64,000 bases of DNA from an uncultured Enterobacteriaceae bacterium (GTDB taxonomy: Bacteria > Pseudomonadota > Gammaproteobacteria > Burkholderiales > SG8-39), in the NCBI GenBank assembly GCA_964651335.1, contig CAZYVT010000001.1, positions 42,171 through 106,170 on the forward strand. The letters run 5' to 3'. A model generated the notes under the pieces. That model was given only the letters and a program-made list of their open reading frames with translations. It was not told the origin of the DNA and searched no databases. The position numbers and the translations under genes are program-made. Below are positions 1 through 64,000 of the stretch, piece by piece; positions within the stretch are counted from its first letter, which is position 1; every line of letters starts with the position of its first letter.

Positions 1-1061
1 TCGAGTCGAACCGCGCCGCGCTCGAGACCGCGAAGGCGCGACTGGAGAACATCCTCGCCAATTTGACGGCCGGGGTACTCGTGTTCGACCAGGATCTCTC
101 GCTCTCGATCTCAAACCACGGCGCCGCAGCGATTCTCGGGGCGAAACTCGAATCGTGCGCCGGGCTTCGGCTCGAGCACTGGCCTGGTGCACTGCAATCC
201 TTCGCGTCACCGGTTTGCGAGCAGTTCCTCGGCCACGGCGAGCACGCGTGGCAGATCGAGCTGGAGCTCAGAGGCACCGGCAAGACACTGCTTGCGCGTG
301 GTGCGGCGCTGACCGAGGGCAGCGGCGGCTATGTGCTGGTGTTCGATGACATCACCCAGCTCATTCAGGCGCAGCGGGCGACCGCGTGGGCGGAGGTCGC
401 GCGGCGCCTCGCCCACGAAATCAAGAACCCCCTCACGCCGATCCAGCTTTCGGCGGAACGGCTCGAGAGGAAGCTCGCCGGGAAGGTTACGGCGGAGGAC
501 GCCGATGCCCTGCGCCGCGGCACGCAGACGATCGTGGATCAGGTCACGGCGCTGAAAGCCATGGTGGACGACTTTCGCGACTACGCGCGCCTGCCTGCGC
601 CGGTCCCTGCGGGGATGGATCTCAATGCATTGGCGCGCGAGGTGCTGGCACTGTACGAAAATACGAAGGTGCCGATCAGGGCCCGGCTTGCCGCGAACCT
701 GCCCACTGTGTGGGCCGATGCGGCGCAGATCCGGCAGGTCCTGCACAATTTGGTCCAGAACGCGCAGGATGCGCTCGAACACCGCCGCGATGCGCGTCCG
801 GAACCCGCGATCGAAGTGCACACCGAACTGGCGGGCGACAAGGTGCGGATTTCGGTGTCGGACAACGGCGACGGCTTCCCGGCGGAGCTGATGACGCGCA
901 TTTTCGAACCCTATGTGACGACCAAGCCGCGGGGTACGGGGCTGGGTCTCGCGATCGTGAAGAAAATCGTCGATGAACATCGCGGCTCGATCGCGATCGA
1001 GAACCGCCCTACCCAGGGCGCGTCCGTGAGCGTGCTGCTCCCCTTGGCGAAAGCCGCATGA
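1..1061 (+). CDS. ntrY: NtrY-like sensor histidine kinase, C-terminal part (5' end outside window)
   Basis: The frame of ORF 63..1061 stays open back to nt 3. It has an H-box HEIKNPLTPIQLSAERL, an N-box HNLVQNAQDA, and G-boxes DNGDGFP and GTGLGLAIVKKIV. An NtrX-type regulator follows. Confidence 0.85.
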   Translation, partial: ESNRAALETAKARLENILANLTAGVLVFDQDLSLSISNHGAAAILGAKLESCAGLRLEHWPGALQSFASPVCEQFLGHGEHAWQIELELRGTGKTLLARGAALTEGSGGYVLVFDDITQLIQAQRATAWAEVARRLAHEIKNPLTPIQLSAERLERKLAGKVTAEDADALRRGTQTIVDQVTALKAMVDDFRDYARLPAPVPAGMDLNALAREVLALYENTKVPIRARLAANLPTVWADAAQIRQVLHNLVQNAQDALEHRRDARPEPAIEVHTELAGDKVRISVSDNGDGFPAELMTRIFEPYVTTKPRGTGLGLAIVKKIVDEHRGSIAIENRPTQGASVSVLLPLAKAA

Positions 1062-1141
1062 GGCCCATGAACGCTGTTCCCGAACGTTTGCTGCTGCGGC
1101 GCGGCAGCTTGCCGACGCTCTGCAGCAGAGCGTAGTTCTCT

Positions 1142-2392
1142 ATGTCACAGATCCTGATCGTGGACGATGAAGTCGGAATTCGGGAGCTGCTCTCCGAAAT
1201 CCTGTCGGAAGAGGGCCACCAGGTCCTGCTCGCCGAGAACGCGGACGCGGCGCGGCGCGTGCGCGAGAAGCAGAGGCCCGATCTGGTGTTGCTCGACATC
1301 TGGATGCCGGACACCGACGGGATCACGCTGCTGAAGGAATGGGCGGCGAGCGGCCAGCTCAGCATGCCGGTCGTGATGATGTCCGGGCACGGCACGATCG
1401 AAACCGCGGTCGAAGCGACCCGAGTCGGGGCGCTCGATTACCTGGAGAAGCCGATTGCACTGCAGCGGCTGCTCGCCACGGTGAAGCGCGCGCTGCGCAA
1501 CCAGGAGCACGCCGTGCCGCGCCAGCTCTCGCTCGCCGCGCTGGGTCGTTCGCCGGCACTGGCCGATCTGAGAAAGCGGCTTGCGCAGCTTGCGCAGGCA
1601 GGCGCGCCCCTGATGCTGCGGGGCGAGCGCGGCATGCAGCCGGATCTCTTTGCGCGCCTGCTCGCTGCCCCCGGGGCCCCCTTTCTGGCGGGCGAGACGT
1701 TGTTCGCGGAGGCCTCCTCCGAGCTGCTCGGGCGCGCCGCCGGCGGAATCCTGTTCGTTCCGGATCTGACGCGGCTCGGGCGCGCGGAGCAAAAGGGTCT
1801 GGAATTTCTGGTCGCGCGCACCGACCGGCACAAAGTGCGGCTGGTGAGCTTTTCGCCGGTCGAGCCGAAGTCTCTGGTGGAGAAGCTCTCGTATGACCCG
1901 GATCTGGTCGCGCGCCTGGCGGAGCTCATCGTGAGGCTTCCGGCGCTGCGCGATTTTGCGGAGGACGTGCCGGACCTCGCCGCGCTGATGCTGACGCAGA
2001 TGGTCGAAGCGCGAACCTGTCCTGCGCGCCGGTTGACGGTCGCGGCGCTCAACGCGCTCCGCTACCACGCCTGGCCGGGCAACCTTGCGGAGCTGGAGAG
2101 CGTGGTGAAGAATCTGGCGCTCTCGGCGCTTGACGAGCAGGTTGACCTGGAGGACGTCGAGCGTGTGCTCGCGGCGCATGCCGCGCCCGCCGCGCCCATC
2201 GGCCTGGCGCTCGATCGCCCCTACCGCGAGGCGCGCGAGGGCTTCGAGCGCATCTATTTCGAGAATCTTCTCGCGCAGGAGCGCGGCAGCATGTCACGCG
2301 TCGCCGAGCGCTCCGGCCTGGAACGCACGCACCTGTACCGCAAGCTCAAGGCGCTGGGACTGCCGGTGGGCAGGCGGGAGGAAAGTCAATGA
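1142..2392 (+). CDS. ntrX: NtrX-like response regulator (receiver + degenerate sigma54-type AAA+ + Fis-type HTH)
   Basis: Receiver motif ILIVDDE...DLVLLDIWMPDTDG. The central domain aligns to NtrC-type AAA+, but Walker A reads GERGMQPD and no GAFTGA is present. C-terminal HTH: MSRVAERSGLERTHLYRKLKALG. Confidence 0.85.
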   Translation: MSQILIVDDEVGIRELLSEILSEEGHQVLLAENADAARRVREKQRPDLVLLDIWMPDTDGITLLKEWAASGQLSMPVVMMSGHGTIETAVEATRVGALDYLEKPIALQRLLATVKRALRNQEHAVPRQLSLAALGRSPALADLRKRLAQLAQAGAPLMLRGERGMQPDLFARLLAAPGAPFLAGETLFAEASSELLGRAAGGILFVPDLTRLGRAEQKGLEFLVARTDRHKVRLVSFSPVEPKSLVEKLSYDPDLVARLAELIVRLPALRDFAEDVPDLAALMLTQMVEARTCPARRLTVAALNALRYHAWPGNLAELESVVKNLALSALDEQVDLEDVERVLAAHAAPAAPIGLALDRPYREAREGFERIYFENLLAQERGSMSRVAERSGLERTHLYRKLKALGLPVGRREESQ

Positions 2393-2486
2393 ACAACGAG
2401 GCGCTGCGGAGCCGGTTGCGCCGCATTTCAATCCGTCGTGACAGGCACGTTATGATTCGCCTCTTTTTGCGGCGGAACGAGGGCGC

Positions 2487-3860
2487 GTGAAGATTGTCAT
2501 TCTCGGGGCCGGGCAGGTCGGCGCTTCTGTGGCGGAGAGCCTCGTCTCGGAGCAGAACGACATCACCGTCGTGGATATCGATCATTCGCGTCTGCGCGCG
2601 CTCCAGGACCGTCTCGACCTGCGCACCGTGACCGGGAGCGCCTCGCACCCCTCGGTGCTGATCGAGGCCGGGATCGAGGATGCGGACCTGCTGATCGCGG
2701 TGACCCAGTCGGATGAGACGAATCTCGTCGCCTGCAAGCTTGCGAGCCTGCTGTTCAACGTGCCGCGGCGGATCGCGCGCGTGCGTGCGACCGATTACCT
2801 CAACGACGAGAAAGTGCTGGGCCCCGACGGGTTTCAGGTGGACCTGTCGATCTGTCCCGAGCAGGTACTCACCGATTACATCGTCAAGCTGGTCGAGTTC
2901 CCGGAGGCGCTGCAGGTGCTCGATTTCGCCGACGGCAAGGTGAGCCTGGTGGCAGTGCGCGCCTACATGGGCGGGCCGCTGGTCGGGCATCCGATCAAGG
3001 ACCTGCGCCATCATATTCCGAACGTCGATACCCGCGTGGTCGCGATCTTTCGCAGGGACACGGCGGTGGCGCCCGACGGCGACACGGTGGTCGAGGCGGG
3101 CGACGAGGTGTTTTGCCTCGCGCCCGCGGACGATATCCGCAGGGTGATGAAGGAGCTGCGCCGCATGGACAGTCCGGTGAAGCGCGTCATGATCGCCGGC
3201 GGCGGCAACATCGGGCAGCGGCTTGCGCGGGCGCTCGCGCCCGAATACTCGGTGCGGGTGATAGACCACAACAAGCGCCGCTGCGAAGCACTGGCGGCGA
3301 AGCTTGAGCGCGTGCTCGTGCTCAACGGCGATGCCACGGACGAGGAACTGCTCGAGCAGGAAAACATCGCCGAGATGGATCTGTTCGTCGCCGTCACCAA
3401 CGACGACGAGAACAACATCATGAGTTCGCTGCTCGCCAAGCGCATGGGCGCGCGCCGCGTGGTGGCGCTGATCAACCGCAGGAGCTACGTCGATCTGGTG
3501 CTGGGGGCGCAGATCGACGTCGCGATCTCTCCGGCGCAGGCGACGATCGGCAAGCTGCTCGCGCACGTGCGGCGCGGCGACATGGTCGCGGTGCACAGCC
3601 TGCGGCGCGGTGCGGCCGAGGCGCTCGAGGCGGTGGTGCACGGCGACCGCGAGTCCTGCCGCGTGACGGGTCGGCGCATCGAGGAAATCGAGCTCCCGCC
3701 GGGCGCCAGCATCGGCGCCATCGTGCGCGGCGACGAGGTCCTGATGGCGCACCACGATACCCAGATCATCGCCGAGGACCATGTCATCGTATTCGTAACG
3801 GACAAGAAGACTCTCCCGAGGGTGGAGAGGCTGTTCCAGGTCGGGGCGCGTTTCCTGTAA
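2487..3860 (+). CDS. trkA: Trk potassium uptake system NAD-binding subunit TrkA
   Basis: Two Rossmann motifs (KIVILGAGQVG and VMIAGGGNIGQ) in the duplicated TrkA-N/TrkA-C architecture. 457 aa, followed by trkH. Confidence 0.9.
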   Translation: MKIVILGAGQVGASVAESLVSEQNDITVVDIDHSRLRALQDRLDLRTVTGSASHPSVLIEAGIEDADLLIAVTQSDETNLVACKLASLLFNVPRRIARVRATDYLNDEKVLGPDGFQVDLSICPEQVLTDYIVKLVEFPEALQVLDFADGKVSLVAVRAYMGGPLVGHPIKDLRHHIPNVDTRVVAIFRRDTAVAPDGDTVVEAGDEVFCLAPADDIRRVMKELRRMDSPVKRVMIAGGGNIGQRLARALAPEYSVRVIDHNKRRCEALAAKLERVLVLNGDATDEELLEQENIAEMDLFVAVTNDDENNIMSSLLAKRMGARRVVALINRRSYVDLVLGAQIDVAISPAQATIGKLLAHVRRGDMVAVHSLRRGAAEALEAVVHGDRESCRVTGRRIEEIELPPGASIGAIVRGDEVLMAHHDTQIIAEDHVIVFVTDKKTLPRVERLFQVGARFL

Positions 3861-3872
3861 CGCGGCCGCGAC

Positions 3873-5330
3873 ATGGGCCGCATCGCCGTCGTCTTCAACC
3901 TTCTCAGCGTGGTGGTGGTGATCTTCGCCGGCACCATGCTGGCGCCGCTCGGGCTTTCGCTCGCGCTCGCGGACGGCGCCGAGCGCGCCTACGACATCGC
4001 GATTCTCGCCACGGCGCTTGCCGGAGTACTGGGCTGGCTCGCGACGCGCGGGCGTGCGCGCGAGCTGCAACTCAGGGATGGATTCCTGCTCGTCGTGCTG
4101 GTGTGGACGGTGCTGCCGGCGTTCGCTACTTTGCCGCTGATGGGCTATCTGCCGGCACTGTCCTTCACTGACGCCTACTTCGAAACGATGGCCGCGATCA
4201 CGACCACGGGCTCGACGGTGCTCTCGGGGCTGGACAGGTTGCCACCGTCGATCAACCTGTGGCGCGGGCTGCTGCAGTGGATCGGCGGGATGGGCATCAT
4301 CGTCCTGGCGGTTGCCATTTTGCCGCTCCTCGGCGTCGGCGGCAGCCAGCTCTTCAAGGCGGAGACCCCCGGACCGATGAAGGACACCAAGCTCACGCCG
4401 CGCATCACGGAGACCGCGAAGGGGCTTTGGCTGGTGTATTTCCTCATTACGGTCGCCTGCGCACTCGCATTCCGCTGGGCCGGTATGGATTGGCTGGACG
4501 CCGTGATCCACGCGTTCAGCACGATGAGTCTGGGCGGCTTTTCCAGCCACGACGCGAGCTTCGGGCACTGGAATTCGCAGCGCGTCGAAGCGGTCGCCAT
4601 CGTCTTCATGCTGGTCGCCGGAATCAACTTCGGCACGCACTTCCTCGCCTGGCGGAAGCTTTCCCTGAGGCCCTACCGCGCCGACCCGGAAGCGTTCCTG
4701 TTTCTCGCGGTGACGATTCTGTCCTGCTTCGGCATCGCCTGGTACCTGCTCGGCAACCAGATTTACCCCGACTACTGGACCGCGCTGCGGTTCGCCGCGT
4801 TCAACGTGGTTTCGATCGCCACGACCACGGGTTACGCAAACACCGACTTCAACCTATGGCCGGTTTTCGCGCCGTTGTGGATGTTGTTCCTGTGCAGCTT
4901 CTGCACCTGCGCGGGCTCGACCGGAGGCGGCATGAAGATGATCCGCGCCCAGATCCTGTTCAAGCAGATTTTCAGGGAGTTGCTGCGCATCCTGCACCCG
5001 CGGCTCTACAGCCCGGTGAAGATCGCCGGCCAGCCGGTGGAGAACAACGTCGTGTTCTCGGTATTGGCGTTCGTCTTCGTGTACGCCTCGTGCATCATCC
5101 TCATGACGCTGCTGCTCACCGCGAGCGGGCTGGACGTGGTCACCGCGTTCTCCGCGGTGGTGGTGACGATCAACAATACCGGTCCGGGACTCAACCAGGT
5201 GGGGCCGGCGGCCACATTCGAGGTCCTGAACGACTTTCAGACCTGGGTCTGCAGTTTTTCCATGCTGCTCGGCCGGCTCGAGCTGATGACGCTGCTGGTC
5301 GTGCTCACGCCGGCGTTCTGGCGCAAGTGA
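3873..5330 (+). CDS. trkH: Trk potassium uptake membrane subunit TrkH
   Basis: 485-aa polytopic membrane protein with TrkH-type pore-loop motifs (TTTGS, TTTGY, NNTGPG). Adjacent to trkA. Confidence 0.9.
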   Translation: MGRIAVVFNLLSVVVVIFAGTMLAPLGLSLALADGAERAYDIAILATALAGVLGWLATRGRARELQLRDGFLLVVLVWTVLPAFATLPLMGYLPALSFTDAYFETMAAITTTGSTVLSGLDRLPPSINLWRGLLQWIGGMGIIVLAVAILPLLGVGGSQLFKAETPGPMKDTKLTPRITETAKGLWLVYFLITVACALAFRWAGMDWLDAVIHAFSTMSLGGFSSHDASFGHWNSQRVEAVAIVFMLVAGINFGTHFLAWRKLSLRPYRADPEAFLFLAVTILSCFGIAWYLLGNQIYPDYWTALRFAAFNVVSIATTTGYANTDFNLWPVFAPLWMLFLCSFCTCAGSTGGGMKMIRAQILFKQIFRELLRILHPRLYSPVKIAGQPVENNVVFSVLAFVFVYASCIILMTLLLTASGLDVVTAFSAVVVTINNTGPGLNQVGPAATFEVLNDFQTWVCSFSMLLGRLELMTLLVVLTPAFWRK

Positions 5331-5358
5331 ACGCCGCAACGGAACGTGCAGCGGCGCG

Positions 5359-5454
5359 CTAGCGCTTTTTCTTCTTCATCCGCCCCGGACGCTTCTTGCC
5401 GTAGCTGCCCTTGAAGATCTTGCCCCTGCGCGTGCGCTTGTCGCCCTTTCCCAT
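5359..5454 (-). CDS. Thx-like small ribosomal protein (31 aa, not in ORF track)
   Basis: Minus-strand ATG at 5454 and TAG at 5359-5361. It translates to MGKGDKRTRRGKIFKGSYGKKRPGRMKKKKR, close to Thermus Thx as I recall it. A GGGAG sits 7 nt upstream and overlaps the metH stop codon. Confidence 0.7.
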   Translation of the reverse strand: MGKGDKRTRRGKIFKGSYGKKRPGRMKKKKR

Positions 5455-5465
5455 GCTGCGGCTCC

Positions 5466-9188
<3,723 letters not shown>

Positions 9189-9197
9189 CAATGATTC

Positions 9198-9235
9198 GAA
9201 ACAAAACGCCCGCTCAGCTTTGCGCAGAAACGGGC
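9198..9235 (-). promoter_or_regulatory. Terminator-like hairpin plus U-tract in the metH leader
   Basis: Minus strand reads GCCCGUUUCUGCGCAAAGCUGAGCGGGC followed by GUUUUGUUU, ending about 10 nt before the metH ATG. No upstream minus-strand gene exists for it to terminate. Confidence 0.3.
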
Positions 9236-9407
9236 CGGTGGGATGAACCGCGGGGCGCGTCTCTTTAGCTGCATTTCTTTGTCCCCGCCACGAGGCGGTG
9301 CGGCGCCCGCAAGCTGAACATCAAATCGGCGCCGACGCGCGATGCGCGTTCGTGCTGCGGTCGTAGTGTGCCGACAAAGACGTGCGTCGTCAACCGCTTA
9401 CGGCAGT

Positions 9408-9413
9408 TATAAT
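9408..9413 (+). promoter_or_regulatory. Perfect TATAAT hexamer 9 nt upstream of the rhodanese ATG (possible promoter, near-leaderless mRNA)
   Basis: TATAAT occurs in an otherwise GC-rich intergenic region. No convincing -35 element is seen. Confidence 0.2.
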
Positions 9414-9422
9414 GGGGTCTGC

Positions 9423-9818
9423 ATGGACCACCTTGAGGCCCGAGAGGCGTACCAGTTCCTGAACAGCCGTTCGGACGCACTGTTCGTCGACTGTCGCAGC
9501 GAAATGGAATATCTGTTCGTCGGCCATGCGCACGGCGCGCTGCATGTCGCCTGGAATGACGGCCCGGATTGGGAGGTCAACCCCCATTTCGTCGGCCAGG
9601 TCAGGAAACTCGCCGGCACGAACCACAACACGCGCCCGATCGTCCTCATTTGCCGCAGCGGCAACCGCTCGCAGGAGGCTGGCGAAGCGCTCGAGCGTGC
9701 CGGCTTCACCAAGGTCTGCAACGTGATTCACGGCTTCGAGGGCGAGCTCGACGACAAGCATCACCGCGGCTCGACTGCCGGCTGGCGCTTCGAAGGGCTT
9801 CCCTGGGAGCAGTGTTAA
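9423..9818 (+). CDS. Single-domain rhodanese (sulfurtransferase)
   Basis: Active-site loop ICRSGNRSQ, with FVDCRS and HIPGA-like context. 131 aa from the internal ATG of ORF 9342..9818. The upstream extension is not protein-like. Confidence 0.75.
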   Translation: MDHLEAREAYQFLNSRSDALFVDCRSEMEYLFVGHAHGALHVAWNDGPDWEVNPHFVGQVRKLAGTNHNTRPIVLICRSGNRSQEAGEALERAGFTKVCNVIHGFEGELDDKHHRGSTAGWRFEGLPWEQC

Positions 9819-9862
9819 GACGAGTGACGCGGGGGTGAGTTGCACCTTACCTCCGACGCTCT

Positions 9863-10345
9863 GTGCGTGCGCGGCCCATGCGCGCCGGACCTCTTAGAAT
9901 TCCTTGCGTGGACGCGCCCGGATTCAATTCGATCGTCGGAGTGCTGCGTACCGAGGTGCAGTGGAGTGACTGCGATCCGGCCGGAATCATTTTCTATCCC
10001 ACGTATTTCCGCTGGTTTGACAGCGCGACCTGGGCACTGTTCGGTTCTGTCGGGCACGGCATCAAGGCGATGATCGAGAACGGCATGGTGATGCCGGTGG
10101 TGAGCGCTGAATGCGAGTTTGTCATGCCGGCAGAGCCGGGCGATCACTGCGAGGTGCGCTCGCGGATTGTGCGCTGGGGCGGCAAATCTTTCGTCGTCTC
10201 GCACGAGGTGGTGCGCGCCGACGGCATGCTGCTTGCGCGCGGGACCGAGACGCGCGTCTGGGGCCGGCATGTAGCGGGTCCTGGATCGCGGATGAAGGGC
10301 CAGCCGATCACCGAGGAGCTGAAAGCGCGCTTTCGCGCGCGCTGA
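9863..10345 (+). CDS. 4HBT/YbgC-family acyl-CoA thioesterase (start uncertain, 9863-9941)
   Basis: Hot-dog thioesterase signature VQWSDCDPAGIIFYPTYFRWFD. Convergent with an acyl-CoA ligase. Confidence 0.7.
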   Translation: MRARPMRAGPLRIPCVDAPGFNSIVGVLRTEVQWSDCDPAGIIFYPTYFRWFDSATWALFGSVGHGIKAMIENGMVMPVVSAECEFVMPAEPGDHCEVRSRIVRWGGKSFVVSHEVVRADGMLLARGTETRVWGRHVAGPGSRMKGQPITEELKARFRAR

Positions 10346-10347
10346 CG

Positions 10348-11931
10348 CTAGCGTCCCAGGTCCACCGCGCGCGCGAGCAGTCCCGGATCCCCGCGCAGCA
10401 GGAACTTCTGCACCCGCTGCGTCGCCGTCATCGGCAGCGAATCGACGAACGCAACGTAACGCGGCACCTTGATCGCCGCCAACCGCTCCCGGCACCAATC
10501 GGCGATCGCGCGCGCGCTGACCTCCGCATCCGGCTTCCTCACGATCGCAACCAGGATCTCGTCCTCGCCCAGCTCGGAGGGCACGGGAATAGCGGCGCAT
10601 TGCACCACCGCCGGATGGTCGCTCACCACGCGGTCGATCTCGGCCCCCGAAATGTTTTCCCCCCGGCGGCGGATGATGTCCTTTTTTCGCGCGATGAAGT
10701 AGTAGTATCCGTCGGCGTCTCGCCTCACCAGATCGCCGGTCTTGAACCAGCCGTTTTCCATTGCCGCGGCGGTCTGCTCGGGGTCCCGGTAATAGCCCTG
10801 CATGAGGATGGGCGTTCTCACCCAGAGTTCGCCCTCTGCGCCCTCGGGCAGGTCGCGTCCGTTGTCGTCGACCACGCGAAGTTCCGCGAAGCTCACGGCG
10901 GGGTCGGGATGCACGGCCGCCTTGCCCATGCTGTTCGGCCGCCGCTCGCCGTTGAACGGATTATTCGCTGCGCCCGGGATCTCGGTCATCCCGTAGCCCT
11001 CGATCATCACGGGAACCCGGAACTCCACGCCGAACGTGCGCTCCAGCTCCGGCGTGATCGGCGCCCCGTAAATCACCCTCAGCCGGTGGCGCGGATCGAA
11101 CTCGCTGCGCGGCCGGCGCGCGAGGATAGTGCCGATGGCAGCGATGATGTTGACTTGCGTCGCCGCGGTCTCGGCGGCGGTCGTCCAGAACGTGGATGCG
11201 GAGAACTTCGGCGCCAGTACCAGGGTCGCCCCGGCGGCGAGGCTGCCGGCGAGCGAGTAGAACAGCGCGTTGATGTGGAACAGCGGCAGGATGCAAAGCA
11301 ACCGGTCCCCGGGCTGCAGCCACAAGCGCGCGACGAAAGCCTCACCGGCCATTACGAAGTTCCGCTGGCTGTGCATCACGCCTTTCGGAAATCCGGTGGT
11401 ACCCGAGGTGTAGAGCGTGAGGCAGGTCGTTCCGGCCGATGGCGCTCGGGGCAAGGCGGCACGCGGCGCGTTCGAGATCAAGTCATCGAATTCGCCTTCC
11501 AGCAGAAAAATCCAGGGCGCGGGCAAGAGCGGCCGCGTCGCCTCGCGGGCCGACGCGAGTGCTGCGGGATTCGCCGCCACCGCCTTCACGCCGGCGTGCT
11601 GCAGGATGTAGCCCGCCTCCACGGGCCCGAAATCCGGATTCACCGGCACCATTACCGCGCGGAGCCGCGCCAGCGCAAAGAACAGCACCACATAGTTGGC
11701 ACTGTTCGTCGCCATCAAGGCAACGCGGTGCCCCGCGCCGATGCCGCGCGCCGCCAGCGCGCGGGCAGCCGCTTCCACGCGGCGCGAGAACTCCGCGTAC
11801 GAAACAACGCCTCCCTCCTGGAGCAGAAACGTCCGCCCCGGGTCCGCGGATGCACGGCTGGCGAGGAGGCCCCGAAGCGTTCCGTCGTGCGGCGGGTAGG
11901 CGCGGATGACGTCGATCGGGGCCAGCATCAC
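10348..11931 (-). CDS. ANL-superfamily AMP-forming acyl-CoA ligase (CaiC-like)
   Basis: AMP-binding motifs LYTSGTTGFPKGV, GYGMTE, FKTGD and RKKDIIRRRGENIS. 527 aa. Confidence 0.85.
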   Translation of the reverse strand: MMLAPIDVIRAYPPHDGTLRGLLASRASADPGRTFLLQEGGVVSYAEFSRRVEAAARALAARGIGAGHRVALMATNSANYVVLFFALARLRAVMVPVNPDFGPVEAGYILQHAGVKAVAANPAALASAREATRPLLPAPWIFLLEGEFDDLISNAPRAALPRAPSAGTTCLTLYTSGTTGFPKGVMHSQRNFVMAGEAFVARLWLQPGDRLLCILPLFHINALFYSLAGSLAAGATLVLAPKFSASTFWTTAAETAATQVNIIAAIGTILARRPRSEFDPRHRLRVIYGAPITPELERTFGVEFRVPVMIEGYGMTEIPGAANNPFNGERRPNSMGKAAVHPDPAVSFAELRVVDDNGRDLPEGAEGELWVRTPILMQGYYRDPEQTAAAMENGWFKTGDLVRRDADGYYYFIARKKDIIRRRGENISGAEIDRVVSDHPAVVQCAAIPVPSELGEDEILVAIVRKPDAEVSARAIADWCRERLAAIKVPRYVAFVDSLPMTATQRVQKFLLRGDPGLLARAVDLGR

Positions 11932-11935
11932 GCCG

Positions 11936-12274
11936 CTAGCCGCCGCTCAGCGCGCCGACGATCACGATCTCGTCGCGCTCGTCGAGCGGCCTGTCGAGTG
12001 CCCGTGCCTGTTCCCGATTAACGAAGATCTTGATGTGCCGCCGGATGGACTGCTGCTCGTCGATCATGCGGAAGCGGATGGCCGGGTCGCGCGGGTCGAG
12101 CACTACGTGATTCACGATATTGCCCCAAAAATGCGGGCCGCCGATCCGCCATTGCCGCCGCCGAGAATCGGGTTTGAGCGTGAATGCGCCCTTGCGGGTG
12201 CCGATGAATAGCATCACCGGCCCGGCAGGTCGGCTTCGGAGGCGCTTGCGGGAGGGCTTGCCTTTCGGGACCAT
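11936..12274 (-). CDS. Small protein ending in Gly-Gly, with a MoaD/ThiS-like C-terminal half and an unrelated N-terminal half (possible fusion remnant)
   Basis: Trimmed from ORF 11936..12463 because the upstream part overlaps the divergent SDR gene start region. The C-terminus IKIFVNREQARALDRPLDERDEIVIVGALSGG resembles beta-grasp sulfur carriers. The stop lies 4 nt before the ligase ATG. An alternative start exists at 12214. Confidence 0.5.
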   Translation of the reverse strand: MVPKGKPSRKRLRSRPAGPVMLFIGTRKGAFTLKPDSRRRQWRIGGPHFWGNIVNHVVLDPRDPAIRFRMIDEQQSIRRHIKIFVNREQARALDRPLDERDEIVIVGALSGG

Positions 12275-12314
12275 GCTTGCTCCTCTTTGTTGCGGCATGC
12301 AATGATGCCTGCCT

Positions 12315-13139
12315 ATGGATACGACGCTCAAGGGAAAGACACTTTTCATCACCGGTGCAAGCCGCGGGATCGGCCTCGCGATCGCGCTGCGCGCGGCCCG
12401 GGACGGCGCCAATGTGGTGGTTGCGGCAAAGACCACCGAACCGCATCCCAAACTGCCGGGCACAATCTACACGGCGGCGAGGGAAATCGAAGCCGCGGGC
12501 GGGCGCGCCTTGCCGGTGGTGGTGGATGTACGCTTCGAGGACCAGGTGCAGGCGGCCGTGGCCCGCGCGGTCGAGGCCTTCGGCGGCATCGACATTCTGG
12601 TCAATAACGCGAGCGCGATCAGCCTCACCGGCACCGAGGCGACCGACATGAAGCGCTATGACCTGATGCACGGCATCAATACGCGCGGCACGTTCCTGTG
12701 CTCGAAGCACTGCATTCCGCATCTTCGCAAGGCGAACAACCCGCACGTGCTCAACCTCTCGCCGCCGCTCAACATGGAGGAGCGCTGGTTTGCGCCGCAC
12801 GTGGCCTACACGATGGCGAAATTCGGCATGAGCCTGTGCGTGCTTGGCATGGCGGGCGAATTCCGCGCCACGGGGATCGCGTTCAACGCCCTGTGGCCGA
12901 AGACCACAATCGATACCGCCGCGGTGCGAAACGTGGTCGGGGGCGCGGCGCTCGCGAACCGCAGCCGCACGCCCCAGATCATGGCCGACGCCGCGCACCT
13001 CATCCTGACGAAGCCGAGCCGCGCCTTCAGCGGAAATTTCTGCGTCGACGAAGTGCTGCTCCGGGAGCACGGAGTGACGGATTTCAACCGTTACCTCGTG
13101 ACTCCCGGCTGCGAGCCTCAGGCGGACTTTTTCGTTTAG
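12315..13139 (+). CDS. Short-chain dehydrogenase/reductase (HSDL2-like)
   Basis: TGASRGIG cofactor motif, NNAS, and YTMAK (YxxxK). 274 aa. Confidence 0.85.
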   Translation: MDTTLKGKTLFITGASRGIGLAIALRAARDGANVVVAAKTTEPHPKLPGTIYTAAREIEAAGGRALPVVVDVRFEDQVQAAVARAVEAFGGIDILVNNASAISLTGTEATDMKRYDLMHGINTRGTFLCSKHCIPHLRKANNPHVLNLSPPLNMEERWFAPHVAYTMAKFGMSLCVLGMAGEFRATGIAFNALWPKTTIDTAAVRNVVGGAALANRSRTPQIMADAAHLILTKPSRAFSGNFCVDEVLLREHGVTDFNRYLVTPGCEPQADFFV

Positions 13140-13969
13140 GCCGCGCGGCGAAGGCAAAGCACCGCGTTGCCGCTGCCTGAACTCTGCGCGTAATCGCCGT
13201 ACATCGCGGGGACGAGGGTGCTCCCGTCCTCGGCAAGCGCCTCGGCGCAGCCGAGCATCGTCGCAAGCACCCGGCCTCCCATCTCCGCCACCGCCTCGCG
13301 GCTGAATGCCGGCAGCCACTCGATCAGCTCGCGCAGACGTCCCGCCTTGTAGGCTTCAATGAAGCGCTGGTCGAGAGCCGCGCGCTCCGGCGTGGGCATG
13401 TGGTGGCGTCCGCGCACCAGCGCATGGCTGAGCGCGGTGCTCGCGACGAACACCGCGCGCCGGCCGAGGCGCTTGGCGACCGCGGACACTGAAGCGCCGG
13501 CGCGCCGGCACTCTTCCAGGTTGGCCATCAGCACCGACGGAATGCCGACGACCGCGACCTCCGCCTTCGGGTCCAGGTGCGAGAGCGGCACGAAGGTTCC
13601 GTAATCCCACGTGTAGTGCGCGCTTTCATTGCGTTCGGCAGGAATGGCGCCGCGCTTCCACTCGGCGACCAGCTCGCCCGCGAATTCCGCGTCGCCGCGG
13701 TAACGGTACGGCGTGCCCGGCACAAGGTCGGGAGCCTCGTTGGCCACGCAAACGCCCTGGTGCACCGCCTGGCAGGTGGCGAACCAGTTGAAGGTCGAGA
13801 CCCAATGCGTCGAGGCGATGACCCACAGGTCGGGCTTGGCTGCGCGCAGCTCCTCGCCGAGCCGGTGCTCGCCCTCGACCAGCGTTTTCTGGAAATCGGG
13901 GGTGATCTCGATCCGCGACAGCGTCGGCACGTGCGCGACGGTCGCAACCGCGATGATGCCGCTGGTCAT
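13136..13969 (-). CDS. Class III (LigB/HpaD-type) extradiol ring-cleavage dioxygenase
   Basis: Motifs align with homoprotocatechuate dioxygenase HpcB: VAHVPT, ASTHW, DYGTFVPL, ASTALSH, SSGSGN. 277 aa. Confidence 0.8.
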   Translation of the reverse strand: MTSGIIAVATVAHVPTLSRIEITPDFQKTLVEGEHRLGEELRAAKPDLWVIASTHWVSTFNWFATCQAVHQGVCVANEAPDLVPGTPYRYRGDAEFAGELVAEWKRGAIPAERNESAHYTWDYGTFVPLSHLDPKAEVAVVGIPSVLMANLEECRRAGASVSAVAKRLGRRAVFVASTALSHALVRGRHHMPTPERAALDQRFIEAYKAGRLRELIEWLPAFSREAVAEMGGRVLATMLGCAEALAEDGSTLVPAMYGDYAQSSGSGNAVLCLRRAA

Positions 13970-13970
13970 G

Positions 13971-14609
13971 TCAGTTCTCCGCGTCCGGTTGTCTGGAGGG
14001 CTGCGCGCGCTCGAACGGCTCGAGTTTCATGCACTCGTCGAACACGCGCACGACATTGCGGAAGGACGCCAGCTCGCACCGGTAGCGCTTGGCGTTGAAC
14101 ACCTGCGGTACCAGGCAGCAGTCAGCCATGGTGGGTAGCTCGCCGTGGCAGAACGCGGCCGGGTCGCTCGCCAGTTCCGCCTCGAGCTTCGCCAACCCGT
14201 CGGCGATCCAGTGGCGGTACCAGGCGTTCACCTGATCCTCGGTCTGGCCCAAGGCTTTGCGCAAATGCGTGAGCGTACGCAGGTTGTTGAGCGGATGGAT
14301 TTCGCACGCCACCAGCAACGAAAGACTGCGCACGCGCGCTCGTCCCAGGGTGTCCTTCGGCAGCAGCGGCGGCACCGGACGCGTTTCCTCGAGATACTCG
14401 ATAATGGCGAGCGACTGGGTGAGAAGAGGGCCTTCGTCCACCAGCGCGGGGACAAGCCCCTGCGGGTTCAGCGTCACATACTCGGGTCTGCGGTGCTCGC
14501 CCTTGGCCAGATGCACGAACGCCGGCTCGTAGGCGAGTCCCTTCAGGTTGAGCGCGATGCGGACCCGAAACGCAGCCGAGCTGCGGAAAAACGTGTACAG
14601 CCGGATCAC
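13971..14609 (-). CDS. maiA: Maleylacetoacetate/maleylpyruvate isomerase (GST zeta class)
   Basis: Trimmed from ORF 13971..15494 to the GTG at 14609, which makes a GTGA overlap with the upstream stop. Zeta-GST N-terminus LYTFFRSSAAFRVRIALNLKG and LNPQGLVPAL. 212 aa. Confidence 0.85.
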   Translation of the reverse strand: MIRLYTFFRSSAAFRVRIALNLKGLAYEPAFVHLAKGEHRRPEYVTLNPQGLVPALVDEGPLLTQSLAIIEYLEETRPVPPLLPKDTLGRARVRSLSLLVACEIHPLNNLRTLTHLRKALGQTEDQVNAWYRHWIADGLAKLEAELASDPAAFCHGELPTMADCCLVPQVFNAKRYRCELASFRNVVRVFDECMKLEPFERAQPSRQPDAEN

Positions 14610-15298
14610 AGGGGCGCGACGATCCTGACCTTGAGCTCGCCCACGCCGTCGACGCCAGCATGCAGCTCGTCGCCGGGTTGCAGCGGGCCGACGCCCGCAG
14701 GCGTACCGCTGTAGATCAGATCGCCCGGCTCGAGCGTGTAGTACTGCGACAGGTACTCGATCTGCTCGGGCACCGACCAGATCATGTCGGCGAGGTCGGC
14801 CTTCTGGCGCTGCTTGCCGTTCACTTCGAGCCAGATCGCGCCTTTGCCGGGGTGGCCGATCTTCGAGGCCGGGGCCAGCGCGCTGCACGGCGCAGCTTCG
14901 TCGAAGTCCTTGCCGAAGTCCCAGGGACGGCCCTTGTCCTTGCCGATCTGCTGCAGGTCGCGGCGCGTCATGTCCAGGCCCACCGCATACCCGAACACGT
15001 AGCCGTTCGCGTCCTTCGCCGCGATGCGCCGGCCGCGCTGTGCGATTGCGACCACCATTTCGGTCTCGTAGTGGAGATTCGCGGTCTTCGGCGGATAGTG
15101 TACGTCGCCGCCCTGCGGCACCAGCGCGTGGGCCGATTTGATGAAGAAAAACGGCTGCTCGCGTCCGTCGCCGCCCATCTCCTTCTGATGCTCGACGTAG
15201 TTTCGCCCGACGCAGAAAATGCGGCGCACCGGGAACAGTTCGCCGGATCCGAGGACGGGCAACGCCGGTTGGGTCCAGATCGGAATCGCGTACGCCAT
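14606..15298 (-). CDS. Fumarylacetoacetate hydrolase family protein (fumarylpyruvate/fumarylacetoacetate hydrolase-like)
   Basis: FAH-family motifs IFCVGRNYVEH, FFIKS, YETEMVV, GTPAGVG. 230 aa. Confidence 0.85.
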   Translation of the reverse strand: MAYAIPIWTQPALPVLGSGELFPVRRIFCVGRNYVEHQKEMGGDGREQPFFFIKSAHALVPQGGDVHYPPKTANLHYETEMVVAIAQRGRRIAAKDANGYVFGYAVGLDMTRRDLQQIGKDKGRPWDFGKDFDEAAPCSALAPASKIGHPGKGAIWLEVNGKQRQKADLADMIWSVPEQIEYLSQYYTLEPGDLIYSGTPAGVGPLQPGDELHAGVDGVGELKVRIVAPL

Positions 15299-15355
15299 GC
15301 GCTCCTCTTTGAGGGACGGAAAAGTGCCGGGGTGAAAGGGGGCGGAACGGAGATT

Positions 15356-16894
15356 TTATCCTTTGGGGGCGAGATCGCGCTGCAACAATTCGCGCAGCCT
15401 GAAGCGCTGCACTTTGCCGGTGGCCGTGCGCGGTATCTCTGCAACGCTGCGCACCCATTTCGGCCGCTTGAAGCGCGGCAGTTTCGCCTCGCACGCGCGC
15501 TCTGCGGCGGCAATCGCCGCGGCGGAATCACCACACGGCGCCACAAACAGCGCGAGCCGATCGAAGCCGTCGGTATCGAGGACCGGAACACAAGCCGCCT
15601 CCCCGATCAGCGGCTCGCCCGCCACCGCTTCCTCGATGTCGCCGGGTTGTACGTACTGGCCGGCGATCTTCACCATCTCGTCGCTGCGGCCCTGATGCGT
15701 GTACAGGCCCTGCGCGTCGCGCACGAACAGGTCGTTGGTGCAGAACCAGCCGTCCCGGAATTGCGCGTCGGTCTGCTCTGGCCGATTCGCGTAGCCGAGA
15801 GCGAGCGCCGGGTGCTGCACCCAAAGTACTCCCGGTTCGCCGGGCAGCGGCTCGGTTCCCTGCGCCGTTTCGAGCCGAACGTGCACGCCGGCGAGCGGCT
15901 TGCCCGGGCGGGCGGTGCCCGGCAAACCGCGTGGCGTCACCATGCACACGCAGAACGTCTCTGACATGCCGTAGATCGAGAGCAGTTCGCCGCCGGTGAC
16001 CCGGTTCCATCTCTCGACCAGCCGCTCGGGCAGCCGTTCCCCGCCGGAAAGGAAATGGCGCACCGCGCGTAACGGCTCGAGCGCCTGGTCAGGTAGCGCC
16101 GCAAGCCGGCGGTAGAACGACGGCACACTTGCGAACACCGCCGGACGCTCGCGCGCGACGATCGCGCAGACTTCGTCGATTTCAGGCCAGTCGGGGTGCA
16201 GTACGCTCGTGAGTCCGTGCGCGAGCGATCCGAGAAGGCCGTGATCGAGCGCGTAGGCAAAGAACAGTTTCGAGGTGACGAAGACCTTCTCGCCCGGGGC
16301 GAGCGCGAGCGTCTCCGCGAACACCTGGCCGGCCGGAAGCGCGTCCTTGTGCGAATGGACGATTCCTTTCGGCTTGCCCGTGGTTCCGGAGGAGTACAGC
16401 CAGAACGCCGGATCCTCGGGCCGCGCCTCATACGCCGGCGCATCGGGCGTGGCGCGCGATAGCAACTCGCGCCACAACGCCGCGCCCTGCGGCGCTCCGC
16501 CTCCCGCGACCGCAAGTACGCCCAGACGCGCGAATTCAGCCGCCAGATCGGGCCGGGCGTGTACGAACACGTCCTCGACGACCGAAACGCGCGCCGCGCT
16601 GTCGGCGCAGATGTAACGATATTCCTGCTCGGAGAGTTTGGTGTTGAGACCGATCGCCACCGCTCCGGCGCGCACCGCGCCCAGCCAGGCCGCAACGTAT
16701 TCCGGCGTGTCGCGAAGCAACAAGACTACGCGGTCGCCCGGCGTGATGCCGAGCGCGGCGAATGCGGCCGCCGCCCGCGCGACACGTGCCGCAAGCCCGA
16801 CATAGGTGACCGACTCATCGCCGCAGGTAAACGCGATGCGGGTTCGGTGGCGCGCAATCGCTGCCGGCCCGAGAACATGCTCGGCCAGGTTCAT
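15356..16894 (-). CDS. Benzoate-CoA ligase-family aromatic acid CoA ligase
   Basis: AMP-binding motifs YSSGTTGKPKGI, YGMSE, FCTNDLF and GRSDEMVKIAG. 512 aa, first gene of the minus-strand operon. Confidence 0.85.
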   Translation of the reverse strand: MNLAEHVLGPAAIARHRTRIAFTCGDESVTYVGLAARVARAAAAFAALGITPGDRVVLLLRDTPEYVAAWLGAVRAGAVAIGLNTKLSEQEYRYICADSAARVSVVEDVFVHARPDLAAEFARLGVLAVAGGGAPQGAALWRELLSRATPDAPAYEARPEDPAFWLYSSGTTGKPKGIVHSHKDALPAGQVFAETLALAPGEKVFVTSKLFFAYALDHGLLGSLAHGLTSVLHPDWPEIDEVCAIVARERPAVFASVPSFYRRLAALPDQALEPLRAVRHFLSGGERLPERLVERWNRVTGGELLSIYGMSETFCVCMVTPRGLPGTARPGKPLAGVHVRLETAQGTEPLPGEPGVLWVQHPALALGYANRPEQTDAQFRDGWFCTNDLFVRDAQGLYTHQGRSDEMVKIAGQYVQPGDIEEAVAGEPLIGEAACVPVLDTDGFDRLALFVAPCGDSAAAIAAAERACEAKLPRFKRPKWVRSVAEIPRTATGKVQRFRLRELLQRDLAPKG

Positions 16895-17122
16895 GCGAGG
16901 ATCCCGAGCAGCCGGAGCGATCGTAGAGAACGCACGATGAACAGCGTGACGCGCGGCGGGTCGAGTGTGGGCTCCATGTGGCGTGATGCTGCGCTTCAGA
17001 ATAACCCATGCACCGGGTCATGGCCATGCGTCACTCACGAATGCGGTTGCGGATGCGCCCTGCTTTGCATAGGATGCTAGCGCGGTTCGTTGGGGAACCG
17101 AATTGTTTGAGATCAAAGCAAT

Positions 17123-17569
17123 ATGAGCGAGAACGCCGCCAGGCGCCCCGGGGTGCGGCTGAACCCGGGGCCGCTGCCCGGGCTGATCGGCTACCGGCTG
17201 CGGCTCGCCCAGCAGTCCGTGTTCCGCGACTTCGCGGCGAGCGTTCCGGGCCTTTCCCCGGGCCGCATCGGGATGCTGCTTCTGATCGAGGCAAATCCGG
17301 GGGTGACGCAGAGTCGGCTCGCGCACGCGGTCGAGCGCGACCGCTCGACCATGGTCGGGGTGCTCGATCAGCTCGAGGCGAAGGGATTGATCGAGCGCAG
17401 GAAAGGCGATGACCGGCGCACCAACGGGCTGTGGCTCACACGCGCGGGACGGGGCCTGGTGGTGCGGGCAAGGCGCGGCATCGCGATCCACGAACGGCGC
17501 GTCGCGTCGCGCCTCTCGGCTGCGGAGCGCGTAAAGCTCCTCGAACTGCTTGCGCGCATCGCGACTTAG
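17123..17569 (+). CDS. MarR-family transcriptional regulator
   Basis: 148 aa with a winged-HTH core (ITQSRLAHAVERDRSTMVGVLDQLEAKGLIERR). Divergent from the CoA-ligase operon. Confidence 0.85.
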   Translation: MSENAARRPGVRLNPGPLPGLIGYRLRLAQQSVFRDFAASVPGLSPGRIGMLLLIEANPGVTQSRLAHAVERDRSTMVGVLDQLEAKGLIERRKGDDRRTNGLWLTRAGRGLVVRARRGIAIHERRVASRLSAAERVKLLELLARIAT

Positions 17570-17603
17570 GGCGAGAAAAGCGCGTGCTAGACTGACCGCC
17601 GCC

Positions 17604-17855
17604 ATGATCGAGAAGCGCCTGCTCGACGAGCTTGGCTCCCGTCTCGGCGAGGCGATGCGCGCCTCGCCGGTGCAGGATCTGGAGAAAAATCTGCGCGCGC
17701 TGCTGGTGGCGTTTTTCGACCGCTTCGATCTGGTGGCGCGCGAGGACTTCGAGGTGCAGAAGAAGCTCCTTGCGCGCGCGCAAGAAAAGCTCCTGGCGCT
17801 CGAAGCACGCATCGCCGAGCTGGAAGCGCGCGCCGGCGGCGACCGCGCCGCGTAA
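17604..17855 (+). CDS. ubiK: UbiK/YqiC (BMFP) accessory factor
   Basis: Internal ATG of ORF 17550..17855. Coiled-coil protein with DLEKNLRALL..FDLVAREDFEVQ, typical of the YqiC family. 83 aa. Confidence 0.7.
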   Translation: MIEKRLLDELGSRLGEAMRASPVQDLEKNLRALLVAFFDRFDLVAREDFEVQKKLLARAQEKLLALEARIAELEARAGGDRAA

Positions 17856-17897
17856 ACCGCCCCGCCTGCCGCGCGTTTTCCCCGTGGAGGGGATCGA

Positions 17898-19397
17898 ATG
17901 TCGCTTGCCACCGTAGCGAGCCGCGCGCTTGCGGGGATTGCCGCGCCCGAGGTGACCGTGGAGGTCCACCTGGGCCCGGGGCTTCCGGCGTTTCACATCG
18001 TGGGCTTGCCGGACATCGAAGTACGCGAGGCGAAGGTCCGGGTGCGCGCCGCGCTCAACCACGCGCGCTTCGATTTCCCCGCGCGCCGCATTACGGTCAA
18101 TCTGGCGCCCGCGGACCTGCCGAAGGATTCGAGCCGCTTCGACCTGCCGATCGCGCTCGGCATCCTTGCGGCGAGCGGCCAGTTGAAGGCCGCTGCGCTT
18201 GCGGGGCACGAGTTTGCAGGCGAGCTATCGCTCACCGGGGAGTTGCGCCCGGTGCGCGGCGCGCTCGCGATGGCGCTTGGCGCGAGCAAGGCGGGCCGCG
18301 CGTTCGTGCTTCCGGCGCAAAGTGCGGCCCAGGCCGCGCTCGCCGAGCGCGCGCACGTCCTTCCGGCCGCGAGCCTGCTCGAAGTGTGCGCGCATCTTGC
18401 GGGAGACACGCCGCTTATCCCTTATTGCGACGGCGTCGAGCGCGTCCTTCCATGCTATCCAGACCTTGCAGACGTGAAGGGCCAGGCGCAGGCGAAACGT
18501 GCGCTCGAAGTCGCCGCCGCCGGAGCACACGCCATTCTCCTCATCGGGCCGCCCGGTACGGGAAAGTCGATGCTCGCGGCGCGCTTGCCCGGAATCCTGC
18601 CGGAGATGACGCCGGCCGAGGCGCTGGAGACTGCGGAAGTGCATTCAGCTTCCAGCATCGGATTCGACGCCGCTCGCTGGGGTGAGCGCCCGTACCGCGC
18701 ACCGCACCACAGCGCATCGAGCGCTGCGCTGGTCGGCGGCGGCATGCCGCCACGGCCGGGGGAGATTTCGCTTGCGCATCATGGCGTCCTCTTCCTGGAC
18801 GAGCTGCCCGAATTCCCGCGCGATGCGCTCGAAGCGCTGCGCGAGCCGCTCGAATCGGGAAGCATCTCCATTGCACGGGCGGCGCGCTACGCCACGTATC
18901 CGGCGCGCTTCCTGCTCGTCGCCGCCATGAATCCCTGCCCTTGCGGTCATCTCGGCAATGCCTCGGGCAGATGTCGCTGCACGCCCGATCAGGTTGCGCG
19001 CTACCGGGGGAAAATCTCCGGGCCCCTTCTGGATCGCGTCGACCTCAAGGTCGAGGTACCCAGACCGGGCGAGTGGGAGATGATGGGAAATAGCGTGGCC
19101 GAATCCTCTGCGACGATTCGGGGTCGCGTGTGTGCTGCCCGAGAGCGTCAGCTTGTTCGGCAAGGAAAGCCCAACGCGTGGCTACAGGCACGAGAGACCG
19201 CGCGCCACTGCGCGATCGATGGAGCGGCGGAGAATCTTCTGAAGCAGGCGATCGCCAGGCTTTCGCTCTCGGCGCGGGGCTATCACCGCGTGCTGCGGGT
19301 GGCGCGCTCGATCGCCGATCTTGGCGGGGAGAACATGATCGGCGCGGCGCACGTCGCGGAGGCGATCCAGTACCGCAGGCTGGACGCGAGCTTTTGA
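17898..19397 (+). CDS. comM: YifB/ComM Mg-chelatase-like AAA+ ATPase
   Basis: Lon-like N-terminal domain, Walker A GPPGTGKSMLA, Walker B VLFLDELPEF. 499 aa. Confidence 0.9.
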   Translation: MSLATVASRALAGIAAPEVTVEVHLGPGLPAFHIVGLPDIEVREAKVRVRAALNHARFDFPARRITVNLAPADLPKDSSRFDLPIALGILAASGQLKAAALAGHEFAGELSLTGELRPVRGALAMALGASKAGRAFVLPAQSAAQAALAERAHVLPAASLLEVCAHLAGDTPLIPYCDGVERVLPCYPDLADVKGQAQAKRALEVAAAGAHAILLIGPPGTGKSMLAARLPGILPEMTPAEALETAEVHSASSIGFDAARWGERPYRAPHHSASSAALVGGGMPPRPGEISLAHHGVLFLDELPEFPRDALEALREPLESGSISIARAARYATYPARFLLVAAMNPCPCGHLGNASGRCRCTPDQVARYRGKISGPLLDRVDLKVEVPRPGEWEMMGNSVAESSATIRGRVCAARERQLVRQGKPNAWLQARETARHCAIDGAAENLLKQAIARLSLSARGYHRVLRVARSIADLGGENMIGAAHVAEAIQYRRLDASF

Positions 19398-19419
19398 CGG
19401 GCCGCCGCGCCGCGCAAGC

Positions 19420-20289
19420 CTACTGTTGGTTATTGATCCAAGTAAGCACGTCTTGCCTGTCGATGCGGTAGCCGAAATCCGTGCCGCGACAGAGCGCATT
19501 CAGACCGAAGGACGTGACGGCCACGATGTTGTTGGACGTGGGACCGCCGAGAAAAACCGGCCCGCCCGAGTCGCCCGAGCACGTGCCGCCCCGCCGATCG
19601 CCGTTGCCTTGGGTCTGAAGGTTGTAGCCGTCGTTGAGCGCGCTGTTGAGATTGACCAGCGTGGATTTCGCCATCAGCCGCTCGCGGAAGGAGACGTTGG
19701 AAAGCGCCGAGTGTACCTGCACGCGCAAGGTGAGGCCGTAGCCGCTGACGGTGAAGATCGTGTCCTTCTGGCCGCGTGCGGTTGCCAAGCCGTCGAGCGC
19801 CCCGGGTTGCGGAAGCACGCCGTACTCCGGCAAGCTGATTGCCTGATCCAGGATCACCACGCCCGCATCATGCGTGTTGGGCAAACCGGCGAAGTTTGCA
19901 AAGCCGTAGTTGTAGATCTTGCCGTTCATGGATTCGGCGCACGTCGTGCCCAAGGTGGTTCCCGCGCATTCCGACGGATAGCCGGTGATCGGGTCCTTCC
20001 CCAGTGACGGGCTGAAGTTGGCGCCGGCATCCTGCTGGAAATATACGCGCGCAGACGCGGCGCCCCCGGCTGTGTCAGCGCAGTGCCCGGCTGTCAGGAA
20101 CTTGGTCGGGGTGATGAGCGAGCCGCTGCAGCGCCAGATGAAAGTGCCGCCGGCGTTATAGAACACGATCAGGCCTACATAAGGGTGTTCGTGGTCCTCG
20201 ACCCAGCTGCCCGTGATGCCAAAGGCGGGCGTCACGGCCGCGGCGAACGCGGCGAGTGCAAGTGCGGAAGCTGCGAATGTCCTACCCAT
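19420..20289 (-). CDS. Secreted trypsin-like (S1) serine protease
   Basis: Trimmed from ORF 19420..21102 to MGRTFAASALALAAFAAA (signal peptide). Catalytic motifs TAGHC, D in HDAGVVIL, and GDSGGP. 289 aa. Confidence 0.8.
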   Translation of the reverse strand: MGRTFAASALALAAFAAAVTPAFGITGSWVEDHEHPYVGLIVFYNAGGTFIWRCSGSLITPTKFLTAGHCADTAGGAASARVYFQQDAGANFSPSLGKDPITGYPSECAGTTLGTTCAESMNGKIYNYGFANFAGLPNTHDAGVVILDQAISLPEYGVLPQPGALDGLATARGQKDTIFTVSGYGLTLRVQVHSALSNVSFRERLMAKSTLVNLNSALNDGYNLQTQGNGDRRGGTCSGDSGGPVFLGGPTSNNIVAVTSFGLNALCRGTDFGYRIDRQDVLTWINNQQ

Positions 20290-20436
20290 TGGGCTGCCTC
20301 CTCTCCTCTGCGTGCTATGGGTACTACGGGAGAAATGCCTGTTGTTCTGTATCCGAGCGCCTTGCAGTATAGCTTGAGACCCGCCACGGGAGATAGGCCG
20401 ACCCCCGAGGGTCGGGTTTGCTAGAGTCCGCGTCCC

Positions 20437-21255
20437 ATGGCGACCTACGCGATCGGCGACGTGCAGGGCTGCTTCGAGGAGCTGCAGGAGCTTCTTTCCC
20501 GCGTCGGCTTCGAGCGCTCTCGCGATCGCTTGTGGTTCGTCGGCGATCTGGTCAACCGCGGCCCGAAGTCGCTCGAGGTACTGCGCTATGTGCGCAATCT
20601 GGGCGAGTGCGCAGTGACGGTGCTCGGCAATCACGACCTGCATCTCGTGTGTCAGTTCGAGGGCTCCGAAGGGAGCCGCCGCAATGACACGTTCGACGAT
20701 GTGCTCGCATCGCCCGACGCCGGCGAACTCGTCGCTTGGCTGCGCGCCCGACCGATGATGCACGTGGAGGGCCGCTTTGCCATGGTGCATGCGGGACTGC
20801 TGCCGCAATGGACGATCGAGAAGGCGTGCTCGCTTGCGCGCGAGGTGGAGCAGGCGCTCGGCGCGCCGAACTATCGGGAATTCCTCGCCCACATGTACGG
20901 CAACCGGCCCGACCGTTGGAAGGAGAGGCTCTCCGGCTGGGACCGGCTGCGGGTGATCGTGAATGCGATGACCCGGCTGCGTTTTTGCACCGACGAAGGC
21001 GCAATGGAACTTGAGTCGACGGGGATCGTGCCGCCTGACGGGACGCAGGCGTGGTTCGACACCCGGCTGGAGCGCGAGGAGCCGACGATTGTATGCGGGC
21101 ACTGGTCGTCGCTCGGCCTCAAACTCACTGAGCGCTTCGCGCTGCTGGATTCGGGGTGCGTCTGGGGCGGCGCGCTCAGCGCGCTACGGCTTGAGGACCG
21201 GTGGCTCGCGCAGGTACCCTGCTCGGGCTACCAACCGATCGGGGAGGACGCATGA
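20437..21255 (+). CDS. apaH: Symmetrical bis(5'-nucleosyl)-tetraphosphatase
   Basis: Metallophosphatase motifs YAIGDVQG, GDLVNRG, GNHD. 272 aa. Confidence 0.9.
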   Translation: MATYAIGDVQGCFEELQELLSRVGFERSRDRLWFVGDLVNRGPKSLEVLRYVRNLGECAVTVLGNHDLHLVCQFEGSEGSRRNDTFDDVLASPDAGELVAWLRARPMMHVEGRFAMVHAGLLPQWTIEKACSLAREVEQALGAPNYREFLAHMYGNRPDRWKERLSGWDRLRVIVNAMTRLRFCTDEGAMELESTGIVPPDGTQAWFDTRLEREEPTIVCGHWSSLGLKLTERFALLDSGCVWGGALSALRLEDRWLAQVPCSGYQPIGEDA

Positions 21256-21665
21256 CCGAGTGCGTATTTTGCAGGATCGTCGCCGGACAGATTCCGTCGA
21301 CCCGGGTGTACGAGGACGAGCACACGCTCGCCTTCATGGACATCGGCCAGGTGAATCCCGGCCACGTCCTCGTCGCCGTGAAAAAGCATGCCGAAAACCT
21401 GTACGCGCTCGAGGAGGCGCAGGCCGCTGCGGTGGCGCGCGCGAGCGTACGCGTCGCCCGCGCGATCGGCGCGGCCTTCTCGCCCCCGGGGCTATCGGTC
21501 TACCAGGCGAACGGCAAGCCGGCTGGACAGACCGTGTTTCACTACCACGTGCACCTGCTGCCGCGGCACGAGGGCGATGGCATGGAGATCACCTGGCCGG
21601 TGAAAAACCCGCCGCGCGAGAAGCTCGAGGAATACGCCGCGAAGATCCGCGGCAAGATCGTCTAG
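21252..21665 (+). CDS. HIT-family nucleotide hydrolase/transferase
   Basis: Internal ATG of ORF 21201..21665 makes an ATGA overlap with the apaH stop. CVFCRI, and histidine triad HYHVHLLP. Confidence 0.85.
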   Translation: MTECVFCRIVAGQIPSTRVYEDEHTLAFMDIGQVNPGHVLVAVKKHAENLYALEEAQAAAVARASVRVARAIGAAFSPPGLSVYQANGKPAGQTVFHYHVHLLPRHEGDGMEITWPVKNPPREKLEEYAAKIRGKIV

Positions 21666-22600
21666 CCCCAGGGCGAGTAGCCGAACGCCTGCCTGAAGCG
21701 GGCTTCGATCTCGCTTCGCCGGGGGTTGTGGTTTTGGGCGCCGCGCTGCGCGATCTTGATCGCGCCCATTACGGCGCCCAAGCGCCCGGTGGTGGGCCAG
21801 TCCCAGCCGCGCGCGATGCCATACAGGAGCCCGGCACGGTAGGCGTCGCCGCAGCCGGTCGGGTCGAGCACCGCGTCCGCCTTCACGCAAGGGATCTCGT
21901 GGCGTTTTCCCTGGGCGAGCACGATCGAGCCCTGCGCGCCCAGGGTCGCGACGAGCGCCTTCAGCTCGCGCGCAAGCGCATCGAGTGTCTGCCCGGTCTT
22001 CTCCTCGAGCAGCTTGCCTTCGTAGTCGTTGACTGCAAGGTAGTCGGCGAGGCGCACCATTTCGAGCAGCTCCTCGCGCGCAAACATCGGCAACCCCTGC
22101 CCCGGGTCGAACAGAAACGGGATCGCGTGTGCGGCGCATTCACGCGCGTGCTGCAGCATCCCGTCCTTGCCGTCCGGGCCGATGATCGCGAGTCGCGCGC
22201 CGAGCGCGCCCGTCACGTGATTCTGGTGCGAAAAGTTCATTGCGCCGGGGTGAAAGGCAGTGATCTGGTTGTCGTCCAGATCGGTGGTGATGAACGCCTG
22301 TGCGGTGAACTGGCCGGGAACGCGCTTGAGCAGGTCCGGCGCGATCCCCAGTTCGTCGAGGCGTTCAAGGTAGGGCCGGATGTCCTCGCCCACGGTCGCC
22401 ATCACCAGCGGGTCGCCGTCGAGAAGCTTGAGGTTATAGGCAATGTTGCCCGCGGTGCCGCCGTATTCGCGCCGCATCTCCGGGGTGAGAAAGCAGACGT
22501 TGAGAATGTGCAATTGGTCGGCAAGCAGATGGTTGCGGAAGCGATCCGGGAACACCATGATCGTGTCGTAAGCGATCGAGCCGGTGACGAGGATTTTCAT
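21662..22600 (-). CDS. PfkB-family carbohydrate/nucleoside kinase (adenosine kinase-like)
   Basis: 312 aa with the GG motif EYGGTAGNIA and C-terminal DPTGCGDAYRAG. Confidence 0.8.
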   Translation of the reverse strand: MKILVTGSIAYDTIMVFPDRFRNHLLADQLHILNVCFLTPEMRREYGGTAGNIAYNLKLLDGDPLVMATVGEDIRPYLERLDELGIAPDLLKRVPGQFTAQAFITTDLDDNQITAFHPGAMNFSHQNHVTGALGARLAIIGPDGKDGMLQHARECAAHAIPFLFDPGQGLPMFAREELLEMVRLADYLAVNDYEGKLLEEKTGQTLDALARELKALVATLGAQGSIVLAQGKRHEIPCVKADAVLDPTGCGDAYRAGLLYGIARGWDWPTTGRLGAVMGAIKIAQRGAQNHNPRRSEIEARFRQAFGYSPWG

Positions 22601-23368
22601 CTACGGATAGAAGAGGTAGAGACGATAGCCGACCGCGCGCAGCCCGCCGGTGTCAAAATGCAGGCGCAGCGCCGTTTCGGCGCCTGCCGAGATTCCCTGC
22701 GCGAGAATTCCGCCCGAGGTTCCGCGCAGATACTCCGCGGACGCAAGCACGCGCCGCAGCACCGCCTGGTCGCGCTCGTCGGTGAGAGTCAGTTCGAGCG
22801 CCGGGTACTCCTGCGTGAAGGGCGCGCGGTTGTGGATCACCGCGTTCAGCACGATCACGCCCTCGCGCCGGTTGTCGGATTCAAGGTCCGAGGATTCGAT
22901 CGACATCAGGTCGGATCGCCGCGGCAGGTACAGCGTGCAGCCGAGCGATGCGCAGGCCGCCGCGAGCGGCGCGCGCGCTTCGGGAAACAGCACCGCGAGC
23001 TCGGTGCGATAGTGAAACGCACCTTGCATCGCGAGCGCGACGAGTGCGGCGAACGCGCCGATGGTCCATGCAGCACGGGCGCGCGGGGGCGGCGGCGCCT
23101 CTCGCAGGAACTCCGGTACCGCTGGCTGCCCGGACGGGTTCTCCGGCGCGGCCGAATCCGGATCCTGGGCCGGCTCGAACAGCGCAAGCTGTGGCGAGGG
23201 CTCGGAATCGCCAGCCGGTGGCGCAGCGCCTTCGTCGAGCAGGCCGGCGACTCCGTCGAACACCGTTGCGCATTTGCCGCAACGCACTCTGCCGCCTTTT
23301 TGCGCGAGTTGCCCCGTCTGCACGCGGAACGCCGTGCCGCAGGTCGGGCAGCGCGTGACCAGCGTCAT
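22601..23368 (-). CDS. Zinc-ribbon (MJ0042-type) / DUF3426-like protein
   Basis: Trimmed from ORF 22601..23740 to MTLVTRCPTCGTAFRVQTGQL..VRCGKCATVFDG, followed by one TM helix. Usual neighbour of prmA. Confidence 0.7.
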   Translation of the reverse strand: MTLVTRCPTCGTAFRVQTGQLAQKGGRVRCGKCATVFDGVAGLLDEGAAPPAGDSEPSPQLALFEPAQDPDSAAPENPSGQPAVPEFLREAPPPPRARAAWTIGAFAALVALAMQGAFHYRTELAVLFPEARAPLAAACASLGCTLYLPRRSDLMSIESSDLESDNRREGVIVLNAVIHNRAPFTQEYPALELTLTDERDQAVLRRVLASAEYLRGTSGGILAQGISAGAETALRLHFDTGGLRAVGYRLYLFYP

Positions 23369-23934
23369 CGGCACGCGCCGGCGACGAGCGCCCAACCGTC
23401 GCGAACGCGCTCGATGCAAAGATCGAAATTGGGGTCGTACGCGGCAATCACCGGCGCAGCCTGATCTTCGAGCACCCCGCAGAGCGCGATTCGGGCCCCG
23501 GCCCGCGCGCGTGCCGCGAAGAGCGGCGCCAGTGCGATCAGCGGCTGGGCGAGGATGTTGGCTGCGATCACGTCGTAGTCTCCCGGGGGTAGTGCGTCCG
23601 GCGGCGTGACCAGAAGCGCCACGCCATTGGCGCGGGCGGTCGTCGCGCAGGCCTCGAGCGCCTGCGGATCGAGGTCCACTGCTGCGATCTCGGACGCGCC
23701 GAGCTTCGCCGCGGCGAGCGCCAATATACCCGAACCGCACCCGTAATCGAGCACGCGACAGGGGTGAGGAACGTGCCCTGCCCCGTCCTGGGCGCCGTGC
23801 AGCGCAGCTTCCCGCTCCGTCTCGGCGTCGGCATCCTCGATCGTCACGGACTGCGCGCCCAGCTCGAGCAGCGCGTCCGACATCGGCCCGGCCTGCGCTG
23901 CATCCACCTCAAGCGCGATGGCGAGCCAGGGCAT
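23365..23934 (-). CDS. prmA: Ribosomal protein L11 methyltransferase, abnormally short (189 aa, apparent internal in-frame deletion)
   Basis: The ATG overlaps the accC stop (TAATG). N-terminal domain [19 protein letters not shown] joins almost directly to the SAM motif VLDYGCGSGILA. The segment carrying DPGxAFGTGxHPTT is absent. Confidence 0.7.
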   Translation of the reverse strand: MPWLAIALEVDAAQAGPMSDALLELGAQSVTIEDADAETEREAALHGAQDGAGHVPHPCRVLDYGCGSGILALAAAKLGASEIAAVDLDPQALEACATTARANGVALLVTPPDALPPGDYDVIAANILAQPLIALAPLFAARARAGARIALCGVLEDQAAPVIAAYDPNFDLCIERVRDGWALVAGACR

Positions 23935-25292
23935 TACCTCGGCTTCTTGGGTTCCTGCGCGAGCTTCTGCTCGAGGTAATGGATCGACGTGCCGCCGCGC
24001 AGGAAGCGGCTGTCGTGCAGCAGTTCGAGATGCAGCGGGATATTGGTCTGGATGCCCTCGACCACCATCTCGGAGAGCGCAATGCGCATGCGCCGGATCG
24101 CCTGATCGCGCGTTGCACCGTAGGCGATCACCTTGCCTACCATCGAGTCGTAGTTCGGGGGCACGGTGTAGCCGGCGTACACGTGCGAGTCCACGCGGAT
24201 GCCGGGGCCGCCCGGCGGATGGTACGAAGAGATCTTCCCCGGCGACGGGGTGAACTTGTAGGGGTCCTCGGCGTTGATTCGGCATTCGATCGCGTGGCCG
24301 CGCAGTTCGATGTCCTTTTGCCTGAACTGCAGCTTTTCGCCGGCAGCGACGCGGATCTGCTGCTGCACGAGGTCGATCCCGGTGATCATCTCCGTCACCG
24401 GATGTTCGACCTGGATGCGCGTGTTCATCTCGATGAAGTAGAACTCGCCCTCCTGGTACAGGAATTCGAAGGTGCCCGCGCCGCGGTAGCCGATCTTGCG
24501 GCACGCCTCTGCGCAGCGCTCGCCGATCCGGTCCCGCTGCTTTGCCGTCAGCTCCGGCGCCGGCGCTTCCTCAAGCACCTTCTGGTGGCGGCGCTGCATC
24601 GAGCAGTCGCGCTCGCCCAGAAACACGGCGTTCTTGTGTTCATCGGCGAGCACCTGGACCTCGATGTGCCTCGGATTCTCCAGAAACTTCTCCATGTACA
24701 CGGTGCCATTCGCGAACGCGGCCTGCGCCTCCGAGCGCGTCATGCTGACCGCGTTCAGGAGCGCCGCTTCGGTGTGCACGACTCGCATCCCGCGCCCGCC
24801 GCCGCCGCCGGCCGATTTGATGATCACCGGATAGCCCACTCGCCGCGCGATGCGCACGATCTCCTTGGGGTCCTCCGGCAGTGCACCATCCGATCCGGGA
24901 ACGCAGGGCACCCCGGCCTTCAGCATTGCCTGCTTGGCGCTCACCTTGTCGCCCATCAGGCGGATGTTCTCCGGGCGCGGGCCGATGAATACGAACCCGG
25001 AGCGCTCCACCCGTTCGGCGAAATCGGCGTTTTCGGCCAGGAACCCGTAACCCGGATGGATCGCCTCGGCATCGGTCACCTCCGCCGCGCTGATGATCGA
25101 CGGGATGTTGAGGTAGCTCGCGGCTGCGGGCGCCGGGCCGATGCACACCGACTCGTCGGCGAGCTTCACGTACTTTGCCTCGGTGTCGGCTTCCGAATGG
25201 ACGACCACCGTGTGGATGCCCATTTCACGGCAGGCGCGCTGGATTCGCAGCGCGATCTCGCCGCGGTTGGCGATCAGGATCTTCTCGAACAT
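23934..25292 (-). CDS. accC: Acetyl-CoA carboxylase biotin carboxylase subunit
   Basis: 452 aa, [20 protein letters not shown]-grasp motifs throughout. Confidence 0.95.
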
Positions 25293-25301
25293 CGTCTCCT
25301 G

Positions 25302-25769
25302 CTACCCGATCAGAAACAGGGGCTGGCCGTATTCGACCGGCTGGCCGTTCTCGACCAGGACCGCCTTGACCACCCCCGATACATCGGTGTCGATCTCGTT
25401 CATCAGTTTCATCGCCTCGATGATGCAGACCGTTTCGCCCATTTTCACCGTCTGGCCGACCTCGACGAACGGTTTCGCTTCCTGCGAGGGCGCTCGGTAA
25501 AAAGTCCCGACCATCGGAGCCTTGACCACGTGGCCCTCCTGCCCGGACGCCAGCTCCTCGGCAGGCGCCGGCATGGCGGCGGGCGCGGGGTGGGGGACCG
25601 ATCCGGGCGGCACGACAGCCGAAAGGACCGGTACAGACCCGGCGATCGGAGACACCGTCGCCTCGCCTTTGACGATCTTTACTCTTTCTTCGCCTTCGGT
25701 GATCTCGAGCTCGGCGATGCCGGACTCCTGGACGAGATCGATCAGTTTCTTCAGCTTGCGCAGGTCCAT
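25302..25769 (-). CDS. accB: Acetyl-CoA carboxylase biotin carboxyl carrier protein
   Basis: 155 aa with the biotinylation motif [10 protein letters not shown]. Confidence 0.95.
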
Positions 25770-25807
25770 CAGGTTGCCTCCCCTGCGGCGGATGCCGCGC
25801 GCTGCAG

Positions 25808-26287
25808 CTACGTCCTGGCGAGCGCGTACGCGAGCGCCAGGTCGTACCCCTGGCTGCCGAGCCCGCAGATGGTTCCTACCGCGATGTCGGAAAAAAATGA
25901 CCGCTGCCGAAACGGCTCGCGGGCATGGATATTGGACAGATGTACCTCGATGAATGGAACGCGCACCGCGGCAAGCGCGTCGCGCAGCGCGATGCTGGTA
26001 TGCGTGTATGCCGCCGGGTTGATGATGATGAAGCGCACTCCTTCCCGGCCGGCGCGCTGGATGCGCTCGATCAGATCTCCCTCATGGTTGCTCTGGAAGC
26101 TCTGCAGGTCCGCGCCGGCTGCCTTGGCAGCTGCAACAAGGCGCCTGCCGATCTGAGCCAGCGTATCGCGACCGTAAACCTCTGGTTCGCGCGTGCCCAG
26201 CCGGTTGAGATTGGGTCCGTGCAGAACCAGAATACTGCGCCGCCCCCGCATTGGTATTTTCGACATTTTCGCCGCAGAACGGCGCAT
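25808..26287 (-). CDS. aroQ: Type II 3-dehydroquinate dehydratase (start may be 26266 or 26251)
   Basis: [21 protein letters not shown] and [12 protein letters not shown]. Confidence 0.9.
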
Positions 26288-26305
26288 TTTAGCCGATTTT
26301 GATCC

Positions 26306-26836
26306 TTATTTCCTTAACAGCTCCGCGAGGGTGGCCTCCAATTCAGGCCGTTTGAGGAGGCCAAGTTTGCGTTTGACCAGGACTCGGTCGCGATCGAGAA
26401 ACACCGTATAGGGAAGCCCCCCTGCGGTATTGCCAAGCTTGCGCAAAAGGTTGAGCGCTCCCGCATCTGCCACTACTAGCGGATAGGTGATCGACACGTT
26501 TTTTGAGAACTCGGCGACTTTTACCGGTAGATCGACGGCGATCCCTACAAATTCGACGCCGGACGAAGCATAACGATCCCGTACCGCGACCAGCATCGGA
26601 ATTTCCTCGAGACAAGGGGGGCACCACGTAGCCCAGAAATTCAGAACCAGGATCTTTGCGTGCCAGTCCGCAAGCGAGCGCGGATTGCCGGCGAGGTCTT
26701 CGAAGGTTGCATCGCGTAGCGCAGCGCGGCCCCCGCCGCCGAGTTCAAGGAGGATCGGGCGAGCGAAGAAACCCGCGGCGGCTGCGGCCGCGGCGACCCC
26801 ACCCAAAATCAAAGCGTCACGCCTGCGGAGTGTCAT
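26306..26836 (-). CDS. TlpA-like thiol:disulfide oxidoreductase (thioredoxin fold)
   Basis: N-terminal TM/signal anchor, and a WATWCPPC active site. Confidence 0.8.
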   Translation of the reverse strand: MTLRRRDALILGGVAAAAAAAGFFARPILLELGGGGRAALRDATFEDLAGNPRSLADWHAKILVLNFWATWCPPCLEEIPMLVAVRDRYASSGVEFVGIAVDLPVKVAEFSKNVSITYPLVVADAGALNLLRKLGNTAGGLPYTVFLDRDRVLVKRKLGLLKRPELEATLAELLRK

Positions 26837-27458
26837 CCTGCGCTACGACCAATGCTCCAACCTCGGCGATGCCGGCACGGTCTGCCACCCGCCCCGCGAG
26901 CGAGGTCTTCAACGCCAGGCGCTCGTCGCGATGATCGAACACCGCGAGCTTGAGCGGCGCGCGTTGCCAGTGCAGCGACAGCACCGCGACCGCGCGCGCG
27001 CGGTCGCCGGAGAAGCGCCGACTCTCGTGCGTTGCATAAGCGATACTGCGGTCCAGAAGATAGAGTTCCACTTCTTTCGGGCTCTGCGGAAAGAGCTGCA
27101 GCTCGATCTCAGCATAGGGTCCTGCGATCCCCTTGAGCACCGATCCGGTGAGGTAGGGATTGAAGCGTTCGAGCGCACGCATTGCATCGAGCGCCACGCG
27201 CCTCAGCTCGGCGATCCTTGCCGGGTGTTCCTCGGCTTGGTAGAGCGATCGGTAGGCGCGCAGCTCGGTCTCGATTTCGTCGTTTCCGGGCAACGCGAGA
27301 CGCCCCTCGATGCCAAGCTGGCGCGCCGCCTTGCGCTTTGCCAGTGCGAAGTCGTCGATTCCGTCCTCCGCCATGATGCGCGCGGCCGCTGCCGCGATCC
27401 GCGCCCTCATGCCGCCCTGCCGCATGCCGTTGCGGCTCATGTCCCCGCTCCTCGCCAT
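26817..27458 (-). CDS. Conserved hypothetical protein
   Basis: 213-aa ORF with protein-like composition, overlapping the downstream gene start by 20 nt. No family recognised. Confidence 0.5.
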   Translation of the reverse strand: MARSGDMSRNGMRQGGMRARIAAAAARIMAEDGIDDFALAKRKAARQLGIEGRLALPGNDEIETELRAYRSLYQAEEHPARIAELRRVALDAMRALERFNPYLTGSVLKGIAGPYAEIELQLFPQSPKEVELYLLDRSIAYATHESRRFSGDRARAVAVLSLHWQRAPLKLAVFDHRDERLALKTSLAGRVADRAGIAEVGALVVAQDDTPQA

Positions 27459-27524
27459 GGCGCCGGCGGATCATAGCGCAGGGGCTCGCGTACAATCGCC
27501 GCCTTTTCGCGGAAAGCGGCCGCC

Positions 27525-28883
27525 TTGCACATCCACATTCTCGGCATCTGCGGCACCTTCATGGGCGGTGTCGCGGCGATCGCCCTACAGGCCGGTCACC
27601 GCGTGACCGGATGCGACGCCAACGTCTATCCGCCGATGAGCGAGCAGCTCGCAGCGCTGGACATCAAGCTGATCGAGGGGTACGACGAGGAGCAGCTCGG
27701 GCTAAGGCCAGATCTCTGGATCATCGGCAATGTGGTCACACGCGGTAATCGCCTCGTCGAGGCGATCCTTGAGCACGGCGAGCGTTGCCAGTCCGGCCCC
27801 CAGTGGGTCGGCGAGCAGATCCTACGCAAGAAGTGGGTGCTCGCTGTTGCTGGGACCCACGGCAAGACGTCCGCGTCCTCGATGCTGGCGTGGATCCTGG
27901 ATCGTTCCGGCCATAACCCAGGTTTCCTGATCGGTGGCGTGCCGCGCGACTTTTCCGTCTCTGCGCGCCTTACCGGATCGACCTATTTCGTGATCGAGGC
28001 GGATGAATATGACACCGCGTTTTTCGATAAGCGCTCAAAGTTCGTCCACTACTGGCCGAGGACCGCGATCCTCAATAATTTGGAGTTCGATCATGCAGAC
28101 ATCTTCTTCGATCTGTCAGAGATCGAGCGACAATTTCACCACTTTATAAGAACAATTCCGCGGTCCGGGCGAATCGTTACCAATGGCAGGGACAAGGCTC
28201 TGAAGCGAGTGCTTACACTTGGATGTTGGACTCCGGTCGATGAATTTGGCGTCCCCTCCGGGTGGGCGGCTGGGCCCCCGGACAACGAGGGAGGCTTCGA
28301 GGTCGCTTGGCGCGGGGACGCGCTCGGGCGCGTGCGCTGGGCAATGATGGGCGAGCACGACCGCATGAATGCCCTCGCCGCCATTGCGGCTGCACGCCAC
28401 GCCGGCGTTGAACCACCGGCCGCGCTGGATGCGCTTGGATCCTTCGGGGGTGTCAAGCGACGGATGGAGGTGCTGGGCAAGGTGCGCGGGATCACAGTGT
28501 ATGACGACTTCGCGCACCATCCGACGGCGATTCGGACCACGCTCGAAGGGCTGCGCGCCCGGGTCGGCAGCGACCGGATCCTCGCGGTGCTCGAGCCGCG
28601 CTCGAATACGATGAGGCTCGGCGTCATGAAGGACGCATTGCCCCCGAGTCTGGCGGCGGCGGATCTGGTGTACCTCTGTACGACGCAGCTGCACTGGGAT
28701 GCAGCCTCGGTATTCCGCGCCGCCGGGCGTCCGGCGCGATGCGAGGTGAGCGTCGAGCCGCTCGTCGATGCACTCGCGCAGGAGGCGCGCGCAGGCGACC
28801 ACGTGCTCATCATGTCGAACGGCGCCTTCGGCGGAATTCACGCAAAGCTTCTCTCCGCGCTCGAGGCGGGACAAGGGCGATGA
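27525..28883 (+). CDS. mpl: UDP-N-acetylmuramate:L-alanyl-gamma-D-glutamyl-meso-DAP ligase
   Basis: TTG start giving MHIHILGICGTFMGG (E. coli Mpl begins MRIHILGICGTFMGG as I recall). Mur ligase P-loop GTHGKTS. 452 aa. Confidence 0.9.
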   Translation: MHIHILGICGTFMGGVAAIALQAGHRVTGCDANVYPPMSEQLAALDIKLIEGYDEEQLGLRPDLWIIGNVVTRGNRLVEAILEHGERCQSGPQWVGEQILRKKWVLAVAGTHGKTSASSMLAWILDRSGHNPGFLIGGVPRDFSVSARLTGSTYFVIEADEYDTAFFDKRSKFVHYWPRTAILNNLEFDHADIFFDLSEIERQFHHFIRTIPRSGRIVTNGRDKALKRVLTLGCWTPVDEFGVPSGWAAGPPDNEGGFEVAWRGDALGRVRWAMMGEHDRMNALAAIAAARHAGVEPPAALDALGSFGGVKRRMEVLGKVRGITVYDDFAHHPTAIRTTLEGLRARVGSDRILAVLEPRSNTMRLGVMKDALPPSLAAADLVYLCTTQLHWDAASVFRAAGRPARCEVSVEPLVDALAQEARAGDHVLIMSNGAFGGIHAKLLSALEAGQGR

Positions 28884-29455
28884 TCGTCTACCTGCACGGA
28901 TTCAACAGCACACCCGCATCGCACAAGGCGCGCACACTGAAGGTGTACATGGAAGCGCGCGGCCTCGGACACCTGTTCACCTGTCCGGCGCTGCCGCACT
29001 GTCCCGCCGACGCGGCCCGCGTGATCGGTGACCAGATCGAGCGCTGCAAGACTACGGCACTGACTCTCGTCGGCAGTTCGCTCGGCGGTTTCTACGCGAC
29101 GTACTTCGCCGAAAAGCACCGCTGCCGCGCCGTACTCATCCAGCCGGCGGTCCTTCCCCACGTGGGACTGCAGGCCTTGCTCGGCCCGCAGCAGAACCTT
29201 CACACTGGAGAACGTTACGAACTTACGCGCGAGCACCTCGCGGGCTGGCGCGCGCTGCTGGTCGAACGGGTCGACCCGGAGCGCTACCTCCTGCTCCTCG
29301 AGACCGGCGACGAGGTGCTCGACTGGTGCGAGGCGGCGCGCAAATACGAGGGAGCGCGCACCGTGATCCGCGGCGGTGGCGACCACACGCTGTTGAGTTT
29401 TCCAGAGCACATCCCGCGGATTCTCGCTTTCGCGGGGATCGCGCCGCGGGCATGA
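28880..29455 (+). CDS. yqiA: YqiA-like alpha/beta esterase (UPF0227)
   Basis: Internal ATG of ORF 28739..29455 makes an ATGA overlap with the mpl stop. MIVYLHGFNSTPAS, nucleophile elbow GSSLGG. Confidence 0.75.
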   Translation: MIVYLHGFNSTPASHKARTLKVYMEARGLGHLFTCPALPHCPADAARVIGDQIERCKTTALTLVGSSLGGFYATYFAEKHRCRAVLIQPAVLPHVGLQALLGPQQNLHTGERYELTREHLAGWRALLVERVDPERYLLLLETGDEVLDWCEAARKYEGARTVIRGGGDHTLLSFPEHIPRILAFAGIAPRA

Positions 29456-31338
29456 ACGTCCTTTACGAGGAAGACGGCGAGTTCAAGGTCGGGACGGTGC
29501 TTGCGCAAAGCGCCGCGTCGTTCCACGTCGAGAGCCCGCACGGACGGCGATCCAAGGTGAAGGCCTCGAACGTGTTGCTGAGATTCGAGCGGCCCTCGGG
29601 AGCCGACCTGCTTGCCGAGGCCCGGCGCTACGCCTCCGAACTCGACACGGAATTCCTGTGGCGGTGCTGCGGTGCGGCCGAGTTCGGGTTCGAGGACCTG
29701 GCGCGCGAGTACGTGGGTCAGGGCCCTGCGCCCGCGGAAGCCGCGGGGGTGCTGCTCAAGCTGCACGCGGCACCGATGTATTTTTATCGGCGCGGGCGCG
29801 GACGCTATCAGGCGGCGCCGGAGGATACGCTCAAGCTCGCGCTCGCCGGAATGGAGAAAAAGAAGCGCATCCAGGAGCGAGTCGCGGCATGGGTGCAGGC
29901 GCTTGCGCGCTTCGAGTGCCCCGAGGAGATTGCGGCGCTCAAGGACGAGTTGCTGTATGCGCCCGACCGGAGCAAGCCCGAAACCAAGGCCCTCGAGCAA
30001 GCCTGCGCGCAAACCGGCCTCAGCGCGCCGAAACTGTTCGCGCGCTGCGGAAGGCTTCCCGACAGCCACGCGTACCACCTGAATCGATTCCTCTACGAGT
30101 TCTACCCGAAAGGGACCGACTTTCCGCCGCACCCCGCGCCCGCCTCAGTCCCGGAGCTGCCGCGAGCGGAAGCGCGCGCGTTCAGCCTGGACGATCTCGG
30201 CACCACCGAGATCGACGACGCGTTCTCGGTCACGCGGATATCGGAGAAGGAGTTGCGCGTCGGCATCCACATCGCGGCGCCCGCGCTCGGAATCGAGCCC
30301 GGGTCGCCGCTCGATGCAATCGCCCGGGAGCGGCTGTCCACCGCCTACATGCCGGGGCAGAAATTCACCATGTTGCCCGAGGACACGATCGGCGCCTTCT
30401 CGCTCGACGCGGGCACCGAGCGCCCGGCGGTGTCGCTGTATCTCGATGTCTCGGTCGAGGATCTTTCGGTGCGCGGCCGGCATTCGCGCCTTGAGCGCGT
30501 GCGGATTGCGGCCAACCTGCGCTACCCGGCGCTCGAAGCAGTCAACGCGGCGTTCGGATCAGGCACCCGCGCAGGGCTGGCGTTCGAGGACGAGTTGCGC
30601 CTGCTGTGGCGCCTGGCGGAGGCGCTGGAGCGAAAGCGCGGCAAACCGAGCACGAATGACGGCGCGATCGATTACGTGTTCCGCGTCGCGGACGGGCGCG
30701 TACGCATCGAACCCCGGCGGCGCGGCGCGCCGTTGGACAAGCTGGTCTCCGAACTGATGATCCTGGCCAACGGCACCTGGGGGGAATTCCTTGCCGAGCG
30801 CGACGTCGCGGCGATCTACCGCGTGCAGTCTTCCGGCAAGGTGAGGTTGAGCGTGCACCCGGAAGCGCACGGCGGGCTCGGCGTGTCCTGCTACGCATGG
30901 ATGACTTCGCCGCTCCGGCGATACGTGGACCTGCTCAATCAGCGCCAGCTCGCCGCCACTCTGTCGGGCGGCCGCCCGCCGGTCGCGCGTAATTCGGAAA
31001 CGCTGCTGGCAGCGCTGCGCGCATTCGAGCTGACATACGCACGTTACGATGAATACCAGCGCGCGATGGAGACGTACTGGTCGCTCCGCTGGCTGCTGCA
31101 GGAACAGGTGCGCGAATCATCGGCCACGGTACTGCGCGAGAACCTGGCGCGCATCGAGGGCCTGCCGCTGGTGGCGCGCGTGCCCTCGCTGCCCGAACTC
31201 GAACCCGGCACGCTGGTGCGGCTCGCTGTCGAGGACGTCGACCTGATCGAGCGCACGGTCCGCTGCGCATGGCGCGCGACCCTCGGTCGCCCCCGTACGC
31301 AGATGAATGGCGGGGACCTCGGGCAGGCGCAGGCGTAA
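29452..31338 (+). CDS. RNB-domain exoribonuclease (RNase II family)
   Basis: Internal ATG of ORF 29326..31338 makes an ATGA overlap with the upstream stop. RNB motifs TTEIDDAFSV and YAWMTSPLRRYVDLLNQRQL. 628 aa. Confidence 0.8.
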   Translation: MNVLYEEDGEFKVGTVLAQSAASFHVESPHGRRSKVKASNVLLRFERPSGADLLAEARRYASELDTEFLWRCCGAAEFGFEDLAREYVGQGPAPAEAAGVLLKLHAAPMYFYRRGRGRYQAAPEDTLKLALAGMEKKKRIQERVAAWVQALARFECPEEIAALKDELLYAPDRSKPETKALEQACAQTGLSAPKLFARCGRLPDSHAYHLNRFLYEFYPKGTDFPPHPAPASVPELPRAEARAFSLDDLGTTEIDDAFSVTRISEKELRVGIHIAAPALGIEPGSPLDAIARERLSTAYMPGQKFTMLPEDTIGAFSLDAGTERPAVSLYLDVSVEDLSVRGRHSRLERVRIAANLRYPALEAVNAAFGSGTRAGLAFEDELRLLWRLAEALERKRGKPSTNDGAIDYVFRVADGRVRIEPRRRGAPLDKLVSELMILANGTWGEFLAERDVAAIYRVQSSGKVRLSVHPEAHGGLGVSCYAWMTSPLRRYVDLLNQRQLAATLSGGRPPVARNSETLLAALRAFELTYARYDEYQRAMETYWSLRWLLQEQVRESSATVLRENLARIEGLPLVARVPSLPELEPGTLVRLAVEDVDLIERTVRCAWRATLGRPRTQMNGGDLGQAQA

Positions 31339-31347
31339 GCGCATAAA

Positions 31348-32289
31348 ATGGCGGCGGTACAAGAGCTTGAGGTGATTTTGCAAGGTACCGTCGCGTTGCA
31401 TTTGCGGCACCCGGTCCAGTTCTGGGACGCGCTCGATCGCCAGTCCCGTGTTCTGACCGTGTCGGTGGTCGTTTCGCTCCTTCTGCATGCGACTGTGCTT
31501 ACGGTTCAGTTCAGGTTTCCGGAGGGGCTGCGCTGGAAGTCGCCGCACCTTCCGCTCGAGGTGATCCTGGTCAACGCCAAGACCCGCGACCGGCCCACGC
31601 ACGCGGAAGCGCTGGCCCAGGCAAACCTCGACGGCGGCGGCAACGTCGATCAGCGCCGCCGCGCCAAGGCGCCGCTTCCCGTGACCGATCCGCGCGAGCC
31701 CGGGCGCAACCTCGTCGAGGCGCAACGGCGCGTACAGCAGCTCGAGGCGCAGCAGCGGCAGCTTCTTGCGCAGGCCTCGGAGGCGCGCTCGAGGGTTCCC
31801 GTGGAGGCGCCCGAGCCGGCGCCCGCCGAGCAATCGGCCCCGCAGGTCAGCGGGCGCGACCTCGCCGACCTCTCGCTTGCCGCGATGCGCCTTCAGGCAC
31901 AGATTGCGAAGCAGACCGACGACTACCAGAAGCGCCCGCGCAAGCGTTTCATCGGGGCGCGCGCGACCGAGTACCGCTTCGCCCTGTACGAGGAGGGCTG
32001 GCGCGCAAAAATCGAGCGCGTCGGCACGCTCAACTACCCGGCTGAAGCGCGCGGCAAGCTCTACGGCAACCTGCGGCTCACCGTAACGCTTCGCCCGGAC
32101 GGCTCGATCGACAGTGTCGAGCTCGACCGCTCCTCCGGCCTGAAGGTGCTCGACGAGGCCGCATTTCGAATCGTGCGGATGGCTGCGCCGTTCGCCGCCT
32201 TTTCGCCCGACATCAGCAGGGACACCGACCTTCTGGTCATCACCCGGACGTGGTTTTTCGCCCAAGGCGACAAGATCTGGACCGATTAG
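31348..32289 (+). CDS. TonB C-terminal domain protein
   Basis: N-terminal TM helix, a charged/Pro-rich linker, and a C-terminal TonB fold (YPAEARGKLYGNLRLTVTLRPDGSI..VLDEAAFRIVRMAAPF). Confidence 0.7.
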   Translation: MAAVQELEVILQGTVALHLRHPVQFWDALDRQSRVLTVSVVVSLLLHATVLTVQFRFPEGLRWKSPHLPLEVILVNAKTRDRPTHAEALAQANLDGGGNVDQRRRAKAPLPVTDPREPGRNLVEAQRRVQQLEAQQRQLLAQASEARSRVPVEAPEPAPAEQSAPQVSGRDLADLSLAAMRLQAQIAKQTDDYQKRPRKRFIGARATEYRFALYEEGWRAKIERVGTLNYPAEARGKLYGNLRLTVTLRPDGSIDSVELDRSSGLKVLDEAAFRIVRMAAPFAAFSPDISRDTDLLVITRTWFFAQGDKIWTD

Positions 32290-32292
32290 GGG

Positions 32293-33099
32293 ATGGCCGA
32301 TCGTTACGCGGTGATCGGCAATCCGGTCGCCCACTCGAAATCGCCCTGGATCCACGGCGAGTTTGCGCGTGCAACGGGGCAGGACATCGAGTACCTGCGC
32401 ATTGAGGCGCCGCTCGACGCGTTCGAGCGGACGGTGGATGAGTTCCGCGCCGCGCACGGCAGGGGCGCGAACGTCACGCTACCTTTCAAGGAGGTAGCGT
32501 TCCATTACTGCGCTGAGGTCACGCCGAGGGCGCGCGCGGCGCAGGCGGTCAACACGCTCCTCTTCGAGGGCGCGGGCGTGCGCGGCGACAACACCGACGG
32601 CGCAGGCTTGTTGCGCGATCTGACCGTGAACCTCGGGCGCGTGATCCGCGGCCAGAGGATTCTCCTGATGGGCGCGGGGGGCGCCGCGCGTGGCGTGCTC
32701 GCCCCGCTTGCCGAGGCCGGCGCGGCGCAGATCGTGGTCGCCAACCGCACCGTGGCGAAGGCGGCCGAACTGGTGCGGGGGTTCGCCGGCGCGCCCCTGC
32801 AGGCGTGCGGGTATCCGGCTCTTGCCGGGCGGGCATTTGACCTCGTGATCAATGCGACGTCCGCGGGACTAGATGGCGGGGCGCCGCTCCTGCCCGAAGG
32901 GCTTTTTTGCCCCGATGCGCTCGCGTACGAAATGGTCTACGGACGCGATACGCCGTTTCTTGCCTTTGCGCGCTTTTCCGGCGCCGAGACATGCGACGGC
33001 ACGGGGATGCTCGTCGAGCAGGCGGCGGATTCGTTTTTCCTGTGGCGCGGGGTGCGCCCGCAGACCGCTCCCGTGATCGCCGCGCTGCGCGCTCGCTGA
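32293..33099 (+). CDS. aroE: Shikimate dehydrogenase
   Basis: YAVIGNPVAHSKSPWIHG, NVTLPFK, GAGGAARG. 268 aa. Confidence 0.9.
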   Translation: MADRYAVIGNPVAHSKSPWIHGEFARATGQDIEYLRIEAPLDAFERTVDEFRAAHGRGANVTLPFKEVAFHYCAEVTPRARAAQAVNTLLFEGAGVRGDNTDGAGLLRDLTVNLGRVIRGQRILLMGAGGAARGVLAPLAEAGAAQIVVANRTVAKAAELVRGFAGAPLQACGYPALAGRAFDLVINATSAGLDGGAPLLPEGLFCPDALAYEMVYGRDTPFLAFARFSGAETCDGTGMLVEQAADSFFLWRGVRPQTAPVIAALRAR

Positions 33100-33109
33100 A
33101 CGGTCCCGA

Positions 33110-33829
33110 GTGACGAGCAGCGTGCTGCGCTTCGTCCGCATCGGCTGGAAGGTTTTTTGTTACGGCCTCGGCACGCTGGTGCTGGCCGTGGCCGGCGTAC
33201 AGGTCTGGTTCTATGCCCACGTGCTCTGGTGGAACACGCACGCACCTTCGTCGACCTCGTTCATGCAGGCGCGTCTGGAGCAGTTGCGCGAGAGCAACCC
33301 GAAGGCGAGCCTCAGGCAGCAGTGGGTCGGGTACGACCGGATCTCGCCGCATCTCAAGCGAGCCGTGATCGCAGCCGAAGACGCGAAATTCGTCGGCCAC
33401 GAGGGCTTCGACTGGGAAGCGATTCAGAAAGCAATCGAGAAAAACGAGAGACGGGGCAGGGTGGTGGCTGGCGCCTCCACCATCAGCCAGCAGCTAGCGA
33501 AAAACCTGTTTCTCTCGGGCGAGCGCTCCTGGCTGCGCAAGGGTGAGGAGGCGGCAATCACCTGGATGCTCGAGTCGGCGATGTCCAAGCACCGTATCCT
33601 GGAGCTGTACCTCAACGTTGCAGAGTGGGGCGAGGACGTATTCGGCGCCGAAGCAGCCGCGCGGCACCACTTCGGGGTACCGGCGGCGGCGCTGAGCGCT
33701 CAGCAGGCCGCGTGGCTTGCGGCGATCCTGCCCAGTCCGCAGCGCTACGAGCGCGGCCGGACCACGACCTACGTCGCGGGGCGTGTCGAGATCATTCTCG
33801 CTCGCATGAGGCTGGTCCGGATTCCATAG
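33110..33829 (+). CDS. mtgA: Monofunctional biosynthetic peptidoglycan transglycosylase
   Basis: GT51 motifs AEDAKFVGHEGFD, GASTISQQLAKN, RILELYLNVAEWG. 239 aa. Confidence 0.9.
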   Translation: MTSSVLRFVRIGWKVFCYGLGTLVLAVAGVQVWFYAHVLWWNTHAPSSTSFMQARLEQLRESNPKASLRQQWVGYDRISPHLKRAVIAAEDAKFVGHEGFDWEAIQKAIEKNERRGRVVAGASTISQQLAKNLFLSGERSWLRKGEEAAITWMLESAMSKHRILELYLNVAEWGEDVFGAEAAARHHFGVPAAALSAQQAAWLAAILPSPQRYERGRTTTYVAGRVEIILARMRLVRIP

Positions 33830-33859
33830 CGCGCCGCGCCTTCAGATAGACTTCGCCGC

Positions 33860-35023
33860 ATGTTACCGGTGGGGGGGGCGAGCGGGAGCATGGTGGCGAG
33901 GATCTTCGCCGTCATGGCGCTCGTGCTGGCGGCATTGGTCTCTTCGTGGATCGGGATCGACGCCGGGCAATACGGCCGGGAGACCGTAACCGAAGCCTTG
34001 CGCCTGGCGCGGCGTGTGCTCGATGCCCGTTCGCTCGCCAACGAGCTGGTGGCGCGGCAGGCGGAGTTCGCCCTGGAGGCGCTGCGCACCGAGGGCGCCG
34101 TCGCGGCGGCCCATGAATACCGCAGGTCCTTCGCAGAGTTGCGTCAGGCGCTCGAGGAAGTCGGGCGCTTTCCGCTGGAGCAACGGGAACGGACGCTTCT
34201 CGCCGCAGTGCACCGCCAGGTGGAATACTTCGACCAGGTCAATGGCGAGATCTCGGCGCTGATTCAACGCGGCACGCGCGCGGACGAGCTCGCTGCGAGT
34301 GCCAAAGTGCTCGAGATTGCGGTGCCGCTCGGCGACGACATCGCGGCGCGGATCCGGGCGCTCGGCGCGACCGCGGTGGAGCGCGCGGAACGCACGGCGG
34401 AGGAAGCGGGCGCGGCGGCCGAGCGTGCCCGTGTCCTGCTGGTTGCATTCGCCGGACTGTCGCTGCTGGTTGCGTTGCTGCTTGCGCATTCGCTGGGCGA
34501 CGCAATGGCCAAGAGTGCGGAACTGGTGCGCCAGCTCGCGGAGATCGCGCGCGTGGACGTGCTGACCGGCCTGCCGAACCGGCGCGCGTGGGACGAGGAA
34601 CTGGTCAAGGGTCTGCACCGGGCGCGGCGGACCGGGCTGCCCTGCGCCGTGGCCATGATCGACCTTGATCATTTCAAGCGCTTCAACGACACCTTCGGCC
34701 ACCGGCGGGGCGACGCGCTGTTGCGCGCCACTGCGCAGGCGCTTGCCGCGCGACTGCGCGCCGGTGACCTGATCGCTCGCTATGGCGGAGAGGAGTTTGC
34801 CGTATTGCTGCACGGCTGCGACGCCGGCAATGCAGTGAGATTCTTCGAGCGCCTGCATGGGGCGGCGCCGAAGGGGCAGACCTTTTCTGCAGGCGTCACG
34901 GAGAGCGACGGTCGCGAAGAGGACGGCGAGGTCGTGCAGCGCGCCGATGATGCGCTGTACCGCGCCAAGGCCGGAGGCCGGAACCGGACTGAAGTGAGCG
35001 AGCGCAGCGCAGCAACTGCATGA
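33860..35023 (+). CDS. Diguanylate cyclase (GGDEF) with an N-terminal membrane/sensor region
   Basis: Active site RYGGEEFAVLL preceded by an RxxD I-site (RAGD). Alternative in-frame start at 33890. Confidence 0.85.
   Translation: MLPVGGASGSMVARIFAVMALVLAALVSSWIGIDAGQYGRETVTEALRLARRVLDARSLANELVARQAEFALEALRTEGAVAAAHEYRRSFAELRQALEEVGRFPLEQRERTLLAAVHRQVEYFDQVNGEISALIQRGTRADELAASAKVLEIAVPLGDDIAARIRALGATAVERAERTAEEAGAAAERARVLLVAFAGLSLLVALLLAHSLGDAMAKSAELVRQLAEIARVDVLTGLPNRRAWDEELVKGLHRARRTGLPCAVAMIDLDHFKRFNDTFGHRRGDALLRATAQALAARLRAGDLIARYGGEEFAVLLHGCDAGNAVRFFERLHGAAPKGQTFSAGVTESDGREEDGEVVQRADDALYRAKAGGRNRTEVSERSAATA
33871..33878. repeat. G8 homopolymer at codons 4-7 of the GGDEF gene (or in its 5' UTR if the 33890 start is used)
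   Basis: Read directly: ggt gggggggg cg. Confidence 0.9.
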
Positions 35024-36462
35024 CCGAGCGGCCGACACGGCTGGAAGTCGAGGACCTGCAGCGGAACCTGCGTGATGTGCAGGAACTGTTGCGCCGGCAC
35101 ACGCTTGCAGAGGGTCTGGCCGGCCGCGAGGACCTGCTGCTGATCGATTCGGCCGGGAAGCCGGGCGACTTGCAGTACCTCACCGAGCTGCGTGCAAAGC
35201 TTGAAAGGCTCCATCCGGCAGATATCGCGACGATCCTGGAAGCCCTGCCGCTGAAGGAGCGGCTCGTGGTCTGGGATCTGGTCAAGGCCGACCGCGACGG
35301 CGAGATCCTGCTCGAGGTTTTGGATGCGGTGCGCGAGTCACTCATTGCGAGCATGGACTCGAGAGAGCTCGTCGCCGCGGCCGAGTCGCTGGAGGCAGAC
35401 GAGATCGCCGATCTTGCGCCCGACCTGCCCGAGCAGGTCATGCAGGACGTCATCCGCGCGCTTCCGCAGGAAGAGCGCGAGCAGCTGCGCGCGGCAATGT
35501 CCTATGAGGAAGGGTCCGTTGGCGCACTCATGGACTTCGATCAGGTCATCGTACGCGAGGACGTCACGCTGGAAGCGGTGACGCGCTATCTTCGGGCGCT
35601 CGACGAGCTTCCGGGTTACACCGACCAGCTCTTCGTAGTGGATCGCGAGCAGCGGCTCCGGGGCACGCTGCCGCTCGCCCGGCTGATCGTCTCGGACCTG
35701 GCCCTGGCGGTCGCCCAGGTCATGGTGCCGGAACGCGTCAAGCTGCATCCGGAGGACCGCGCCGAGGACGCGGCGCAGGCGTTCGAGCGCTACGACCTGG
35801 TGTCAGCGCCGGTGGCAGACCATTTTGGCCACCTGATCGGCAGGGTTACGGTGACCGCCGTGGTGGACTATGTCCGCGAGAAGAGTGCAGAGACACAGCT
35901 CGCCGAGGCAGGCCTGCGCCAGGAAGAGGACATTTTCGCGCCGGTTTGGAACAGTTTCAGAAACCGCTGGTCCTGGCTGGCCGTCAACCTGGTCACCGCT
36001 TTCATCGCGTCGCGGGTGATCGGCGCGTTCGAGGGCTCAATCGAAAAGCTGGTGGCGCTCGCGGCGCTGATGCCCATCGTAGCCGGCATCGGCGGCAACT
36101 CGGGCAACCAGACGACCACCATGATCGTGCGTGCGCTCGCGCTGGGCCAGATCCAGGAGCTGTACTGGAAGAAGCTGTTTGCCAAGGAGTTGGGCTTGGC
36201 GACGATGAATGGCGTGCTCTGGGGGTCGCTGCTCGGCGTGGTGGCCTACACGCTCTACGGCAATGTCGCGCTCGGCGGCGTGATGGCTCTGGCGATGGTG
36301 CTCACGCTGCTGCTTGCCGCGCTGATGGGAGTGGCAATTCCCTACCTGCGCGCGCGCTTCGGCCGCGACCCCGCGGTCGGGTCCTCGGTGCTGATTACCG
36401 CGTGCACCGACTCCGGCGGGTTTTTCATCTTCCTAGGGTTGGCGACGCTGTTTTTGCTTTGA
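35020..36462 (+). CDS. mgtE: Magnesium transporter MgtE
   Basis: MgtE N-domain, tandem CBS domains, and a TM domain with GIGGNSGNQ and TDSGGFFIFLG. ATGA overlap with the upstream gene. Confidence 0.9.
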   Translation: MTERPTRLEVEDLQRNLRDVQELLRRHTLAEGLAGREDLLLIDSAGKPGDLQYLTELRAKLERLHPADIATILEALPLKERLVVWDLVKADRDGEILLEVLDAVRESLIASMDSRELVAAAESLEADEIADLAPDLPEQVMQDVIRALPQEEREQLRAAMSYEEGSVGALMDFDQVIVREDVTLEAVTRYLRALDELPGYTDQLFVVDREQRLRGTLPLARLIVSDLALAVAQVMVPERVKLHPEDRAEDAAQAFERYDLVSAPVADHFGHLIGRVTVTAVVDYVREKSAETQLAEAGLRQEEDIFAPVWNSFRNRWSWLAVNLVTAFIASRVIGAFEGSIEKLVALAALMPIVAGIGGNSGNQTTTMIVRALALGQIQELYWKKLFAKELGLATMNGVLWGSLLGVVAYTLYGNVALGGVMALAMVLTLLLAALMGVAIPYLRARFGRDPAVGSSVLITACTDSGGFFIFLGLATLFLL

Positions 36463-36799
36463 CGCATGGATTCCGTGGCAGTGGCGTGAAGGGATAGACT
36501 ACCGCGAGAAAATGACCCGGTGAAAGTGCCATTCGCACGGGACGAGGATCAAAGACGCGCAGCAATCAGGATAGAAGTTCCTTCTATGAAGGTCCTCCGC
36601 GTGTCAAGCCTCCGGCGGCGGGTTTCGGGTTTACGGTGTTCTCTTCATTTTCGTTCCTTCAAGCAGCCTTCGCGTTGGTTGGCCCGGTTCACTCGTGAGT
36701 GCGAGCGCGATTCGCTCGTCACCACCTTCTATCCGTGTCGGCACTCGTTGCCGATCACCCGATGCTGTATGCGCCCCAAGCGGGCAAGACGAACCGGTT

Positions 36800-38170
36800 G
36801 CGGACGAAACGCCCCATCTATCAGGACGGTCGCGCTCAGCGCGCGACCCAGGAAATTCACGGGCGCCTCGACCAACCTTCAACGCTGCAGCCTCCTATCG
36901 TCGATGGACTGGATTTTGTCGTTACAGCGTTGCAGGGATGAGCCGTGCGCCCTCGGGGATCACACCATCCTCGAGGTAGCGCCACAGCGCGATCAACAAT
37001 CGCCGCGCCAGGGCAACGATGCCGATGCGGCGCATGCGCGCGCCGGCGCCGGCGAAGCGCGTCTGATACCACTGGGTCAGCGCGCTCTTTGGCTGGAAGC
37101 GTAACCACAGCCAAGCGATCTCCACGATCATGGCCCGCACCCGGCGATTGCCCGCCTTGCTGATGCCCTGGTCGCGCTCACTGTCACCGCTGTTATAGGG
37201 CGTGCCCACCAAGCCGGCGAGGGCAGCCACTTCGCGCCGGTTGCGAAAGGCTCGCCAGGCGAAGAACTCCATCACCAGGAGCCAGGCGCTCGCCGGGCCG
37301 ATCGCCCCCAGGCGCATCAGATGAACGATCCTGCGCTCGGCGTCGGTTCGAGGGCTCTGCAGCCGCTCGCGACGTTTGGCCTCAAGCGCCCCGATCTGGC
37401 GCTCGACGAGTGCAAGGCGCTCCGCCTCGCGCTCAAGCTCCGCCTTCAGCTCCACGGGCAACGAATGGCCATCCCAGAGCGCGAGGCTGCCAAGCCGCAG
37501 CCGAAGCGCGCTCTTGATGGTGAGCCGTACGCCCTGCGTCACCAGCAAGGACTGTATACGAAGCCGATGCGCGAGCCGCTCGCGCTTCAGGCGCTCCAAC
37601 TCCCGGTGAAGGTGCCTGGCGTCTTCTTCCTCCACGCTTGGCACGCGCACCACGCTCCAGCCGCCGCGCTCGCCCGTGTGATGCCGAATGAGCTTCGCGA
37701 GCAGGCGCTCGCCGTCGAGCCGATCGGTCTTCACGTGGCGAAGCCTCCTGCTCACCTCGATACTGGCAGCGTCCACGACCTGATTCTCGACGCCGACGCT
37801 TACCAAGTGCCGATGCAGCCAAAAGCCGTCGCGGCCCGCTTCGTAACAGCTCATCACCCGGGCCGAGCCGGGCAGCTTGAATCGCTCCTTGGCCTTCGCC
37901 ACTACCTCGGCGAGCTTCATCAGGTCTGCCGCAGGCACCACCACCTGGCGGCGCTTGACGCCGTCGCCAAACGCAAGCCTCCAACTGGTGTTACTCAGTT
38001 CCAGCGCCATGTACAACACCGGCACCGATGCGCTACCTTCCGTTCCATGGGTCGCGGGGTTCATCTTCTGGTCTCCTTGTCTTCAAGGGTTGAGAAAGCC
38101 ACCAGAGGTTAACCACTGCGGCCCTACATAGGATCTATCCGTTGCGTGAAATGCTCCGGCGCCCTCAGAA
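36800..38170 (-). mobile_element. IS110-family insertion sequence (ends not determinable from this window)
   Basis: Contains the transposase CDS 36922..38064. IS110 elements usually lack clear terminal inverted repeats and I could not find any. Confidence 0.4.
36922..38064 (-). CDS. IS110-family transposase
   Basis: 380 aa with an N-terminal DEDD-type domain (ALELSNTSWRLAF, CYEAGRDGFWLHR, KTDRLDGERL). C-terminal transposase_20-type region (LMRLGAIGPASAWLLVMEF, LAGLVGTPYNSGDSERDQGISKAGNRRVR). Confidence 0.85.
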   Translation of the reverse strand: MNPATHGTEGSASVPVLYMALELSNTSWRLAFGDGVKRRQVVVPAADLMKLAEVVAKAKERFKLPGSARVMSCYEAGRDGFWLHRHLVSVGVENQVVDAASIEVSRRLRHVKTDRLDGERLLAKLIRHHTGERGGWSVVRVPSVEEEDARHLHRELERLKRERLAHRLRIQSLLVTQGVRLTIKSALRLRLGSLALWDGHSLPVELKAELEREAERLALVERQIGALEAKRRERLQSPRTDAERRIVHLMRLGAIGPASAWLLVMEFFAWRAFRNRREVAALAGLVGTPYNSGDSERDQGISKAGNRRVRAMIVEIAWLWLRFQPKSALTQWYQTRFAGAGARMRRIGIVALARRLLIALWRYLEDGVIPEGARLIPATL

Positions 38171-38185
38171 CACATCCCGACCCTT

Positions 38186-40166
38186 ATGCTATTTTTTGTC
38201 CGACTCATCGATCTTAGCGTTATCGAAGGCCTCGATCTAATTCGAGGGTCAAATGTCGAAATTATCGAGCGGGTTCGCCAGGTCTTCGACTTCCTTCCCA
38301 AAGAAACAAGAATTGAAGTGGCAGATGGGATCGTAACTATCGACATCCCAGATTCAGCTATTCACGACAAATCCGAAGCTGACCGTTTGCACACAAAGGC
38401 CACCCAGCGAGCCAAGCAGGGAGACTATCGAAAAGCGATAGGAATCTGGGAGCGTGTCATCGAACTTGACCCGGCGAACGTTGCGGCAAGAAGAAACTTA
38501 GGGATGGCTTACATGGAATTGCAGGAGACCGATAAAGCCAGAGAAAATCTGGTCGAAGCGGCGGTTCTTGATCCCAAGGATGCCTGGTCATTCGTGGTCT
38601 TGGGCAACATTCTGGCCAAAGAAAACGATTGGGGGGGGGGGAGAGCGTTTTCTTAAGCAAGCGCTCGAGCTAAAGCCGGAAGATGGCTGGGCCATGAATT
38701 CGCTTGGTGCTATCTGCACCGAGCGCCACAAGTACGAAGATGCAATCGCTTGGTTCGAGAAATCAATCCGCTCGAATCCCAAGTTCGCCAACGCTTACTA
38801 CGGCCGCGCCCACGCATTGGTCGGCATGGGCAGGCCGGAAGCAGCATTAGCGTCTATCGAGGAGCTTTTTCAAAAGGCCGAGCGGCAAGATGCGCGGTCA
38901 GAGTCAGTTTTTGGGGCGGCGCGCGAAACCTACTGGGAGACGGCCAAGGCGATCGCCAATATCAACAAGGAAAAAGCTGCCAAAGCCCTGGAAGTGTACG
39001 AGGAACATGTCGAGGATCTATCGGGCTATCCGGTGAAGGAAGAGCGGCATGAATTGGCAGCCATGATCGCCGGGCAAACACAAATGGCGTGGAAAAAGAA
39101 CCGCGATCACCACGTCCTTGCTATTCGCCCCGTCTATCCAGAACCTCTCTGGCAGCACGTCAAGGCGCACGAACTTACGCACATTGCCCTGGAAGCGGAA
39201 GCACGCGCGCTTGGCCGGAACAAGTGGTTCGGTACGACCGCCATCACCCGCGAGCGTGCAATCCACTCGATGGCGGCGGATATCAAAAAGCTCGAACGCA
39301 AGGGGCTCAATAACAAACACACCGCCGACCTAATGGTGGAACTACTCAATGGCGCATGTGGCTTTGTCTTCAATGCGCCGCTCGACATGATGATCGAGGA
39401 GCGCATTCGGGAGCGTCTCCCGGATTTGCGTTACAACCAGCTATGCTCCTTGGTTCAGTTGGCGAAGGAGGCGGAGAGCGTCTCGACAAACAAAGACGCG
39501 AGAGAGTTGACGCCAGGGCGAATCCTGCGTGTCAATGATGCCCTCAATGGAGCAATGGCGCTTTGGTTAAATGATTTCTCTGGGGGAATCGGCGATTTTG
39601 TGCAGAGCTACCGGAAGTTTGATGCGTTCCCGATAGCCCAGAAAATCTACCAGCATTTTCAAGCGCGCAATAAGGGCACGCTCAAACCGGGCGACGAATA
39701 CACGCTCGTCGACGATTTCGCGGAGATGCTTGGCGTCCGTGATTGGTACCAGTGGATCGATGACCCGGGTGTTGCGCCACAGACCGCGAGGAAGCAAGCG
39801 GCCGCGACAGACGATCAGCCGCAAGGAACTACAAACCCAGAGTTGCTGCGATCCAAGGACATGGCATCAACCATGTATCTATTGGCTGCGCTTGAGCGAT
39901 TCGAGAAACTCCCTGCGACCAAGGTCAAACAGATCGCGCTTGAAATCGCCGTACTCGGCATGAGTGGCTTGGACTACGCCGCATCGGAGAAAAAGTACAG
40001 ACTGAATGCTTTACCAGGAGAGGAATTCTCTGGTCTCGAAGTGATGTGCCTAATGCATGCTGGGCTTCGGCAAGTTGAACCTGGTATGGATACCGGAATG
40101 GATCTCGACGAGCCCTTTTCCACGGCCAAGAAACTTTTTGCGGCGAGAAGCGGAAAGGCTGGATAG
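38186..40166 (+). CDS. TPR-repeat protein with a C-terminal HExxH region, split by a frameshift in a G11 tract (ORFs 38186..38656 and 38568..40166)
   Basis: ORF1 ends ..NILAKENDWGGGRAFS*. The +1 frame continues GGGGERFLKQALELKPEDGWAMNSLG.., so a TPR repeat runs across the junction. G10 or G13 would give one 659/660-aa ORF. HELTH at 39168-39182. Confidence 0.65.
38631..38641. repeat. G11 homopolymeric tract inside the TPR/HExxH gene
   Basis: Read directly: gatt ggggggggggg agagcg. It is the exact point where the two reading frames switch. Confidence 0.95.
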
Positions 40167-40168
40167 TT

Positions 40169-48930: not shown

Positions 48931-50192
48931 TGAAAATCCTGATCCGCGGCGGTCGCGTGATCGATCCGGCGAGCGGGCGCGACGCGGTCGGCGACGTGTT
49001 TCTCGCAGACGGAAGAATTGCCGGATCTGCGGGAACGCCTGACCGGATCATCGAGGCCAAGGGTCTGGTGGTTGCGCCGGGCCTCATCGATCTGTCTGCT
49101 CGACTACGCGAGCCGGGCTACGAGTACAAGGCAACCCTGGAATCCGAGATGGAGGCCGCGGTCGCCGGCGGCGTCACCAGTCTCGCCTGCATGCCGGATA
49201 CCGACCCGCCGCTCGACGAGCCTGGTCTCGTGGACATGTTGCGGCGCCGGGCCAAGGCGCTTGCGCGCGTGCGCGTGTATCCGGTCGGCGCACTCACGGT
49301 GAAGCTCGAAGGCGCACGCCTCACCGAGATGGGGGAGCTCGCGGTGGCCGGCTGCGTTGCGTTTTCGCAGGCGAATGCGTCGATCGCCGATACGCAGGTG
49401 CTCTGGCGCGCGCTGCAGTATGCGGCTACGTTCGGCTATCCGGTCTGGCTGCGCGTCGAGGACCCCTGGCTCGCGAAAGGAGGTGTTGCGCACGACGGTG
49501 AAATCGCCACGCGCCTGGGTCTCTCCGGCATCCCGTCGTTCGCCGAGACGATTGCTCTCGGAACGCTGCTCGAGCTGGTTCGCGCCACCGGGGCGCGACT
49601 GCATGTATGCCGGCTCTCGAGCGCAGGGGCGGTTGACCTGATTCGCGCCGCGAAGAAGGAGAACCTCCCGGTCACCTGCGACGTCGGCATCCATCACGTG
49701 CACCTCTCCGAGGTGGACCTGGGTTACTTCGATTCGCATTGCCGGCTCGAGCCGCCGCTCAGGAGCCGGCGCGACCGCGAGGCGCTTTCACGGGCGCTCG
49801 CAGACGGCGCGATCGATTGTGCGGTCTCGGACCACACCCCGGTGGACGAGGACCAGAAGCAGCTGCCCTTCGCCGAAGCGGAGCCGGGCGCGACGGGCTT
49901 GGAGCTGCTATTGCCGCTGGTGCTCAAGTGGGGCGAGGAAAGAAAGCTTCCGCTCGTGAAATCGCTCGCCCGCGTCACGGCCGACGCCGCGCGCGTGCTC
50001 GGTGTGGCGTCGGGCCGCATCGAACCCGGCGCCCCGGGCGACGTAATCGTGTTCGATCCGCAGGCGCCCTTTCGAGTCACGCCCGAGGCCCTGAAGAGCC
50101 AGGGCAAGAACTCCCCGTTTCTCGGCCACGAGCTCGCGGGCCGGGTGCGCGCCACGATCGTCGCCGGCAACGTCGTGTACGAGCAGATGTGA
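48930..50192 (+). CDS. pyrC: Dihydroorotase-like protein, probably non-catalytic PyrC'
   Basis: Amidohydrolase fold, but the first metal-binding HxH is replaced (GLIDLSARLREPG at 49089-49103 instead of DLHVHLREPG). Immediately follows pyrB. Confidence 0.8.
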   Translation: MKILIRGGRVIDPASGRDAVGDVFLADGRIAGSAGTPDRIIEAKGLVVAPGLIDLSARLREPGYEYKATLESEMEAAVAGGVTSLACMPDTDPPLDEPGLVDMLRRRAKALARVRVYPVGALTVKLEGARLTEMGELAVAGCVAFSQANASIADTQVLWRALQYAATFGYPVWLRVEDPWLAKGGVAHDGEIATRLGLSGIPSFAETIALGTLLELVRATGARLHVCRLSSAGAVDLIRAAKKENLPVTCDVGIHHVHLSEVDLGYFDSHCRLEPPLRSRRDREALSRALADGAIDCAVSDHTPVDEDQKQLPFAEAEPGATGLELLLPLVLKWGEERKLPLVKSLARVTADAARVLGVASGRIEPGAPGDVIVFDPQAPFRVTPEALKSQGKNSPFLGHELAGRVRATIVAGNVVYEQM

Positions 50193-51040
50193 GAGCGCTG
50201 GCTGCCGCGCTCGCACTGCTCGTCGCCGGCTGCAGCGTGTTCTCAAAGCGCGAGACGCCCGGGGAGGTTCCCGCGCGCGGCGGCTACTACAAGGACGACG
50301 GTCCGGGGGAAGGCGCGCCGCCCAACCTGGACGCGATTCCAGATGCCGTGCCGAAGGCCGAGCCGCTGCATCGGTTCGCCAACCGGCCCTATCAGGTGTT
50401 CGGCCGCGACTACGTGCCGCTCGCCGGCGTCGCTCCGTTCCGGCAGCGCGGCGTGGCGAGCTGGTACGGCAGGCGCTTTCACGGCGGCAACACTTCGAGC
50501 GGCGAGCCGTACGACATGTACGCGATGACGGCGGCGCATCCGACGCTGCCAATCCCGAGCTACGCGCGCGTCACCAGCCTCGCAAACGGGCGCAGCGTGC
50601 TGGTGCGCGTGAACGACCGCGGGCCGTTTCACGCCAGTCGGGTGATCGATCTGTCCTACGCTGCGGCGTACAAGCTGGGCTATGTGGAGTCCGGCAGCGC
50701 GCAGGTCGAGATCGAGGCCGTCGTGCCCGGCGGCACCGTCGTCGCTGCGGCGGCGAGCGCGCCTGCGCCGGCAGCGGACAACGTCGTGCCGGCAGCGGGT
50801 GCGGAGGCGAAAGGCGTCTATCTCCAGCTCGGCGCCTTCGCGGTGCGCGAAAACGCCGAAGCCTTCCGCGCCCGGATGATGCGCGAGTTTGCGTGGCTGC
50901 AGGACGCGATCCAGGTGATCGCGGGCGGAACGCTGTTCAGACTGCACCTCGGCCCGTACCGCTCGCAGGACGATGCGCGCGCGATCGCCGATCGAATCCG
51001 GTCGGAAATCAGCCTCTCGCCGCTGCTCATCGTGCGATAG
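50189..51040 (+). CDS. rlpA: Septal ring lytic transglycosylase RlpA (lipoprotein with DPBB + SPOR domains)
   Basis: The GTG at 50189 overlaps the pyrC' stop. Lipobox LLVAGC. ASWYG..FHG..TSSGE.YDM..MTAAH.TLP, and a C-terminal SPOR-like YLQLGAF. Confidence 0.8.
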   Translation: MRALAAALALLVAGCSVFSKRETPGEVPARGGYYKDDGPGEGAPPNLDAIPDAVPKAEPLHRFANRPYQVFGRDYVPLAGVAPFRQRGVASWYGRRFHGGNTSSGEPYDMYAMTAAHPTLPIPSYARVTSLANGRSVLVRVNDRGPFHASRVIDLSYAAAYKLGYVESGSAQVEIEAVVPGGTVVAAAASAPAPAADNVVPAAGAEAKGVYLQLGAFAVRENAEAFRARMMREFAWLQDAIQVIAGGTLFRLHLGPYRSQDDARAIADRIRSEISLSPLLIVR

Positions 51041-51088
51041 CCCGGCGCCGGGGCGTATAATTCGCTGCTTTTTTCGCAGTACTTCCCG

Positions 51089-52210
51089 ATGCTTCGATCC
51101 CTTGCCGTAGTCACGCTGTTGGTCGCCGGCGCGTATGCGCACGCACAGCAGCCTCCCTCCGTCATCGGCCGCGCCTGGGTGCTCGCCGATCTCTCGAGCG
51201 GCCAGCTGCTCGCAGCCGAGAAAGCGGACGAGCGGTTCGAGCCGGCTTCGCTCACCAAGCTGATGACGGCGTATCTGGTCTTCAGGGCGCTGAAGGAGAA
51301 AAAGCTCTCGCTCGAGCAGCAGATCAGCGTCTCGGAGCGCGCATGGCGCGCCGCCGGTTCGCGCATGTTCGTCGAGCCGCGCAAGCCTGTCGCCGTGGAG
51401 GAGCTGATCCGGGGAATGGTGATCCAGTCGGGCAACGATGCCTGCATCGCGCTCGCCGAGGCGGTGGCGGGTTCGGAAGAGGCGTTCGCACAGGCGATGA
51501 ATCGCGAGGCCGCGCGCCTCGGCATGAAGAATACGAAGTTCATGAACGCTTCTGGACTGCCGGATCCGCAGCACTACTCCACGGCGCACGACCTGCATCT
51601 GCTTGCCGCTGCGCTGATCCGCGATTTTCCCGAGCCCTACGCACAGTACTACTCGCAGAAGCAGTTCCGCTACAACAACATCACGCAGCCCAACCGGAAC
51701 CGGCTGCTGTGGCTCGATCCGACGGTGGACGGCGTCAAGACCGGGTTCACCGAGGCGGCGGGATATTGCCTGATCGCTTCCTCCCGGCGCGGACCGCGGC
51801 GGCTGCTCTCGGTGCTGCTCGGCTCGACTTCGGAATCCACCCGCGCCCAGGAGTCGCAGAAACTGCTCAACTGGGGATTCCAGTTCTTCGACGCGGTGAA
51901 GCTCTATGACAAGGGGCGGGCGGTGAAGGTGATCGAAGTGTGGAAGGGCGACAAGCGCGAGGTGAAGGCCGGATTCCAGGGCGATCTGGTGGTCACCGTG
52001 CCCAAGGGGCAGGCGGAAAAACTCAAGGCGGAGCTGCTGACACAGTCGCCGATCATCGCGCCGGTGAGCGAAGGGCAGCGGGTAGGAGCATTGCGCGTTT
52101 CCCTGGACGGCAAGCCGCTCGGCGAATATCCGGTCTACGCGCTCGAGAGCGTCGCGCAGGCGGGTCTCCTGGGTCGTGCCTGGGATACACTCAGGCTGTG
52201 GTTGAAATAA
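51089..52210 (+). CDS. dacC: D-alanyl-D-alanine carboxypeptidase (PBP5/6 class)
   Basis: Signal peptide plus SLTK (SxxK), SGND (SxN), KTGFT (KTG). 373 aa. Confidence 0.9.
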   Translation: MLRSLAVVTLLVAGAYAHAQQPPSVIGRAWVLADLSSGQLLAAEKADERFEPASLTKLMTAYLVFRALKEKKLSLEQQISVSERAWRAAGSRMFVEPRKPVAVEELIRGMVIQSGNDACIALAEAVAGSEEAFAQAMNREAARLGMKNTKFMNASGLPDPQHYSTAHDLHLLAAALIRDFPEPYAQYYSQKQFRYNNITQPNRNRLLWLDPTVDGVKTGFTEAAGYCLIASSRRGPRRLLSVLLGSTSESTRAQESQKLLNWGFQFFDAVKLYDKGRAVKVIEVWKGDKREVKAGFQGDLVVTVPKGQAEKLKAELLTQSPIIAPVSEGQRVGALRVSLDGKPLGEYPVYALESVAQAGLLGRAWDTLRLWLK

Positions 52211-52221
52211 CAATTACAATG

Positions 52222-52250
52222 AAACCGGCACGGCGCCGCGGCGCCGGTTT
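52222..52250 (+). terminator. Candidate intrinsic terminator after dacC
   Basis: AAACCGGC..(GC-rich loop)..GCCGGTTT inverted repeat followed by a short T-run, 12 nt after the stop. The U-tract is weak. Confidence 0.35.
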
Positions 52251-52274
52251 CGAAACGCGGGAAAAGGCGGAACC

Positions 52275-53153
52275 ATGGTCTTTCTAAACGGCAGGTTTCT
52301 TCCGCTCGAGCAGGCCCTGGTGCCGGTGCTCGACCGCGGCTTCATTTTCGGCGACGGGGTCTACGAGCTCGTGCCGGTGTATTCGCGCGTGCCGTTCCGC
52401 CTCGAGGAGCACCTTGCGCGCCTGGAGCGCAGCCTTGCGGCGGCGCGGATCCGCAACCCGCACGCGCGGCGTGAGTGGCGCGACATCATTACGCAGCTCA
52501 TCGCAAAACAGCCCTTCGAGGACCAGGGCGTGTACTTCCAGGTCACGCGCGGCGTGGCGAAGCGCGATCACGCCTTTCCGCGGGACGCCGAACCCACCGT
52601 GTTCATCATGTCCAACCCGATGGTCAACCCGCCGCGCGAAGTGATCGAGCGCGGAGCCGAAGCGGTGAGCGCACCGGACAACCGCTGGCTGCGCTGCGAC
52701 ATCAAATCGATTTCGCTCATCGGAAATTGCCTCTTGCGCCAGGTTTCGGCCGATGCCGGCGCCGCGGAGACGATCCTGTTTCGTGACGGCAAGCTCACCG
52801 AGGCCTCGGCCTCGAACGTCTTCGTGGTCCGCGGCGGCGTCATCCAGGGGCCCCCGAAGTCGAACCTGATCCTGCCCGGGATCACGTACGACGTGGTGCT
52901 GGAACTCGCGCAGGGCGCGCGGCTGCCGGTCGAGATCCGCGAGGTCACCGAGGGCGAAACGCGCATGGCGGACGAAATCTGGGTCACCTCGTCGTCGAAG
53001 GAGGTGCTCGCGATCGTGAAGCTCGATGGCAGGCCGGTCGGAAAAGGCAAGCCCGGGCCGGTGTTTCGCCGCATGTACCAGCTCTACCAGGACTTCAAGC
53101 AGACGGTGATGCGCGCGGGCGACAGGAAGGAGACGGCGGTCCGCGCCGCCTAG
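52275..53153 (+). CDS. dat: Class IV aminotransferase (D-amino acid aminotransferase-like)
   Basis: DRGFIFGDGVYE, CDIKSISL, ASNVFVV. 292 aa. Confidence 0.8.
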   Translation: MVFLNGRFLPLEQALVPVLDRGFIFGDGVYELVPVYSRVPFRLEEHLARLERSLAAARIRNPHARREWRDIITQLIAKQPFEDQGVYFQVTRGVAKRDHAFPRDAEPTVFIMSNPMVNPPREVIERGAEAVSAPDNRWLRCDIKSISLIGNCLLRQVSADAGAAETILFRDGKLTEASASNVFVVRGGVIQGPPKSNLILPGITYDVVLELAQGARLPVEIREVTEGETRMADEIWVTSSSKEVLAIVKLDGRPVGKGKPGPVFRRMYQLYQDFKQTVMRAGDRKETAVRAA

Positions 53154-53176
53154 GCGCCGCGGCCTGGGAAGCGGGC

Positions 53177-53443
53177 GTGGAAGCGGACCAGGCGCCGCTC
53201 GCATTTCCGTGCCCGTTTCCGATCAAGGTGATGGGCCGGCGCGAGCGCGGCTTCGCACAGCAGGTGATGGAAATCGTCCTGCGCCACGCCCCGGAGTTCG
53301 AGCCGGCGAGCATCGAGATGCGTCCCAGCCGCAAGGGCCAGTACCTGAACCTCACCTGCGTGGTGCGCGCCACTTCGCGCGAGCAGCTCGACGCGCTCTA
53401 CCAGGATTTGTGCGACCACCCTTCGGTCGTGATGGTGCTGTGA
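53177..53443 (+). CDS. ybeD: YbeD-family protein (DUF493)
   Basis: 88 aa, FPCPFPIKVMG, upstream of lipB as usual. Confidence 0.8.
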   Translation: MEADQAPLAFPCPFPIKVMGRRERGFAQQVMEIVLRHAPEFEPASIEMRPSRKGQYLNLTCVVRATSREQLDALYQDLCDHPSVVMVL

Positions 53444-54063
53444 TGCTGGTCGACGCGCCCGCAGTGGTGGTGAAGCATCTAGGTCTCGCGGACTACGTCC
53501 CGACCGTGGAGGCGATGCGCGCGTTCAACGCGAGCCGCACTCACGATACGCCCGACGAGCTCTGGCTGCTCGAGCACCCGCCCGTGTACACGCTCGGCGT
53601 GGGCGCCGATCCTTCCTACGGTCCGCACGTCGACCACGGAATCCCGGTCGTGCAATGCGAGCGCGGCGGGGAGATTACCTATCACGGCCCGGGGCAGGTC
53701 GTCCTGTACACGCTGGTGGACTTGGCCCGGCGCGGGATCAAGGTAAAGCAGTTCGTCTGGCTTCTGGAACAATCGATCATCGACCTCCTTGGGGGTCGCG
53801 GCGAGCGAAAACCGGGTGCTCCGGGTGTCTACGTCGGCGAAGCGAAGATCGCGGCCCTCGGACTGCGTGTTTCCCGCGGGAGGGCCTATCATGGGCTCGC
53901 GCTCAACGTGGATATGGATCTTGCACCCTTCGCTGCGATCGATCCCTGCGGCTATCCCGGCCTTCCCGTGACGCAGGCGCGTGACCAGGGGATTGAGGGC
54001 TCGGTGCTTATGCTCGGTGACCGGCTGGCGGAAATCCTGATCGGAAAGATCGAGCATGCGTGA
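53443..54063 (+). CDS. lipB: Octanoyltransferase
   Basis: Internal ATG of ORF 53209..54063 overlaps the ybeD stop (TGATG). [29 protein letters not shown]. Confidence 0.9.
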
Positions 54064-55009
54064 AGCCGGCGTCAAGGAAAAAGGGCAGGCGAAGACCGCG
54101 CGAGTCATGCTGAAAAGCGCGGTCAAGATCGTGCCGCGCGCGCCGCTTCCCAAGCCCGGGTGGATCCGCGTGCGCGTCGCGGGCGCTGGTTCGCGCTTCC
54201 ACGACATCAAACAGATTCTCCGCGAGCAGCGGCTGCACACCGTGTGCGAGGAAGCCTCCTGCCCGAACATCGGCGAATGCTTCGGCAATGGCACTGCCAC
54301 CTTCATGATCCTCGGCGACATCTGCACGCGGCGCTGCCCGTTCTGCGACGTCGCGCACGGCAGGCCGCTTGCGCCCGATCGCGAGGAGCCGGAGCACCTT
54401 GCGGACACGATCGCGCGCCTCGGGCTCGGCTACGTTGTCATCACCAGCGTGGACCGCGACGACCTGCGGGACGGCGGCGCGCAGCACTTCGTCGACTGCA
54501 TCCGCGCGGTGCGCGAGCGCTCGCCACGCACCACGATCGAGACCCTGGTGCCCGATTTCCGCGGCCGCGCGGAGCGGGCGCTGGAAGTGCTCGCCTCGGC
54601 GCCGCCGGATGTCATGAACCACAATCTGGAAACCGTGCCGCGCCTGTATCGTCAGGCCCGTCCCGGCGGCCATTACGCGCAGTCGCTCGCGGTGCTGAAG
54701 GAATTCAAGCGCCGCCATCCTCGCGTGCCGACCAAGTCGGGGCTGATGGTGGGCTTGGGCGAGACGGACGACGAGATCCTGGCCGTGATGCGCGATCTGC
54801 GTGCGCACGACGTGGACTTGCTCACCATCGGGCAGTATCTCGCGCCTTCGGCGCATCACCTGCCGGTCGAGCGCTACGTGCATCCGGAAACTTTCGGCAT
54901 GTTCGAGCGCGAGGCGAGGGCGATGGGCTTTCGCAACGCCGCGATCGGAGCGCTCGTTCGTTCTTCGTACCACGCCGACCGGCAGGCGCACTCGGCTGGA
55001 ATCGAATAG
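54056..55009 (+). CDS. lipA: Lipoyl synthase
   Basis: [12 protein letters not shown] and radical-SAM CTRRCPFC clusters. 317 aa. Confidence 0.95.
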
Positions 55010-55017
55010 GAGGACTC

Positions 55018-55695
55018 ATGTTGAGATTTCTGCTCGCACTCATGCTTGTAGTCGGCCCCGGCGCGGCGTCGGCGCAGCTCGACAAGATTTCCAACCAGGA
55101 CGCCACCTCGGGCCTCAGGGCGGCGCTCGAGAAGGGCTCGCAGGTGGCGGTAGCGAGCCTCGGCAAGCCTGACGGTTTTTTCCGCAACGGCGCGGTGAAG
55201 ATCCCGCTCCCCGACTCGCTCAAGCGCTACGAGAAGCTGATGCGCGGCGTCGGCATGGGGAAGTACGCGGATGAGCTGATTCTTACGATGAACCGCGCGG
55301 CGGAAGCCGCGGTGCCGGAAGCGAAAGCGCTGCTCGTCGATGCGGTGAAGAAGATGACCGTCCAGGATGCCAAGGGCATCCTCACCGGCGGCAACACCGC
55401 CGGCACCGAATACTTCAAGCGCACCACCTCGGAGCCGCTGCGCGGAAAATTCCTGCCGGTCGTGGCGCAGGCGACCAGGAAGGTGAAGCTCGCCGACAAG
55501 TACAACCAGTACGCCGCGAAGGGCGCGCAGTTCGGCCTGGTGAAGAAAGAGGACGCGAACCTCGACGGCTACGTCACGCAGAAAGCTCTCGACGGGTTGT
55601 TCTTCATGGTCGCCGAGGAAGAAAAGAAAATCCGCGAGAACCCGGTCAAGGCGGGGAGCGAGATCCTCAGGAAGGTCTTCGGCGCGCTGAAGTGA
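55018..55695 (+). CDS. DUF4197-like secreted protein
   Basis: C-terminal part of ORF 54160..55695 starting MLRFLLALMLVVGPGAASA (signal peptide). 225 aa. Confidence 0.75.
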   Translation: MLRFLLALMLVVGPGAASAQLDKISNQDATSGLRAALEKGSQVAVASLGKPDGFFRNGAVKIPLPDSLKRYEKLMRGVGMGKYADELILTMNRAAEAAVPEAKALLVDAVKKMTVQDAKGILTGGNTAGTEYFKRTTSEPLRGKFLPVVAQATRKVKLADKYNQYAAKGAQFGLVKKEDANLDGYVTQKALDGLFFMVAEEEKKIRENPVKAGSEILRKVFGALK

Positions 55696-55746
55696 TCATC
55701 CATGCGCCATGGTGTTCGTCGAGACGAGCCTCTTCAGATTTGAACT

Positions 55747-56139
55747 ATGGCTGAACGCAATATCGGCAAGGAAATCATCGAGGGTCTGAAAGAGATCAAG
55801 GCCTGGAAACGCGGCGAGGTGAAACTCAGGACGTTCACCGTGGAGCTGCCGCGCGCCGCTGACGTGCGGCACATTCGCCGCAGCCTCGGCTTCTCTCAGC
55901 CCGAATTCGCCCTGTTCATGGGCGTGAGCGTGGCGACACTGCGCAACTGGGAGCAAGAACGCCGCGAACCGTATGGTCCGGCGCGCGCGCTGTTGCTCGT
56001 GGCGGCCAGACAGCCTCAAGCGGTACGCGATGCCTTCGCATCCGCGGCGCCAGGCCCCAAGAACAAGGTCTATTCGAAGACGGGCTCCGCGGCGTCATTT
56101 CCCGGTAAGTCGTACATCGGAGTATTCTTTCGGCTATGA
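55747..56139 (+). CDS. XRE/MqsA-type HTH antitoxin-like regulator without an adjacent cognate toxin
   Basis: IRRSLGFSQPEFALFMGVSVATLRNWEQERREP, typical of COG2944-type antitoxins. Only 51 nt separate it from the upstream gene. Confidence 0.7.
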   Translation: MAERNIGKEIIEGLKEIKAWKRGEVKLRTFTVELPRAADVRHIRRSLGFSQPEFALFMGVSVATLRNWEQERREPYGPARALLLVAARQPQAVRDAFASAAPGPKNKVYSKTGSAASFPGKSYIGVFFRL

Positions 56140-56360
56140 AGATAGCGACAGGGAAGGTTGTCGGCGGCAAGGTCGTGGTCGACGGGGCACCCCTGGAGGA
56201 GGGAGCGTCGGTGACTGTGTTGGCCAGAGACGGCGAGAATGGCTTTACCTTGTCCCCCGAGGAAGAGGCTGAACTCCTGCTGTCTATCGCCGAGGCCGAC
56301 CGTGGCGAGACGATCTCTGCCGAAGAGGTGCTTGCGAAGCTTGCCCGCCGTCACGGCTGA
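56136..56360 (+). CDS. Putative antitoxin (small acidic protein preceding a ParE/RelE toxin)
   Basis: 74 aa with an acidic C-terminal half, SPEEEAELLLSIAEADRGETISAEEVLAKL. ATGA overlap with the upstream gene, and 7 nt before the toxin gene. Confidence 0.6.
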   Translation: MKIATGKVVGGKVVVDGAPLEEGASVTVLARDGENGFTLSPEEEAELLLSIAEADRGETISAEEVLAKLARRHG

Positions 56361-56367
56361 ATAGGCT

Positions 56368-56661
56368 GTGCGAATTCGGGTCACCAAGCGCGCCGACGCG
56401 CATATTGAGCAGGCCGCCATTTGGTGGGAGCAGAATCGTCCCCTTTCTCCCGGCGCGTTAGACGAAGAGCTGGCGGAGGCTTTTGCGCTTCTGATCTCTC
56501 AACCGGCTATTGGCGCCCCGGCCTTGAACGCCAAGACGAGGGGCGTGAGGCGCGTCCATCTGGCGCGAGTTCACTACTACCTTTACTACCGGCTCCGCGG
56601 TGAGCAAATTGAAGTGCTTGCCCTCTGCCACACGAGTCGTGGCACTCCGCCACCGGTCTAG
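56368..56661 (+). CDS. parE: ParE/RelE-family type II toxin
   Basis: 97 aa, GTG start. Typical family layout (A..I..A..WW, then ..RRV.L.R..YYLYYR....IEVLAL.H..R). Confidence 0.75.
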   Translation: MRIRVTKRADAHIEQAAIWWEQNRPLSPGALDEELAEAFALLISQPAIGAPALNAKTRGVRRVHLARVHYYLYYRLRGEQIEVLALCHTSRGTPPPV

Positions 56662-56872
56662 GCCGGCTGAGATGACGCCGAACTTCAGGTGGAACGGACG
56701 GGCCGCCAGCGCCGTGCTTTCATCAGCCGCCATTTTGGCCTGCCGTTCACCAAGACGTTAACTCAGTCGCACCTTCAATAGCCAAGAGTGCCCAGATTTG
56801 GCCTGGTCGGGGAGCCAACCTAAACTCAAACTCGCGCGGACAGCGGAGGTGCGGCGGAATCGTCAAGCGATA

Positions 56873-59614
56873 TCAGTGCGCCTGATCCCAGTTGTCGCCG
56901 ACACCGACATCCACAACGAGCGCCACGTCGAGCTTCGCCACGTTCTGCATCCGGTCGCGCACGCCTTCCTTGACCGTTTCGAGTTCGCCCTCGGGTACTT
57001 CCAGCACTAACTCGTCATGCACCTGCATGATGAGCTTCGTCCGAAGTTTCTCCCTGTCCAGCCAGCCCTGCACGGAAACCATCGCGAGCTTGATCAGGTC
57101 GGCGGCGGTCCCCTGCATCGGCGCGTTGATGGCGGCGCGCTCGGCGCCCTGGCGGCGCTGCGGGCTGCCGCTCTTCATCTCCGGTAGCCACAACCGGCGT
57201 CCAAAAACGGTCTCGACGTAGCCATCTTTCCTCGCCCGTTCCCGCGTCGCGTCCATGTAGCGCTTCACCGCGGGGTATCGCGCAAAATATGAGTCGATGT
57301 AAGCCTGCGCGGTGGCGCGCTCGATCCCGAGGTTCTGCGCCAGGCCAAACGACGACATCCCGTAGATCAGGCCGAAATTGATCACCTTGGCGGTTCGGCG
57401 CTCATCGGCGGTCACTTTCTCGAGCGGCAGGCCGAAGACGTCGGCGGCGGTGGCGCGGTGGACGTCGTGCCCGTGCGCAAAGGCGTGGCGCAACCCCTGG
57501 TCGCCCGAGATATGCGCCATGATGCGAAGTTCGATCTGCGAATAATCGGCGGAGAGGATTTTCCATCCGGGCGGCGCGATGAACGCCTCGCGGATGCGCC
57601 GTCCCTGCGGCGTGCGGACCGGGATGTTCTGCAGGTTGGGGTCGTTGGAAGCAAGGCGCCCGGTCACCGCCACCGCCTGCGAGTAGGTGGTATGCACGCG
57701 CTTCGTTTCCGCGTGCACCATCCGCGGCAGCTTGTCGGTGTAGGTCGATTTCAGCTTGGCGAGCGCACGGTACTCGAGCAGCAGTTTCGGCAGCGGGTAA
57801 TCGAGCGCCAGCTCGGCGAGCACGTCTTCGTCGGTCGAGGGTTGGCCGGAAGGCGTTTTTTTCTTTACCGGCAGCTTCTGGCGCTCGAACAGGATTTCCT
57901 GGATCTGCTTGGGCGAGTTGAGGTTAAAGGGCTGGCCCGCCGCCTGGTGGGCTCTTTGCTCGGTCCCGAACATTTCCTTGCCGAGCTCGTGGCTCTGCGC
58001 TTCGAGCTTGGCGGTATCGAGCAACACGCCGTTGCGTTCCATGCGAATGAGCACCGGCAGCACCGGCAGCTCGATTTGCTCGTAGATGTACTTCAACTTT
58101 TCGTCGGCGGCGATCTTCGGAAAAAGCACCTCATGCACGGCGGCCGTGCAGTCGGCATCTTCCGCCGCGTATTCGGTGGCGCGAGCGATCTCGACGCCGG
58201 AAAACGGAATCCGCGACGCGCCCTTTCCGGTGACGTCGTCGTAGGAGATTGTCTCCCAGCCCAGATATCGCCGGGCGAGCGAATCGAGATCGTGGCGCTC
58301 GTGCACTTCGTACACGTACGACTCGAGCAGCGTATCGTGCGCGATCCCCCGCAAGGCAATGCCGTGGTTGGCGAGGATGTGGGAATCGAACTTGAGGTTC
58401 TGCCCGACCTTGGCATGGCGCTCGCTCTCGAGCCACGGCTTGAGCAGCGTGAGCGCCTCGTCGAGCGCGATCTGCGGCGGCGCGCCGGGGTATTCATGGC
58501 AAAGAGGCAGGTAGAAGGCCGTGTCGCCGCACGCAAACGACATGCCGACCAGCCGCGCCGTCATCGGTTCAAGACCGGTCGTCTCCGTGTCGAAACCGAC
58601 GAGGTCCGCTTTCTCGAGCGCCGCGACCAGGTGACGCAACTCGGCGTCCTTGAAAACCGATTCATAGTTGCGCCGCTTGACGCCGGCCGGTGTTTCCACG
58701 GTCGGTGCAATTGCGGTGGCAAAACGCCTCGGCGGTGGCTCCTCTGGCGCGGTGCCATTCAACTCGCGTAACCAGGTCCGAAAGCCGAAGCGTTCGACGA
58801 GCTCTCTCAACCTCATCGGGTCCGTGCTTCTGTCCTCGAGATCGGCGAGCGTTACCGGAAGTTCCACGTCGCGCTTCACCGTGAGCAGTTGCCGGCCTGT
58901 CGGCAGCCAATCGAGGGCCTTGCGCAGGTTTTCACCCACCGTGCCGCCGACGTCCCCGGCGTGGGCGATTACGGAATCGAGCGTGCCGTACTGGTCGATC
59001 CATTTCGCGGCAGTTTTGGGTCCGACCATGTGCACGCCCGGCACGTTGTCCACGGCGTCGCCGACCAGCGCGAGGTAGTCGACGAATTTCCCGGGGTCGA
59101 CGCCGAACTTCGCTTTCACGCCCTCCGGATCGAGTCGCTCGTTCTGCATCGTGTTGACGAGCGTCACGCGCTCATCCACGAGCTGCGCCAGGTCCTTGTC
59201 GCCGGTCGAGATCACGCAGCGCCAGCCGTTGCGCTTCGCCTCCTCGGCGAGGGTCGCGATCACGTCGTCGGCTTCTACACCCTCGACGGCGAGCACCGGC
59301 CAGCCCAGTGCGGCGACCAGTTCCTTCAGCGGCTCGATCTGCGCGGCAAGGTCGTCCGGCATGGGCGGACGGTGCGCCTTGTATTCGGGATACTGCTCGT
59401 CGCGAAAGGTCTTGCCCTTGGCGTCGAATACGCAGGCGCGCGCCTGCGCCTTGTGATCAGCGGCGAGCCGCCGCAGCATGCTGGCAACGCCGTACACCGC
59501 GCCGGTCGGTTCGCCGCGCGTATTTTTCAGTTCCGGCAGTGCGTGGAATGCGCGGTACAGGTAGGACGAGCCGTCCACCAGCAGGAGCGTCTTTTCGGGA
59601 TTGTCGCCGGACAC
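56873..59614 (-). CDS. polA: DNA polymerase I
   Basis: 913 aa with 5' nuclease (LLLVDGSSYLYRAF), 3'-5' exonuclease (GFDTETT) and polymerase motifs A/B/C (DYSQIELR, RRTAKVINFGLIYG, QVHDEL). Confidence 0.95.
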   Translation of the reverse strand: MSGDNPEKTLLLVDGSSYLYRAFHALPELKNTRGEPTGAVYGVASMLRRLAADHKAQARACVFDAKGKTFRDEQYPEYKAHRPPMPDDLAAQIEPLKELVAALGWPVLAVEGVEADDVIATLAEEAKRNGWRCVISTGDKDLAQLVDERVTLVNTMQNERLDPEGVKAKFGVDPGKFVDYLALVGDAVDNVPGVHMVGPKTAAKWIDQYGTLDSVIAHAGDVGGTVGENLRKALDWLPTGRQLLTVKRDVELPVTLADLEDRSTDPMRLRELVERFGFRTWLRELNGTAPEEPPPRRFATAIAPTVETPAGVKRRNYESVFKDAELRHLVAALEKADLVGFDTETTGLEPMTARLVGMSFACGDTAFYLPLCHEYPGAPPQIALDEALTLLKPWLESERHAKVGQNLKFDSHILANHGIALRGIAHDTLLESYVYEVHERHDLDSLARRYLGWETISYDDVTGKGASRIPFSGVEIARATEYAAEDADCTAAVHEVLFPKIAADEKLKYIYEQIELPVLPVLIRMERNGVLLDTAKLEAQSHELGKEMFGTEQRAHQAAGQPFNLNSPKQIQEILFERQKLPVKKKTPSGQPSTDEDVLAELALDYPLPKLLLEYRALAKLKSTYTDKLPRMVHAETKRVHTTYSQAVAVTGRLASNDPNLQNIPVRTPQGRRIREAFIAPPGWKILSADYSQIELRIMAHISGDQGLRHAFAHGHDVHRATAADVFGLPLEKVTADERRTAKVINFGLIYGMSSFGLAQNLGIERATAQAYIDSYFARYPAVKRYMDATRERARKDGYVETVFGRRLWLPEMKSGSPQRRQGAERAAINAPMQGTAADLIKLAMVSVQGWLDREKLRTKLIMQVHDELVLEVPEGELETVKEGVRDRMQNVAKLDVALVVDVGVGDNWDQAH

Positions 59615-59700
59615 GATTTTCGCATTCTACGAGACGCGCGGTTTCGAGCTCTTCCCGTCCGCGCGCGAGATCCTGCTCGGCCTGTAGCGCGCGCGCCCTC

Positions 59701-59709
59701 TGGTAAAAT
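59701..59709 (+). promoter_or_regulatory. Extended -10-like element TGgTAAAAT, 7 nt upstream of the DUF2782 ATG (possible leaderless transcript)
   Basis: Read directly from the sequence. No -35 was evaluated with any confidence. Confidence 0.2.
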
Positions 59710-59716
59710 TGGCTCG

Positions 59717-60055
59717 ATGATCCGCCGCCTTCCCGCGCTCGCGCTTGCGTTGTTCGCATCGGCCGTCGTGGCGCAGACGCCGCCGAAGCTCGAGCCGCTG
59801 CCAGAGGTGCCGCCACCGCCTCCGGGCATTCGCGATATCGCGCCGGACGAGCCGCGCGTGCGCATCGCGCCTCAGGAAGGCGATCGCGTCGAGGAAATCC
59901 GCGACGGCGGGCGCGTGGTCATGCTCAAGGTTACGCCGCGCGACGGCCCGCCCTATTACCTGGTCGATACCACCGGCAACGGCAACTGGATGCGCCGCGA
60001 CTCGCTCGACGACGCAGTTCGCGTGCCGATGTGGCCGATCCGGACTTTCGACTGA
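59717..60055 (+). CDS. DUF2782-like secreted protein
   Basis: C-terminal part of ORF 58889..60055. Signal peptide MIRRLPALALALFASAVVA. Usual neighbour of polA and thrB. 112 aa. Confidence 0.7.
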   Translation: MIRRLPALALALFASAVVAQTPPKLEPLPEVPPPPPGIRDIAPDEPRVRIAPQEGDRVEEIRDGGRVVMLKVTPRDGPPYYLVDTTGNGNWMRRDSLDDAVRVPMWPIRTFD

Positions 60056-60113
60056 AGCTTGCGGGCGCGGGGCGGCGCCCGCCCACCCGAGCCAATGTTC
60101 CCGTGAGCGACCC

Positions 60114-61067
60114 ATGTCGGTCTTCACGCCCGTGTCGCAAAGCCAGCTCGCCGCCTGGCTGAGGACCTATTCGGTCGGTGCGCCGGTCGCGCTCGAGCCG
60201 ATTGCCGCGGGAATCGAAAACACCAATTACTTCGTCACCACGAGCCAGGGACGCTACGTACTCACGCTTTTTGAGCGTCTGCCCGCCGGGGAGCTTCCTT
60301 TCTACCTCGAACTCATGGCGCACCTTGCGCGCCACGGCATCCCGTGCCCCGCGCCGATCGCCGATCTCTCGGATCGATACCTCTCCGAACTCAATGGCAA
60401 GCCGGCCGCGCTGGTGACGCGGCTCGTGGGCAAATCCGTCGCGCGCCCCGGCTTGGTGCACTGTTCGGCGCTCGGCGCGCTGCTCGCGCGCATGCATCTC
60501 GCGGGTCGGTCCTACGCGGCGTACCGGGAAAATCTGCGCGGTCCGCAATGGTGGCGGGGCGCCGCGCGCCAGGTGCGCACGCTTCTGGATGGCGAGCGTC
60601 AGAAGCTGCTCGATGAAGAACTGCGCTTTCAGTCGCTATACCGGTTTCCCGACCTGCCGCGGGGGCCGGTACACGCCGATCTGTTTCGGGACAACGCGCT
60701 ATTCGAGGGCGAGCGCATCTCGGGGGTGATCGATTTCTACTTCGCCGGCGTGGACTGCCTGCTGTACGACCTCGCGGTATGCGCGAATGACTGGTGCCTC
60801 GTGGAACCGCGGACTGATGCCCGCCTCGACGAGCCCAGGACGGCCGCGCTGCTCGACGCATACCACGCGCTGCGTCCATTCACCGCACTGGAGCGGGGCG
60901 CGTGGCCCGTGCTCCTGCGCGCAGCCGCGCTCCGGTTCTGGCTTTCTCGTCTCTGCGACTATCACCTGCCGCGACCCGGACAACTCGTGAGCGTTCACGA
61001 CCCGGAGCATTTTCGCGCAGTCCTCGTGGCGCGGGCCGCGGCGCAGTCGGTGCCCTGGCCGCAATGA
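60114..61067 (+). CDS. thrB: Homoserine kinase (APH-fold ThrB type)
   Basis: Internal ATG of ORF 59745..61067. GIENTNYFV, HADLFRDN, IDFYFA. 317 aa. Confidence 0.85.
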   Translation: MSVFTPVSQSQLAAWLRTYSVGAPVALEPIAAGIENTNYFVTTSQGRYVLTLFERLPAGELPFYLELMAHLARHGIPCPAPIADLSDRYLSELNGKPAALVTRLVGKSVARPGLVHCSALGALLARMHLAGRSYAAYRENLRGPQWWRGAARQVRTLLDGERQKLLDEELRFQSLYRFPDLPRGPVHADLFRDNALFEGERISGVIDFYFAGVDCLLYDLAVCANDWCLVEPRTDARLDEPRTAALLDAYHALRPFTALERGAWPVLLRAAALRFWLSRLCDYHLPRPGQLVSVHDPEHFRAVLVARAAAQSVPWPQ

Positions 61068-61837
61068 AGGCCCGCGTCGTTTCATTTGCACGCGGTGCAC
61101 GCTGGCTCGGGGAAGGCTGGCGGCTGTTTCGTGTTTCCCCGCCGACCTGGCTCGCCCTGGTGTTCATGTACTGGATGATCATGACTGCGGTGAGTTTCGT
61201 GCCTTTCGTCGGGCTTGCTGCGGCGATCCTCCTGAACCCTGCTTTCTCGGTGGGGTTCATGGCAGCAAGCCGCAGCTGCGAACGCCGCAGCGCCCCCGAG
61301 CTGAGGCTCCTGTTCGAGGGGTTCCGCGGTCGGCCCGCGGTCCAGCTCGCCCTGGGGTGCGTTTACCTGGCGCTGCTCGCCGCGCTGCTCGGCGCAACGA
61401 CGCTCGCGGACGATGGTGCGCTCGCGCGCTGGATGCTGACCGGTCGCAGGCCGGACGAAGAGGTGCTGCAGTCCGACGAATTCCTTTCAGCGCTGGTGCT
61501 CGCGGCGGGCCTCTACCTTCCGGTCATGATGCTGTTCTGGTTCGCTCCCGTGCTCGGGGCCTGGCACGCCCAGGGCGCCGGAAAGGCGCTCTTTTTCAGC
61601 TTCCTCGCCAGCCTCCTCAATTGGCGGGCGTTCCTCGGCTACGGCCTGGTCGCCACGCTGGTGACCTTCGTGATCCCGTTCGTCGTCCTGAGCGTGGTGT
61701 TGCTCGTGTCGGGCGGCAAGATCAAGTTCGGCGTCATGGCGCTGGTCTTTCCTTTGCTGATCATCCTGCTGCCGACGCTGTTCGCGAGCTTCTATGCGAG
61801 CTACCGGGACGTGTTCGACGCGGAGCAGGAGGGTTAG
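61064..61837 (+). CDS. Conserved integral membrane protein (BPSS1780/DUF2189-like)
   Basis: Internal ATG of ORF 60902..61837 makes an ATGA overlap with the thrB stop. 5-6 predicted TM helices. Confidence 0.65.
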   Translation: MKARVVSFARGARWLGEGWRLFRVSPPTWLALVFMYWMIMTAVSFVPFVGLAAAILLNPAFSVGFMAASRSCERRSAPELRLLFEGFRGRPAVQLALGCVYLALLAALLGATTLADDGALARWMLTGRRPDEEVLQSDEFLSALVLAAGLYLPVMMLFWFAPVLGAWHAQGAGKALFFSFLASLLNWRAFLGYGLVATLVTFVIPFVVLSVVLLVSGGKIKFGVMALVFPLLIILLPTLFASFYASYRDVFDAEQEG

Positions 61838-61988
61838 ACCGCGATGCAGTCCCGTCGTGCCGGCAGGGGCTGGCGCGGTTCTCGGATGACACGGGCGCCG
61901 AGGCCGACTATATTGTGCGGCAGTAAGTGCCTGGCGCACCGCAATGCCAACGCTTGGGAAAGGCCGATCGTAATGCGGCAGAGGGCTC

Positions 61989-63596
61989 GTGTCTGACTTC
62001 GACCTGCCGGGTCTTGCTCCGCACGCGGCGCCGGAGTTCGTCGATTCCGCCACCGCGAAGGGGTGGGTGGACAGCGTCCCGCTCGCGAACGTGGCGGTCG
62101 CGCAGCACCAGCTGCGGTTGCAGGTGGAGGAATTCAACCGCTACTCGACGCCGGCCCCGGCGCGCCTCGAGACGCTCGAAGCGCTGCGCGAAGCGGTCAA
62201 CTTCGTGCAGATCGAGCAGGCCAAGCGGTTCACTCATCGGGCGCTGCCGATCGCTCCGGCAGAAGCGGAGGTGTTTGAGGACACCATCGGGCTCTGGGAG
62301 CAGATGCGGATCGGCTACCTGCGCTGCCTCGACGCGGCGGTCCGCAACGAGGCGGGGACGAGGGCGCGCGCAGGGCTCATCTGCCAGCGCGCGCTCGCCT
62401 ACGCGGGCCTGAAGATGTTCCATCACCACCGCGCCTATCGGCAGGTGCCGAGGGGCGAATGGCGCGGCCTGCACCAGGTCTACGCGGCCGCGGAGAAACT
62501 CGGGGTGGGCGAGGAGCCGGTCAAGGACTACCTCAACCGCGACGTACACGACACGTCGCCGCGCATCGCTTACATGCGGGCGATCCTGACCAGCATCGCC
62601 AATCCGAACGAGCTCAGCCAGCGGCAGCTCACGTTCGTCGCCTACCTGCTGGAGCGCTGGTCCGAGAAGGTCGAGGTTGTGAGCCAGCGGGTCGATGAGG
62701 GCGACATGCCGCCGCTCATCGTCGATCTGGAGAGCGATGCGCGTCCCGAGCGCGACGGTCCGCCTGCGGCGGTGCCGCGCTACCTCGATACGCGGCCCTT
62801 GGGAAAGAGCCTGCGCAACCGTATCGGCCTGCTGCGCCGGGGTGAATCGCCGGCCAAGCTCGCCCTGGGCGAGGATTGCGTGCAGCCCTCGTGCGAGCAA
62901 CTGCTGGTGTTTCTCTACCGTCAGTGGCTGCAGCCGCGCATGGCGCGCGCCGTCGAGCGAAAGCGCGTCGACAGCATTGCCCAGGCCTGCCAGGACATGG
63001 CGGCAATTCATTACTATGTCTCGGGCCGCGCATTCCGCCAGCCGGGGGGGCAAACAGAACTCACCAAGAAGCAACGCGACGAGATCGCAACCTTCGGGCA
63101 CGTCAGCACGCGCGAGGACCACGCGGCCAGCGCACAGAATTTTTTGCTCGAGCGCTGGCACATCGAGGACGACAGCGCGCAGGGAGTCAAAATCATGCGC
63201 CGTGCGGGGAATCCCGGCACGCGCTACACGCATGGCCAACTGATCGGAGTGCGGCCTGAAGGAGCGGGCCAATTCGTCCTCGGGCAGGTGCGCTGGCTGC
63301 TGCAGGCCGAGAACGACGACCTCTACCTGGGAATCCGACTGCTGCCCGGCCTTCCCGCCGGAATTGCGGCAAGACCGACAGGCCCCACCGCAACGAGGGA
63401 GCAGTTCGTGCCCGCCCTTTCGCTCACTGCAGTAGCCGCCCTCGAGGCACCCCCGACACTGGTGCTGCCCTCGGGCTGGTACCGGCCGAATCGCGTCATC
63501 GAGGTCTTTCTCGAGTCCACCGTCCGGGTGCGGTTGCTCGAGTTCCTTGATCGCGGCAGCGACTTCGAGCGGCTGACCTACGAAACCGTGCCATAA
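61989..63596 (+). CDS. Conserved hypothetical protein
   Basis: 535-aa ORF with protein-like composition and a GTG start. No family recognised with confidence. Confidence 0.55.
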   Translation: MSDFDLPGLAPHAAPEFVDSATAKGWVDSVPLANVAVAQHQLRLQVEEFNRYSTPAPARLETLEALREAVNFVQIEQAKRFTHRALPIAPAEAEVFEDTIGLWEQMRIGYLRCLDAAVRNEAGTRARAGLICQRALAYAGLKMFHHHRAYRQVPRGEWRGLHQVYAAAEKLGVGEEPVKDYLNRDVHDTSPRIAYMRAILTSIANPNELSQRQLTFVAYLLERWSEKVEVVSQRVDEGDMPPLIVDLESDARPERDGPPAAVPRYLDTRPLGKSLRNRIGLLRRGESPAKLALGEDCVQPSCEQLLVFLYRQWLQPRMARAVERKRVDSIAQACQDMAAIHYYVSGRAFRQPGGQTELTKKQRDEIATFGHVSTREDHAASAQNFLLERWHIEDDSAQGVKIMRRAGNPGTRYTHGQLIGVRPEGAGQFVLGQVRWLLQAENDDLYLGIRLLPGLPAGIAARPTGPTATREQFVPALSLTAVAALEAPPTLVLPSGWYRPNRVIEVFLESTVRVRLLEFLDRGSDFERLTYETVP

Positions 63597-63655
63597 GAAA
63601 GGTCAGAAGACTCGTCTCCAGGATTAGAAGCGAGCGTTCGCTTTCGATAAAGACA

Positions 63656-64000
63656 ATGTCAAATGTAGACTTTGGCTACAAACAGGTACCTGTAGGGGAA
63701 AAGGGTCAGCGTGTCGGGCAGGTGTTCGATCGGGTCGCAGAGCGCTACGACCTGATGAACGATCTCATGTCGCTCGGACTGCACCGCGCCTGGAAGCGAT
63801 TCACAGTCTGGCTGGCGCGGGTGCGGCCGGGCGAGCACGTGCTCGATGTCGCCTCCGGCAGCGGTGATCTCGCCCGCGCGCTGAGCGCGCGCGGCGCCGA
63901 GGTCTGGATGAGCGATATCAACGGCCGCATGCTGGCTGTGGGACGCGACCGCGCGCTGGACGCGGGGCGCATCATGCCGGCCATCCGGTGCGACGCCGAG
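63656..64000 (+). CDS. ubiE: Ubiquinone/menaquinone C-methyltransferase UbiE (N-terminal part, runs off window)
   Basis: Not in the ORF track because it has no stop in the window. ATG at 63656 gives MSNVDFGYKQVPVGEKGQRVGQVFDRVAERYDLMNDLMSLGLHRAWKR and the SAM motif VLDVASGSGDLA. Confidence 0.85.
   Translation, partial: MSNVDFGYKQVPVGEKGQRVGQVFDRVAERYDLMNDLMSLGLHRAWKRFTVWLARVRPGEHVLDVASGSGDLARALSARGAEVWMSDINGRMLAVGRDRALDAGRIMPAIRCDAE

Follow-up and report, generated by a model that had tools for sequence, protein, structure and literature searches.

A probable phase-variable TPR protein with a zincin-like core at the front of mobile restriction cassettes

Directly upstream of a helicase gene, the 64,000-nucleotide stretch of DNA analysed here (the window) carries two overlapping open reading frames (ORFs) that lie in different frames. 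The initial annotation joined them mentally into one TPR protein of about 659 aa and took the product for a possible sensor or metalloprotease partner of the helicase. Is this one gene, what does it encode, and how closely is it tied to the helicase? The analysis favours the reading that a phase-variable TPR-zincin with an M78-like core fronts mobile restriction cassettes, which we regard as probable while leaving real room for doubt.

An interrupted gene in a low-GC cassette

The whole gene occupies positions 38186–40166 of the forward strand. Its 5′ reading frame (38186–38656, +) encodes 156 aa, comprising a small N-terminal α/β domain and TPR1–3, and ends at a TAA codon (38654–38656), while the second ORF (38568–40166, 532 aa) overlaps it in another frame. 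The switch between them is a poly-G tract of 11 G (38631–38641, +) that encodes a Gly loop between TPR3 and TPR4 (DWGGGERF). Removal of one G from this run gives a single 659-aa product; we refer to the form in the window (G11, +1) as the OFF allele and to the G10 form as the ON allele. Supporting the repair made in the initial annotation, homologues are 645–665 aa long, several being exactly 659 aa, and a contig carrying G10 has an intact ORF of this length. The coordinates reported there for the ORFs, the HExxH motif and the 2-nt gap between stop and start codons were all correct.

The TPR array covers residues 58–230 (38357–38876, +, with the +1 shift at the tract). Pfam models TPR_1, TPR_2 and TPR_11 matched aa 60–235 with E values of ~1e-21 to 1e-22, and TPR_1 (76.6 bits) and TPR_2 (75.8 bits) scored above their gathering cut-offs of ~27. 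Consistently, AlphaFold predicted ten paired helices at aa 58–230, which correspond to five TPRs and agree with the minimum of four to five repeats first proposed. The array is followed by a zincin-like core (residues 280–412; 39024–39422, +) and a mostly helical C-terminal domain (residues 413–659; 39423–40163, +), whose fold has no match and which contains the conserved blocks PGDEYxLVDEFA, GTTNPELL, GLDY and FSGLxLMCLMHAG. The region of about 430 aa after the TPRs had been assigned to no recognised family, and indeed no Pfam, NCBIfam or PADLOC model covers the C-terminal 420 aa: searches of these collections with the C-terminal 424 aa returned no family and, besides TPR, only noise (DUF2322, E = 0.05). 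Sequence searches of the PDB, with the single sequence and with a profile, yielded nothing, the top match being a His-tag artefact; Foldseek of the C-terminal model against the PDB gave a best E value of 0.9, and all matches were generic helical bundles. We consider it probable, but by no means settled, that the protein has four parts: the small N-terminal domain, five TPRs, an ImmA/IrrE-like (M78-like) zincin core and the helical C-terminal domain.

The protein belongs to a large family, with 1,995 representatives at E ≤ 1e-3 when clustered at 50% identity (~2,000 clusters). Length (~650 aa) and architecture are uniform across phyla. Family members come from environmental bacteria represented by metagenome-assembled genomes (MAGs), including Verrucomicrobiota, Chloroflexota and Proteobacteria. 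RefSeq labels family members "tetratricopeptide repeat protein". Judged from sequence, the gene product appears to be a conserved TPR protein, so far unnamed and unstudied, with what is probably a zinc-protease domain.

The TAG stop codon (40164–40166) lies 2 nt from the GTG start codon (40169) of the downstream partner, an Nhi-like nuclease-helicase (40169–42598, +). Its DUF2075/SLFN-g3 helicase domain (aa 265–612) was readily detected (PF09848, E = 6.7e-93; PADLOC Nhi, E = 6.6e-10). An N-terminal PD-(D/E)xK domain is probable, as PDDEXK_9 was weakly detected (E = 0.05) and a D...ExK-like motif is visible. At the C-terminus, a LexA-like S24 domain (aa 671–761, nt 42179–42451) gave a weak Pfam match, and the region matches the Ser (GESM) and Lys (TVKRY) dyad motifs. 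A MazG-like nucleotide pyrophosphohydrolase gene (42637–43044, +; a shorter gene call starts at 42685) comes last. In this order, the three genes form a small mobile restriction cassette within a low-GC island at 38000–43000. An IS110-family transposase gene (36922–38064, −) abuts the left end of the cassette and lies outside the system. A consensus scan for sigma-70-like promoters and for terminators found none, and searching for repeats at the cassette ends gave nothing informative.

With its probable nuclease at the N-terminus and its DUF2075 helicase, the downstream gene is organised like Nhi and Nhi-like single-gene defence systems, in which a nuclease is joined to a DUF2075 SF1B helicase (bioRxiv 10.1101/776245, 10.1101/2022.05.11.491447). 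Proteins of these described systems work on their own, whereas the window gene additionally encodes an S24 domain and lies between the TPR-zincin and MazG-like genes.

Restriction-type neighbours and the question of a fixed partner

Among 80 genome loci of the family, an Nhi-like gene is the commonest neighbour (~25 loci, ~15 of these with an S24 domain). McrBC-like (7), type III (4), type II (3) and type I (2) modules were also found, and Mrr, BREX, DUF499, SNF2 with NOV_C, and DEAD with MZB occurred at one locus each. At 33 loci, a co-directional ORF begins no more than 30 nt from the stop codon, in several cases with an overlap of 4 nt; at about one quarter of loci, the gene that follows is convergent or has no obvious role in defence, and some loci have no adjacent partner. 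Upstream genes are housekeeping genes, and the TPR-zincin gene lies consistently at the 5′ boundary of the cassette. The neighbours are strongly biased to DNA-restriction-type modules of many kinds, usually co-directional, and no CBASS, Thoeris, retron or toxin–antitoxin system was seen among ~50 annotated neighbours. An island on plasmid NZ_CP114769.1 of Hymenobacter canadensis PAMC 29467 also holds SIR2, PLD and AAA ATPase genes.

Precedents exist for a protease or guard operating alongside restriction. Lit, encoded by e14, is an HExxH protease that a phage peptide switches on. PrrC (PrrC-EcoprrI), an effector encoded within a type I restriction locus, reacts to anti-restriction by phages. 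In architecture both differ from the TPR-zincin, and no sequence similarity to either was detected. The TPR-zincin could nevertheless be an autonomous, Lit-like abortive-infection protease, its TPRs sensing a phage protein and its zincin destroying an essential host factor; proximity to restriction genes would then reflect island clustering and co-transfer, with no functional coupling. The self-contained single-gene architecture, uniform across phyla, is compatible with this proposal, as are the loci without a co-directional defence neighbour, the mixed Hymenobacter island and phase variation, which suits a costly or toxic gene. We nonetheless judge it unlikely, given the bias of the neighbours to restriction-type modules, the 33 closely spaced co-directional ORFs and the constant position at the cassette boundary; moreover, the Lit family (Peptidase_U49) gave no Pfam match even at E ≤ 10.

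At the other extreme, the TPR-zincin could be a dedicated partner of Nhi-like proteins, forming a complex with the helicase and cutting the linker before S24 to activate or inactivate it, like ImmA-type cuts of cI/LexA-like repressors. The 2-nt spacing, the prevalence of Nhi-like neighbours with S24, the dyad motifs of the S24 region (despite its weak Pfam match) and the M78-like similarity of the core would all fit. Furthermore, the linkage outlasts changes in gene order: at three loci (L005, L093 and L094) the helicase lies upstream and remains linked. However, more than half of the informative loci have unrelated modules without S24 (McrBC, type I–IV, BREX), and some have no adjacent partner at all. 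Copies 88–90% identical to the window protein adjoin helicases that are only 31–38% identical to the window helicase, and the pairing is therefore modular, not that of a specific co-evolved complex. Such a dedicated role is accordingly a poor candidate, and the claim of the initial annotation that the protein is a partner of the helicase, probably in a complex, is not supported in that form: the family is found equally tightly upstream of McrBC-like, type I–IV restriction, BREX and other modules.

TPR genes have been statistically associated with type IV restriction neighbourhoods before, as TPR_15 genes near GmrSD/COG1479 were reported among the TPR proteins enriched in defence islands (PMC4619093). 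Compared by description, TPR_15 is a generic TPR Pfam family for which no catalytic domain, family definition or phase variation is given. Within the openly accessible literature, we found no described TPR-metalloprotease companion of restriction systems.

The HExxH core and its weak similarity to M78 zincins

The HExxH motif of the core (H328, E329, L, T, H332; 39168–39182, +; H201/E202/H205 when numbered from the ORF at 38568) was mapped on the sequence and compared in 52 full-length homologues with identities down to 33%. H328 is present in 52 of 52, E329 and H332 in 49 each, and E336 in 51. An HExxH is expected by chance in an estimated ~2% of proteins of this size, and its near-complete conservation here therefore indicates more than chance. 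H309, H324, D400 and E404 near the motif are invariant, as are N396 and P398. Candidate third zinc ligands are E336, D400 and E404, the latter two conserved in all 52 homologues. Three members lack E329 and/or H332 (HAxxQ or motif lost) and are otherwise intact.

AlphaFold models (pLDDT 88 and 88.9) place strands at residues 283–287, 296–299 and 309–313, followed by a helix (322–341) that contains the motif, then a further strand and helices. In these models, the predicted order of strands and motif helix resembles that of zincins more than the setting of an arbitrary buried helix. This bears on two ways in which the metalloprotease proposal could have failed, namely loss of HExxH among homologues and burial of the motif in a non-catalytic helix: the motif is kept in 49 of 52, and its helix directly follows a predicted three-stranded sheet.

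Profile comparisons point, weakly but above controls, to ImmA/IrrE-type (M78) zincins. Pfam Peptidase_M78 (PF06114) matched 2 of 30 members with E values of 0.05–0.12, the best score (13.9 bits) being below the gathering score of 22. Alignment by hhalign to IrrE-type alignments gave P values of 1.3e-4 to 5.6e-4 (probability 30–54%) over 67–82 columns, while all controls (reversed and 20 column-shuffled) had P values of 0.023 or weaker. Enlarging the M78 profile by database search returned only Deinococcus-type IrrE, with no better hhalign probability. Foldseek against BFVD gave local matches to SprT-like, IrrE-like and PolyVal metallopeptidases (probability 0.8–0.97, E > 0.7), which are sub-threshold and taken as a hint, not as evidence.

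ImmA, IrrE and CapP are signal-activated, site-specific proteases, and CapP adjoins a defence system (CBASS). The TPR-zincin resembles this group in its compact zincin-like core, where a "(D/E)HH-V-I" strand and a loop containing Pro precede an "AHE(L/I)(T/S)H" helix; in both, the next helix ends in a conserved Pro that lies 13 residues from the aligned acidic position. Unlike M78 proteins, it scores below the family threshold, is probably phase-variable, and combines TPRs at its N-terminus with 250 aa of helical domain at its C-terminus in place of HTH and GAF-like domains. The third-ligand Glu of M78 is not conserved either: among the 52 homologues, the residue aligned to it (385) is D 15 times, E 11 times, Q 8 times and something else 18 times, so that D or E is found in 26, and P398 is the only invariant feature of the ligand helix. 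Likewise, no conserved small gene that could encode a cognate HTH/XRE repressor, and thus an adjacent HTH substrate, was found upstream or downstream of the family loci.

The protein might instead cut nothing and be a TPR scaffold or pseudo-enzyme that works as an adaptor or regulator, its HExxH being a structural or metal-binding relic. This would explain why no significant peptidase-family or structure match was obtained, why the third-ligand position varies and why three members have lost the motif while remaining intact. Against it stand the conservation of the motif and its invariant neighbours, the zincin-like order of the predicted strands and helix, and an M78 similarity that exceeds the controls; we regard a pseudo-enzyme as improbable. 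The metalloprotease part of the initial annotation is therefore strengthened by the conserved HExxH, the zincin-like order and the above-control M78 similarity, although no peptidase family or solved structure matched the protein significantly. Proteolysis and its substrate are what we infer from these features.

Tract-length variation and proposed switching of the cassette

The initial annotation repaired the frameshift and passed over it, although it is the most informative feature of the locus. A contig from another sequencing run (L120) carries G10 with the intact 659-aa ORF and aligns to the window over 6,833 nt with 0 mismatches and 1 gap; as tract lengths were compared between assemblies, such differences could partly reflect sequencing or assembly error. 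The two alleles belong to one strain. G11 is carried by the window and three further contigs (L121, L122 and L128), its sources being the window's own NCBI record, two Logan runs and one JGI metagenome, and contig L123 starts exactly at the tract. Close relatives (81–94% identity) carry G8 (OFF), G9 and G10 (ON), G11 and G13 (OFF), and an interrupted G5 (ON).

Family-wide, 49 G/C runs of at least 8 nt (8–13 nt) were found in 114 loci, 31 of them ON, 16 OFF and 2 at contig edges. The tracts occur at six loop positions (residues ~147, 214, 318, 372, 442 and 500), which differ between clades. Runs of at least 9 nt are enriched ~48-fold in the gene, with 30 in 145 kb compared with 4 in 932 kb of flanking sequence. 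Frame changes across the family coincide with tracts, although some frameshifts in relatives fall outside any homopolymer. OFF alleles of both signs were also present in short-read-style assemblies (MEGAHIT k141 and SPAdes NODE).

An error of sequencing or assembly, or early pseudogene decay, could in principle account for the frameshift, with the homopolymers as incidental Gly and Pro codons. This would accord with the error-prone nature of 10–13-nt G/C homopolymers on several platforms, the many relatives from long-read MAGs and the frameshifts outside homopolymers, but is very unlikely in view of the recurrence of G11 in different records, the otherwise identical G10 copy from another run, the OFF alleles of both signs in short-read-style assemblies and the enrichment at six conserved loop positions. 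The window allele is one base from the full ORF, and for the other OFF alleles linked to a tract two frames suffice to align the entire protein, which argues against decay. Pseudogene decay was rejected, the rest of the ORF being intact and an ON allele existing. Programmed ribosomal frameshifting was also rejected as the main explanation because the DNA itself varies (G10 versus G11); some leaky expression may arise from transcriptional slippage at the tract. As far as allele comparison can tell, the gene is a contingency (phase-variable) locus whose window copy is switched off, neither a decaying gene nor a one-off error.

Similar switching is seen in phasevarions, in which simple-sequence repeats within mod, hsdS and res ORFs of Haemophilus, Neisseria, Helicobacter and Campylobacter turn the frame ON or OFF at a restriction locus, with the same bet-hedging logic. 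Here, by contrast, the switch lies in an accessory TPR-zincin gene, not in a methyltransferase, specificity or nuclease gene, and the tracts arose independently at six positions of one protein family. The hosts also differ, as they are environmental Verrucomicrobiota, Chloroflexota, Proteobacteria and others, represented by MAGs only.

These features suggest how a phase-variable TPR-zincin might work. The TPR array would bind a protein cue, and the zincin would cut a protein in trans; because the partners are interchangeable, a regulatory or phage-derived target is favoured over one fixed partner. Slippage at the tract would gate production of the TPR-zincin. As the helicase start lies 2 nt after the stop codon, slippage would probably also lower expression of the downstream nuclease-helicase, through lost translational coupling or polarity. 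The tract could thereby turn the entire restriction cassette on and off reversibly.

More tentatively, we propose a wider view that may well prove too broad. Phase-variable sensor-proteases could be a widespread, previously unrecognised portable master switch or guard of restriction-type immunity in environmental bacteria, one TPR-zincin plugging in before Nhi-like, McrBC, type I–IV, BREX and other modules and licensing or protecting them, for instance through cleavage of a regulator or of an anti-restriction protein made by a phage. Slippery homopolymers would have evolved independently at the six positions under strong selection for reversible silencing. If so, restriction-type defence would have a common accessory part that is invisible to present annotation. 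Contingency-locus phase variation is known mainly from host-adapted pathogens; it would then also govern defence cassettes of free-living Verrucomicrobiota, Chloroflexota and Proteobacteria. ON and OFF alleles one G apart would offer a testable handle on how the cost and benefit of nuclease immunity are reversibly tuned.

The tracts also carry a warning for annotation. About one third of those in the family (16 of 47 assessable) are out of frame, and the genes that contain them are therefore split by gene callers.

A TPR protein family with a conserved HExxH motif

The gene at 38186–40166 (+ strand) appears in the window as two overlapping open reading frames (ORFs), 38186–38656 (156 amino acids) and 38568–40166 (532 amino acids), and the frame changes at an 11-G run (38631–38641) that is the longest homopolymer of the 64-kb window. 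Removal of one G restores a protein of 659 amino acids, hereafter named TPR-zincin, with tetratricopeptide repeats (TPRs) at residues 60–235 (Pfam, E ~1e-22); residues 236–659 had no Pfam match, and NCBIfam and PADLOC searches added none. The HExxH motif is encoded at 39168–39182 (+), and the TAG stop codon (40164–40166, +) is separated by 2 nt from the GTG that opens an 809-amino acid gene. Rechecking of the ORFs, the motif and the stop–start gap showed that the coordinates in the initial annotation were all correct.

The C-terminal 435 residues matched 113 proteins, none of which carries a functional name; most are 645–665 amino acids long and several exactly 659. In an exhaustive profile search, 1,995 representatives of clusters formed at 50% identity scored E ≤ 1e-3, and 1,170 reached E ≤ 1e-10; their architecture is constant. 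The HExxH motif, from which a metalloprotease had been suggested, is conserved among homologs: of 52 full-length members aligned (33–89% identity), all have H328, 49 have E329, 49 have H332 and 51 have the nearby E336, and W302, H309, H324, R340, N396, P398, D400 and E404 around the motif are invariant. E329 and/or H332 are lost in 3 of the 52; in the aligned proteins P0049, P0084 and P0094, HAxxQ or a gapped motif replaces HExxH with the rest of the protein intact, and these are apparently catalytically dead variants. A distant member, WP_269562337.1, is carried by a cultured bacterium on plasmid NZ_CP114769.1 of Hymenobacter canadensis PAMC 29467 (7782–23041); its only annotation is 'tetratricopeptide repeat protein'. 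Its stop codon overlaps a MazG-like gene, and the island also holds DUF2075, AAA ATPase, PLD-like and SIR2 genes; this copy is a possible experimental handle.

The AlphaFold model (pLDDT 88.0 for the full protein, 88.9 for residues 236–659) comprises a small N-terminal α/β domain, ten TPR helices, strands at 283–287, 296–299 and 309–313, a helix (322–341) bearing HExxH, and then a strand and long helices. The predicted element order is that of a zincin. Direct evidence for a protease is thin: Foldseek against the PDB gave no significant match, and PDB sequence searches returned none. Foldseek against viral models gave sub-threshold matches only, in which small zincins recurred (SprT-like, IrrE N-terminal-like, PolyVal and 'peptidase'), and Pfam Peptidase_M78 matched across the motif in two members at E 0.05–0.12. 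For profile comparison, bona fide IrrE sequences were taken from PDB entries 3DTE, 8SLM and 9VZY. In hhalign, the 'DHHV-I' strand, the 'AHE(L/I)(T/S)H' helix and the helix after it, as far as a common Pro, could be aligned with P values of 1.3e-4 to 5.6e-4 and probabilities of 30–54%, whereas reversed and 20 column-shuffled controls all gave P 0.023 or weaker. The position aligned to the third zinc ligand of IrrE is acidic in just 26 of 52 members; the invariant D400 and E404 lie just past it. We read the core as plausibly a divergent ImmA/IrrE-like zincin; in the formal sense, the family falls outside M78.

The cassette and its exchangeable partners

GC content is ~0.53 in 38000–43000 and ~0.67 in the flanks, and this low-GC block consists of three genes, encoding TPR-zincin, the 809-amino acid helicase protein (40169–42598, +) and a MazG-like pyrophosphohydrolase (42637–43044, +). 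In the 809-amino acid protein, the helicase domain is of the SLFN-g3/DUF2075 type (E 6.7e-93); Peptidase_S24 matches weakly at the C terminus, and a PD-(D/E)xK domain may be present at the N terminus. PADLOC links the protein to Nhi, AbiO and PDC-S41. A nuclease plus DUF2075 layout characterizes Nhi or Nhi-like anti-phage proteins (bioRxiv 10.1101/776245; 10.1101/2022.05.11.491447), whose descriptions in these two papers do not mention the S24 domain present here. In this C-terminal, LexA/UmuD-like domain (~42179–42451), GESM and TVKRY match the Ser and Lys dyad motifs, respectively, and a 'RIAAS' stretch stands at the position of the LexA Ala-Gly cleavage site; the domain is present in ~15 of 25 Nhi-like partners at related loci. 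An IS110-family transposase gene (36922–38064, −) directly adjoins the left edge of the cassette, as it does in the independent contigs L120–L122 and L127–L128; hemL and thiE/thiD lie on the right side. Conserved cassette DNA begins only ~43 nt 5′ of the TPR-zincin ATG, so the promoter may depend on insertion context.

Genes directly downstream and co-directional were surveyed at 80 loci from species-representative genomes, all metagenome-assembled, whose hosts are mostly Verrucomicrobiota, with Chloroflexota, Planctomycetota, Beta- and Deltaproteobacteria and further groups. Nhi-like DUF2075 proteins, frequently bearing S24 and frequently accompanied by a MazG-like gene, follow in ~25 loci, McrB-like AAA_5 with DUF2357/PDDEXK_7 or McrC in seven, type III Mod/Res in four, a type II methylase and nuclease in three and type I HsdM/HsdR in two. 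Mrr, BREX (BrxA to BrxC), DUF499, SNF2+NOV_C, DEAD+MZB and a Dna2-like helicase-nuclease each occur once, and metagenome loci add a ResIII protein, DUF4007 and AlwI. The next ORF starts within 30 nt of the TPR-zincin stop in 33 loci, several with a 4-nt overlap. Upstream lie housekeeping genes (alaS, aldehyde dehydrogenase, FGGY kinase and others) or the last gene of another defence operon (BrxL), indicating that the TPR gene marks the 5′ edge of an inserted cassette. No CBASS, Thoeris, retron or toxin–antitoxin modules were seen among annotated neighbours.

At the DNA level, the relatives are homologous to the window from 0–43 nt upstream of the TPR-zincin ATG to the MazG stop. Identity is ~89% across the whole cassette in one relative (L088). 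In four others (L084, L091, L092 and L004), the TPR gene (83–90% nucleotide identity) and MazG (83–91%) are kept, whereas the intervening helicase has given way to an allele of just 31–38% protein identity, with breakpoints at 40168–40182 and 42584–42671; judging from these alignments, this is cassette-style allelic exchange within the three-gene unit. Gene order differs in L005, L093 and L094, where the helicase precedes the TPR gene. TPR-zincin is therefore a conserved module, and the effectors that accompany it are interchangeable. The exchange argues against a co-evolved complex specific to this helicase; the initial annotation had regarded a complex of the two proteins as probable. In a further contig, L118 (Ga0209514_10012017, 197–1443), a deletion has joined TPR-zincin, at ~residue 358, directly with the core of the helicase; the product predicted from it, P0111 (605 amino acids, S24 and DUF2075 domains), thus represents a degraded cassette copy.

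A candidate sensor-protease for restriction-type immunity

TPR arrays are protein binders, and ImmA, IrrE and CapP, whose zincin cores that of TPR-zincin resembles, are signal-activated, site-specific regulatory proteases. The downstream partners have only their class in common, namely NTP-driven, DNA-targeting restriction. Because of these three features, we favour TPR-zincin as a trans-acting sensor-protease that would license or guard restriction-type immunity and would act on a regulatory protein or on one derived from a phage. A Lit-like abortive-infection protease that acts autonomously, merely co-localised with restriction genes, is possible though unlikely; the neighbour is convergent or non-defence in about one quarter of loci, but neighbours overall are strongly biased towards restriction-type modules. 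A dedicated processing enzyme of the S24-bearing helicase is more doubtful, since partners are interchangeable and divergent helicases stand beside conserved TPR genes. We hold a non-catalytic scaffold to be similarly doubtful, as the motif is retained in most members.

A search of a literature library found no description of the family or its restriction association; an older phylogenomic study reported generic TPR_15 proteins enriched near GmrSD (PMC4619093). The protein family has no current model or name; the known kinds to which it would be related are regulatory metalloproteases associated with defence and restriction loci subject to phase variation.

Length-variable G/C tracts in the TPR-zincin gene

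Five sequencing runs yielded contigs of the same strain, in which the helicase is identical. One of them (L120, SRR12685320) aligns to the window along 6,833 nt without a mismatch; its single gap gives G10 instead of G11 and an intact 659-amino acid ORF (ON). G11, as in the window (OFF), is found in L121 and L122 (SRR6155504, SRR6155509) and in a contig from a JGI metagenome. Close relatives (81–94% identity) have an interrupted G5 (ON), G8 (OFF, two samples), G9 (ON), G10 (ON), G11 (OFF) and G13 (OFF), indicating slippage in both directions. Across 114 non-redundant loci, 49 G/C runs of 8–13 nt lie inside the gene, clustered at residues ~147, 214, 318, 372, 442 and 500; 31 preserve the frame, 16 disrupt it and two lie at contig edges, and frame changes across the family coincide with such tracts. 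At the four main sites (~147, 318, 442 and 500), the tracts fall in predicted loops and encode Gly or Pro.

Slippery tracts that arose independently at several sites within a single protein family and that vary in length are the signature of a contingency (phase-variable) locus, the strongest result of the analysis, and this pattern differs from that of decay or random error. The frameshift is therefore most probably an ON/OFF switch. Sequencing error or decay is accordingly the least probable alternative for the frameshift, as OFF alleles also occur in contigs named as MEGAHIT or SPAdes short-read assemblies, and runs of at least 9 nt number 30 in 145 kb of gene versus 4 in 932 kb of flanking DNA. 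Tract length would gate the TPR-zincin protein, and the OFF state probably also lowers nuclease-helicase expression, through lost translational coupling or polarity, given the downstream start 2 nt past the stop.

One contig (L123, SRR12685296) begins exactly at the tract (GGGGGGGGGGAGAGCG...), a break expected if reads there were heterogeneous or of low quality. The window has no A/T run of at least 9 nt, and its sole other G/C run of at least 8 nt, a G8 at 33871–33878, lies 11 nt into a GGDEF diguanylate-cyclase ORF (33860–35023) and could be used as a control when errors are estimated from reads. At another locus (L038, 8449–8633), a ~130-nt internal duplication in the TPR region, with 'CCAGAAAAAGGGGCAAACACGCGAGGCTATCGACTA' present twice, disrupts the frame and thus represents an inactivation route other than tract slippage.
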